A stretch of DNA of 64,000 nucleotides, taken from contig CATNEN010000034.1 of NCBI GenBank assembly GCA_950097015.1, positions 5,890,001 through 5,954,000 of the forward strand. Direction: 5' to 3'. This document shows positions 1 to 64,000 of this stretch, one piece after another (within the stretch, counting starts at the first letter, position 1; every line of letters starts with the position of its first letter). A program made the position numbers and the translations under genes. Source of the DNA: Macrostomum hystrix (lineage: Eukaryota > Animalia > Platyhelminthes). Below the pieces are notes generated by a model. That model did not search any database, had not been told where the DNA came from, and saw only the letters and a list, made by a program, of their open reading frames with translations.

Positions 1-1439
1 GCTATTCGCATCTGATTATCTTTCATTGGTCTCCCGACAATGAATACACTTTTTTCGCAGTTTATTAGCCACTTTGTATGCATTAACTCACTTCATAGGT
101 AAGGCTAAGTGTTAGGTAGCTGGGACTATTGCAAACTGTCAGTAGCACGGCTCTCTACTCTCTCCGCATATAGAGTGTCTCAAAATCTGCTTCCGCTTGT
201 GCACTTACGGGCTAAGTAGGATACTCAGACAGACAGCTCAGGGATTTATTTGCCTAATGGCCATCTGGGCTCCCATCGCCATCTAGTTTGCTGTTTGCGC
301 GCGTCTAAATCTACTCAAAAGGCGCTTGGCAACAAAGCTTTGTGAATTTTCGTTTTATTTTTACCGACTTTTTCTGGCTTTCCTAGTCCATTTATTACTT
401 ACGCTAATAATCTCTCTTCGTCTTCCCTCTCTAGTCGCATCTTTTTTGAAGCCCCTCTTCTGCATATGGCAGAAAGAAAAATTGAGATTACTTATGGGAA
501 GTTATAAAAAACTCAAAGACGTTGTAGGCCAGGGAACGGAGGCCTTCTCTGATCCTTTAATATGTCCGCTCTTTTCATTTTAATGGTAACTTTCGTTCAG
601 TTTTCTCTTTCCTTAACTAGTTGGCTTGAGAAAGACACTTTTTGGCCAGTTTTTTCGTGTTTTTTATTATTATTCATAAGTCTTAAATGCTGTTGTTTGT
701 CACGACGTTCGATATTTAATACCTAAAAAATGAAAATGACATAAGGATTCAACAAGTAAAGCATATTAATTGAAAATGAAAAATTGTCTATGGACTGAAG
801 CGAAGTCTCTAAGCGAAGCGGTTTCTAAATACTTTTTCCTAGAGCTTCCTGTTCCTTTTTCCTGTAGCTTCTTATCTGAAAGCTACACGACGGTAGGACG
901 CATCGGACTATCATAACAACTAACTGACTGATAAAAAAACCGAAAAGTTAACAATTATTACGTCCCAAAAATAACGAATTCAAAATTATTCTATTGTATA
1001 TCGTTAAAACCTATCGTTTATTGCACCACACAATTCATTGATAAAAAGTGGGTAATGTAAGAATATATATACCGGCTATTGAGGGTACTAATGGCTGTGA
1101 CCGAGGACGCGCAGCGCGCAGCGCGTCATTGAGCAACGCTGGGATTCCCAGCGGTTCTGTTTGCACCATAGACATTCCACCAGGGTTTTAATGTCGTCCA
1201 TTAAAACCCATTAAAACCCCGAGCGAAGCCCGTAATACTGCCATAGACTAAACCCAGAGAACGGTTCTCGCTTCTTAAGAGGAGTGGGACTGTTGAGTGG
1301 ATCATCAGAGAATTTATTACGGAACCCATCGTCTCTTATATGTATAGCACTATATATACTCGTAGCATTGTGCAAAGATCATTGATTTTAGATCACTAAA
1401 ACAGTATTTCTCGAAGACAAAATAGCATTATTGACCACT

Positions 1440-1890
1440 GAAGAACTAAGGTTTTGAATCTGCTTAAATTGGCGTCAAAAGGACTCTGCTTAGTCGCAAT
1501 AATATCCACTTCAGATATTTGACTTTAGTACAGTCAAGTTTTTTTCGACTCTCTTGTGTACTTTTATCGAGTAATCAGTAAACAGCATTTTACGACAAAA
1601 ACTTTGAAGCATTTCTTTTCGAATAGGTTTTTCTATTGACCTGGAAGTGATTTTGACAAGGTTAATGTGTGGCTTTTATGGTCTGCTGTTGAAAAAAAAC
1701 GGTTGATTCGCTAAGAAATAGTCTAGAAGCAAACACTTGACATATAGTTTGATAAAAAACAGTTTTTATCAAAAACCCAGTGCATCAGAATGATACTTAG
1801 TGTAACACATCTGTCAGATATTGCATCCTTCAGAAGCGATAAATCTACCAATATATATTGCCTGTTTGTCACAAGGTCATGGCACAATTA
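1440..1890 (-). pseudogene. Possible highly decayed DNA-transposon transposase remnant (Mutator-like/Kolobok-type N-terminal region)
   Basis: Manual minus-strand translation across stops and frameshifts gives YILVDLSLLKDAI...ALGF**KLFFIKLYVKC...KPHINLVKITSRSIEKPIRKEMLQSFC. This loosely recalls the pattern RIVDL...GLAS.L...C...INxR...A.R.IG.G...L..FC seen in such transposases. Weak, recall-based similarity only. Confidence 0.25.
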
Positions 1891-2821
1891 TATAACCTTA
1901 ATAACCTATAATACGCAGCAATATAATACTATGGCTTCTTGAGTGGCTGTATCGCGAAGGTGATATAATGAAGCTAGTGTAAGGAGTTTTACTGCTCAAG
2001 AAGACACTTAAGTGCCTCCCCGTTATGTTTTGCTTGCTTTCTTGTGTGCATTTTCGGACTGTTTTGTTTCGCATCTGAAGCACCTGCAAATTAATATTAG
2101 CCTGTATTGCAGTAAAATTTCTCTTAACTTGTTGAATTATACATGGTTTTTTAATATGGACTTCACATTGGGAAAAGCTGTCTAGCATGTAGGTCAGCCC
2201 CATATTTATTCTTGCGAGCCTCCGGTTTTAACTAAAGGGGAAAAGTTTCATTTTAAGTCAAGTTGACAGCTTCTCAGTGCGATACAGCCTACATAAACTG
2301 ATATGCAGGTGCATTATTTATGTCCGCTTGTAATTGTTGTAATGCCCTTTCACTTATCGCCAGTTCGGTTGCCAGTTGCACTGCAAGATACAGTGGGAAC
2401 TGAAATTCACACCAAATCACAGAGAGCCAAAAATCAATTCAAGACTCCGTATCGCGGAGAATCGTAAATTTGTGTCTAGGGTGCAGGCCGACCAATCATA
2501 GTTTGAGAGAGATACAGAGAAGTACGTAATGATTGCTAAGGGTTCGAAAATAATGCCTTCGACCAATCAGCGAGCCGCACATGGCTAGGGATTAAGGTTA
2601 GGGATAGAGATCTATAAGAAAACGCGCGTCTTTTTCTACCAATCAGCGAGTGGCGTGGTTAGAGAAAAAGCTCTTAAAGATAGCCAATCACAGATAGTCA
2701 GTGGAAAATGAATATGAAATCGCAAGCGATAGTAAGATAACGTGTGTCTTTTTTCGACTAATAAGCTCGTCGCGCATATTAACAGTAGGACTACCAAGCC
2801 ATTTTGCCGCCCGTTTTTATA

Positions 2822-3387
2822 CCAAGGGGGCGGGGAATCCCCCCCCTCTGAAATTTTTTTTGCCAGCGCCTGAATGCTTTGGGGGTGACTGATTGGTTGA
2901 CAGACTAGTCGAGGGTGTCCTGTGGTTGAGCTGCGCCTAATAGTTAGGCTTGAACAGTGAAATTGGAGAAATTCGCGTCAGGGTGTCCATAGTGGCCTAG
3001 TTCCACCTGTTGTACCTCTTGAGGGTCTAGATAGATAAGAGAGATAGATATAGATAAAGGTCGGTGACCGCCGAAGTCAGAGATGATGCAAGCACATTCG
3101 GGTGACATGCTGATAAAGTTTGAAGGTCTGGAAAGCCCGCACTGAGGCGCAGTGCAAATTCGTGTATAGGGGTGTATGAAATAACCATAGCTCTTATGGG
3201 AAAAATCGGACCTTCGGCCAGAAACATTGAATATCTCGACGGTCTGAAGAGCTGGCGACTTGTTTCTTGTTTCAGAAGATGCGCAACAAAAAGTTGGCCC
3301 ATGTTCTTGAGTTTCGTGTGCCTGCATTGTTCCCTTCGGGTGCAGCAAAAAAATTGTCAGGGGTTGGAAAAATCCCCCCCCCCTTGG
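2822..3387. mobile_element. MITE candidate (566 bp, Tc1/mariner-type TA target duplication)
   Basis: Left end TA|CCAAGGGGGCGGGGAAT (from 2822) and right end ATCCCCCCCCCCTTGG|TA (to 3387) form about 15-bp imperfect terminal inverted repeats with TA on both sides. No transposase ORF inside. Confidence 0.55.
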
Positions 3388-4104
3388 TAGTTCTACTGTT
3401 AAGGGGAATAGAGAAATTTGAGAGTTTATTACTCAATTTCTAACTAATTAATATTTCTTGCCTTAATAAAGAAGTTTTGGTGTGAATAGCGAAGTGAATA
3501 CCAGTTGCCTGCAGACACTAAAAGCCTTGTTTCTTCTTAAAATGGTTTCTCTTCCTCATACCCTCTCCGTTGTGCGAGGGCGCTTGACCTATCCAACTCT
3601 AACCCTTAACCTACAAAGTTAGTAGCTGGGCACTAGCGCCAGTTGCTCTCTTACCCGTTCTGGTTGCAACAGAAGCAAGCAACACAACGCACTGGAGCAA
3701 CAATAACTAATTGAGTAGAGAAACTAAGCTGTGTTTTTTCATTAGTGCGTACATGAATTCAGACACTGGAACTTCTATGTTATGTGTACGCGCTTAATCT
3801 ACAGTAGGTTAAGCAAAAAAATGGGGAAATTTAGTTACGAAAAATTGCATTAGGTTACATTATACTATTTTGGATTAGAGCATGCTGTCTGTTGTTGCAA
3901 AGCTTAGATAGGTTTTTGCAGCTGTTAGACAATTGATTCTTAACTAGTTAAATGTAGAATAAATTTCGTTCTGTATATTTTCTCGCTCATACGATTCTTT
4001 TGGTTGCTAGAATTGGACTTTTTTGTTATAGCTCAAAAACACAACTCTTAAGTAGGCTTAGAGTTAGAGGTTAGAGCTTAGTATTTTCACGTTGGATTTT
4101 TCAC

Positions 4105-4712
4105 GTTCTAGACATTTTTAGGTCTCACCTGTTCTAGTCATTTTTTGGGGTCTCACCTGTTCTAGTCATTTTTTGGGGTCTCACCTGTTCTAGTCATTTT
4201 TTGGGGTCTCACCTGTTCTAGTCATTTAAGGTCTCACCTGTTCTAGTCATTTAAGGTCTCACCTGTTCTAGTCATTTTTCGGGGTCTCACCTGTTCTAGT
4301 CATTTTTAGGTCTCACCTGTTCTAGTCATTTAAGGTCTCACCTGTTCTAGTCATTTTTAGGTCTCACCTGTTCTAGTCATTTTTAGGTCTCACCTGTTCT
4401 AGTCATTTTTAGGTCTCACCTGTTCTAGTCATTTTTTGGGGTCTCACCTGTTCTAGTCATTTTTTGGGGTCTCACCTGTTCTAGTCATTTTTAGGTCTCA
4501 CCTGTTCTAGTCATTTTTAGGTCTCACCTGTTCTAGTCATTTTTAGGTCTCACCTGATCTAGTCATTCAAGGTCTCACCTGTTCTAGTCATTTTTAGGTC
4601 TCACCTGTTCTAGTCATTTTTAGGTCTCACCTGTTCTAGTCATTTTTAGGTCTCACCTGTTCTAGTCATTTAAGGTCTCACCTGTTCTGGTCATTTTGGT
4701 GTCTCACCTGTT
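4105..4712. repeat. Minisatellite, ~26-bp unit GGTCTCACCTGTTCTAGTCATTTTTA (length variants), ~23 copies
   Basis: Directly visible tandem array ending about 130 bp upstream of the nuclear-receptor acceptor site. Confidence 0.95.
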
Positions 4713-4840
4713 TAAATTGCCTGTTATAATTGTTTAAAATCTCAAATCGTTTTGCAATTTAGTGTTTCGCCTGTTCAAGGTGTGCCTTAATGACATAATC
4801 GAACCCTGTAATTAATTTCTAATCCGCCAACCCCCGCCAG

Positions 4841-6228
4841 ATGTACGCATGGACCGGACTCGCGGCGGTCGCAAAAAGTGTAAGCGCACTTCTCGCGAGC
4901 AGTTCGACCAGCTGGTTGAGCAGATCGCCGCCCCGGTTGGCAGCGACGCCGCCCCGGCACCCGCCGCAGGCGACAGCTCCGCTGGATACAAACCTGAGCC
5001 CCGCAACATGGCTGCAGCCGACGGCAGCGGCTCCTCGGAGGGCTCCGACACTCCGCCGCATCCATCGCGTCGGCGTCAGCTAAATGGCGGAAATGACGAT
5101 CTAATAGCCGCCGACGATGGCGGAATCGCCAGCGATCCTCTTGATAGTTTCATTCGCGAAGCCGTCGCCAATGACGCCATGATCCGGCCGCTGACTGTTG
5201 GCCACTGGCCCGGCGGTCCGGACAGCGCCGCGGCCTTCACCGCCGCTATTCGCGACTGGTTCGCTCGCGGCCTGCACTCGATAGTCAGCTGGAGCAATTC
5301 TTTAAAATGCCTGGACGCCCTGCTGCTGCAGGATCGCATAGCGCTGCTGTCTAAGAACTGGTTCGCCATCTTGCTCATGGACACACTGGCCAGGTGTTCG
5401 CCCTTCACTGGCGTTGTCCACTTTGCCAACAACTTCTCTGTTGGTCCGGATGAAGCTGCCGCCTGCCAGGTGCCGCAGGATTTCTACGCCACCCTTAGCG
5501 GCATGCTGCAGTCGTTCGATCAACTGGGCCCGTGTCGCAGCGAGATCTCTATTCTGAAACTGCTGGCCCTATTGGATCATAGCGTCGTTGATGACATCGG
5601 CATCATCTCGCGCACTGAGGCTCTCCGCGGCGCCACCCTGCGCGCCCTGTACCGCGTCAGCTCGGTGAAGCTCAACATTGACGAGCAGTCTGAGCAGTGC
5701 GACCTGTACGTTAGCAAACTGCTGCTTAGGCAGGGCTTCACTGTCAACTTGAAGATGGGCCTGGATTCCTGGCGCAGTCTAGATCCGCCTAGTCAGGAGC
5801 GCTGCACCGAGTCCATCACCCGCTGCCTTGGCATTCAGGCCGCCTCGCCAACTGCGCGCTCCAGCCCCGAGGAGGACTGTACCAGCACCGACTCCTGCCC
5901 GGACCAATTCCGCAGCCGTGTCTATTTCAAAACCTTGCGCTCCGGCTCTGGCCCTGTCACGCCGCAGGCGCTGCTGCCTCCGCCGCCGCCACCGCCGCCG
6001 CAGCATCAGCAGCAGCAGCTGCCACCTCCGCCGCTGCCACCGCAATTTCACAATCCGCAGCCGCACTTTTTGAATCATCAAAATTATCAGCCGCATCTGC
6101 AACATCAACAACAGCAGCGGCAGCAGCATTGCGGTATATTCAAAGGCCAGCCAGTTGGCATGCTAATGGAGCCGCCACCGCCACCCACCGACTATGCCGG
6201 CGATGATGACGCATTTGGTGAATATTAA
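4841..6228 (+). CDS. Nuclear hormone receptor, terminal coding exon (C-terminal extension, hinge, ligand-binding domain, Pro/Gln-rich tail); ERR (NR3B)/FTZ-F1 (NR5A)-like; 5' part missing
   Basis: Acceptor ctaat...cccccgccAG at 4839-4840. The exon reads xVRMDRTRGGRKKCKR, compared with ERR GVRLDRVRGGRQKYKR and FTZ-F1 AVRADRMRGGRNKF. LBD signature IVSWSNSLKCLDALLLQDRIALLSKNWFAILL, then EISILKLLALL and VSKLLLR. Stop TAA at 6226-6228. No C4 zinc-finger exon found in 1-4840. Confidence 0.85.
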
Positions 6229-7061
6229 AATACGGTTTTTTCACTTCAGACAACACTTGTTTTCGTTAAAGCGTACGTTTTGTTATCAGTGCGCTTTTGA
6301 AGGTTTGTGTTCTGTGTACTTTTAACCTTTGCCCCATCTCCCACCTTTGTGGAACATGTACGTACTCGTGTGTGTGAGAATTTTTCCTACATGTATTCAA
6401 CAAAACTTTCTCAATTTTTATTTCTGCGACAATGTAAGTGAGAGTGAAGGCTAATTGATATTGTTCCGCATTGTTTTGCCTGATTGGCCGTGTCATGTTG
6501 CTTTTGTTCTTGCTGAAGCCGTTTTTGGATCAGGTTCTGTATCGCTATGTTTGTTATATGGTAAGAATCTTCATATTTAGTAATGCATTGTTCTGTTATT
6601 TTTATTGATCATTATATTCTATTCTGACTTTTGTCTGGCTGTTGTTATTGTTGCTGTGCCACAACTGCACTAGATGGTTTAAAACCCGTACGACAGGCTA
6701 CTTGTTTTCACCAGATTTCTCATTTGTTATCGTCGTGTGTTTTCTAGATTAGCGAAAGTGTATTTTTTCTGAAATTTTCTTTCCTATTTTTTCTTATTCC
6801 GACTTCTGTCACTAGCCCACTCTACTGTTTTCTGTTGCAGATTTCTAAACTTTCTCTTTTTTTACCAAAAAATTAGATACTGCACTTCAGGATAAAACCA
6901 TTTTTTTATTATTGAAACTCTTGCCAATTATATTACAATATTGATTTGTTTTGCTGAATTCAACTAGCTGTAGCTGTTTTTTGTATATCGACAAACTATT
7001 GACTAAATAAGCCATCTAAACATCTACATTTTTACATCTAAACGATTTTTCCACGCCATCA

Positions 7062-8047
7062 GTGAGCCACAACTGGACACATTGGTGGGCCACACCTAGA
7101 CACATTAGTGGGCCACACCTGGACACATTTGTGGGCCACACCTGGACACATTTGTGGGCCACACCTGGACACATTAGTGGGCCACACCTGGACACATTTG
7201 TGGGACATACCTCGACATATTGGTGGGCCACACCTGGACACATTTGTGGGCCACAACTGGACACATTTGTGGGCCACACCTGGACACATTTGTGGGCCAC
7301 ACCTGGACACATTGGTGGGCCACACCTGGACACATTTGTGGGCCACACCTGGACACATTTGTGGGCCACACCTGGACACATTTGTGGGCCACACCTGGAC
7401 ACATTTGTGGGCCACACCTGGACACATTTGTGGGACATACCTCGACATATTGGTGGGCCACACCTGGACACATTTGTGGGCCACAACTGGACACATTTGT
7501 GGGCCACACCTGGACACATTGGTGGGCCACACCTGGACACATTTGTGGGCCACACCTGGACACATTTGTGGGCCACACCTGGACACATTTGTGGGCCACA
7601 CCTGGACACATTTGTGGGCCACACCTGGACACATTAGTGGGCCACACCTGGACACATTTGTGGGACATACCTCGACATATTGGTGGGCCACACCTGGACA
7701 CATTTGTGGGCCACAACTGGACACATTGGTGGGCCACACCTGGACACATTTGTGGGCCACACCTGGACACATTGGTGGGCCACACCTGGACACATTTGTG
7801 GGCCACACCTGGACACATTTGTGGGCCACACCTGGACACATTTGTGGGCCACACCTGGACACATTTGTGGGCCACACCTGGACACATTAGTGGGCCACAC
7901 CTGGACACATTAGTGGGCCACACCTGGACACATTAGTGGGCCACACCTGGACACATTAGTGGGCCACACCTGGACACATTTGTGGGCCACACCTGGACAC
8001 ATTTGTGGGCCACACCTGGACACATTTGTGGGACATACCTGGACACA
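7062..8047. repeat. Minisatellite, 23-bp unit GGGCCACACCTGGACACATTTGT, ~43 copies, with a 230-bp higher-order repeat
   Basis: Tandem array; the variant unit GGGACATACCTCGACATATTGGT recurs at 7202, 7432 and 7662. Confidence 0.97.
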
Positions 8048-8752
8048 GTTTGAAGCTGTTTAAGGCGCATTGTTAGTAGCTATTTTTCTCTACTGTTGCC
8101 ATGGATACGCATGTATTTTAATAGCTAGCTAACTAATAGACTGTCAGCGGCTGTGCTTTCGTGTCCGTGCACTATGCTTACCCTTTATATAAAAATGCAA
8201 ATTATGTTGATAAGATTTTCTCTCGAATTTTAGAATATTATACATTACTATAAATTTATTGTAAACTCATTTCAGACATATGAGTATCTCTAGTTTAGGC
8301 TGAGCTTATTATTAGAATTTGTATTTGAATTCCCCCCTTCGCAAGTTGAGTCGTGTAATAATGCTGTTTTCTATGACTCTGCAGTGTAACACTATGTAGC
8401 GTGCTCTCTGTTGTACTCTCCGCTTTACACACTGCTTATCCATTTCTTATTGTTCTCTTTCCTCACTCCCTACTGCTCCTCTCTCGCAGCCAGCCAGCCA
8501 ACCCGCCCTCTATTTGTCCATCTAGCCGTTTTACTGTATCAAACCAACGAATGAGCTGCTAAAATGGTACTTCTTTATTTTCTTTATTTTCAAGTAGAAA
8601 GACCAAGGGGGGTATTTCAACTATTTATCAAATCGCCATTAACGCCCCTAAAATCATTCCCCAGGGGGGATTAGCGCGGTCTTCTTTCTACTGTTAAAGA
8701 TTTCACAGCGCCAAAGAACTGCCATTTACCAAAAGTCTAGGAATGCCCTGCC

Positions 8753-9654
8753 CATGGTGTCAAATGAAAGGAAATTTTGTCACAAAGAAAACAAAGTTAA
8801 AATCATGTTCATATATTTTTCTATGCAGGAGCTGCAGCAAGAAACGTGCGCGAAGGTCAGGGGTAGTGTTACACAAGCTCCGGTGGGAGGAGGCGGGGAA
8901 CCCAGCGGGCTGAGATCTTTGAGAGACCCAGCTGATCGTTGACGATTATTCGATGGACAGTAGACTTGGCAATACCCAATCAATCAGAGATCTCTCGAAT
9001 AGTCAAGCGGGCATCCGAGTCCAGCAGGGCCTCGATCCGTTGATGGGATGTCTCGCCACCCGACGTGCAAGGACGGCCAGAGCGTGGCTGATCATTCACC
9101 GCAGACTGGCCATCTCTAAAGCGTTCGATCCATCCGTAAATGGCAGTTTTTTTCAGGCTGTTCTTACCGTGGATGGAGAATAAGTGGTCAGAAATCTTGG
9201 CTCCACTCCATCCTACTGACCAAAGGGCAAAAACTTGACTTCGCTGACTTTCAAGGCTCTGAATAGAACTCATTTTGGTAAAAAAAATTGAAGTTGAAAG
9301 CCAGCGCTTGGTACGAATTATCTGCACTCGCGTAAAAGCTCAGATTAGCTTTATAAGCATTTCTGCTTTTTTTCCATAGACTGCCACGTCTTTCTGACAC
9401 GTCAGTAGCAGAATTCAAAATGAAAATGAAGATGAAAAAAATCATTGCAATAGATTTTTGAGCTTGTGTAACACTACCCCAGACCTTCGCGCACGTGTAT
9501 GCAGCTCCTGAATAGAAAAATATATGAACATGATTTTAACTTTGTTTTCTTTGTGACAAAATTTCCTTTCATTTGACACCATGCGCGTGAAATTTCAATG
9601 CTCCGTTGAAGAGCTACGTTGGACATTCCGGGAACTTTTGGGACACCCCTCGTA
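8753..9654 (-). mobile_element. Non-autonomous mariner (Tc1/mariner) deletion derivative
   Basis: Right end ...GAACTTTTGGGACACCCCTCG|TA (reverse complement TACGAGGGGTGTCCCAAAAGTTC) is a typical mariner terminus. 8753-8880 is an inverted copy of 9460-9583. The interior encodes a mariner HTH region. Confidence 0.88.
8881..9273 (-). pseudogene. Truncated mariner transposase (HTH DNA-binding region plus WVPxxL linker; catalytic DD34D domain absent)
   Basis: MSSIQSLESQRSQVFALW...AIYGWIERFRDGQSAVNDQPRSGRP...DARLTIREISD*LGIAKSTVHRIIVNDQLGLSKISARWVPRLL. One in-frame TGA at 8980-8982, then the sequence runs into the inverted repeat. Confidence 0.88.
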
Positions 9655-10831
9655 TTCCAATTGTGTACAGTAAGATTTGTTTCTAGTGCTGTTGTTATTT
9701 CCATTGTTGCTATCTGTTTGTTAATTCGGGTGCATTTTTAATTTCGAACTTTGCATCAGCCTGTATCCTGTTAAAATGCGCCGCGCCCACATTATCGTGT
9801 GACTGTTTTACTAAAATACACAACTTGCACTGTTTGGAGAATTGAAGAAATCAAAAGAAACTATTTATCTTTTTCTGTCGCTTGTATCTATACGTTTGTC
9901 TTTTGTGTGTCTGTGTGCCAATAGGCTATAAAATTTTATTCGTAAATTATTATTCTATACAATATGTTGCTTATCAAATTTACGTGATAGAGCTAATTGT
10001 AATGCTTTATAATGTTCATTTTCTTTGTTTATTCATTTCTATGCTTAGTTTCCTCTCTCTCTGCGTCCGTAACTTGATACTATTGGTATTGTTACTGTTA
10101 TCATTATACTGTTATCAGTAGTACTATACTAGTAGTAAAACTAGTATATCAGTAACTGCAGTTATCAGTACGCGAGTAAAAACTGCGCTAATAATTAATT
10201 ACCTTTATCTAAATTACCTTCTCTTTTTGTCTATCTCAGATTCAATAGAAGTTTGGCTTTTTCTGACTATAAATTTATTCTATTTGTTTGTTTGGTCTCT
10301 ATGTTGTACCAAAGCACTTGTTCTTACTAAAACAAAGCAAACCAGGTGAAACAATTTGGAACAATTTATTGGAGAAATACAAAATTAGAGCGAAGCTGCC
10401 AATGTAGATTATGTTAATTAATATATTATTAAAGTGTGCACTAATTTGTATTCGCGCCTGTTTGCAACACAATTAGATTTTGCTTTTCATTTCGCAAGTT
10501 TTCCTGGGCATTAGCTTTTCCTGACTCAGTCTTAACTCAATCATCGTTTGCATGGGGATGGCAATTATTCAGTATGTCTAGACTACATAGTTAATAATGA
10601 TCATTTCAAGCTATTCTTTCATCTGAATGATTTCCAATATATATTCTTTTCGATTTCGGCGCATTCGTTCCGTGTGACTTTATAATTAATAATCTCCTTT
10701 TATGCCGCGTCGGCCCTTAATAATCAATGAAATCCTTCTCAACAGTTGTACAGAGTTTGTTAGTTAAGACATGTGGAAAATGATTTTTTGTGCTAGTCAA
10801 AATATGATATTATCTTAGTTGTTTTATACGA

Positions 10832-11097
10832 TAGCAGGTAGATTTCTAAACTGTCATCTAGAATAGCAGGTAGATTTCTAAACTGTCATCTAGAATAGCA
10901 GGTAGATTTCTAAACTGTCATCTAGAATAGCAGGTAGATTTCTAAACTGTCATCTAGAATAGCAGGTAGATTTCTAAACTGTCATCTAGAATAGCAGGTA
11001 GATTTGTAAACTGTCATCTAGAATAGCAGGTAGATTTCTAAACTGTCATCTAGAATAGCAGGTAGATTTGTAAACTGTCATCTAGAATAGCAGGTAG
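10832..11097. repeat. Minisatellite, 32-bp unit ATAGCAGGTAGATTTCTAAACTGTCATCTAGA, ~8 copies
   Basis: Directly visible tandem array. Confidence 0.95.
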
Positions 11098-11659
11098 CAA
11101 AGTTTTATTTTTCTCTCGTAAGTGCGCCAGTACCCGGGCACATGAAAAGTGCAATTTTGCAATACAGTGAGCTCAGAAACGAAATGCGGTCGCGGGTAGA
11201 GAGAGGCTGGCATTGAGGACAGCAGGAGATTGGGGAAGGAATCGGCCTGTACACTGAAATCCCAAATTTGTGAGGGGAGCGAGAACAGTGGGATCTGTTC
11301 GCGTTCTCGCAGAGGACAGAAGGGAGTAGGGCAGGAGGTAGCTGCGGCATTTAGGACGCCGGCTGCAATGGTAAGGACAGCGTGTCAAAAAGGCATTGGT
11401 GAGAGACATTGTGAACAACGCAAGGGCTGGCAGGGAATGAGGGTATTCTCTTCTATCCATGGCTTGAAAATTTAGCGCATCGCCCCTCCGCAACTGGTCC
11501 CTAGTGCGCGCTCTGTCCTCCGTCTCTACCTTCTTTGTCATCTCGGCGCACTGTTGTACTTGTTTGCCAGTGATACTACTAATAACACTTAGCTTTTGGA
11601 CTGGCAGTAGTAACTAACGAATCTCAGCTTCTTGTTTAGTCATAGTCTGATAATTATCC

Positions 11660-11960
11660 GTTCTCTACATGATTATCATTTCTCTGACATAATTACACTT
11701 TCTCTGACATGATTATCATTCCTTTTACATGATTACCATTCCTCTGACATGATTACTATTTCTCTGACATGACTACCCTTTATCTGACATGATAAACGTT
11801 TCTCTGACATTATTAACATTTTCTGACATGATTATCCTTTATCTAATGCGATTTTTTATAATCTGACATCATCGTTAATTATTTATGGATATTTTCATCA
11901 TCTGACACGATTATCACATTATTCGGAATTACCATCATTTTATAGTATTATCAAATTATC
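11660..11960. repeat. Degenerate ~21-bp minisatellite (CTCTGACATGATTATCATT-like)
   Basis: Repeated CTGACAT(G/A)ATTA core with many substitutions. Confidence 0.7.
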
Positions 11961-12049
11961 ACAGGATTATCTATTTTCTAATCGTGTTATCAATCATCTA
12001 CATTTGAAATTACGTGAGCTTTTAAACGTTTGCACCAAACTATCCTCAG

Positions 12050-12823
12050 CAGCGGTCGCGCCTTGCCTGGCTACTGCATCCGCTGCCACCGCCGCCTAGC
12101 TGTCTTGATGGCAGCAGCAGCAGTGGCGTTGGTGTCAGTTTCGGCTTTGTCCACGCCATAGCAGAGGCCTCCGATGACTTGAAGCTCGAAGCTCACCTCA
12201 CACAGGCCCGCTTTTATCAGCTACTCGAGACTGCAACAGCTGCGGATGGCGACACTCTGTGCTGCTGCTGCTGCTGCTGTTGCTACGAAAGCTGCACTGA
12301 TGACTCGGAGGCATCAACACATAGCAGCTGTCCTCGAACTGCCATCCGCGATGACATCCGCTCGGACATGTTGGCGATAGCGACCTCCAATGTCGGTTTC
12401 TGGGCCCAGCGCTTCCCTAGCAACCGTCCCGGCAGGCGCAAAGCCCTCCTCTGGGAGCTGCTGCTGCTGCTGCTGCTGTCGCCACCCGCTGAGCGAAGTC
12501 GATTAAACTCATTCGCCACAGATGGTCTTCGCTGGCTAATCGACGACAGCAACTCATCCGGCGTGCGGGTTGTCTGCTCGGTGCTGCCCTGCCTAGGGCC
12601 GCTTTTGAGAGCTCTGAAGCGTCTGCGGACTACCTGTGGCTCGGTTCGCGCGCCTGCCACCGCCGCTGCGGCTGCGGCTTCGGCTGCGGCGGCTGCCGGC
12701 GCACCGCCGCGCCTGCTTGAAGCGATTCTGCGGCCCCAGCTACCAGTGCTGCTGACTAACCTGACCCCGGCCGAGGCAAGACTGCTCACACTGGCTGTTG
12801 GTCGATTTCCTAACAGTCCCTGA
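12050..12823 (+). CDS. Probable terminal coding exon (257 aa) of an unidentified gene
   Basis: Open frame from acceptor tatcctcAG (12048-12049): QRSRLAWLLHPLPPPP...LEAHLTQARFYQLLE...C8...FATDGLRWL...LLTLAVGRFPNSP*. Same GC-rich codon and poly-Ala style as the other real exons. No family recognised and no upstream exon found. Confidence 0.55.
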   Translation, partial: QRSRLAWLLHPLPPPPSCLDGSSSSGVGVSFGFVHAIAEASDDLKLEAHLTQARFYQLLETATAADGDTLCCCCCCCCYESCTDDSEASTHSSCPRTAIRDDIRSDMLAIATSNVGFWAQRFPSNRPGRRKALLWELLLLLLLSPPAERSRLNSFATDGLRWLIDDSNSSGVRVVCSVLPCLGPLLRALKRLRTTCGSVRAPATAAAAAASAAAAAGAPPRLLEAILRPQLPVLLTNLTPAEARLLTLAVGRFPNSP

Positions 12824-12931
12824 CTTGCTGCTCTGCTCGGTGTTTTTCTCAGTGCAAAGTTGTCTTTCTATGATTTTATCATTGCTACATTATTTTCCAT
12901 TTGTTCACCCTTGTTCTAAAAATGCTGGTTT

Positions 12932-13455
12932 CGACAGGATTAGTCATTCCCTGCCAGTATTAGTCATTCTTTGACAGGATTAGTCATTCCCTGACAGGAT
13001 TAGTCATTCCCTGACAGGATTAGTCATTCCCTGACAGGATTAGTCATTCCCTGACAGGATTAGTCATTCCCTGACAGGATTAGTCATTCCCTGACAGGAT
13101 TAGTCATTCCCTGACAGGATTAGTCATTCCCTGACAGGATTAGTCATTCCCTGACAGGATTAGTCATTCCCTGACAGGATTAGTCATTCCCTGACAGGAT
13201 TAGTCATTCCCTGACAGGATTAGTCATTCCCTGACAGGATTAGTCATTCCCTGACAGGATTAGTCATTCCCTGACAGGATTAGTCATTCCCTGACAGGAT
13301 TAGTCATTCCCTGACAGGATTAGTCATTCCCTGACAGGATTAGTCATTCCCTGACAGGATTAGTCATTCCCTGACAGGATTAGTCATTCCCTGACAGGAT
13401 TAGTCATTCCCTGACAGGATTAGTCATTCCCTGACAGGATTAGTCATTCCCTGAA
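12932..13455. repeat. Minisatellite, 20-bp unit GACAGGATTAGTCATTCCCT, ~26 near-perfect copies
   Basis: Directly visible tandem array. Confidence 0.97.
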
Positions 13456-13870
13456 AAGATACTGTCTTTGTCTAAGAGATTTTGGGGAGATGTCAGGCTG
13501 TGCTAGTCATCTACAGCAAATATCTGACAGTCATGATCTGACATGTTAAGCTGAATTTCGGTACATCAGCTTTGATCTGATATATATATCCGATTACTCT
13601 CTTGATTTACTTTTATTGCTTTTCTAAGGTGATAGGATTTTCGACTTGGAATGCTTTATTCTTGACTTGTTTTATGCGACATTTTTGCAGTTCGCAGTGC
13701 AATCGTTGCTAAACATCGATCCAATAACTTAAGAATCAATTATGCCTGATATGTAATATGTCTACTCTCTCCTACGACTTTTATCAAAAATATTTTTGCT
13801 TAAAATTAGATAACTGTTTGCAATCGACGAAACACATTATTATTTAATTGTAATTTGGTTCCTTATGTGA

Positions 13871-14112
13871 TCACAGCTCAGATAAACTCATGGCTGAAAT
13901 GAGCTCACAGCTCAAATAAACTCGTGGCTGAAATGAGCTCACAGCTCAGAAAAACTCGTGGCTGAAATGAGCTCACAGCTCAGAAAAACTCATGGCTGAA
14001 ATGAGCTCACAGCTTAAATAAACTCGTGGCTGAAATGAGCTCACAGCTCAGAAAAACTCATGGCTGAAATGAGCTCACAGCTCAGATAAAATCATGGCTG
14101 AAATGAGCTCAC
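13871..14112. repeat. Minisatellite, 34-bp unit TCACAGCTCAGATAAACTCATGGCTGAAATGAGC, ~7 copies
   Basis: Directly visible tandem array. Confidence 0.95.
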
Positions 14113-14773
14113 GCAGATAACACAGTCCATATTTTCGGTGTATGGTTTGTCACGGATCGAGATTACGTCATTCCTTGTGTCCGTATTTACCACGAGTGTA
14201 TAAATGTCATCACAGCTCTGACCAAGACTGCAAATTGATAACAGGTAAAAATAAAATGTGTCGCTTGAGTATTTTCTTATCTTTTAAGTTAGAATTTGGC
14301 ATTTGCTTTGAAAGCCTGCTGTGTCTACAACTTGTATAGTTTTTCAAATCTTGAAAGCATCAGTGTGTGCGTGTGAGTGTGACAGTCTGTCTCTAGGGTA
14401 GGGGGTTTAAAATTTCAATACGCTTTGAAATGATTGCCTACCGCGTATTTCCTGGTTGCTTGCACGAGAAACACGATGCTACCGGCTGAATATGAGTCCG
14501 CCACTTCCTTCATTTACGCACGCTGGTCGAGGCCCTTCGCCATGCTCGACAGCTCATCGAGAACGCGGACCAATAGAATAATGATTTATCTGAATAGTAA
14601 AAGCTTTTCTCTTTCGCTTTGACAACTGTTTTAACAAATTAAACAATTCAAGCTAATATCAATCTAAGGTCGCTCATTTATTAACTGTAAGTTACACGTT
14701 TCGGGCACTAAAATGCTCGGTTCTGAATCACCAATTCACTGATAATTGCTTATTAAGAGTTGATCATCGAGTA

Positions 14774-17700
14774 TTGCTCACTAAGAATTGCTCATTTATC
14801 GAGAATCGCTCATTCATAGATAATCGCTCAGTCATTGTGAATCGCTCAATTATTAGGAATCGCTAAATCATTGAGAATTGCTCATTTATAGATACCGCTC
14901 AGTCATTAGGAATTGCTCATTCATAGAAACTCGCTTAGTCATTAGAAATTGCTAATTGCAAAATTTGCTAAAGAACGGTTAAATCATTGAGAATCGCTCA
15001 TTTTCATTGAGAATTGCTCATTCATTGGGAATCGCTCATTTTCATTAAGAATCGCTCATTTATTGAGAGTCGCTCATTTATTGAGAGTCGCTCATTCATT
15101 GAGAATCGCTCATTCATTGAGAATCGCTCATTCATTGAGAATCGCTCATTTTCATTGAGAATCGCTCATTTATTGAGAATCGCTCATTTATTGAGAATCG
15201 CTCATTTATTGAGAATCGCTCATTTATCGAGAATCGCTCATTCATAGATAATCGCTCAGTCATTGTGAATCGCTCAATTATTAGGAATCGCTAAATCATT
15301 GAGAATTGCTCATTTATAGATACCGCTCAGTCATTAGGAATTGCTCATTCATAGAAACTCGCTTAGTCATTAGAAATTGCTAATTGCAAAATTTGCTAAA
15401 GAACGGTTAAATCATTGAGAATCGCTCATTTTCATTGAGAATTGCTCATTCATTGAGAATCGCTCATTTTCATTAAGAATCGCTCATTTATTGAGAGTCG
15501 CTCATTTATTGAGAGTCGCTCATTCATTGAGAATCGCTCATTCATTGAGAATCGCTCATTCATTGAGAATCGCTCATTCATTGAGAATCGCTCATTTTCA
15601 TTGAGAATCGCTCATTTATTGAGAATCGCTCATTTATTGAGAATCGCTCATTTATTGAGAATCGCTCATTTATTGAGAGTCGCTCATTCATTGAGAATCG
15701 CTCATTCATTGAGAATCGCTCATTCATTGAGAATCGCTCATTTTCATTGAGAATCGCTCATTTATTGAGAATCGCTCATTTATTGAGAATCGCTCATTCA
15801 TTGAGAATCGCTCATTTTCATTGAGAATCGCTCATTTTCATTGAGAATCGCTCATTTATTGAGAATCGCTCATTTATTGAGAATCGCTCATTCATTGAGA
15901 ATCGCTCATTTTCATTGAGAATCGCTCATTTATTGAGAATCGCTCATTTATTGAGAATCGCTCATTTATTGAGAATCGCTCATTTATTGAGAATCGCTCA
16001 TTTTCATTGAGAATCGCTCATTTATTGAGAATCGCTCATTCATTGAGAATCGCTCATTTTCATTGAGAATCGCTCATTTATTGAGAATCGCTCATTTATT
16101 GAGAATCGCTCATTTATTGAGAATCGCTCATTCATTGAGAATCGCTCATTTATTGAGAATCGCTCATTTATTGAGAATCGCTCATTCATTGAGAATCGCT
16201 CATTCATTGAGAATCGCTCATTCATTGAGAATCGCTCATTCATTGTGAATCGCTCATTTATTGAGAATCGCTCATTCATTGAGAATCGCTCATTTATTGA
16301 GAATCGCTCATTCATTGAGAATCGCTCATTCATTGAGAATCGCTCATTTTCATTGAGAATCGCTCATTTATTGAGAATCGCTCATTTATTGAGAATCGCT
16401 CATTTATTGAGAGTCGCTCATTTATTGAGAATCGCTCATTTTCATTGAGAATCGCTCATTCATTGAGAATCGCTCATTCATTGAGAATCGCTCATTCATT
16501 GAGAATCGCTCATTTATTGAGAATCGCTCATTTATTGAGAATCGCTCATTTTCATTGAGAATCGCTCATTTATTGAGAATCGCTCATTTTCATTGAGAAT
16601 CGCTCATTTATTGAGAATCGCTCATTCATTGAGAATCGCTCATTTATTGAGAATCGCTCATTTATTGAGAATCGCTCATTCATTGAGAATCGCTCATTCA
16701 TTGAGAATCGCACATTCATTGAGAATCGCTCATTTATTGAGAATCGCTCATTCATTGAGAATCGCTCATTCATTGTGAATCGCTCATTTATTGAGAATCG
16801 CTCATTCATTGAGAATCGCTCATTTATTGAGAATCGCTCATTCATTGAGAATCGCTCATTCATTGTGAATCGCTCATTTATTGAGAATCGCTCATTCATT
16901 GAGAATCGCTCATTTATTGAGAATCGCTCATTTATTGAGAATCGCTCATTCATTGAGAATCGCTCATTTATTGAGAATCGCTCATTCATTGAGAATCGCT
17001 CATTCATTGAGAATCGCTCATTTATTGAGAATCGCTCATTTATTGAGAATCGCTCATTCATTGAGAATCGCTCATTTATTGAGAATCGCTCATTCATTGA
17101 GAATCGCTCATTCATTGTGAATCGCTCATTTATTGAGAATCGCTCATTCATTGAGAATCGCTCATTCATTGTGAATCGCTCATTTATTGAGAATCGCTCA
17201 TTCATTGAGAATCGCTCATTTATTGAGAATCGCTCATTCATTGAGAATCGCTCATTCATTGAGAATCGCTCATTCATTGAGAATCGCTCATTTTCATTGA
17301 GAATCGCTCATTTATTGAGAATCGCTCATTTATTGAGAATCGCTCATTCATTGAGAATCGCTCATTCATTGTGAATCGCTCATTTATTGAGAATCGCTCA
17401 TTCATTGAGAATCGCTCATTCATTGTGAATCGCTCATTTATTGAGAATCGCTCATTTATTGAGAATCGCTCATTTATTGAGAATCGCTCATTCATTGAGA
17501 ATCGCTCATTCATTGAGAATCGCTCATTCATTGAGAATCGCTCATTTCATTGAGAATCGCTCATTTATTGAGAATCGCTCATTTATTGAGAATCGCTCAT
17601 TTATTGAGAGTCGCTCATTTATTGAGAATCGCTCATTTTCATTGAGAATCGCTCATTCATTGAGAATCGCTCATTCATTGAGAATCGCTCATTCATTGAG

Positions 17701-19730
17701 AATCGCTCATTTCATTGAGAATCGCTCATTTATTGAGAATCGCTCATTTATTGAGAATCGCTCATTCATTGAGAATCGCTCATTTCATTGAGAATCGCTC
17801 ATTTATTGAGAATCGCTCATTTATTGAGAATCGCTCATTTATTGAGAATCGCTCATTTATTGAGAATCGCTCATTTTCATTGAGAATCGCTCATTTATTG
17901 AGAATCGCTCATTCATTGAGAATCGCTCATTTTCATTGAGAATCGCTCATTTATTGAGAATCGCTCATTTATTGAGAATCGCTCATTTATTGAGAATCGC
18001 TCATTCATTGAGAATCGCTCATTTATTGAGAATCGCTCATTTATTGAGAATCGCTCATTCATTGAGAATCGCTCATTCATTGAGAATCGCTCATTTATTG
18101 AGAATCGCTCATTTATTGAGAATCGCTCATTCATTGAGAATCGCTCATTCATTGTGAATCGCTCATTCATTGAGAATCGCTCATTCATTGAGAATCGCTC
18201 ATTTATTGAGAATCGCTCATTCATTGAGAATCGCTCATTCATTGTGAATCGCTCATTTATTGAGAATCGCTCATTCATTGAGAATCGCTCATTTATTGAG
18301 AATCGCTCATTTATTGAGAATCGCTCATTCATTGAGAATCGCTCATTTATTGAGAATCGCTCATTCATTGAGAATCGCTCATTCATTGAGAATCGCTCAT
18401 TTATTGAGAATCGCTCATTTATTGAGAATCGCTCATTCATTGAGAATCGCTCATTTATTGAGAATCGCTCATTCATTGAGAATCGCTCATTCATTGTGAA
18501 TCGCTCATTTATTGAGAATCGCTCATTCATTGAGAATCGCTCATTTATTGAGAATCGCTCATTCATTGAGAATCGCTCATTCATTGAGAATCGCTCATTT
18601 ATTGTGAATCGCTCATTCATTGAGAATCGCTCATTTATTGAGAATCGCTCATTCATTGAGAATCGCTCATTCATTGTGAATCGCTCATTCATTGAGAATC
18701 GCTCATTTATTGAGAATCGCTCATTCATTGTGAATCGCTCATTTATTGAGAATCGCTCATTCATTGAGAATCGCTCATTCATTGAGAATCGCTCATTTAT
18801 TGAGAATCGCTCATTCATTGTGAATCGCTCATTTATTGAGAATCGCTCATTCATTGAGAATCGCTCATTTTCATTGAGAATCGCTCATTTTTTGAGAATC
18901 GCTCATTTATTGAGAATCGCTCATTTATTGAGAATCGCTCATTCATTGAGAATCGCTCATTTATTGAGAATCGCTCATTTATTGAGAATCGCTCATTCAT
19001 TGAGAATCGCTCATTCATTGAGAATCGCTCATTCATTGAGAATCGCTCATTTATTGAGAATCGCTCATTCATTGAGAATCGCTCATTCATTGTGAATCGC
19101 TCATTTATTGAGAATCGCTCATTCATTGAGAATCGCTCATTTATTGAGAATCGCTCATTCATTGAGAATCGCTCATTCATTGTGAATCGCTCATTTATTG
19201 AGAATCGCTCATTCATTGAGAATCGCTCATTTATTGAGAATCGCTCATTTATTGAGAATCGCTCATTCATTGAGAATCGCTCATTTATTGAGAATCGCTC
19301 ATTCATTGAGAATCGCTCATTCATTGTGAATCGCTCATTTATTGAGAATCGCTCATTCATTGAGAATCGCTCATTCATTGAGAATCGCTCATTTATTGAG
19401 AATCGCTCATTCATTGAGAATCGCTCATTCATTGTGAATCGCTCATTTATTGAGAATCGCTCATTCATTGAGAATCGCTCATTTATTGAGAATCGCTCAT
19501 TCATTGAGAATCGCTCATTCATTGTGAATCGCTCATTTATTGAGAATCGCTCATTCATTGAGAATCGCTCATTCATTGTGAATCGCTCATTTATTGAGAA
19601 TCGCTCATTCATTGAGAATCGCTCATTTATTGAGAATCGCTCATTTATTGAGAATCGCTCATTCATTGAGAATCGCTCATTCATTGAGAAAAGCTCATTG
19701 AGAATAGGTCATTGAGAATCGCTCATTGAT
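14774..19730. repeat. 5-kb satellite, 18-bp unit TTGAGAATCGCTCATT(T/C)A, ~270 copies, with higher-order duplications
   Basis: Tandem array. A 428-bp diverged block is duplicated (14791 and 15219). Identical variant strings are offset by 1379 bp (identical 79-aa ORFs at 16881 and 18260). Confidence 0.98.
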
Positions 19731-21195
19731 AAGACTTAATCTGTACGTCGCACAAATTAACTAATTAGAATGATATAATTAATGAACATTTTTAACTTTA
19801 GAACCTTAAGCTAATGACTAGCAACCAAGACCCTCTTTGGGGGAAAAAATCACGCTTTAAAGCCCTGATAAGAAAAATCATTAAAAATATTCAACTTGAA
19901 TACTATACTTATCTTTTCTTGATATCTGCTCGATAGATTATGCTAATCATGCTACACCCTCAAAGTATGTTATTACCTGGAAATCTCATTCTTTCTACTG
20001 GAAATCTCATGCTATCTCTTCAATAAATCATGATATTCCCTAGATACGCTTCCCTGCTCGAAAAGACGCTTAGAAGGAACTTTGATTTATTCCTTCGAAA
20101 GGAACTTTGATGATAGAAGTATAATTTTTAGTATATAATTGATAACTAGCTTTGCACCTGCCATTTCACAAGCAGTTAAACATACACATACTCTGTCCCT
20201 CCACTCTCAGGTGCTTAATTTTCTTTTGTTTCCCTTTGATTAAGGCGAGAGGGCCAGAGAGTGCAGGGAGTGAATCACCAGTTTGCTTGGCAAGCTCTAG
20301 ACTCAGAGCCATTAACCAGCTACGCGTAGAAACTAGCGCTCTAGCCTCCTAAGAAATTTGGCAGCGGTCCGTTCGGCTACCAATGTCAATAGGCGTGTTG
20401 ATACAATCCCTCCTGGGCTACTCTGGTAACTGCAAAATGGGCAATTTTCAAATGAGAACTAGGCGCGCAAGATGGGATGGTAGGAAGTTTTGGGGTGAAG
20501 GGAAGAAAGTGTAGCGGTTGAATGCGTCTGGGATGTGACCGGGTTGACAGTCCGAAATCCTGCGGCCTCCCCAGGCTGCTCGATCGGCTCGTTCGATTCT
20601 TGGGTAGCGGGGGGCACTTTTTTGTTCCGCATTGCCGAATTTTCGATCCAGGGGCGGCGTCTTTTGAGATGCAACGCGCAGAAGACAAAGCGAAATGCCG
20701 CAGCAGCAGCAGCAGACTTTCATCTGGCTCATCCCCAGCCTACCATGATCCCTAGATGCAATGCAGATCGGAAAATTTGCGACAAGCGAGGGGCTCAACT
20801 TCTCATAACTGAGCCCGCATGGGTAGAGCAGGGACCGCTGTTGCCGCCGACGTTAATGAAGCATCTGGGCTATCACTTACAGGGAGATTAGGGAGGCGGA
20901 ATGAGTGAGAAGGCAGCCGCAGTCTGCTGTTCATGGGCGCAGCTTTAGTTGCTCACCAAGCTTCTCCAGTCAAGTTGCAGCTTTGCCGTAGTCTATGGCA
21001 GGCTGCCACCCAACGATTGGCTGGCGGTTCCCAGTGTGATTGCAGAGCCTGCTTATATTTCGCTCGATTTGTCTCTCTCTTTAGGACTCAAACTCAAGCT
21101 GAGATTGTCGGCGTCTTGCTGGGAACTCTGGCTTAGCACTAGCAACGGCAAAAACAACAGCAGCAACAGCAGCAGCAGCAGCAGCAATAGTATTC

Positions 21196-24100
21196 ATGAT
21201 GCAGAAAGCCGAAGATGAGGAAATTGAAGCAATCGAGAAGCGGTTGGAACCAGAGGCTGAGCCTATGCTCAACTCCACTCCGATGCGGCTGCTGCCGAAG
21301 GATGCAGACGACGGGGTGAGTTAATTGAGGGGATTACATAGGCTGATTCGAGTCAAAAATCAGGTGGCATTGTTTATGAAAATCGATTCATTATTATCGA
21401 CCAGTTCGTTCTATTAAAATCTGCAGCAGAAGCCGCCTCCGTACGAGGAGTGCCAGCTAGTTGAAGCGCCAGCTGTAGTTCGCGAGACCTGGGACCAGAA
21501 GGTCGACTTCCTTCTGGCTGTGGTCGGCTTCGCCGTCGATCTAGGCAATGTCTGGCGATTTCCCTATATCTGCTACAGAAATGGAGGCGGTAAGATTTTT
21601 TATTGAAGCGTGCAAGCTTATTAGAGCTAAAGAGTCAGGGATGAACAATTGCGGCGTGGGGTGGGTGAGTGGAGAGACAGTGGGAATTTGTGGCGTGGGG
21701 TGGCTGCTGGCGTGAGGTGGTCGGCTGCTGGGTTGGAACGAAGGAGGAATGGCAATAGCGGCGTGAGGTGGGTATCCGGTGAGTCATAGAGAGCTTGTAG
21801 ACTGGAGGGGCTGGTCAATAATATGGTGTGAGGTGGGCCATTAGATTTTGGGCCCAAACGGTGGTAAAGGCCTGTAGGAAATCGCGTAATTGAAAATTTC
21901 GCTTGAATTTTCGCCATGATTTTTAAAAAATTATTAAATAAAAAAAATGATGTGCTCTTTCATAACTGCCCGGAGACAGGCGCGTTTCTGGTGCCCTATT
22001 TTGTGATGTACATATTCGGCGGCTTGCCACTGTTCTACATGGAGCTCGCACTTGGCCAGTACCAACGATGCGGCTGCCTTTCCGTGTGGAAGCGCATCTG
22101 CCCGATGTTCAAAGGTGAGGCGGATAAAAGTCACTTCGTTTAGAAATTCTCTAAAAAATCTCTATTGTACTTGCTTGCTAAGAAATGCACTGCATTACCC
22201 CGCTACATCCCTAGATATCCCATGGCATCCCTAGATATCCCACTGGATTCCTAAATACTATATTGTATCTCTAGATATCCCACTGGATTCCTAAATACTA
22301 TATTGTATCTCTAGATATCCCACTGGATTCCTAAATACTATATTGTATCTCTAGATATCCCACTGGATTCCTAAATACTATATTGTATCTCTAGATATCC
22401 CACTGGATTCCTAAATACTATATTGTATCTCTAGATATCCCACTGGATTCCTAAATACTATATTGTATCTCTAGATATCCCACTCGATTCCTAAATACTA
22501 TATTGTATCTCCAGATATCCCACTAAATTCCTAAATACTATATTGTATCTCCAGATATCCCACTAAATTCCTAAATACTATGTTGTATCTCTAGATATCC
22601 TACTGAATTCCTAAATTCTATATTATATCTCTAGATATCCTTCCTAAATACCACATTGTATCTCTAGATATCCCACTCAATTTCTAACCATCTCAAGCTC
22701 TAAATATCCCCAGTACTCCTAGAATCGACTCGACATTCCTAAAATTCACACATCATTCCTAGAGTTCACACAGCATTCATAGAACTCACACAGGATTTCT
22801 AGAATTCTGACGGCATTCCTAGAATTCTGACAGCACTCCTAGAATTCTGACGGCATTCCTAAAGTTCACATGACATTCCTAGAATTCACACAGCATTCCT
22901 AGAATTCAGACCGCATTCCTAGAATTCACACAGCATTCCTAGAATTCAGACCGCATTCCTAGAATTCACACAGCATTCCTAGAATTCAGACCGCATTCCT
23001 AGAATTCACACAGCATGCCCAGAAACCCTTAAAACAATAATTGAAACCGTTGAAATATCGGAAACTCGATTCCAGGTGTTGGCATCGGTATCTGCATCGC
23101 TGGCACCTATGTCGCCTTTTATTACAACACCATCATGGCCTGGGCGCTGTATTTTCTCTACCAGAGCTTCGCCAGCATACCTAACGGTGGCGTCCTGCCA
23201 TGGATGACCTGCGACCAATGGGACGAGCCGCGTTGTCGCACCTTCGAGCAGAAGCTCAACAAGAGTGACAATGTGGTGAACTGCAGTAGGCCCGACAATG
23301 GCTCTTGCACACTGTCTTCTAGCGAGGTTTTCTTCTAGTGAGCCAGTTAATTTTACCTAGATTTGTTAATTTTTTATTATTAGCCGCTAGTCACCAATAT
23401 CATCTGCTCTTTCTTGTCGTCGCCCGCCTGCAGCAAGAAGGTGCTGGAGATTCAGTACTCGGACGGTATCGGAAAGGTCGGCGGCGTCAAACCCGAGATC
23501 GCCATCTGCCTGATGATCGTCTTCGCCATTGTGTACTTCTCCATCTGGAAGGGCGTCAAGAGCAGCGGAAAGGTCTGCTTGACTTGAACATTGGGGAGTG
23601 AAAACTGCCAGAAATAGAGAAAGCTAGAATGACATTCGGACAGGACAGGACTCTATTGATCAAAGACGAAGGCCTCTCTCTCCAGTCGATAGAATCGGAG
23701 AGAGGGAGGGAGGGAGAGGGAGATAGGAGAGCACCTCAAGTCCCGGTCTAGAAAAGGAAAGTATCCCAAAAAGTCTAAAAAATGCTCAAAAGAAGGTGTG
23801 GAGTTTTCTATTATATTGTAATCTCCGTTTCAACAAACAACAATTATAAATCCTCAAAAAGAGAAAAAAATAAGAGAGAAGGAGAGAAAGAAGTAGAGTG
23901 AGAAGAATGGTAGATATATATTTTGCTTAAGTCAGCAAAGTTTCGCTTGTCCGAAAATCGACCGCCCAGCGCGGTGGGATCTTATCCTTCTTCCGACTCC
24001 ATCCGTCCGCTGTTGAATCTGATTGCTTTGGAGTAGGAAGCATTGGATTGAGGATTAGATCCCAATTAGAATCGGGATTTGTGCGCTCTCATCCTTTGAA

Positions 24101-27100
24101 CGCATCCTGGCTTTGCCGGAGTTTTTGTTGTCAGCCACACTCAGCCCTCTAAACTCACAAGTCCATCCATGGGAACTTGCTCGCCAAATTTTCTCTTATC
24201 TGAGCTGCGGCTACGAGTGTCCAGGCAATGGGATAAGCCGATTTCTACTTAGCAGTTCTTCCATTATCTCAGTGAGTCTGAAGAATCTTCGCAACAATAT
24301 GAGGCGTTAGAAAAAATCCCATTGTCTTGCCTAACATTCGCTTCTCCCATTTCCCATTTTATCCCGTCAATATTCAAATTTGGGTCCGCTTAACAAGATT
24401 CGATGTCTCTGGGATTTATCTGCGAATGTTGGACGCCAGAATGCTCCATCATTGGCGCTAGTTGCTTGCTGGGTCATGAGAACAGCAGTTTGTCCCTTAG
24501 CTGGTCTGGCTCTAGGGCGTCCAGTTGCTAGGGGGGGAGGGGGTGGAGACTTCTAGAATTGCTAATTTCCCTTTCATCTGCTCTGTCCAGCTGGGCTAGA
24601 TCGCATCTCTGGTGATCGGCCCCCCTAGGCCTGTGATTTTCCGCTTCAAACAATTCTTGCCGCTTCAGTTACTCAGTCTTTTGAATATCCTAAGCATTCC
24701 TACGGAATGATTTGACCAATTTGGGGCCTGTGTTCGAAACTTTTTTAATTGGCGGGATACTTTTAAAACAGATGATATAGTTTAAGTGAGTGGATATTTT
24801 GCAAATGAGTGGGATCGGTAACTTTAATTGAAGTTCTGAAAGACCAAATCTATCTGTAAATTTGGAAGAAATCTGTAGATCCAATCAGCATAATTTTTGC
24901 TTGGGGGGCTTTTTTGCTAGTCGTGTATACTAAATTCGTACTGTTCCTAACCTTTCTCCATCTACACCATAAACTGTAAAATTTGATTCTAAAATAAACA
25001 AATCCACAAAGTACTCGTACTAGAAATAACAATTTTTTAAATATTTCAGCCATGTGCCTTGACAGTCCTAAGAACGAGAACTAACATTATTATATTATAA
25101 TATTTATTTTCAGGCTGTGTGGGTGACGGCCACAATGCCCTACGTTGTCCTGCTTATCCTGCTAGTTCGCGGTCTGATGCTCGAAGGGTCAATGGGTGGC
25201 ATTAAGTACTACCTGACCCCCAAATGGGAGATGCTGCTAAAGGTGCAGGTGTGGAACGACGCCGCTTCCCAGATCTTCTTCTCGCTTGGCCCAGGATTTG
25301 GGGTCCTACTAGCATTGTCGAGCTACAACAAGTTTAACAACAACTGCTATGCGTGAGTTTTCCATTTATTTCTATTGTGTTTTTTACCGCTTCTAGTCAA
25401 CTGCTACTGCTAATTGAAAATGGTGAAAGTATTTTTTCGCAAGATAATTTTTGCGCTGCTGCAGTTTAAACAAGTGCGGATGCTCATTCCCTATGAGCAT
25501 TTTATTCGAACACCAAAACTCGAAAACACCGGTACTTTTTGACACGAAGTCAATCACATCGAAACTTGATAACACCGGAAACTTGATAACACCGGAAACT
25601 TGATAACACCGGAACTTTATAACACCGGAACTTGATAACACCGGAAACTTGATAACACCGGAAACTTGATAACACCGGAAACTTGATAACACCGGAAACT
25701 TGATAACACCGGAAACTTGATAACACCGGAACTTGATAACACCGGAACTTTATAGCACCGGAACTTTATAACACCGGAACTTGATAACACCGGAAACTTG
25801 GTAACACCGAAACTTTATAACGCCGGAAAGCAACCTAGTTAAAAATCACAACATAGAAGCATCGTAACTCTGCGTTTAAACTCTTCGAAAAACTACGAAA
25901 AATATATTTCAAAGATTCTTTTAACTCCAGTGACGCGATGGTTACCAGTGCAATAAACTGCGCCACATCCTTCTTGGCTGGCTTTGTGGTCTTCTCCGTG
26001 CTGGGCAATATGGCCCATCGGCTGGGCAAGGACATGGACTCAGTCGCTTCCGAGGGTAAGTAACAATGGCACAAGCTCTTTTGTTTGGAATTAGTCTGTT
26101 TTTCTCAGAGTTCGGTTTATTAACCAATGATATCGGTTAAACAGCTGAAATTTGTGTACAGAAATGTGTTCGCATTTATATGCGAATTTACGAGCGTATG
26201 TGTTCGCAGGACTACTAAGTAACATATATCCTGTGGTCCTTGATCGTACAAAGGAATGTAATCACAGGAAGGTGTAAAATCGCTTCGAGAGTTTGATAGA
26301 ATCGCAGCAAGACATTGATAGAATCGCAGCAAGACATTGATAGAATCGCAGCAAGACATTGATAGAATCGCAGCAAGTCATTGATAGAATCGCAGCAAGA
26401 CATTGATAGAATCGCAGCAAGACATTGATAGAATCGCAGCAAGACATTGATAGAATCGCAGCAAGTCATTGATAGAATCGCAGCAAGACATTGATAGAAT
26501 CGCAGCAAGACATTGATAGAATCGCAGCAAGACATTGATAGAATCGCAGCAAGACATTGTTAGAATCGCAGCAAGACATTGATAGAATCGCAGCAAGTCA
26601 TTGATAGAATCGCAGCAAGACATTAATAGAATCGCAGCAAGACATTGATAGAATCACAGCAAGACATTGATAGAATCGCAGCAAGTCATTGATAGAATCG
26701 CAGCAAAACTTTGATAGAATCGCAGCAAGACATTGATAGAATCGCAGCAAGACATTGATAGAATCGCAGCAAGACATTGATAGAATCGCAGCAAGACATT
26801 GATAGAATCGCAGCAAGACATGTTTAGCTTGTTTAGCTAGGAAAAGCATTACAATTGAGATTTTTCCACAAGGTGCTGTGCACTGTTAATTAGTGACTGG
26901 AGCAATCTTTTGAAGGTCCCGGACTGGTGTTCATGGCTTACCCGGAAGCTATCGGCACACTTCGCGGCTCCGTGTTCTGGGCCATTATCTTCTTCATTAT
27001 GCTGATCACACTAGGACTCGATAGCACTGTAAGTGATCTATTTGGTGCATTCTTTGGGCAAATTCTTTGACAGATTACATCTGGGTATAATTTGTGAAAT

Positions 27101-30100
27101 TACAAAGGATAATTGTCGAGGTTCTCTGGATAACTTGGGATAATTCAATAAATTATTGGGATAATTCAATAGATCCTCGGGATAATTCAATAAATTCTTG
27201 GGATGGTTCAATAGATTCTTGGGGTAATTCAATAGATTCTTGTTCAATAGACTCTTGGGATGGTTTAATAGATTCTTGGGATAATTCAATAGATTCTTGA
27301 GATAATTCAATAGATTCTTGGGATAATTCAATAGATTCTTGGGATAATTCAATAGATTCTTGGGATACTTCAATAGATTCTTGGGATAATTCAATAGATT
27401 CTCGGGATAATTCAATAGAATCTTGGAATAGTTCAATAGATTCTTGGGACAATTCAATCGATTCTTGGGATAGTTCAATAGATTCTTGGGATAATTCAAT
27501 AGAATCTTGGAATAGTTCAATAGATTCTTGGGATAATTCAATAGATTCTTGGGATAATTCAATCGATTCTTGGGATAGTTCAATAGATTCTTGGGATAAT
27601 TCAATAGATTCTTGGGATAATTCAATAGATTCTTGGGATACTTCAATAGATTATTGGGATAATTCAATAGATTCTCGGGATAATTCAATAGAATCTTGGA
27701 ATAGTTCAATAGATTCTTAGGATAGTTCAATAGATTCTTGGGATAATTCAATAGAATCTTGGAATAGTTCAATAGATTCTTGGGATAATTCAATAGATTC
27801 TTGGGATAATTCAATCGATTCTTGGGATAGTTCAATAGATTCTTGGGATAATTCAATAGATTCTTGGGATAATGCAATAGATTTTTGGGATAGTTCAATA
27901 GATTCTTGGGATAGTTCAATAGATTCTTGAGATAATTCAATAGATTCTTGGGATAATTCAATAGATTCTTGGGATGGTTGAATAGATTCTTTGGATAATT
28001 CAATAGATTCTTGGGATAATGTAATAGATTCTTGGGATAATTCAATAGATTCTTGGGATGGTTGAATAGATTCTTGGGATAATTCAATAGATTCTTGGGA
28101 TAGTTCAATAGATTCTTGGGATAGTTCAATAGATTCTTGGGATAGTTCAATAGATTCTCGGGATAGTTCAATAGATTCTTGGGATAATTCAATAGATTCT
28201 TGGGATAGTTCAATAGATTTTCGGGATAATTCAATAGATTCTTGGGATAATTCAATAGATTCTTGGGATAGTTCAATAGATTCTCGGGATAATTCAATAG
28301 ATTCTTGGGATAATGCAATAGATTCTTGGGATAATTCAATAGATTCTTGGGATAATTCAATAGATTCTCGGGATAGTTCAATAGATTCTTGGGATAATTC
28401 AATAGATTCTCGGGATAGTTCAATAGATTCTTGGGATAATTCAATAGATTCTCGCGATAATTCAATATATTCTTGGGTTAGTTGAATAGATTCTTGGGAT
28501 AATTCAATATATTCCTGGGATAATTCAAGGGACTCTTATTGTTAGATATTCTCGTGGCAATCAAGATTCCTGTAATAAAACAAGTCAAGACCTCCTAGTA
28601 GATTTTCTATTGGAAAGCATTGTCGGTTCTTTTTTTATAGAAACTACGCGTTAAATGTAAGAAGGCTGCACCCGCCGATGCCATTTCAGTACGGAGGTCT
28701 CGAGGCCATCATCACCGGCATTCTGGACGAATTTCCCAAGCTGCAGCGCAAGCGCGAACTCTTTGTGCTGGCCCTCATTGTGTACTGCTTCCTCGGCGGC
28801 CTCTCCACCACCACCTATGTGAGCAAAGCTGCTAGTACTGAAATATCTGACTCCATTACTGAAAGATCTGACTCCATTACTTAAAGGTCTGACTCCATTT
28901 CTTAAAGATCTGACTCCATTACTTAAAGGTCTGACTCCATTTCTTAAAGATCTGACTCCATTACTGAAAGATCTGACTCCATTACTGAAAGATCTGACTC
29001 CATTACTGAAAGATCTGACTCCATTACTTAAAGGTCTGACTCCATTTCTTAAAGATCTGACTCCATTACTTAAAGGTCTGACTCCATTTCTTAAAGATCT
29101 GACTCCATTACTGAAAGATCTGACTCCATTACTTAAAGATCTGACTCCATTACTGAAAGATCTGACTCCATTACTGAAAGATCTGACTCCATTACTGAAC
29201 GATCTGACTCCATTACTTAAAGGTCTGACTCCATTTCTTAAAGATCTGACTCCATTACTGAAAGATCTGACTCCATTACTGAAAGATCTGACTCCATTAC
29301 TGAAAGATCTGACTCCATTACTGAAAGATCTGACTCCATTACTGAAAGATCTGACTCCATTACTGAAAGATCTGACTCCATTTCTTAAAGGTCTGACTCC
29401 ATTTCTTAAAGATCTGACTCCATTTCTTAAAGATCTGACTCCATTACTTAAAGGTCTGACTCCATTTCTTAAAGATCTGACTCCATTTCTTAAAGATCTG
29501 ACTCCATTTCTTAAAGATCTGACTCCATTTCTTAAAGATCTGACTCCATTACTGAAAGATCTGACTCCATTACTTGAAGATCTGACTCCATTACTGAAAG
29601 GTCTAACTCCATTACTGAAAGGTCTAACTCCATTACTGAAAGGTCTACCTCCATTGCTGAAAGGTCTGATCTAGGAAATCCTCTCTAGATTTTTAGGTTT
29701 AGGTGTACCTTCAGTAATTTAGCTGATAAGTACGACCTACAAGCACCTGCCTGATGTTTGTCAAGACATTAAAAAAATTGCCTTAAATAATTGTTTTGCT
29801 TGCAGGGCGGATTCTACGTACTGAATCTGTTGGATCAGCACGGAGCCCCGATCTCGCTGCTGTTTATCGTCTGCGTTGAAGGCATCGCCCTGTGCTGGTT
29901 CTACGGTTTGTGAAACGATATGTCGATCTGACTTATACTGCGTCTTACTTATAGTAGCATGTTGCAATTAAGCAGCTTAAATTAAACTGAAATAGGAAAC
30001 AAAATGCTCCCACCCTTACTAAAGGCCATCGGCGATTCAGCGCCGACATCAAGAAGATGCTGGGCTTTGTGCCCGGCCCCTTCTGGCAGGTCTGCTGGAC

Positions 30101-30862
30101 TATCATCACTCCGCTCTTTCTCATGGTAAGGATCGTAGGCCTCAAGTGGCTGCTGTCTTTATAGGCTAGCCTCACTCCCTGCTCTGACTTGGTCACCGAA
30201 TCATTATTTTGTACTCAACCCGCCCCCCTAACCTCAGGCAATCTTCATCGCTAATGTTGTATTCTACGAATCCAGGCCTGTAATGGTACTCGGCGAAGCC
30301 ATCGAATTTCCCAAATGGGCCATCGGCATTGGCTGGATGATCACAATGTCCTCACTCATTATGGTTCCCGTGTACTTCTTCTACAAGCTCGCCATCACGC
30401 CCGGAAGATTTGAGGAAGTGAGTTTGGAAAGGGGATCTGGGATCGGGATCTGGGATGATCGGGATCTGGGATCGGGATCTGGGATCGGGATCTGGGATCG
30501 TGATCTGGGATCGTGATCTGGGATCGGGATCTGGGATCGGGATCTGGGATCGGGATCTGGGATCGGGATCTGGGATCGGGATCTGGGATCGGGATCTGGG
30601 ATCGGGATCTGGGATCGGGATCTGGGATCGGGATCTGGGATCGGGATCTGGGATCGGGATCTGGGATCGTGATCTGGGATCAGAAACCTGAAGGGTAATC
30701 TCCATGATTTCTCAACTTATTCTTTAGCGTTTGAGGAAGATCAGCCAGCCAGAGGAGCTGCCGCCGCATGTCGAGGTGTTCCAGCTAGAGCTGATTGGCA
30801 GTGGCAAAGACGAAGGAGGCGGCAATCAGCACCAGCTGCAGCAGGAACCTACAGCAGTGTGA
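21196..30862 (+). CDS. SLC6A4: Sodium-dependent serotonin transporter (SERT-like SLC6), 13 exons, 646 aa
   Basis: join(21196-21315, 21427-21589, 21980-22114, 23076-23337, 23434-23572, 25114-25352, 25931-26055, 26916-27028, 28690-28818, 29806-29905, 30025-30125, 30238-30417, 30728-30862). All introns GT-AG, phases consistent, 1941 nt. Motifs [32 protein letters not shown] (TM1 Asp), [23 protein letters not shown] and GLDST. DLGN...YICY and DST are SERT-type rather than DAT-type. The start codon is inferred. Confidence 0.9.
22210..22700. repeat. Intronic minisatellite, 40-bp unit CTAGATATCCCACTGGATTCCTAAATACTATATTGTATCT, ~11 copies (SERT intron 3)
   Basis: Directly visible tandem array. Confidence 0.95.
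22720..23012. repeat. Intronic minisatellite, 20-bp unit CATTCCTAGAATTCACACAG (SERT intron 3)
   Basis: Directly visible, moderately diverged array. Confidence 0.9.
25560..25828. repeat. Intronic minisatellite, 16/17-bp unit ACTTGATAACACCGGAA (SERT intron 6)
   Basis: Directly visible tandem array. Confidence 0.95.
26292..26822. repeat. Intronic minisatellite, 22-bp unit TTGATAGAATCGCAGCAAGACA, ~24 copies (SERT intron 7)
   Basis: Directly visible tandem array. Confidence 0.96.
27128..28530. repeat. Intronic minisatellite, 21-bp unit GGGATAATTCAATAGATTCTT, ~65 copies (SERT intron 8)
   Basis: Directly visible tandem array; source of the spurious NYPKNLL ORF. Confidence 0.96.
28845..29668. repeat. 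Intronic minisatellite, 21-bp unit CTGACTCCATTACTGAAAGAT, ~39 copies (SERT intron 9)
   Basis: Directly visible tandem array. Confidence 0.96.
30432..30680. repeat. Intronic repeat, 13-bp unit GGGATCGGGATCT, ~19 copies (SERT intron 12)
   Basis: Directly visible tandem array. Confidence 0.96.
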
Positions 30863-33800
30863 CCATTTAAAGCTCGTTTGTTTCTCTGAACACTGGCATC
30901 CGACAGGCTTCACGAGCCAGTGACAGTTATTATAGAAACAATTTTGAATTCGCACGATGAAATTTTGGTATTTAGCGCTCGATTACCTATACCTCAATCC
31001 TAGAGCCTAGAACAAATCTTCGAATCTTCTAAATGGAATTCTGAAGCAAAAACTAAAAAAACTATTTTTTTTTCTGATCCACGGTCGGCTCATTTACATT
31101 TTTATGTAAACTCTGGCACATTCTAGGAATTATTTTAGAAAATTGCCGGAACATATTATTTTTTTATGTTTATGTCCCAATAAGGAGTATTAGTGTACAT
31201 GTATAGGTAAAGGGTTCTAAAGTCGCAATACATTTAGCAGCACATATTCGCTATACGTGTACTTTAGTTATTTAAACTAAAAAACTTATATTATCTTATA
31301 AATATCAAAACATATTAAAACATATTAAAAAACTTATTTTAAAAGACTTTTTACTTGTTCATTCTTGCACTTGTTGAACTTTTAAGTAGGACCCCTTTGG
31401 AAAAAAATATAACTTATTTGTGTTATGAACTAAAAAATAGAATAATTAAGCAATACGTTCCTTTCCCATTTTATTTTGTCCCAACGTTTTTTCTACACCA
31501 TAAAAAGTAATCGAATTTTGGTAAAAAAAACCTCGCTTTCCTTTCCTTAATAGCGCATCTCCGATAAATACGAATAATCCACAATACTAACAATGATTTT
31601 AATTATAACTTCTATAGTATTCTTACACTACTGTAGCTCTATTCCTCTTGATACCCATTTATTTATTTTAAGCGATCCATTATTGTCACGCTATAAATAA
31701 TTATTTTATGTAGTTTTAGTAATTTAATTGAGTGATTATAATTTCAGATTCTGATGCGTTTTGTTTTTTCTTATTTGTCTTAAAAGAATCAAGTTACTTT
31801 ATAGATACGCGTACCTCAAAGAAAAAAAAATTGTAGCGCAATGTTTTATTATAGATGCACATGTCCTTTTTCCCTAGCAATGTATAAATTCCTTTATATG
31901 TATGTATGCACATACTTACTGACCGCTAACCTGTCTATCGCATCTCAAATATTTAATATCCGTCTTAAATATCCGATCTTCACTTTTTGCATAATATAAT
32001 TAAGAGAAAAATATATTTATGGCCGACAAGCTACGAGTAATAGCGTTAGGTTTTATGTATTGCTGCGACGAATTGATAGTATGTACGAGTATTAGTTTAA
32101 ATTAAATTATTACGCATATTCGCAGTCAGAATTACCAATACAGTTCATTACCACATGGACAAACCATTTTTCTAAAAGACATTTGTGTTATTCAGGAAAT
32201 AGAGATGCGATTCGGATAACAGTTCCCACTTCCACAATTAGCTATTTGATTTTGATTTGGATTACCCTTATTGTAAACGACACAGACAGGAAATAATTTA
32301 TTGTTCTCGCTGACCTACACAAACCTGATTATCTTTATTTTAGTCCAATCGGACGCGGATCTTAGTTTTTTTTAAACTTGTTTTAACAGTTCTGCGATGT
32401 GTCATATTCATAGTCAAGCAAAAATATTGAATTTTGTAGTCGCATGTAAGCAGTGTTCCTGCACTAAACTAAATGTATTGCAGTTATTATTTAATATTTT
32501 GCTTTTACTCTCTTACTTTTTATGTATTGCATCTTGTAAACGGGAAAGCATATAATTAGTAAAACCCAATGTTGTCTGCAATCTTATGTTGTCTGCAAGC
32601 TTTCTTAACATTTTTGTCGATCGGGACTGGCTGTATTTTTCAAATAGACTATTAATATTTTAGCCAGAGTTAAATGAAAAAAAAACACATTTATTCCATA
32701 ATACTCGTAACGCTATTCTGAGCAAATATATACGATTACTTTAATTATTTTTCAGTTTCGTGACGCTTTTCTGTGCACTTAGGAACAAAATCTGTTTTGT
32801 CGTTCGCATCGTCTACAAATCATTGATTGCGCAGTCTCACGAAAAAAAAGATTTTTAAAGAGAATTTATTTATCTAGGTTTACAAAATAGTACCGTTGAC
32901 TACTTGGATGTCCAGTTTTGTTAAAAGAAAGCCTAACGTTAATTGCAAGATTTGCGCTTAAATAATTTGAGATAAACGGACTAAAATTGGAATTTTCGAA
33001 CAAATAGAACGGTACGTGGGATGATATAGACACGTATGTCTAACCTCGTTCAATCCCTTGATACTTTTACTTGTCAATGAGAAACAAGTAGTCTTACAGC
33101 TTACTTACTACATCTCACAACCAAGTAACTAGTATGCCTTGGTAAGTCCAGTCAGAAATCATTACTATTCGTGTTTAATATTTAAAAAGGCTTTTTAACT
33201 TTTTTATTTAATTTTTGTATATTTCATACTTACAAAAGTTTGGAATTCCAAAATACATGAACTTTATTAACTTGACTGTTTGACTATAAGCATAATGCTC
33301 TGCTACATGCACATGCAAATAATAGCTGTCCATTAAAAAACTTCTTAATGAATAGTGTATTCTAAAATTCAAATAAGACTGATTCTTTTCATAACAATGA
33401 GTAGTATTTTTGTCCAGCAAGAGCTATAAAAATATAACAATGTTTTGAGATGTAATAAATATTTCTGTCTTTGTTTTGTAAGTGCAATATATCAGTGCTC
33501 TTTGTCTTTAAAATCCTGATAAGTCTTTGTTTAGTAAGGTTTGATAAGCTTTTATATTATAATTAATTTTATGGATAAAGTCTTTCCTAAGAGACAGTAT
33601 CCTATAATTCTAAACTTTAGCAATGAGAGCATTAGTTTACTTTGAGATTGAGTGATTATTAGTTAAATAAAAAAGTTGTTTTCCAATCCACTGTGGTATT
33701 ATGCATTTAATTTTGTATTAGCGAAACCTCATATTTTATTTAAAAAATAAAATGTGAACGTTTTATCATAATAAATTCCAAATTTTTATTTTTTTGCTAA

Positions 33801-33864
33801 AATCAAAGACTAAGGCCTTCAGTGTGAAAGCTGCTATAACCATTTCTACAGCATGAATGTCGAG

Positions 33865-34398
33865 GCTGCCATAACCCACTCCACTGCTTCAGTGTGGAAG
33901 CTGCCATAGCCCACTCCAGTGCTTCAGTGTGGAAGCTGCCATAGCCCACTCCAGTGCTTCAGTGTGGAAGCTGCCATAGCCCACTCCAGTGCTTCAGTGT
34001 GGAAGCTGCCATAGCCCACTCCACTGCTTCAGTGTGGAAGCTGCCATAGCCCACTCCACTGCTTCAGTGTGGAAGCTGCCATAGCCCACTCCAGTGCTTC
34101 AGTGTGGAAGCTGCCATAGCCCACTCCAGTGCTTCAGTGTGGAAGCTGCCATAGCCCACTCCAGTGCTTCAGTGTGGAAGCTGCCATAGCCCACTCCACT
34201 GCTTCAGTGTGGAAGCTGCCATAGCCCACTCCACTGCTTCAGTGTGGAAGCTGCCATAGCCCACTCCAGTGCTTCAGTGTGGAAGCTGCCATAGCCCACT
34301 CCAGTGCTTCAGTGTGGAAGCTGCCATAGCCCACTCCAGTGCTTCAGTGTGGAAGCTGCCATAACCCACTCCACTGCTTCAGTGTGGAAGCTGCCATT
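33865..34398. repeat. Minisatellite, 35-bp unit CTGCTTCAGTGTGGAAGCTGCCATAGCCCACTCCA, ~15 copies
   Basis: Directly visible tandem array with no unique spacers. Confidence 0.96.
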
Positions 34399-34791
34399 GC
34401 TTATCTCTAGTAACACTATGCAGGACTTCAGACCATCATTTTGTACGCTAAAGTGCACCATTCAGTAGTATTAAGTTCGTTAATATTTTTGCTCATGATT
34501 GATTAATGAGTCATTTGTGAATCAACGACTCGTCATTTCATTTGAAAATTTCGATTTAAAACTGGTAATGTTTTTTCTTATTTAATCTGTGAAATGAAAA
34601 TGGTTTGGGTCGGTATGTACTTATGCAAAAATATTATGAATATTCTTCTCTACCTAATGGTGTACTGCAATCACCATAAATGACAATTATCAATTATTTA
34701 TCCCAGCATTTTACTGCATTACTGCCTGGCAGCAATTAGCCTGATTGACTTCCTCTCTAGCAGGCCCAATGCCAAGCACTTCATTCGCTAT

Positions 34792-37352
34792 ATGAAGTAT
34801 TTTTTTATTATTATAGTGAGCAGTATATTTATGGCACATGAGAGGTGTAGCCATCCATTGGTCACACACTGGAGCACAAAAATCAGTGGCCTCTCAATCT
34901 CTCCAGTGAGGGGCCGCCGATTGTCAATCTGCCGAAGGAGGATCAGCCTGCCCGAGCTGCTGGCGCTTCGTCCGCTCCACCAGACGTGGGCGGGACAGTC
35001 GTCAGCAAGGCGACGGCGAATCACCGCGCGGACTCGCATCATCAGAGCAGAATCTGGCGCGAAGCCAAGGCTAAGAGTACAAGGCGGTGAGCATGCTCGG
35101 CGGATTTCGTAGATTCTTCTTTTGATTAGGAGATAGACAGCGGGATCATTTTATCAGACAGTGGGATCATTTTATCAGACAGTGGGATCATTTTATCTGG
35201 CAGTGGGATCATTTTATCTGGCAGTGGGATCATTTTATCAGACAGTGGGATCATTTTATCTGGAAGTGGGATCATTTTTTCAGACAGTGGGATCATTTTA
35301 TCTGGCAGTGGGATCATCTTATCAGAGAGTGGGATCATTTTATCTGGCAGTGGGATCATCTTATCAGAGAGTGGGATGAATTTATCAGACAGTGGGATCA
35401 TTTTATCTGGCAGTGGGATCATTTCATCAGACAGTGGGATCATTTTATCTGGCAGTGGGATCATTTTATCTGGCAGTGGGATCATTTTATCTGGCAGTGG
35501 GATCATTTTATCTGGCAGTGGGACCATTTTATCAGACAGTGGGATCATTTTATCAGACAGTTGGGTCATTTTATAAGGCAGTGGGATCATTTTATCAGAG
35601 AGTGGGATGAATTTATCAGACAGTGGGGATCATTTTTGTCAGACAGTGGGATACGTTCAGTCTGTTGGGTAAATTTTAGCGACCCACACCTCAGTGTGTC
35701 TCCTTTAAAATCAATAGTACAACTGGCAGGGGAGAATTTCGCTCTTTTGTTAGTCCGAACTCAACTCCACGTGATTTTGATTTGCTTTCGCGGTTTTCCA
35801 TGCAAAGTTTGGCCAAAGCGTTTTTTATTCGATCTCATCTTGAATGATTGGATCAATTCATCTTCATTGCTCCGCTTCTACTGCAGCTCCGCCCTGTGCA
35901 CTTTAGTCCCTTTTTCTGTCTCAGACTGTCTTACCTTGCCCCACCTTAAATCTGTCACTCAAACTGCCTGAAGTCTGCTTTGAAGTTCGATATATTTGCT
36001 TATGCTGGATGGGTTTAGGTTGTGATGTGCAGGAAATAAGAAACGAAAACCAACGGAGGCCATGCGATCCTTTTAGTTAAAAGCTTTTTTGGGGTTAGCC
36101 ACTTGTCACCAACAAAAAAATAACATTGAAGGCTGCTTACAATGAGGGTTATTACATTTTTTAATAATGTCAGTCAGTCAGTCAGTCAGTGTAATTCAAT
36201 CCACCCTGCAGCTACAAGAGGCTGGTATTCAAGAATGGCGAGTGCAACATCTCGCACTACAACATCAAGAAGCGCAAGCGACGCTTTCTGGCAGACATCT
36301 TTACGACCCTGGTGGACATGAAGTGGCGCTACACCCTGCTGCTGTTTGTGGTGACTTTCATCTCCGGCTGGCTGTTCTTCTCGCTGATGTGGTGGCTGAT
36401 CTGCTTCGCCCACGGCGATCTCGACAGCTCGCGTCCAGTCGGCTTCGTGCCGTGCGTCGTCAAACTGAACGACTTCACGGACGCCCTGCTATTTAGCATT
36501 GAGACTCAGCAAACCATCGGCTACGGCTATCGCTATCCAACGGACCGCTGTCCGGAGGCTGTGCTCATGGTGATGACTCAGAGTTGCTTCGGTGTCATCA
36601 TCCAGGCTCTGATGACTGGCTTGGTGTTTGCCAAACTGTCGCGACCAAAGAAGCGCGCCGAGACGCTGATGTTCAGCAAGAGCGCCGTCATCTGCAAGCG
36701 CGACGGTCAGATGGTGCTGCTGTTCCGGGTGGGCGACATGCGCAAATCCCAGCTGATCGAGGCGCACGTGCGCGCCGTGCTCATCAAGAAGCGTATCACC
36801 CGCGAGAACGAAATTCTGCCCCTGGAGCAGTTCGACATCGACCTGGGCTACAATGACGGCTATGATAGGCTGTTCCTGGTCTGGCCAATCATTGTCGAGC
36901 ACAAGATCGATCGCAACTCGCCATTCTGGGAGATCTCGGCCGACGATCTGCAGACGGAGCAGTTTGAGCTCATTGTAATGCTGGAGGGCATCATTGAGTC
37001 CACTGGCATGACAACGCAGGCCCGGTCCAGTTACCTGCCTTCTGAGATCCGCTGGGGTCACCGGTTTGAGCGCCTCATCACCTACCAGAAGGACAACGGC
37101 GAGTACCAGATCAACTACGAGAAGTTCCACGCCACCAAGGAGATACCGAGATTCCCGCGCTGCTCAGCGAGGGAGCTGGCCGACCTGGCCGGAGAAGAGG
37201 ACAATTCGTCGGCTCTGGGATTCATCTCAGACGAGGACTGCTCGTCGACTAGAACTGCCGCCGCCGCAGCCGCCAACGTCACCGCCAGTCAGCGCAGCAG
37301 CGATTCTGTCGGGCCGCTGACGACGTCAGTTCAGTGCCCGACTCAAAGCTGA
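34792..37352 (+). CDS. Inward-rectifier potassium channel (Kir/KCNJ family, invertebrate Irk/Kir2-like), ~441 aa
   Basis: The main exon 36212-37352 is certain: RLVFKNGECNI, DIFTTLVDMKWR, FSIETQQTIGYGYR filter, AKLSRPKKRAETLMFS, LEGIIESTGMTTQARSSY. Upstream exon 34907-35086 has a good acceptor (ctctcaatctctccAG) and donor (GTGAGC) with matching phase. A 5-nt start segment 34792-34796 (ATG AA|gtattt) is inferred with lower confidence. Confidence 0.9.
35130..35650. repeat. Intronic minisatellite, 21-bp unit CAGTGGGATCATTTTATC(A/T)G(A/G), ~24 copies (Kir intron)
   Basis: Directly visible tandem array. Confidence 0.95.
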
Positions 37353-37772
37353 ACTGAGCAGCTGAGCTTAATGGCTTCTTCTTCGTCCATGTTGCTCGGA
37401 CACTATCCGATGTACCAGCGTTCAGTTACACTGACAAGAAACCTCATCGGATCCATTTTTACTAGATGTGCGAAGCTTACTTCGATACGGAGGGTTCGAG
37501 TCTGTGTTAGTCAATTTTGTCACGGACCTTGGACTCAGGGCGCAATACGACGTATTTGTTGATGCGTTATAAATGCTGTCTAAATCATAGTTACAAAATT
37601 ATTTTTACCTGTTATTTTCTGGTAAAAGATCGTATTTTGATTCGCTGCAAGCCTAGAAAGCCTAGAACACTGTTTCTAGAGAGCATCTGCGCTTAGTGCA
37701 TTGTATCTTACCAAGAACGGATAAACTTAGTCGCCTAAGCATGTCCTAATTTGGATAATTTATAATCTTTTT

Positions 37773-38092
37773 TGGGGATTCTACGAATCGGGGATTCTAC
37801 GAATCGGGGATTCTACGAATCGGGGATTCTACGAATCGGGGATTCTACGAATCGGGGATTCTACGAATCGGGGATTCTACGAATCGGGGATTCTACGAAT
37901 CGGGGATTCTACGAATCGGGGATTCTACGAATCGGGGATTCTACGAATCGGGGATTCTACGAATCGGGGATTCTACGAATCGGGGATTCTACGAATCGGG
38001 GATTCTACGAATCGGGGATTCTACGAATCGGGGATTCTACGAATCGGGGATTCTACGAATCGGGGATTCTACAAATCGGGGATTCTACGAAT
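37773..38092. repeat. Minisatellite, 16-bp unit GGGATTCTACGAATCG, ~20 copies, internally palindromic
   Basis: Directly visible; GATTC and GAATC alternate. Confidence 0.97.
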
Positions 38093-38611
38093 TAGAAATC
38101 AATATTTCAGTGGATTGTAAATAAGGTAGTTTTACGTGACAAGTTTTACAAATATTACAAATCTTTACTTTAATAAAGTATGGAGTTTTTCTCGGCTGTG
38201 ACAGCCACACAAAATGTTTTCTGCTGTTGCAATTGTGAGTTGTTGTTTTTGTTGGCTGTGAGTTTATTTGTCTCGCGACGTAACCATTCATTTTACTGCC
38301 TATTAAGTACACAACTTTGTCTATATAAATCTTTAATTCGTAGTCCTATGCAATTAGCACCCACCCTATTTACATTTTTTGCACCCGATTCTGTGGTATT
38401 CTGTGAAGTGCGTTGAATTTTCTAGAAAACGGAAACATTCAACAGTATGTTGCGTTTTACGAAATTTATTTTTTATTATCATTGTTCTACGCATTTTTGT
38501 TGTCTGGAACTCCTAATCTAGTCTATCTCTTGTTTTTTACTGCTTCACTTTTTTATAATACGAGCTTTCTGCAAATTAAGTTTTACACTTTTCATATTAA
38601 TCTCCTTTTAT

Positions 38612-39213
38612 TTCTGTAGATCTCCTTGGATTTCTATAGATCTCCTTGGATTTCTATAGATCTGCTTGGATTTCTATAGATCTCCTTGGATTTCTATAGA
38701 TCTGCTTGTATTTCTATAGATCTGCTTGTATTTCTATAGATCTGCTTGGATTTCTATAGATCTCCTTGGATTTCTAAAGATCTCCTCTGATTTCTGTAGA
38801 TCTCCTTGGATTTCTGTAGATCTCCTTGGATTTCTGTAAGTCTCCTTGGATTTCTAAAGATCTCCTCTGATTTCTGTAGATCTTCTTGGATTTCTATAGA
38901 TCTCCTTGGATTTCTATAGATCTCCTTGGATTTTTATAGATCTCCTTGGATTTCTAAAGATCTCCTCTGATTTCTGTAGATCTCCTTGGATTTCTGTAGA
39001 TCTCCTTGGATTTCTGTAGATCTCCTTGGATTTCTATAGATCTGCTTGGATTTCAATAAATCTGCTTGGATTTCTGTAGATCTCCTTGGATTTCTATAGA
39101 TCTCCTTGGATTTCTATAGATCTGCTTGGATTTCAATAAATCTGCTTGGATTTCTGTAGATCTCCTTGGATTTCTATAGATCTCCTTGGATTTCTATAGA
39201 TGTCCTTGGATTT
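38612..39213. repeat. Minisatellite, 20-bp unit GATCTCCTTGGATTTCTATA, ~30 copies
   Basis: Directly visible tandem array. Confidence 0.95.
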
Positions 39214-39603
39214 TTAATTATGTGCTTCGCTTTTCGTGGATAATCTATGAACTTGTGACAGGTTTTTCGACAGGTTTTTTCTGACAATGACGTCAGTGTT
39301 CGTTTAGTCTGAGTGTTTCTAGGGTACTTTTTAATGAAGCCGTCAATTGAGTCGAAAGATTTTTTCATGTCCCTTCATACTGTCTCCGACTATATATTAA
39401 CTGTGACCTTTCGTATTACTTCGTAATAATAAATGCTAGACTTCTCGCTGAAGTTCTGTAGTCTAAAACAAAAAGCATTAGCAGTTTAATATACGAAAAT
39501 TATTTACAATTCAATTAAACCGATACGGTCAACTCGTATTATCGAAATTGTTCAAAGGCAGACATGTATTTACTTTATTGCTTTCACCAAACTCATTTTT
39601 CTC

Positions 39604-41317
39604 TACTGACATCTTCAATTAGTGATATCTTCACTGACGTATTGAATCACTGACATCTTCAATTAGTGATATCTTCACTGACGTATTGAATCACTGACAT
39701 CTTCAATTAGTGATATCTTCCCTGACGTCTTGACTCACTGATATCTTCACTCACTGACATCTTCACTCACTGACATCTTCAATCACTGACATCTTTACTG
39801 ACTGACATCTTCACTCACTGACATCTTCACTCACTGACATCTTCACTGACGTCTTGACTCACTGACATCTTCACTCACTGACATCTTCAATTAGTGATAT
39901 CTTCACTGACGTCTCGACTCACTGACATTTTCACTCACAGACATATTCAATCACTGACATCTTTACTCACTGACATCTTCACTCACTGACATCTTCACTC
40001 ACTGACATCTTCACTCACTGACATCTTCACTCACTGACATCTTCACTGACGTCTTGACTCACTGACATTTTCACTCACAGACATATTCAATCACTGACAT
40101 CTTTACTCACTGACATCTTCACTCTCTGACATCTTCACTCTCTGACATCTTCACTCACTGACATCTTCACTGACGTCTTGACTCACTGACATTTTCACTC
40201 ACAGACATATTCAATCACTGACATCTTTACTCACTGACATCTTCACTCACTGACATCTTCACTCTCTGACATCTTCACTCACTGACATCTTCACTCACTG
40301 ACATCTTCACTCACTGACATCTTCACTGACGTCCTGACTCACTGACATCTTCACTCACTGACATCTTCACTGACGTCTTGACTCACTGACATCTTCACTC
40401 ACTGACATCTTCACTCACTGATATCTTCACTCGCTGAAATCTTCACTCACTGACATCTTCAATCACTGACATCTTTACTCACTGACATATTCACTCACTG
40501 ATATCTTCACTCACTGACATCTTCACTCACTGACATCTTCAATCACTGACGTCTTTACTCACTGACATCTTCACTCACTGACATATTCACGCACTGACAT
40601 CTTCACTCACTGACATCTTCACTGACGTCTTGACTCACTGACATCTCGACTCACTGACATCTCGACTCACTGACATCTTCAATCACTGACATCTTCACTG
40701 ACGTCTTGACTCACTGACATCTCGACTCACTGACATCTTCAATCACTGACATCTTCACTGACGTCTTGACTCACTGACATCTCGACTCACTGACATATTC
40801 ACTCACTGACATCTCGACTCACTGACATCTCGACTCACTGACATCTTCAATCACTGACATCTTCACTGACGTCTTGACTCACTGACATCTCGACTCACTG
40901 ACATCTTCAATCACTGACATCTTCACTGACGTCTTGACTCACTGACATCTCGACTCACTGACATATTCACTCACTGACATCTCGACTCACTGACATCTTC
41001 AATCACTGACATCTTCACTGACATCTCGACTCACTGACATCTTCAATCACTGACATCTTCACTGACGTCTTGACTCACTGACATCTCGACTCACTGACAT
41101 CTTCAATCACTGACATCTTCACTGACGTCTTGACTCACTGACATCTCGACTCACTGACATATTCACTCACTGACATCTCGACTCACTGACATCTTCAATC
41201 ACTGACATCTTCACTGACGTCTTGACTCACTGACATCTCGACTCACTGACATCTTCAATCACTGACATCTTCAATCACTGACATCTTCAATCACTGACAT
41301 CTTCAATCACTGACATA
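39604..41317. repeat. Compound minisatellite, 16/12-bp units based on TCACTGACATCTTCAC, with 44-bp and 60-bp higher-order units
   Basis: 44-bp period at 39606, 39650 and 39694; 60-bp period at 40681 and 40741. Confidence 0.95.
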
Positions 41318-43623
41318 TTTTGGTTGTAAAAAGTTGTGAGCGCTTTCCATTACTACTGCTCTTGAGTAGACATTGCAGATTGTGAATTGTCTCGATTGTG
41401 TATTAACGTCTAATGAGACAAAATAGCTTGTTGGAAGCATCGCACACAATATACTCGTATTTAAAATATGTAATTATCGACTAAGCACACTACCTGCGTT
41501 AAGTGAAAGCAACGATTTGCGAAGCACCATTTCTAGTAACAAGATTGAGTAATAAAAATCAATTCCCGTAATCTCACGTGCTCGAATGTCACATTGGGGG
41601 GAAGGGGAATCGAAATCATCTCCCAGTGGCAAGCTGCTTCGATGAGTCTGACGAGTTTATTACTCGCACGAGCTTTAAAATAGTCGAGTAAGGAATAACT
41701 GTGCTCACAAGAGCTCGGGCTAAACTGTTGAGAGAGGGTAGAAGGGAAATTCGTCTGCTCAGTGCACCTTCACGGAGCTGGTTCGAGTCCGAGCTTAGCA
41801 GAATCTCTCAAATTCGTATAGAAATGCAAATCGATGAATGCGAGCTGGTCTTTGAGTTGATTCTGTTGCACACAGATCAGCAGCTTACCTACCTTGTATT
41901 TCTTAAACGGGAGTTCAGTGAGAACTTGAACTTCGCTTCCCATCTATTTGTCCTACGAGTATTAGGTTTAGTCCGATTGTCTGAAATTTAGTTTTCGTTA
42001 ATTTTAATAAATATGTTAATTGATTTATGACTTGACGCTTATCTGCGTGTTTAGAACGTCTAGATGGCTTAATTTATTTTTATTCTCTTTTTATTGCATA
42101 ACGCGATAAGCAATTTACGAATTAGCTTTCACTACTAGTACATTGTTTTTCTATCGTATACTCGTGACTAAAGTGTCCGCGACTGCTTCTGGTTTATAGC
42201 GGAGTTGGGGTCGAGGTCGAGGCCCTCGGTCTCGTATAAGTCTGGTGCGGCCTTCGCTGCACCCACCTCACTCCCCCGGCTGGCCCCCTTCCCCGCCCAG
42301 CGAATGTACATTAGCCGTGAGGTGGGCGCCTGTTGGATCAGCTCCTGATCAAAGCCTACTGGTTTATTATAGCAGCTTATCTGTACATTAGATTACTTAT
42401 CTGTTTTCTAGATGCAACGAATCGATCTATCGCAATATAGCTAAGTTAAGATCGAAACCGATATTTTCTCGAATTCGGAACGGCTTCGGATATTTTACAT
42501 TCTCACACAACTGCAGTGTACTGTCAAATTAATTTTAACTTCAACTTCGATTCCGTCTGCTACTAGATAATGTCCTGTACTTTTAATTATATTGCAATAG
42601 TTCCGAAGTGAAATACTCTCCCCGCATCGAATTTTATTTCGACAGCAATCTGCGGTGAGTTGCGCGTCATATACTGATATTGTAGTGACTGCTTATTTTA
42701 CCCGTCTCTTGTGCTGCCGTTTTTAGTGGCACCGCAACTTTCAGAGCCTAGTTTGACCTACGGATGAATGCTAAATTCTTGAATACACTTCGCTCAGGCC
42801 CCTCAGAATTCCGCCAGCCTAATCAGATCACACACTTCCCAGTGTGTGATCAGGTGACCTGCCTGTACGGATTCCGAGATCCCTAGCACACAATTGCTCG
42901 CTCGCATTATTTAAAAGGCTAGGAGCCTTGGGTCTGGCTGACACAGCGACTCAGTGACACTACACAATGCCTCATCCAGCCCCCACCCCAGTCATTTCCC
43001 ATTCTATTCTTCCCTCGGTGAATTCTCAGTTCTCCCAACAACTCAAAAACCTCCAGCCTGCCCTGCTCCTCGTCACTCCCCAACTCCTGCAGAGTCTCTG
43101 GAGTTTTAGAACGAGGCAGGCAATGAGGAGAGTCGGTTCAGGCGGAGGGGGCGGTTGAGGAAGAGGAGCGATTGGGGCCAGCGGGGAAGAAAGGCTAGGT
43201 AGGATCGGGGCTGTGGGGTGGGCATCGGAGACAATGCGAAGCGAGCGGCGAAGGGCCTCGAGGAGGTGGGGATGGGGCTAGGTTGGGGTCTGGAAGGTGG
43301 TAAGTTGGCCAACCAGAGCGGGCAGCACTGGGATCCGGGGCTTGGGGAGGTCCAGACGAATTGGCATTTTCATAAATAAATAAGCAGCCCCCCTGTCAAC
43401 AAGAGGAGACTCACCAGAGAGCTGGCGCGGACCCACCTCAACACAATTCTTCCTGCCCAAATTTCAGAGCCCATAAGAGAGACGGCGCGCAGAGCGGGCC
43501 ATTACCCTCCCAGCACCCGACGCATCTCATCGACAACTTCTCCCACCCATTGTTCGTCCTCAATAATTCAGCCAGTTGTAGCTGTGTCCGGCAGTAACCA
43601 GGCTTCCCAGGCAGCACGCAGAC

Positions 43624-44463
43624 ATGTCCGAGCCACTCACCTGTGCGCCGAGCATACTCACCAGCGCCGCTGTTGGCGGCGGCATCGACAGTCCCAGCAT
43701 TGGCGCCGCCAGCGACGCCACTGGACCGGACAGTCCGGCCTCAGACGCTCTGTCAGTCGTTGTGCCGATGACCGCCGAAGCTTCTTCGCCGGCGCCGCCA
43801 CCGGAGCAGCAGCAGCAGCAGCCGTCGTCGTCAACCCCGCAGCCGACTCAGCCGCATCCGCAGCACGTCAAGTCGCAGGCTAAAAAGTCGTTTGTCTGGC
43901 GCTATTTCACCCACCCGTCTGACGATTCGGGAATGCCCGACATTAAGAAGACCGTTTGCAGCATCTGCAGCGCGGTTCTAGCCTTCAACAACTCCGGCAC
44001 AACCACCACAATGCTGAACCACCTGAAGAGTCGGCACGGCGATGTGGCTCGTCAGGAGGAGGAGCAGAAGCGCGGTCGCGGCGGCGCTCCGACGGTTGTC
44101 AAGGAGAAGACTGGCGGCAAGTCGACGCCCTCCGCAGCTGAGGGCAGCAACCAGACTTCGCCAGCATCTGGGACTGCCGCCAAGCAGGGGCAGCAGCAGC
44201 AGAAGGCCAGCGCTACTGGCGGAGGCAAGTCAACTCCAAGCTCGCAGGCTCAGCTGCAGACAGCGCCGCCGCAGCCTCCGTCTCAACAGGTGCCGCTGCC
44301 GCTAACGGTTGCGGTGAGAGCCGAGCAGCTGCAGGTGCCGTCAGTGAAGTGCGCCACCGAATTCGTCGGCGTTGAAGGCGGAGGAGCAGCTAGGGGCGGT
44401 CGCGTGTCTGGGATCGCTGGCCTACCCTCCCAACAGCAGCAGCAGCAGCAGGCCATTGACAAG
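43624..44463 (+). CDS. ZBED-like gene exon 1: BED zinc finger
   Basis: KKSFVWRYFTHP...KTVCSICSAVLAFNNSGTTTTMLNHLKSRH is a W-x2-F, C-x2-C, H-x4-H BED finger. Donor AAG|gtaggc at 44464. Confidence 0.9.
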
Positions 44464-47400
44464 GTAGGCCACCAACGATTTCGGAAGTCCCGCCCCTCCG
44501 TCCTCGTTCATCCATCCAGTCTTCACAGCCAGTTCTCACCTCCGTCTTGCCTCACTTTCATTTTCTTTCAGCCCTCCGGGCTTTCACTTTTTTGCTCGCG
44601 GATTTTTTAAGCCCCTTTTGCGACATTTTTTTCGGACCTTGCCGCGGCTGAAAGGCGCAAGAGCGCGGGGATCAATCTGTCGAGTCCCTCTCGCAGCAGG
44701 GCCTCCTCAACTTTTGCCTCCAAATCTTCTTTCTTCTATCCATCTTCTCAACCCCCGCCCCTAACTCAGGAAACCCCTACTCAACTTGAGGCTGGCCTCT
44801 GGGACTCATAGTCTTCGTTGCGCACAATGAAGTGTCGCACCGATTTTTTTTCGAAATCCCGGGGCTTGAAATCTTCCCTCCCCCAGCCTTTCCTCTCTCT
44901 CTGCCGGTGTTTAAAGTGGGAATTGAGTTAAGGTGTTTTTTCACCTACACACTCCAAGAGCTTCAATCCCAATGAGGCCCCGGAGCAAGTGCGAGCTTGC
45001 ATTGCTCAGGGGGCCAGGTTTTTACCAAACTTTTTTATAGCCAGAGTCTCGACCCCATTGTTAACCATTCATGACCGCTTTTGGGCTCCAACCAACATTG
45101 ATGAATTGGTCCACCCCCAGTCTTCTTCAATGTGGTGTGTGCACAATAATAGCCTGTCTGCTCGACCCCCTGAACTGCTCAATGCTGCTGCTGCGAGCTG
45201 CATAAAAGAATTTGCAATGAGTTGAATTGCTTTTTTCTCCCCCACCCCATCTTACAACTCCGTCTCCTCTGTCCTCGCTGTTTCGCTCCCCTCCCAATCC
45301 TCAGCTTGAAGGCTTTCTGGTCTCAAGACCCGGAAGTTGCTGGTGCGGCTGCCTATGGATGCGATGCTAGTTTAAACTTAAAATTCCAGAATCGGATTGC
45401 GGGCAATCGGTCCTATTTTTTGAGTATCGGGATCTGGGCTCCTAAAAAAGACCTTAAGAGACTGATGCGAGCGGTAATCACCTTTCATGCGTCCACAGCC
45501 CCAAGCATCAGGCCATTGTGCAGTTGAGTGTTGGATCAGTGTGACAATGACGCATGCAATACTCGCCAGTTCTTATTGTTGTTGATTACTGGGGGAGAAT
45601 TACGAGTATAATCATGGGTCATGTTTTTTGAATTGGAGAATTCTGAGTGTTTTGGTCGGGTGTATTCATATCTTTTTGTTTAAATTATAACACTGAAAAA
45701 AATCGTATCGAATATTATGACAATGGGATAAAGATAATATCGTTTTCGTTACAAGCTCTGTTGCTTTTATTGCTACTATCTATGCGGACTCTTCCACAAT
45801 AGATCATGCAAGCCAAGCTGTTTCCTCTCTCACAGAAAAAATTCAACAGGTGAGAATATCTCATTCGAATCGGCACCTGTTGAAATTGTCCAAAGCTCCA
45901 CCACCACTTCGAATCCTGCCCGAGTCCCGTGTTTCGAAGTTCCCGGTTGGATACTAAAAAATATGAGAATTGTCCCGCATATTTCTTTTTCCGAAAATCC
46001 ACTCAATGTCTCCCGATGGCTAGAATTATTCCCCCCAAAAATCCCAAACTTATCTCCAACCTCATCGCTGGCTCGCTATGGGCTGGGGGATAAGCGAATG
46101 TTTGTCTGGCAGACGGAGAAAGCGATTCCGAAAGAAGCGAAGTTAAAAAAGGACTCAATATGGGAGTCGAGGGTTTAGCTGCATGCGGGAAATTGTTTGG
46201 TGGGAAGAATTTGAAGCGGAGCGAGCGCTTCGAGGAGGGAGGAGTGGCGTGTGGCCTCCGTAAAGAGGCTGAACTGAACGTGTGGGGGTCGAGCGAGCCC
46301 GGAGACGCTGGGGGGATGGTGCGCAAACAGGCGGGATGTGACTGGGAATTGGGATTCGAGAAAAACCGCTGCGGCTTTGTCTACTCCTCATTTCTGCGAA
46401 AATAAGAGAGGCCAGAGGCGGATAAAGAGTTTGCGAACGGAGGAGAAACGCTGGGGGTGGATTGCGAAATCGGCTGCGAGGAATCGGCCCGGGGACAAAT
46501 TGCGGAATTATTATAGAGAAGGGCTTCGCACACGGAATAAGCTTTTCGGGATTAGAGGCGATCGGTAGGTTCGCGGGAGGGGGTGAAGAAAAAACAAATC
46601 GGCTGCCAGAATCTTTCAGGTGCTGTTCCGCCGATTTCCTCACTGGCTGCTCGGTTTTTAGCTAAATAGAGCCACTTAAGAGCGCTGGGGATAATACATT
46701 TTGCTACTGGGACCTGGGATAAGGATTTTGAGGCAGACTCAAGGTTATGCTGTTGACGCCCAAAAGATTCGAAGATTCGAATACTACCTTGTTTAAGATT
46801 TCGAAATCTAGAATGGGATTTTGCGTTTATAATTTCATTTGTCGCAAAAATGTTAGAGCAACACTTTCAACTTCTTTTTCCCTCAGTCTGCACTACAGCA
46901 GCAAATGCAGCAGCAGCAGCAGCTACAGCAGTTTCAACAGCAGCAGCTTCAACAGCAGCAGCAGCAGCAAATCCCAGCTCAGGCCATGCAGTGGCACGCG
47001 GCGGCGGCTGCTGGCGCGGTGGCTCCCCCGTCGACCACTGGCGCGGTGCAAGACTTCTCTGCCCTGTTCTTGCCCAGCCACTGCTTTCCGAGCGCCTTCC
47101 CGCCTCTGGGCAGCCATCTCACCCTGCAGGAGGTGCTCTATACCAACGCCCTGGCTCAGATGTACCCCACAATGGCTCTGGCCAAAGGTGTCTACCGGCC
47201 TGCCAAGCACCACTCGCCAAACAGCTTCGCCGAAGAACTCGGAGGCGGAGACGCCTCCTCCGCCATGGCTGCGCAGAATGCTGCAGCAGCAGCCGCCGCC
47301 GCTGCCGCTGCCGCGGCTTCCGCCGCTAGCAACGCCACCACGGCTGTCAACGGCAGCATCGGCGTCGGCGGCGGTCTGCCAGATCCGAAGCGGGCCAAGC

Positions 47401-50400
47401 GGAAGGCTCCGGCTCCGCTGAGGAAGACCTCCGCTCCGCTGACAGCGACAGGGCAGGCCGGAGAGCCGACACCGACGACAACGGCGGCCAGCGATGGACC
47501 GATTGGAGCGGAGAGATTCGTGCACTTCCTGGCTAGGGATCTGCTGCCCGCCGATACCCTTTATCAGCCTGGCTTTCTGGTAAGCCACAATGCGAAGCCG
47601 CATATTAAAGACTCGATTTTGATCGGGACTGCATTAGTTCACACATCCGGAACACTCCCCCCCACAATGCCACTCTCCCAGACCTCCGTCTGAAAGTCGC
47701 TCTCCGAATTTTTGTTGTCCAGCTGGTTTCGTTCGCTCCCCTACCCGCCCGAGTAATTTCCCTTCTTTGCCTTAGTTCGTTTCTTTCACTAGCCTCACTC
47801 CGCAATTTCTGTCGTCCCTGTCATTCTCTCCAAATGTCCCCAATAAGTCTAGCGTCACGTTGCTCAGCCCCTCACAGCCCGAGTCCCGAGCAGTTCCGAG
47901 CTACTCGCTCGCTGACTCTCTCTCTCTGCCCCCTCCCACTCTTCTGCTTTGCGCAGAAGAAGTTGCAAAGCAGTTGAAATTTGGTCAAGACTCTCCCTCG
48001 GCGGTGCGACGGCTGTCAATTTTTTATGCTGCTGCTCCTCGACCCCCCCCTAGCTGACTGGCTGAACACAAAGATTGTTAATCTCTAAATTCGAACTCCT
48101 CCGACAGCGGCTGTGGCGGCGCTTGCTTTCTAACTTACCTTCCTGAGCAGGGGGAACTCGGACTCAAGGCCATGCCCGAATGCCAGCATGTCCCCCTCTA
48201 ACCAACCCAGCTGTGCCCAGCCTGGCATTTCATGCGCACTCAATGCATGCGCCGGTCAGAGCTTCAAACCCTCGTGACAGCTGATATCCCATTTAACCGA
48301 GTTATGCGGGCAACCCGAGTAATCCCTAGCTGAGGTACCCAGCCCACACCACCTACCGCCTCATTTAGTTCGATCTGATCCTATCCGATGGCTCGGGATT
48401 GTGTTGAATCCCACAAAATCCGCTGACCACCCCACCCCACCACCACAAAGCCTTCTTTGGAAGCAATGAGGATCGGAGTCGTCTATTTAGCCGCTAATAT
48501 TGGAAGATAGGTAGCTGTTGCAACTAGCTCTAGGTGGGGATTTCGCGGCCAAGACCTCAGCAACTCGAGCCCGCCAGGGGGGGACGAAACTTCTGTTCCC
48601 CTTCCCCCTCGCTCCCCTGACCTCCCGCAAAGCATTTTTCTTAACTCCTCGATTTCCTCTCCGAGGAGACTTTATTCTCTCTACCTCTCATTCTCTGCAG
48701 CCGCAGAATTAGGTAACGCCGGACAGTTTTTTGTGTGCGGCTTTAGAGAAGTTCGATTTCTGCAATATGGCGCCCTCCCCTACTCAGCCCTGCCAGCCCC
48801 AGCGGGGGTCTTAATCAACAGGAGCTGCCGGGGCATACTTAATACAGCATTGGAGAAGGGGAAAGGTTTATATTACGGAGGGAATTGGGGGGGCACCAAT
48901 TGTTCCCCTCCGCTATGGGGTTCACTTAGCTTGGTGAACTGCAGCGGGAGCTTTAGCCGGCATTTTTAATACCCACCGTCAACTGCATAAATATGAGCTC
49001 AGTGTGCTCAGAACTCGGACTCGTTTCGCTTCCCTTAGCCACTTCGGTGGGAGAAACGAGTGGAGCATTTTTTCTGCTTAGCTTGTGTGTGTGTGTGTGT
49101 GTGTCTGTGCTCCCAGCTCGCGAAATCTGCTGCCACAACTGGCCACTTTGCAAACAATACGCGATTCGACCCTTAGTCCTCTTCGTCGGCCATGGGGTTT
49201 TTCTGCAATGCCTTCCCCCCACCGCAGTCTGCTGCTGCTGCTGCACAGCGAACGCTCGAGCGAGAATGGTGTTTGTGTGCTGGTCCCAACCCGGCAGTCG
49301 AGTCCCAATCTCTCATTTTCTTTCTCCCAGACTTGCATTCTGCGGATACTAATCGCTGCTGTTTTTGGTAGGTCGCGGAGCAGGGCAGGGGGATTGGCTC
49401 ACGAGTGGGTTCTCGAATGAGTCCACCTGCCCACACCTCCGCTGCCATAGCCGTCTAGTTCAGGCTTATTTCGGCCAGTGGAAATAAAATGATTTCCTAA
49501 CAGCAAAAAAAACTCAGCGGGTTCGGTGGTGGCCGCATTGAACAGAACTGGCTATGTATTGAAGGCAGAAAAAGTTGGGATTTACTGCACCTGGATTTAT
49601 GCAACCAGCGGGGGTGCCGCTAATTGCATTGTGTGGCGTATGCCTGCACTCCGCACCTACCAAAACAGCGTTTTTTCATTTTTCGTAGAACTCATGCTTG
49701 CTCGTGAAGTCCTGAGCACAACAAAGCCAAAGAGCTCACTGAGTCAGCGGAGGGTCCGTATCACCGATCACCAACGATTCCGTCATTCACTGACCCTTCG
49801 CTTCATGTTTTACCATCCACTCCATGCATAAAATTCTCCCCATCCGAGTCCGGCGCTATCCTCCCCTCTCTGATCACTGAGTAACTCCCATTTTCTTCAG
49901 TTTTTTGAGAAGCTGGAGCGGATAGTGGGGCCAGCGGGCCTTCCTCGGTCCATTGACGGACGTGCGGGCGGGCTCCGCGGACAGATGGACGGATATGCAG
50001 CCTGACTGTCTGTCTCGGGACTGCCCCCTTCTCGACTCTCTCTCTAGTTCTCTCTCGCACCTTCATTTTTCATTCTGGCGACACCTTCTTGTTCTCTCGG
50101 GCGGGGGTTCTTCCTTCCTCCTTAGCCGAAAACTCGTGTCCGCGGCCCCTCCCGGTCTCGCAACTCCGAGGTAGAAATGCTCAACTCCTTCTCCCGCTTA
50201 GAGTTATATAGCAGCCATGTTCCTTCAAATTCTTACCCCTTCTGACCACCGTTTTCGATACCGACACAATGACCGAAGATTTAGGCTGGGGAGAAATATT
50301 AGTTGGAGTCGGTGGGGTGGCAGAATATATGAGTCTGCCATGTGAGTTGTTGCAAATTTTCGATATTTTTAATGCGGGCGACTCGTGCTCCACTGACTCA

Positions 50401-53400
50401 GTTGTTTGGGATTGAACTACCAGCAGCAGCAGCAGCATTGCAGAATGCGACAATGGGCTAGGGGGGAATAGGGAGAAATAAAAGCATACAGGTGGCTATA
50501 CGATCCCCTATATTGATGCCGCCATCAAGGTAAGAAACTCGGATTCTAGCTCGGGCTAGTAAGTGAGGATATGGGGGAGCAAACAATGAGAAAGTGGGGA
50601 TGGCGGAGATGAGGCGGGAAAGCTCGGCCGTGGTGGCAGCTCATATTTGTCAGATTAATGGCTTCCCACATCCACAGCCCCGGGTTCGGGCCGCTATTAT
50701 GCGGCCGACAATTGCTTCAGCAATATGGTTCCGAAAAAGCGATTTGAAAGCGAAGGCCTTATTAGCTCGCGCTAGGACCCCACCCGGCCCTCCTTCCTTT
50801 ATTTAGTTTCTTATTCTCCTGCATTTATAAGGCTTCTCAAATGAATGTGAGCACACACAATCACACGCGCAGAGAGGGAGAGAGAGAAGCAAACTCGAAC
50901 AAGGTGTGAGCCTGAGAACACAAACCGGCTGTTTCAGGCAGCCTGGTGGGTTTGACTGGATTAAGAATTGAGCGGACGCCTGCCCACCCACACAATGAAA
51001 CTTCCCCAGGTTTCCAAAACCGCTGGCAGTCCGATATCTCACAAAACACCAGCTTTGTTGTTCAATCGAATGCAGGTAGGGGAGGCGGTTTTGGCCCGGC
51101 CAAGCCATTTCTCCCTCTCTTTCTTACTCCGTGCTATTGTTTGCTTTGCGGAAACTCGAGCGGCCCACAGTTTCAGGGCCAGCAAAAGAGAGAGAGAAAG
51201 ACTGCCCGAAGGCTGCTCCAGTGCGGCAGTCCAGCTTAAAGAAGACAAGGCGGGGCGCCGCTGCCGCTGCCGCCGTCGGCGCCGCCGCAATTTCTCTGTC
51301 GAAGCATCGCATGCTTCTGGTTGTGGGATGAGGGGGCTAGTCCAGTCTTAGGGAAACAAAAGCTATATGGCTGGCTTGGTGGCTGAATTCAGCATGGGAA
51401 TGGGGCCTCGGTGTGTGCGCCGTGTTGTGTGTCAAACTGCCAGCCCGTCCGTCCTAAGTCCGCCTGTGTTCCCTGGCCTCCATTGCTCCTCATCCGCCTA
51501 GTCCCGGCCATTGTTGCCTTATCGACTTTGCCGCGAGTGGAACAGTAGAGAGAGAGAGAGAAGGAGAGGATGAGGAGAGAAGGCCCAGAAGATGGGAATG
51601 GATTTGGCAGAAAAATATTTTTGGGGGGAGGCGAGCGAAGCAGTTGCTCACTGCTTTTTTTCTGCTCAAGTTTTGTTTGAATTTGAAAGAAAGTCGACCC
51701 AGCGGCTGGCGGCCTTCTCGCAGACCGGCGACCCCCCCCGGGTCGACCCGCGATGAGTGAATGTGAAGTGAGTTATTGGGAAGCTTGGGAGAGAGGTAGG
51801 CGTCATCACTCATCAACGCACCCCCCACGGGCTCGGATCGAAGCGAGCACGCGCGCCGAGGGAAATTGAGGGAGGAGGTGGAGGAGCGGAAGGTGAATAA
51901 AGAGGTGAGAATAGCGATGGCGGAGCTCCGGCGGCCGCGGGAGTCTTGACAGGCCCCGGCCCCGAACGGTGTGTCTTTTTTTGGGGCGCATTTCCCGCCA
52001 CCGGGGACTCCAAGAGGCTCCGCCGCCGAGCCAGGCGCGGCAGGATATGGGACGTCAAGCGGCGCTGCTGCGGCAGCTCCCAGTTGGGGAGGGTGGGGGG
52101 AGGCCAGAGTCGGGAGAACAGAAGAAGTGGACGCCGGTCGAAAAGTCGACGTCGCGGTATTGGGATCTGGTGTGGCCTAGCAAAGTTTCGTTCCCCTCCT
52201 CATCCCTCATTCTTTCTTCCACTTCTTCGCCTCTTCCAGCGGGGAATTTTTTTCCTACCTCACCCTCTCGGCCTTTAATTGGGTATTTGATGCGAGTACA
52301 AAAGGAGAGAGAGGGTAAGAGAGAGGTGAGACTCGGATTTCAGCTGCGGCCTACTCGGCAGCGATCGCATTCCAAGCTTCTGAATGAATGTTTGGTAGAG
52401 CAGGCGCCGGTTACTCCTTGAGTTAGTGGGGCGGAGGCAGAGAGCCTCATAGAGAGGCGAACGGTGAGTTTGAGGTGCGCTGAACGAGATCGGTTAGAAT
52501 CGGCCTATATAAACGGCCGAGTCTAATCGAGTTATGAAGCTCTAGCATCCCCAGTATAGGCTCGGATTACCCTGGCCCGGCCCAACAACTCCGCCAAGCT
52601 CAGAAATCATACGGTCGCATGTGTGTGGGGGGTTCACCTTCCTGTGTGGAAAGCTGGGCATGGAAATTGGAATTGGAGGCTGGCGGACTTGGATTGGGGG
52701 GGGCATTGTTGCATTCGAGCCGGCCTGTGCACCTTCTGGCAATTGTGTTTGCCTCTCCGCGCCATCCACTCGCCTCCGCTCTTTCTTCCCTTACAAATCT
52801 TCCCATCTCCCACCCTACCTGGTGTTGGCTTTTAATGAAAATCAACTTTCCCATCCCATTTCGGCACCCACCCCAGCTGAACAGGCACGAGTCAGTGTTC
52901 AGTGCCCTCGGCACCCCAAATCTTATATCCTTCCTTTCATCTCATTCATCCTTTCTGGTCTAAGCTCTGTGGGTCGCCTGCACCGGTTCCTGCCTTCAGC
53001 TCGGCTGTCAAATATTGCTCCCCAAGCCGCCTATTATTCCCAACTCGCAGCTTTCTGAACGCTCGGCCTCGACCTTGTGGCGGTCGATTCGGAAATTGAG
53101 CTCTCTTCCTCTCTCCCTCTCTCTTTGCTCTAAAAATGTGAAAGAAAAACATTTGACGCCGCTGGAAATATTCCGAACTTCTTCACGAAACTTGTAAAAA
53201 CGAAAAAGCAGCTAAAAATTGTTTTCCAGGAATCGAAATAGACATTGTTAAGTGAGAAGCGTATGGCGCACGAAGTTGGATCCGCAGGTTTTGGCTACTT
53301 CATTACTTATTTGTCGATGCGTGAAGCCACTTGTTACTTTCCACTCTTTGGCCTCTTTTTATTCAACAACTTTGCCTGGCAGTTTTCAAGACCGACAGTT

Positions 53401-56400
53401 CTGGAACAATTAGGCGAACAGTTTTTGAGTGAGTCTTCCAGACAGCAGCGGAGAAGACAATGGAAGAATGGGTGGGGTGGGTGGCCGAGGCTCACTGAGT
53501 GCTGGTGTTGAGAAGAAAGGAAATGTTTGAGACGAAAATTTCCCAAAAAATCCCTTTAAAAATCGTCAAGTTGTTTTCTTGCATCCAAGCGTGGCGCCCA
53601 GATGCCACACAAGTTTGGGAACAAAAAAATTATTGGTCATTTCAATTCCCGTATTCCATCCACTCCACGCAGCGAAATGAAAGCATTTTCCTACTCCCGC
53701 CTGTCTATTCCTCTTTCATTGAATGACTTGAGCAGCAGAGCTGGAGAGAGCACACAAAACTTGTTGCCGCCACAGCCAAATTGTTTTGCCTTTGTGAGTC
53801 TCCCCGGCTGGTTAATCGGCAATTCATCTGACAGGAGGAATGTCAAATTGTTTGTCGCACCGGTGGCTCATTGGTTAGGGTGGTTGTCTGTGTTTCTGTT
53901 CACAGACACGTTTCTGCTTGAGCAGCCTCGAGCTGCTCTGTAGGGGTGGCCGAGGTCGGCCTTGCGTGACGCTGAGCAGTTTGATGCGGCTGACAATGGC
54001 ATGGCTGCAGGTCTGTTTCTGGTAGAGAGAGGATGAGAGGGGGCGGGGAAAACTTTCCGAACCTGATTATTCCCGACTTGGTAGGCCTGGAGGCATGGCG
54101 TTTTTTTTGCGCGGGCAGCAGTGGCGAGGGACAGAAGTTTGAGATGGGGATAAAGGAGTTTTTGAAAAAGCTGCCGGAATGCCGGCCTCGCTTCCCACCT
54201 GCATGCGGCATACAATGGCGTGCGGGTGCGGGGGGGTGGCAGCTCAACTCCCCGGGATGATGAAGTGACGGCCGCGACCCCTCCCCACTCCTCGCTGGCC
54301 GCGGCTCCAGCCACCCAGCCGCCGCCGCCGCCACAACCGCTGCTGCTGCTGCTGCGGCCGATTCCCCGAGACCATGGGGGTCCGATGAAGTAAAACAGGC
54401 CCCCACCCAACCCCCGTAAAACTTTGAGTAGGCGGGATGAGGCCTGCGAGAGGACGCGGATAGACACGGGAGATGAGAGCGGGTGCGGAGTTGAAGTGAG
54501 GGCAGGCGGGACTCGTAAAGCTCGGATCCCTTAGCAGGGCTCGCGACTCGGCTGGGGGGTTGCAGGCTCTCATGATGAAGCTCTCCGGGTGGGTGGCGGA
54601 GGTTAGGGGGATTCTGGGAAGAGCCCGGTCTCCCATTGTTCACCGGGGCCGGGTGGCATTGTGTGTGGCTGAGGGCGGCAGCAGCAGCAGCAGCAGCCCT
54701 ACAGGTAGAGATAATTAGGGAGAAATAGAATTACTGCTCAATTATTCATGCGGCCCCGGACCCGGGACTGGAGCTCGCGAGTGGCCCCGGACCAGCCAGC
54801 GAGAGACAGAGGGAGTCGGGGCAGTTTTGGAGAGGAACTGAACTTGAGTCCCCCTCCCGCATTGTGTTGTTGTTGCGCCGGCCAGATACAATTTGGGCTG
54901 CAGTTGCGTATTTCTCTGTCTCAGTCTTGCATGCCTGCAACAGGAGGTGCGGAGGTGGCGGCGGCCGCGTCGGCGGCGGACGGCAGAAATTTTGGGAAAA
55001 GCTCCCCCCGCTGAGCCCGGCTCGACCCTGCAGCCAGCTGAATAGCCTCTCCCCCCCTCTCTCTCTCGCGTTTAGCTATCAAAAGCCTTTGGAAAAATTT
55101 CCAAACCTAACAGCCTGAGACGAGCAACCGCCGCGGGTTCTCTTTGGAACAAAAGCTTTGCAACTTTGCTGCTGCTGCTGCTGCTGCTGGACGAGGAGTT
55201 TGAAAAAAAGTTGCGGGTAGTCCGGTTGAGCTGGGACTAGTTCAGCTTGGAATTCTATTCCTCCAGCGAGTCATATTGCCGCTTTCTGCAGGTGGGCTGG
55301 TTTGCGAGCCTGTTATTGCTGCATGAGAGAGAGATGGGCCTGTGGCAATTTGGTTTTTATTTCATTCCAACTTTTTATAATATAGTCCGGCCTTTGAAGC
55401 TGAGCTGTTTTGAGACGATGTTTGGCTGAGGAAAGAATAATAAAAATTGAGTCCCAGGATTTTCTATATAGCCTCAATTACTCCCTGAGTTCCTGGCGAA
55501 TCCCCACTATTATAGCTCGACCGGGTCTCATGCCCGGAGTTGTTGCCATAAAAAATCCCCCCATTGCTCCAGTCGGCCGGTCGGCTCTCTTCGCGCTCGC
55601 TCGCTTGACTGGTCGCACGCGGCCGACTCTCTCTATAGCCCCCCTACCTCCATTGAGCACCTGCTTGGTTCGCAATTGTTAACACTCGCTAGCATTGTAT
55701 CATGGCTTGCTGACACTCGCGCAGTGTAGCATTTCAGATCTCCGGGACTTGACTGGAACAGGAAAGACCCGACCCGCACATCCTCACTTTGGGGTTGGGC
55801 GGCGCTGATGCTGGAGTCACACGGAACAATTTGCGATGCTGAAACGAGTCGCTTGCATCGGGGATGGCCCGAGGGGGGTTGGCGTCTGGTTAGGCTATGC
55901 CAAGTCAGGTCTATAGGTGGGACGAAGAGGATTTGAGAAAAGCAGAAGGTGGAAAAGGTTCTGGTAGACGTATCTCACTCTCTCTCTCCGCCCCCCTTGT
56001 CTCCGGATTCCGCAATTCTTCCTCCTTCCTCGAATGGCAGGCCCGAGCGAGTGACTGTTGAGTAGGGTACGCACAATGCCCGTCAGATGACTTCCCACTT
56101 CCCTCGGGGGGGAACGTGTGGTGGAAGAGACATCGGAGGAACAGAATGGAAGGGTGTAAAGAACAAAGAATTTCTGTTATAGGGGCCGCTGCTGCAGTTC
56201 CCACGGCCCGCTAGCAGTCTCGAAAACCTCCTTTCCCTCATCTCCCCGGCCCGCAGCTTCCCTCATTATTGTCCGCTCGTGGCTCGGCGGATCGCATTTT
56301 TTAATGGCTTTTACCTTGCACCCCACCCTGCCTGGCCTTATTTATTCGCAGCTCACGAAAACTCAAAACATGCACGCACCCAGGCTTGACTCAGACAAGC

Positions 56401-59400
56401 AGCTTCCAGACACAGCGAGGACTTCGGGCTTACCCCGCGGCTTCGGATATTGGGGCCCATTGTCCGCAGTTTTTTTATTGCCTTCCTAGCGACAACTGCT
56501 CAATAAAAATAGCTTGTGACAAATGATAGATTGCTTGCTCAGAACCGCAGCCTCGCCTGCTTTCAAATCGAATCTAATTGAGCTGCGATCTCAACACGAT
56601 TATTGAAACTTGAGCAGCTAGTCTAATTAAACAGACTAAAAGTCTCACACACGACCTGGCGATCTCAGATACTCTTGTTGTTGGGAGTTTTTTCCTCTTC
56701 ATGTCTGTCCCTCTCAGTTCGCATCTGACATGAAAAAAGCAACCATTTTTTTTGCTTTGGGATCGCCCATTCAAAGGAATGCCTCAGTGGTGACAGCGAA
56801 ATGTTGAGAAGAGAAACGGGATACGGGACGCCTGCAGTCTCAAAGGGGATGACAGTTGATTAATCCAGTCTCGGAGTTATTGAATCGCTCGAACTAAGCT
56901 GGCGAACATTGGCAATAAAAAAACACAGCATTGAAGAACAATGCAGGAAGCGGTGAAAAATTGTTTTCGTCTGATTCCTACATTGCCGACATCCCACTGA
57001 CAATGACAGGCAAGTCACCCCCAGGCCCTTAGATATCGATTTACCTTGCCGCACCTCAAAAGCCGCTTTGCTCAGTTATACCATTATTCCCAAACCACCT
57101 CCGACCCAAAAATGTTCCTCCCCACACCAAATTTTTTTCGATCGAGGTCGAAGGAAGTTTTTCCCAGTTTTTGCTCAATGGCTTTGAAACAAAGATTTGA
57201 AGGAAAGCTGATCCGCCTGCTTGCAAGTGCGCGGCCGTCCCCCTGGATTCTGCTTCAGCTTCCCTTTTGTGCTCAACTGTGCTCAAGCACCTCTGAGGGC
57301 TGAGTTATGGGAAATCGGATGGGGAAGGCAAGGCCTCCAAAGGGATTTGCTCCCGGCCGAATTTAAAAGCCGGGAGGTGTGAATTGAGTGGAAGAAAATG
57401 TGTGTTTGTTTGCTAGTTGCAAGCAGTTTTCACTTTCAGCGAGTCAGCGAGGAAAGAAGCAATAGAAGAGGCCTGTGGTGACTGCATTATCGATTTGACT
57501 TGCAACTCTCTTCTTCTCGCGCAGTGGGTTCGAGACGCTGGAGTAGGGGGTTGGCAGGCCCTGGGGGGACGCTGTGTGGAGCTGAAATGGGATTAGGGAA
57601 TTTTTGGGACAGACGGAGCTTAGGGGCAGGCTGAGGCAGCAGCTTGTGTGGCAGGGGAGGTTGGGAGGATAGCTTGAGACTCGAGCGAAACAATGCACTC
57701 GCCAGTGGGGACGGGTCTATTGTGTTTCAGAGTCGGAGGAGGAGGGGAGGCTGGCTGCGCGGCAGGGGGTTGGCGCTACGAAGGGCCTGGTTGGCAGTGA
57801 CTGAAGGCTCCTGCTAGAGCGGGCCGCCCGCGGTGGCTCCTGCTGACACCTGTGCGCGCCGCGGGCGGAGGAGGCTGTGCGATGTCGGAGATGAGGGCGC
57901 GACCCACCACGGGGGGGGGGTTGGGCGGAACGAGCGGGAAGAAATCGATTGCTAGAAGAGGTTCTGGCCTGATGAGAACGAGAGAGAGAGTGTGAGAGCT
58001 TCAGCACCGGTGGTAAAAAAGCTTGGCGCCCTTCAGGCCGGTCCTGTGGGGATCTGGAATTCGGGGAGCTTTTTCAGCTACGCCTCGTTGCTCTGCCACT
58101 ATCCCCTACATCGAGAGTTTTTTCTGACTCCCGCCCTCGTCTCTCCTTCCCAGCCTCTCGCTCGGTCATCGACCTCGTCAATTCATCGAAATTCGCGCAG
58201 CTGACTCGAATGCCTTTCTATGAAAAATGAAATGGGTAAAAAATCCCCCCTCAGAACAACAAGAGAGCGCTAGAGAAAGGTGGGTTTAGGGGAGAACAAT
58301 GAGCACAGCACTGGGGGGAGTGGAACAGATCGACTCCAGGTGGAGACACGGTGAAATAGCGGCTTGGATCTCCGAGTGCGGCCGAGGGGCTGCTCAAGCA
58401 GGGGCGCCGCAAAGTCCCGCTACTCCAGGGTCTGAGAGGGGAGTGACAGGAAGCTCTCGCCAGCACCCGCGTGAACGCGCCCCCTGTCTTCTGGGTGAAT
58501 GGGCCGGGGGCCCGCACTGTTTGTTCAGGTAATCATTCAGCCTCCCCTCCCTCCCCCGTCCAAAACCGAATTCGCGCCGCCGCCTCTCCTCGGTGCCTCT
58601 TCGGGTCCCGCGCTGCTCCGGAAATCAGCTCCGCTAGGGGGGGTGGAACAATGGGAACAGAATCCTCTCATGCCCCTGGCCGCCACTGAAGCCCCCCGGG
58701 ACAGCGGCGAACAATGGCTGACTGGGGGGAAACGAGGCTTTCAAGGGGAGTGAGCGGTTTTCAGGTCGGGGGATCGAGTCGCGTTCCATTCTCCCCCTCC
58801 CCTGCCACTCGTCCTCTCGACCCGGCCCTTCTCCCAGTCCTCGAAAAAAGACCAAAAATAAGCCTTTCTCCCTAGCCACAAAGCTGGATGGGCGGGGAAC
58901 AATGACTTTCGAGTGTTGGCATAGGAAAGAGGGGGACTATAATTGTGTCACAAAATTCCGGTGGAAGGGGAAGTGGCAATTTTTTGCGAGGCATTTTGGA
59001 GTTAACCGGCTGACAGGGTGGAAAGGCTTAGAGACAAGTGAATGAGTGAGCACACGAGCATGGTATCAGCTGCTGGTTCCCTTCACTCACCTCAGCAGGT
59101 CTGGCAAATGCTCATTATCCCTGCCCTCCCCTCCACACCAAAGCTATTCAATTCCAGTTCCCGTTTCGCCAGACTTCGGTTTGGCCGCTTGACACTTGAG
59201 AGAGTTAGAGAGAGAGTGAGTGAGCTGTCATGGTGACAAAACTCTTCGATGCCTTGGGCGCAGTTTCGGTGTCGTCTGCGGAACGCTGATTTTTTGCTCC
59301 GCAGTCTGTCCCACGGGAGTTGGGAGCGCGGGGAGAGGGGCGGGAACAACAGTGAAACTAAGGAGAGCTACTTCCTGTTAGTGGCACCAGCGGATTTGCC

Positions 59401-62400
59401 GACCCTTCGGCGCGCACGAGTGCCTTGAGAGGGTTTGGTAGATCGTGTGTTTGTCCAGCAGTTCCGCTTGATTCAGTCTGTTCCCTAACAGTCACTAGCA
59501 CTATCCACTCGCATTCAATAGGCATTGTTGTGTTTTTCGCATCGCATTGTCTCAGCTTGAACCTTGGCTAGTTCCGTGAACGGATGAACTTTTTCCGGAA
59601 GTTTTATTGTTTCCCGCAATCTTCGAGTTTTATTGTATGACCTAAGAACCGTCCATTTTATTAGCTACTCAAATAAGAGAATAACTTACAATGATATTTC
59701 TCTCACTGTCATTCACTTTCATTCTATCTTGTCACTCTTCGAAAACTAGTCACTCGTGTCATTCTATCTAGTCACTCTTGTCATTCTATCTAGTCACTCT
59801 TGTCATTCTATCTAGTCACTCTTGTCATTCTATCTAGTCACTCTTGTCATTCTATCTAGTCACTCTTGTCATTCTATCTAGTCACTCTTGTCATTCTATC
59901 TAGTCACTCTCGTCATTCTATCTAGTCACTTTTGTCATTCTATCTAGTCACTTTTGTCATTCTATCTAGTCACTCTCGTCATTCTATCTAGTCACTCTCG
60001 TCATTCTATCTAGTCACTCTTGTCATTCTATCTAGTCACTTTTGTCATTCTATCTAGTCACTCTTGTCATTCTATCTAGTCACTTTTGTCATTCTATCTA
60101 GTCACTCTTGTCATTCTATCTAGTCACTCTTGTCATTCTATCTAGTCACTCTTGTCATTCTATCTATTTAGTCACTCTCGTCATTTAATCTAGTCAATCT
60201 TGTCACTCAAATCAATCCTATCGTTACTCAAACTACTCAAAATCTTACAATAACAGTCGCTATATTCTCCCCTTCATTCTCCCTGCACAGCGTCTGGTGC
60301 AGAGCCTGTCGCCCAGGTGCGAGCCACCGAACCGGCAGCGCCTGCTCGACCAGCTGCTGCCAGCGGCCCTAGCCACCGAGCAGGCCGCCGTGAAGGCCGC
60401 CCTGATCGGCGGCGTCCCCGGAGTTCGTGCCTTCTCAGCCGAGGTCTGGTGCAACCGGGCCGGCGTCAGGCTGCTCACACTGCGCGCCTTCGTGCCGCAC
60501 GAGGCCTCCGCTCAGGGACAGCAGCAGCAGCAGCAGCAGCAGCAGTCTTCTTCGTCAAAGTGCCGCGTTCTGGAGACGCGACCGGTGCGTATAAAAAAGT
60601 GTATTTTTTCCTGCTTATCTGAATCTGTTTGACTTATCTTGTCCACCTGTCTGAATCTGTCTGTCTTATCTTGTCCACCTGTCTGAATCTGTTTGACTTA
60701 TCTTGTCCACCTGTCTGAATCTGTTTGACTTATCTTGTCCACCTGTCTGAATCTGTTTGACTTATCTTGTCCACCTGTCTGAATCTGTTTGACTTATCTT
60801 GTCCACCTGTCTGAATCTGTCTGTTGATCATTATAACTCATCGTTTTCTCGCAAAAAAGCTGGAACGATTCGCTTCTCGGCGTATTTAATCTACGAGCTA
60901 TTTGTGCTCCTACCTTGATTTGAGCCTGGTGCAAGGGCTATTGTGAAATGAGAAGCTAAGGAAATTATTTTTATAGAAGAATCTAACTTTTCTGTATGTG
61001 TGACTGGTCGGGGAGTCGGTGGGCCGATCAAAAGGTGTGTGGGATCAGGAGATGAGAGGCCGATGAGTCTCCATTGAGGCCTGAAATTTAGAATAAGAGA
61101 AGAGGATAAAACTGGCCTAAAGAGATCCCAAGTTTTCTGAAAAGGAGGAAGCGAAGAAGCGTAGCTCGAGGATGATGGAAGAAGCTTGTCAGCCAGGAGT
61201 GGAGACCGGGCCGAGCCTTCAAGCTCCGACAGGAAAAGCTTCCACGGACGTCTTTTCAAGTCGGAGAGGCCGGTGACAATGAGGCCGAGTTCCGCTCTCG
61301 AACAATGAATGGAGCGCCTTCCACGCCATTCCTACCCCCTTCTCCGTCTGCCTTCTCTCTTTCTGTCTCCTCTCCTCTCTGAGGAATTTCAAGTCTACTC
61401 GATCCTCGCCACTGTCTTCCTTGCTCCATTGACTCAAGCGGCGGCAGCGGACGCCGGGAGTCGCTGGTGACTGGCCTGAAATGAATTTATCGGTCGCCAA
61501 GGGATTGTAGCCAGCTTCCTTTTCAAGTTATTATATTCCCCATTCTCCTCAGTCTCCGGGGCTGTTCCTCGCAGGTTGAAGATCTCTTTTTCTTAGTCAA
61601 GTCACGACACTCTGTTAACTGATGAGCCCCTGCCTGATCCTAACGGCCTGCCCGCATCTTGCATGAGTATAGCTCGCGATTTTCCTTGAAGCCTTCGCTG
61701 CCTCTATTGTTGAGGATTTGTCGGATCTGAGGGGGGGCGCTTCGTGCGGCGGCTGCAGCCGATCGCCATTCTGTCGCCAGGGCGCTCCTGACTTCATTCC
61801 GCTGGGGCGACAGGGATTTAAGAGGAATAGTTTGGGAGAATCGCGGGTGATGAAGCATCTCCGAGCCCAATGACTGCTGGTAGGGTCTCCCCCACCCCAA
61901 GCTGACTCAATCGACTTGACAACCGCCGCCTGAGCAGCTGAGTTATTGCACCTTAAATCGCATCGCGACTTTGAACTCAAATGGGGGATGAACGGGCTAA
62001 GCATAGCTAGTCAGCAACTGAGTTTATTTCTTCTCTTTAAACTATTTTTTCACGCAATTTTCTTGAGGAACGTAAATTTTTCTGAAATTCATTAATTTTC
62101 CGGATTTACGTGTTTTTTCGTGAAATCATTAGATTTTCCGGATTTATAGGAAAATTTTCAGATTTGACGCAAATTCTCCGGATTATTAAAGATTTTTTTG
62201 CCCAGACTTTTTCATTGTAATTTTTACTTTGCTATTTTATAACGTATTCTGCGGATACTGCATTATGTACAAGATATTTTTTAAAGCCGCTAACAGTCGC
62301 TGGTACTTTGTTTGAATTTTTGCACTACAACATCTAACCGATACTAAGAGTCATAAAATCCCAATGCCCCGCATTTGGCAGCTACCAAACCTGGACCTGC

Positions 62401-63734
62401 TGGCTTCCACCTGTTTGGAAATCATCTCGGCCTACACAGAGTCCCAGCTGCCGCAGGATTTTCTTCCCATCGTCTGCAACCGGCCGGCTGAGTTCGTTCG
62501 CCAGTTGCAGCAGGCCAACCAGAACGGCGTTCACGACTCCATCGACAAGATCATCATCGTGCCCTGCCTGCGCACCGCAATGTGCCGCGCCGTCAGCGAG
62601 GCTCTCGTCGAGTCCACAGCCTGTCAGGCGCTGCTCCGACGTTGCAGCCGCCGGCACCGGCGAAGAATCCTTCGAGCCGAACGGCGTCGGCCAGACAGTC
62701 GGCTCCATGCTGCGATGACGGCTGCGGACCAGTCGCCGCTGCCGCGGGCAAAAAAGGCTGACGTCAATTGCAACGACTTAGAGGAGGACGATGAAGAGGC
62801 GCAGCAGCAGCAGCGTCCAGCGGCGACGGAGGCGGATTCAGAGGCCGCCACTACAATCGCCGCCGAGGACTCCGGCATGGACGTTGACGCGGACTGCGAC
62901 TCCAACGATGCCGAAGACATCGATGATGACACCGAGGATGGCTGGGAGTCGGCTTTGGCCGATCTGCAGCGTGTCACCGCCGTCGACACCATCACCAGCG
63001 ATGCCGGCAAGTCGTCGATGTCGCCGGATGAGCTCCGCTCGGCCCGCGAGCTGTGCGCCGCTCTTGTCCGATTTCGCGACCACCTCGACCGGCTCTTCTC
63101 CGGCGCCTCGGTGTCCTCATCTGGCAGCCTCGGCCAGGCGCTGCCGGCGGTTCGCGAACTGCCAGCCGTCCTGAGGCAGCCGGCTTCTTCCTCGTCGGCC
63201 CAGGCGTCTGATCCGGCAGTTGAAGCTCTGGCCGAGTTGGCTGGCGAACGCCTTCTGTCTGTTTATCGCAGTCCCGATAAAGTCTGGCGCCTGGCCCAGC
63301 TGGCCGCGTTCCTTCAGCCGCGCCTGCCGCTGCCATCGGAGTCGGATCGGCGCTCGGCGGTGGCTCAGCTGGTTGAGAAACAGCTGGCCGAGGAGGCCGG
63401 GCACATCAGCCGGCGCAAGCGCAACTCGCTTGTGGTCCAGCAGAATCTGGACCAGGCCAGGAAGTCCGTGGAAGACGAGGCCAGACGCTATGAGGCCTTG
63501 CTGGTGAGCTCTGGCTCCGCGGCGCTGACTGGCTCGGCCACGGCCCAGTGGTGGTCGTCGACTGCGGACCGGCTGCCAACGCTGGCCAGCGAGGCGCGCC
63601 TTCTGCTGCACATCCCGGCCAGCTGCCTGCACGTCCAGTCGCCGCTGGGACTGGCCGAATTCTCGGCGAAGCGGGCCCGCCTGCCCGAGACTGAGCTCAA
63701 CGCCCTGCTGGCACTGCACCAGAGTCTGGCTTGA
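43624..63734 (+). CDS. ZBED-type protein: BED zinc finger, catalytically degenerate hAT transposase core and hAT C-terminal dimerisation domain (putative domesticated transposase), 4 exons, ~1059 aa
   Basis: join(43624-44463, 46887-47579, 60291-60584, 62382-63734); all GT-AG phase-0 introns; 3180 nt. The hAT motif order is continuous across the splice junctions (…DLLPADTLYQPGFL|RLVQSLSPRCEPPNRQRL…). Confidence 0.82.
46887..47579 (+). CDS. ZBED-like gene exon 2: polyQ/polyA region, NLS-like PKRAKRK, start of the hAT N-terminal dimerisation region
   Basis: Acceptor cttctttttccctcAG and donor CTG|gtaagc. ERFVHFLARDLLPADTLYQPGF matches the hAT pattern I..FI..D..P...V...GF. Confidence 0.8.
59745..60200. 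repeat. Intronic minisatellite, 22-bp unit CTATCTAGTCACTCTTGTCATT, ~20 copies
   Basis: Directly visible tandem array ending about 90 bp before the exon 3 acceptor. Confidence 0.95.
60291..60584 (+). CDS. ZBED-like gene exon 3: start of the hAT RNase H-like core
   Basis: Acceptor ttctccctgcacAG and donor CCG|gtgcgt. LSPRCEPPNRQRLLDQLLP...VKAAL...AFSAEVWCNRAGVRLLTLRAF corresponds to hAT L.P.Y..PSR..L...LLP...SLTTD.WTS....YL.VTAH. Confidence 0.8.
60615..60823. repeat. Intronic minisatellite, 32-bp unit CTGAATCTGTTTGACTTATCTTGTCCACCTGT, ~6.5 copies
   Basis: Directly visible tandem array starting about 30 bp after the exon 3 donor. Confidence 0.93.
62382..63734 (+). CDS. ZBED-like gene exon 4: degenerate hAT core and C-terminal dimerisation domain
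   Basis: Acceptor gcatttggcAG. IVCNRPAEF (for VTDNA.N), VPCLRTAM (for CxxH), DGWES (for TRWNS), then WWSSTADRLPTLASEARLLLHIPASC...KRARL (hATC-type). Stop TGA at 63732-63734. Confidence 0.82.
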   Translation, partial: LPNLDLLASTCLEIISAYTESQLPQDFLPIVCNRPAEFVRQLQQANQNGVHDSIDKIIIVPCLRTAMCRAVSEALVESTACQALLRRCSRRHRRRILRAERRRPDSRLHAAMTAADQSPLPRAKKADVNCNDLEEDDEEAQQQQRPAATEADSEAATTIAAEDSGMDVDADCDSNDAEDIDDDTEDGWESALADLQRVTAVDTITSDAGKSSMSPDELRSARELCAALVRFRDHLDRLFSGASVSSSGSLGQALPAVRELPAVLRQPASSSSAQASDPAVEALAELAGERLLSVYRSPDKVWRLAQLAAFLQPRLPLPSESDRRSAVAQLVEKQLAEEAGHISRRKRNSLVVQQNLDQARKSVEDEARRYEALLVSSGSAALTGSATAQWWSSTADRLPTLASEARLLLHIPASCLHVQSPLGLAEFSAKRARLPETELNALLALHQSLA

Positions 63735-64000
63735 GCGCACTGGTATAGTGACATTGCCTTGTTAGTAGTCATGTGCGGGCATGACTTTACTTTAATAGGT
63801 CAGCCTCCGTCTATCTTGTTATATTTTTAGAAAAAATCCATTTTTAGATAATCCAGTTCAGTCTTAGCTAATCTAGTTTAAGATATCTAGTTGTATCTAG
63901 GCAAATCTAGCTAGGCTACTCCCAGTGGATAACTGCATAGCAAGTAGGTGCTCTCAGTTGCCGTCCAAAAATCAAGCCCAAACAGAGCATTCTATCGCTA

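Follow-up and report, generated by a model that had tools for sequence, protein, structure and literature searches.

A probable domesticated hAT transposase gene with a BED zinc finger in the flatworm Macrostomum hystrix

Domesticated hAT/BED genes are a recurrent source of new regulators, among them ZBED1/DREF, ZBED6 and SLEEPER. The active site of the hAT transposase Hermes consists of a D180, D248, E572 triad plus a CxxH motif (C265/H268). Hermes, from Musca domestica (PDB 2BW3, 4D1Q, 8EDG), is the best profile and fold match of the protein encoded by the gene described here, and its RWNS tryptophan and WW..P..L..IPAS tail align with the flatworm sequence. Hermes transposes between TIRs, whereas the flatworm gene lacks TIRs, has three introns, lies at a locus that is fixed and collinear with that of M. 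lignano, and reads as E, C, Q and CxxT at the corresponding positions.

ZBED1/DREF resembles the flatworm gene in architecture: a BED finger at the N-terminus is followed by an inactive core of hAT origin and then by a hAT dimerisation region, which in the flatworm protein is a putative one. It is likewise a host gene with introns. However, sequence similarity between the two is marginal, and the flatworm protein, at about 1059 aa, has long poly-Q/poly-A linkers as well as an Arg-rich and an acidic insert in its core. ZBED6 and other vertebrate ZBED genes are also transposase-derived and under purifying selection; they are sequence-specific regulators acting through their BED fingers, a role that the flatworm gene may share by analogy. 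ZBED6 is intronless and located in an intron of ZC3H11A; the flatworm gene, by contrast, has large introns of its own with conserved non-coding blocks, and its known range is the flatworms. DAYSLEEPER/SLEEPER is described (PMC3499209) as an angiosperm domesticated hAT that carries a BED-type finger along with a hAT dimerisation domain and has lost the hallmarks of transposition. It is plant-specific, represents a separate domestication event and has no detectable close similarity to the flatworm gene. Searches of the literature turned up no publication dealing with a BED/hAT gene of flatworms. The gene appears to have been uncharacterised so far, and is an unsurprising new case of a transposase that became a probable regulator.

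Gene structure, expression and selection

The window (the whole stretch of M. hystrix DNA that was analysed, 64,000 nt) contains a single copy of the gene. Translation of its four exons gives one frame of 280 + 231 + 98 + 450 = 1059 codons with no stops, and all three introns are in phase 0 (Table 1). The open frames and splice sites bear out the four-exon model of about 1059 aa put forward in a preliminary description of this DNA. Exon 4 encodes part of the core, two inserts (one Arg-rich, the other acidic), a helical insertion domain and the tail at the C-terminus. No known RNA family was found in 43000-64000 with Rfam.

Table 1. Features of the gene, by position in the window
Feature	Position	Strand	Remarks
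5' UTR of exon 1	43426..43623	+	RNA-type contigs start at 43426-43463; in-frame TAG at 43579
Exon 1, coding part, 280 codons	43624..44463	+	ATG at 43624; S/A/Q/P-rich; carries BED finger
BED zinc finger core, KKSFVW to HLKSRH	43882..44037	+	Ligands C112, C115, H133, H138 (CCHH)
Intron 1, 2423 nt, GT..AG	44464..46886	+	No RNA-contig coverage
Exon 2, 231 codons	46887..47579	+	Poly-Q and poly-A tracts; basic PKRAKRKAP stretch
PKRAKRKAP basic stretch	47385-47411	+	In exon 2; resembles a nuclear localisation signal
Exon-2-end motif ERFVHFLARDLLPADTLYQPGFL	47511..47579	+	Read as hAT N-terminal motif
Intron 2, 12711 nt, GT..AG	47580..60290	+	Collinear conserved non-coding blocks at 52736-58964, common to M. 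lignano
68 nt that match M. lignano L001:2363-2430 without a difference	54698..54765	.	TAATTA-type motifs; candidate enhancer core
Exon 3, 98 codons	60291..60584	+	Predicted first strands of RNase-H-like core; SAEVW motif
SAEVW Glu codon in place of first hAT catalytic D (D180)	60441-60443	+	Motif reading
Intron 3, 1797 nt, GT..AG	60585..62381	+	Conserved non-coding block 61173-61307
Exon 4, 450 codons + TGA	62382..63734	+	Rest of predicted RNase-H-like core, inserts, C-terminal tail
IVCNRP Cys codon at Hermes D248 position	62475..62477	+	Motif reading and fold-alignment offset
PCLRT, CxxH equivalent	62565..62576	+	Motif reading; Cys kept, His position (H268) read as Thr
GWES Trp, aligned to Hermes W319 of RWNS	62943..62945	+	Profile alignment
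Region resembling the hAT C-terminal dimerisation domain, residues 389-448 of exon 4	63546..63725	+	Pfam and Hermes profile alignment
Gln codon aligned to Hermes catalytic E572	63636-63638	+	HMMER alignment

A spliced host mRNA is made from the gene, with the join between exons 2 and 3 supported indirectly. Exons 1 and 2, and no other exon, are covered by RNA-type contigs, which come from four runs that are not recorded as RNA. Two of the three junctions named in the preliminary description were recovered: 44463^46887 fits RNA-type contigs X3 record 20 and X4 record 25, and 60584^62382 is matched, at the same codon, by M. lignano proteins P0001 and P0002. The third, 47579^60291 across the 12.7-kb intron, was not seen directly in RNA-type contigs or M. 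lignano proteins. Contigs of all four runs nevertheless diverge from the genome precisely at the donor of exon 2 (47579), with overhangs of 243-267 nt, a length compatible with exon 3 up to its CAG run, and 85-99% of exon-4 words are present in the same runs. Three apparent contig joints (43698>46901, 44210>46900 and 46969>47224) were rejected as repeat artefacts, as their 21-letter sides lie in CAG runs.

The M. lignano contig NIVC01001753.1 (L001 in Table 1) carries exons 3 and 4 with the same boundaries and GT..AG sites, and introns 2 and 3 match it in 14 or more collinear blocks. It ends 7.4 kb upstream of exon 3, so the M. lignano model is partial. Exons 3-4 are under purifying selection: dN/dS against this congener (NG86) is 0.18 overall (dS 0.95) and 0.06-0.10 in conserved core segments, values that are approximate because dS is near saturation. 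Exon mismatches pile up at third codon positions (41, 35 and 67, versus 4-17 at other positions), whereas intron blocks show no such bias, and all five coding polymorphisms are synonymous. P0001, a fragment from M. lignano, was the sole match of an exhaustive HMMER search with exon 4. Word-index searches, run with exon 4 and with the Macrostomum profile, retrieved P0001 and P0002 only, and exact look-up of P0001 found no record. Downstream of the gene, the M. lignano locus encodes a Peptidase_C97; here the window ends 266 nt past the stop.

In the 12.7-kb intron, the conserved non-coding blocks are candidate enhancers. We reject the idea that this intron hides further exons, as the blocks lack codon periodicity and carry indels that are not multiples of three. 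The 68-nt identity stands out because synonymous sites of the two species are near saturation, and to our knowledge few such conserved non-coding elements have been described in flatworms.

The scan for inverted repeats in 40000-64000, including 266 nt of downstream flank, found CAG/CTG runs only and no TIR pair, in agreement with what had first been reported. With the collinear M. lignano locus, purifying selection and expression, this upholds the proposal of a domesticated, non-mobile, intron-bearing host gene. Taken as a whole, it is very probable that this is a Macrostomum host gene, single-copy in the window, that came from a hAT transposase, no longer transposes and probably acts as a regulator.

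Some of these data could also be accommodated by two genes, with exons 1-2 continuing into another 3' exon and exons 3-4 forming a separate transcript that starts inside the 12.7-kb interval: the connecting junction was not seen, both M. lignano models begin at or within exon 3, and the interval holds long conserved blocks. We consider this arrangement unlikely, since donor 47579 is used in all four runs with overhang lengths that fit exon 3, the exon 2/exon 3 boundary is in phase 0 and splits what is otherwise an unbroken hAT N-terminal motif, no separate start codon is present at the conserved 5' edge of exon 3 (conservation begins at the acceptor, 60288), the intron blocks do not behave as coding sequence, and the contig end accounts for the partial M. 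lignano model. Another reading is that of a hAT transposon copy that has been immobilised and is decaying, its frames still open by chance; the loss of catalytic residues and the weak Pfam score of the hAT tail speak for it. That reading is hardly credible and is already contradicted by the strong purifying selection with its third-position bias, the exclusively synonymous polymorphisms, the conserved intron positions at a collinear M. lignano locus, spliced expression, the failure to find TIRs, and a BED finger conserved over the flatworms sampled.

hAT descent and the altered active site

The single host gene descends from a hAT transposase, as first proposed, and this is borne out by the Pfam zf-BED match, by Hermes profile and fold matches and by language-model neighbours. 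Searched against the PDB, the Macrostomum profile placed Hermes first through two collinear stretches, the RWNS region and the C-terminal tail (E 0.02), and it matches Hermes 541-600 at E 0.02-0.04. At the expected location, Dimer_Tnp_hAT (PF05699) scores best of all families, although its score of 15.8 bits lies below the gathering cut-off of 21.4. Language-model neighbours are hAT/ZBED clusters throughout, with ZBED1-like clusters among the nearest.

Structural comparison used AlphaFold models built from shallow four-row alignments, with mean pLDDT of 45.7 and 51.5, which is low confidence. With VIA-align, the exon-4 model matched Hermes 8edg_A at Z 9.3 (192 residues aligned, rmsd 5.4), pairing model residues 3..304 with Hermes 219..429; among 48,161 chains Hermes was the sole match with Z>=8, the next reaching Z 5.7. 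Foldseek returned Hermes for all of the top 10 matches of the M. lignano orthologue model, and at ranks 3, 7 and 33 for the exon-4 model, there with E of about 1, which is not significant. On these low-confidence models, the core is predicted to have an RNase-H-like fold with an all-helical insertion domain, as in Hermes.

The full DDE plus CxxH set is not present, consistent with the catalytic loss previously claimed: two of the three DDE positions carry non-acidic residues. Gln occupies the position of Hermes E572. The Cys at the D248 position is predicted less directly, from a motif reading and from the fold offset, which puts C32 of the model on D248 provided no gap intervenes; Glu at D180 and Thr at H268 are putative assignments from motif readings, also less direct. 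The E, C and Q are identical in the M. lignano orthologues, and the His of CxxH is not conserved. An altered active site of this kind could conceivably still support some processing of DNA, in the manner of the domesticated hAT Kat1 or of RAG-like recombinases. The first acidic position would be a conservative Glu, and both the W319-equivalent Trp and the Cys of CxxH are kept. Against this, Cys and Gln occupy the D248 and E572 positions in both Macrostomum species, the CxxH His is not conserved, and Kat1 is described as keeping catalytic function (PMC4763223); we judge residual activity to be very improbable.

The BED finger among flatworms

The BED finger reported in the preliminary description is confirmed by Pfam, where zf-BED scores 29.8 bits over exon-1 residues 91-138 against a cut-off of 20.6. 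Aligned over 14 flatworm sequences, including Macrostomum, named trematodes and one cestode, it has 34 invariant columns. The exon-2-end motif recurs 3' of the BED exon at three loci, in S. bovis, O. viverrini and a cestode-like contig (L004), and in all three, as in the Macrostomum gene, a donor directly follows GF+1. The description of the gene as lineage-specific was therefore too narrow, since both elements also occur in trematode- and cestode-type flatworms. Because they are shared in this way, they suggest that the domestication is old and covers much of the flatworm phylum.

Searches for the hAT core beyond the genus gave weaker signals. The exon-4 and profile searches retrieved no hAT-core homologue outside Macrostomum as a protein. 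When the Macrostomum core HMM was run against six-frame translations of seven parasite loci, the top match was a marginal one in L004 (E 1.9), and a tblastn match in the same contig was collinear at E 0.24. These matches suggest a hAT core in Neodermata.

A flatworm-wide hAT domestication, separate from that of ZBED1/DREF, may have produced a regulator with a near-unchanged BED finger amid ultraconserved intronic enhancers; we offer this reading tentatively, as a possibility. The same domesticated gene might instead be a divergent flatworm orthologue of ZBED1/DREF, the product of an ancient shared domestication that was neither independent nor flatworm-specific. Of the BED fingers with a solved structure, that of human ZBED1 (2CT5) is the nearest, the closest language-model neighbours include ZBED1-like clusters, and the domain order agrees. 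The ZBED1 match is weak (E 0.063), however, and does not exceed that of a generic BED consensus; hAT clusters of ZBED4-like, plant and fungal type score equal to the ZBED1-like ones; and only flatworm proteins passed the exon-1 search, which was restricted to proteins of 154-490 aa. No ZBED or DREF sequences were among the matches listed. On balance, orthology with ZBED1/DREF seems doubtful.

A probable regulatory role

From its domain content, we infer that the hAT-derived flatworm gene encodes a nuclear, DNA-binding and oligomerising protein with a regulatory role. The N-terminal BED zinc finger would bind DNA, probably at one specific motif, because its recognition surface is invariant over the sampled flatworms, and the basic KRAKRK stretch probably drives nuclear import. 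The poly-Q/poly-A linkers and the acidic insert could provide regions for activation or interaction. What is left of the transposase core, together with the C-terminal hAT tail, would then act as an oligomerisation scaffold and not as a nuclease, so that the protein may work as a dimeric or multimeric regulator of transcription or chromatin, like ZBED1/DREF and ZBED6.

The 34 invariant columns of the BED finger, shared by free-living and parasitic flatworms, suggest that its DNA target is fixed and its role important. M. lignano is amenable to RNAi and transgenesis, and the function of the gene could be tested there, with results transferable to schistosomes and liver flukes. If the flatworm-wide, separate domestication is true, the gene would be a flatworm-specific transcription factor common to medically important parasites, and its setting amid ultraconserved enhancers in introns would be like that of key regulators of development or stem cells.

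Structure and transcription of the four-exon gene

The four exons of the hAT/BED gene translate to a total of 1059 codons with zero internal stops, and the lengths of exons 1–3 are each divisible by three, so that all three introns are in phase 0; all three also have canonical splice sites. Upstream, an in-frame TAG lies at 43579, and the next start codon is the ATG at 43624. We found no second copy of the gene within the window and no TIR pair, the inverted repeats in 40–64 kb being CAG/CTG runs only. The preliminary description, which had read a phase-0, four-exon frame of about 1059 aa with a 12.7 kb intron and no TIR, is thus borne out. The surrounding region is ordinary gene-bearing DNA. 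Two tandem arrays sit within introns, on either side of exon 3.

Features of the gene and its surroundings (window coordinates)
Feature	Position	Strand	Detail
Exon 1	43624–44463	+	280 codons, open frame
Intron 1			2423 nt; AAG|gtaggc...cctcag|TCT
Exon 2	46887–47579	+	231 codons, open frame
Intron 2			12711 nt; CTG|gtaagc...tgcacag|CGT
Exon 3	60291–60584	+	98 codons, open frame
Intron 3			1797 nt; CCG|gtgcgt...ttggcag|CTA
Exon 4	62382–63734	+	450 codons, open frame
Hermes D180	60441–60443		Glu in FSAEVW; motif reading (D-x-W)
Hermes D248	62475–62477		Cys in LPIVCNRP; fold-alignment offset (3 with 219) and conserved Asn after
Hermes CxxH (C265/H268)	62565–62576		PCLRT: Cys kept, Thr at His position; motif reading
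Hermes E572 (SERTFS)	63636–63638		Gln in HVQSPL; HMMER alignment, numbering checked against the full-length 8edg sequence
Basic stretch PKRAKRKAP	47385–47411		likely nuclear import signal
Acidic run	62877–62939		putative activation or interaction region
Tandem array, intron 2	59746–60205		22 nt x 20.7 copies, 94% identity
Tandem array, intron 3	60618–60820		32 nt x 6.3 copies, 97% identity
ORF	4849–6225	+	nuclear-hormone-receptor ligand-binding domain, 25.6 bits
ORF	36312–37349	+	complete inward-rectifier K+ channel (IRK and IRK_C, E 4e-68)
Overlapping long ORF cluster	16570–19715	both	repetitive, stretch-less Pfam matches (DUF3106, Trp_repressor); probably low-complexity or repeat region

Between 85 and 99% of exon-4 words were present in four runs of one study (contig sets X1–X4). 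These runs carry no RNA label on record; we took them as RNA-derived because their contigs lie only on exon stretches of 42300–48200, with coverage confined to 43426–44423+ and 46885–47579 and zero coverage in intron 1, 5' of 43426 and 3' of 47579. The junctions proposed beforehand fared unequally, the outer two finding matches in contigs or proteins and the middle one indirect support. In two contigs (X3 record 20 and X4 record 25), the match ends at 44423, bordering a CAG run that the matching tool skips, and restarts at 46885 with 38 letters between, the length of 44424–44461. As AG is identical at 44462–63 and 46885–86, the restart agrees with the 46887 acceptor, and junction 44463^46887 predicts exactly this pattern. 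The match ends exactly at 47579 in one contig from each of the four runs (X1 record 8, X2 record 16, X3 record 23, X4 record 30), with 243–267 unmatched letters beyond, an overhang that fits exon 3 up to the CAG run at 60519–60545; Logan contigs also break at other CAG runs. Contig stop and overhang length thus support junction 47579^60291 indirectly. Support for it also comes from the end of exon 2 (...FLARDLLPADTLYQPGFL) and the start of exon 3 (RLVQSLSPRCEPP.RQRLL), which together appear, by motif reading rather than tool alignment, to form the usual, continuous hAT N-terminal motif; Macrostomum lignano conservation starts at 60288, three bases ahead of the exon 3 acceptor. Across 60584^62382, the M. 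lignano proteins P0001 (UniRef A0A1I8I5Z1) and P0002 (BOX15_Mlig000368g3, partial) both read ...VLETRP|LP..., which argues independently for this junction. Three listed joints with 21-letter sides inside CAG runs were rejected as repeat artefacts. At the 5' end, X1 record 1 has 26 letters without genome match ahead of 43436, perhaps a trans-spliced leader, perhaps an artefact of assembly; another contig starts collinear with the genome at 43426.

hAT descent and the catalytic positions

Searches and folds used single exons or natural M. lignano proteins (the source of the gene's best protein matches) rather than the joined 1059-codon product. On exon 1, Pfam zf-BED passed its cut-off (29.8 bits against 20.6), whereas Dimer_Tnp_hAT, the top family at the exon 4 C-terminus, fell below it (15.8 against 21.4). 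A Macrostomum profile searched against all PDB sequences returned entries of the Musca domestica hAT transposase Hermes as its first four matches (E 0.021–0.036), in two collinear stretches: GWES...LQR with Hermes TRWNS...LRS, its tryptophan paired with W319, and AQWWSS..RLPTL....LLHIPAS with Hermes 541–600. Language-model neighbours of exon 4 and P0002 were exclusively hAT/ZBED clusters (scores 0.91–0.93). Two AlphaFold models were of low confidence (mean pLDDT 45.7 and 51.5). The best ten Foldseek matches of the P0002 model in PDB were all Hermes chains (E 0.025–0.3); the exon-4 model had no significant Foldseek match, with Hermes at ranks 3, 7 and 33 (E about 1). When 48,161 representative chains were scanned by a method independent of Foldseek, Hermes 8edg_A was the only match to the exon-4 model with Z>=8 (Z 9.3; 192 residues aligned, rmsd 5.4, model 3–304 with Hermes 219–429), the runner-up being a coiled coil at Z 5.7. 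Taking profile, fold and neighbour evidence together, we regard descent from a hAT transposase as established, as the preliminary description held for both the BED finger and the hAT ancestry. P0001 bears the source name 'RWD domain-containing protein'; Pfam found neither RWD nor any other domain in it, and the name appears to be a misannotation, given to a fragment of the M. lignano hAT-derived gene.

The catalytically dead transposase noted earlier also proved very probable. The E and C at catalytic positions are identical in P0001 and P0002, and the Q at the E572 position recurs in P0002, the sole M. lignano protein extending there; the CxxH region of both reads PCLHA. With these altered catalytic residues, common to both species, the enzyme is very probably inactive, and very probably was so before the two Macrostomum lineages split. 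The matching piece of a cestode-like contig (L004) reads PIVTNQP and IIIVPCMFNAL.

Distribution among flatworms

The gene had been proposed as lineage-specific, but the family is older and wider. An exon-1 search, whose length windows may miss full-length orthologues from about 1000 aa upwards, returned 13 proteins, with Schistosoma, Paragonimus, Clonorchis, Opisthorchis, Echinostoma and Dibothriocephalus as named sources and Logan, NCBI and MetaClust records making up the others. The BED-finger alignment has 34 invariant columns (KKSFVW.YF.HP...G..D...T.C..C...LAFN.SGTTTTMLNHLKSRH), and core identity to the window is 37–44 of 68 residues; among solved BED fingers, that of ZBED1 is nearest (E 0.063). 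At three loci, the BED exon is followed on its own strand by another exon that closes with the motif found at the end of exon 2, its donor lying directly after GF+1: FHYRLAYFLIRDFHPPRILEEEGFK in S. bovis, at a distance of about 10 kb; LDYRLAYFLVRDLQPPEVLNETGFK in O. viverrini, at about 15 kb (E 4e-10 against the schistosome peptide); and AASFLIRDIHPPEMLDGEGFK in L004 (E 1.6e-9). On this evidence the architecture of BED finger plus hAT N-terminus predates the Macrostomorpha/Neodermata split. A collinear piece resembling exon 4, weak alone (E 0.24), is likewise present in L004, and presence of the whole hAT core in parasites is suggested. Trematodes appear to hold two BED paralogue groups (KACAKKSFVWKYF[RH]HPE versus K.G.KKSFVW[KR]YFFHPE). 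The O. viverrini contig KL596620.1 carries an identical BED exon peptide twice, 7 kb apart (3143–3349 and 10280–10486), through local duplication or faulty assembly.

Selection, intronic conservation and proposed function

On M. lignano contig NIVC01001753.1, exon 3 (7386–7673) and exon 4 (12291–13655) match those of the window in codon boundaries and GT..AG sites. Over these exons NG86 gave dN 0.167, dS 0.95 and dN/dS 0.18, with dS near saturation and the ML estimate of dN/dS lower; the ratio was 0.06–0.10 in conserved segments and 0.25–0.55 in the Arg-rich and acidic insert. Mismatches by codon position were 14/8/41, 8/4/35 and 17/6/67 in three exon segments and flat in intron blocks, and all five coding differences between the four runs were synonymous, third-position changes. 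At least 14 blocks lie in the same order (window 52736–58964 and 61173–61307; M. lignano 88–6721 and 9725–9850), and this collinearity beyond the exons indicates that the locus is orthologous, or at least ohnologous. A decaying transposon copy is excluded by the low dN/dS, the third-position bias, the synonymous-only differences and the collinear locus.

Despite an exon dS of about 0.95, a 68-nt run at 54698–54765 with TAATTA-type motifs is identical. The conserved blocks of introns 2 and 3, which lack codon periodicity and matched nothing in Rfam, are candidate enhancers and a likely reason why the large intron persists.

We found no paper on this flatworm gene; ZBED1/DREF or ZBED6 offer the best analogy for its proposed mechanism. 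The BED finger would bind DNA, the basic stretch would direct nuclear import, poly-Q/poly-A linkers and the acidic run may serve as activation or interaction regions, and the inactive core with the hAT tail may form an oligomerisation scaffold. The earlier sequence observation is confirmed overall, and its interpretation is supported in part, the gene being older and more widely spread than it had proposed: this is a domesticated hAT/ZBED-type gene, of a kind already known, with conserved intronic elements in addition.
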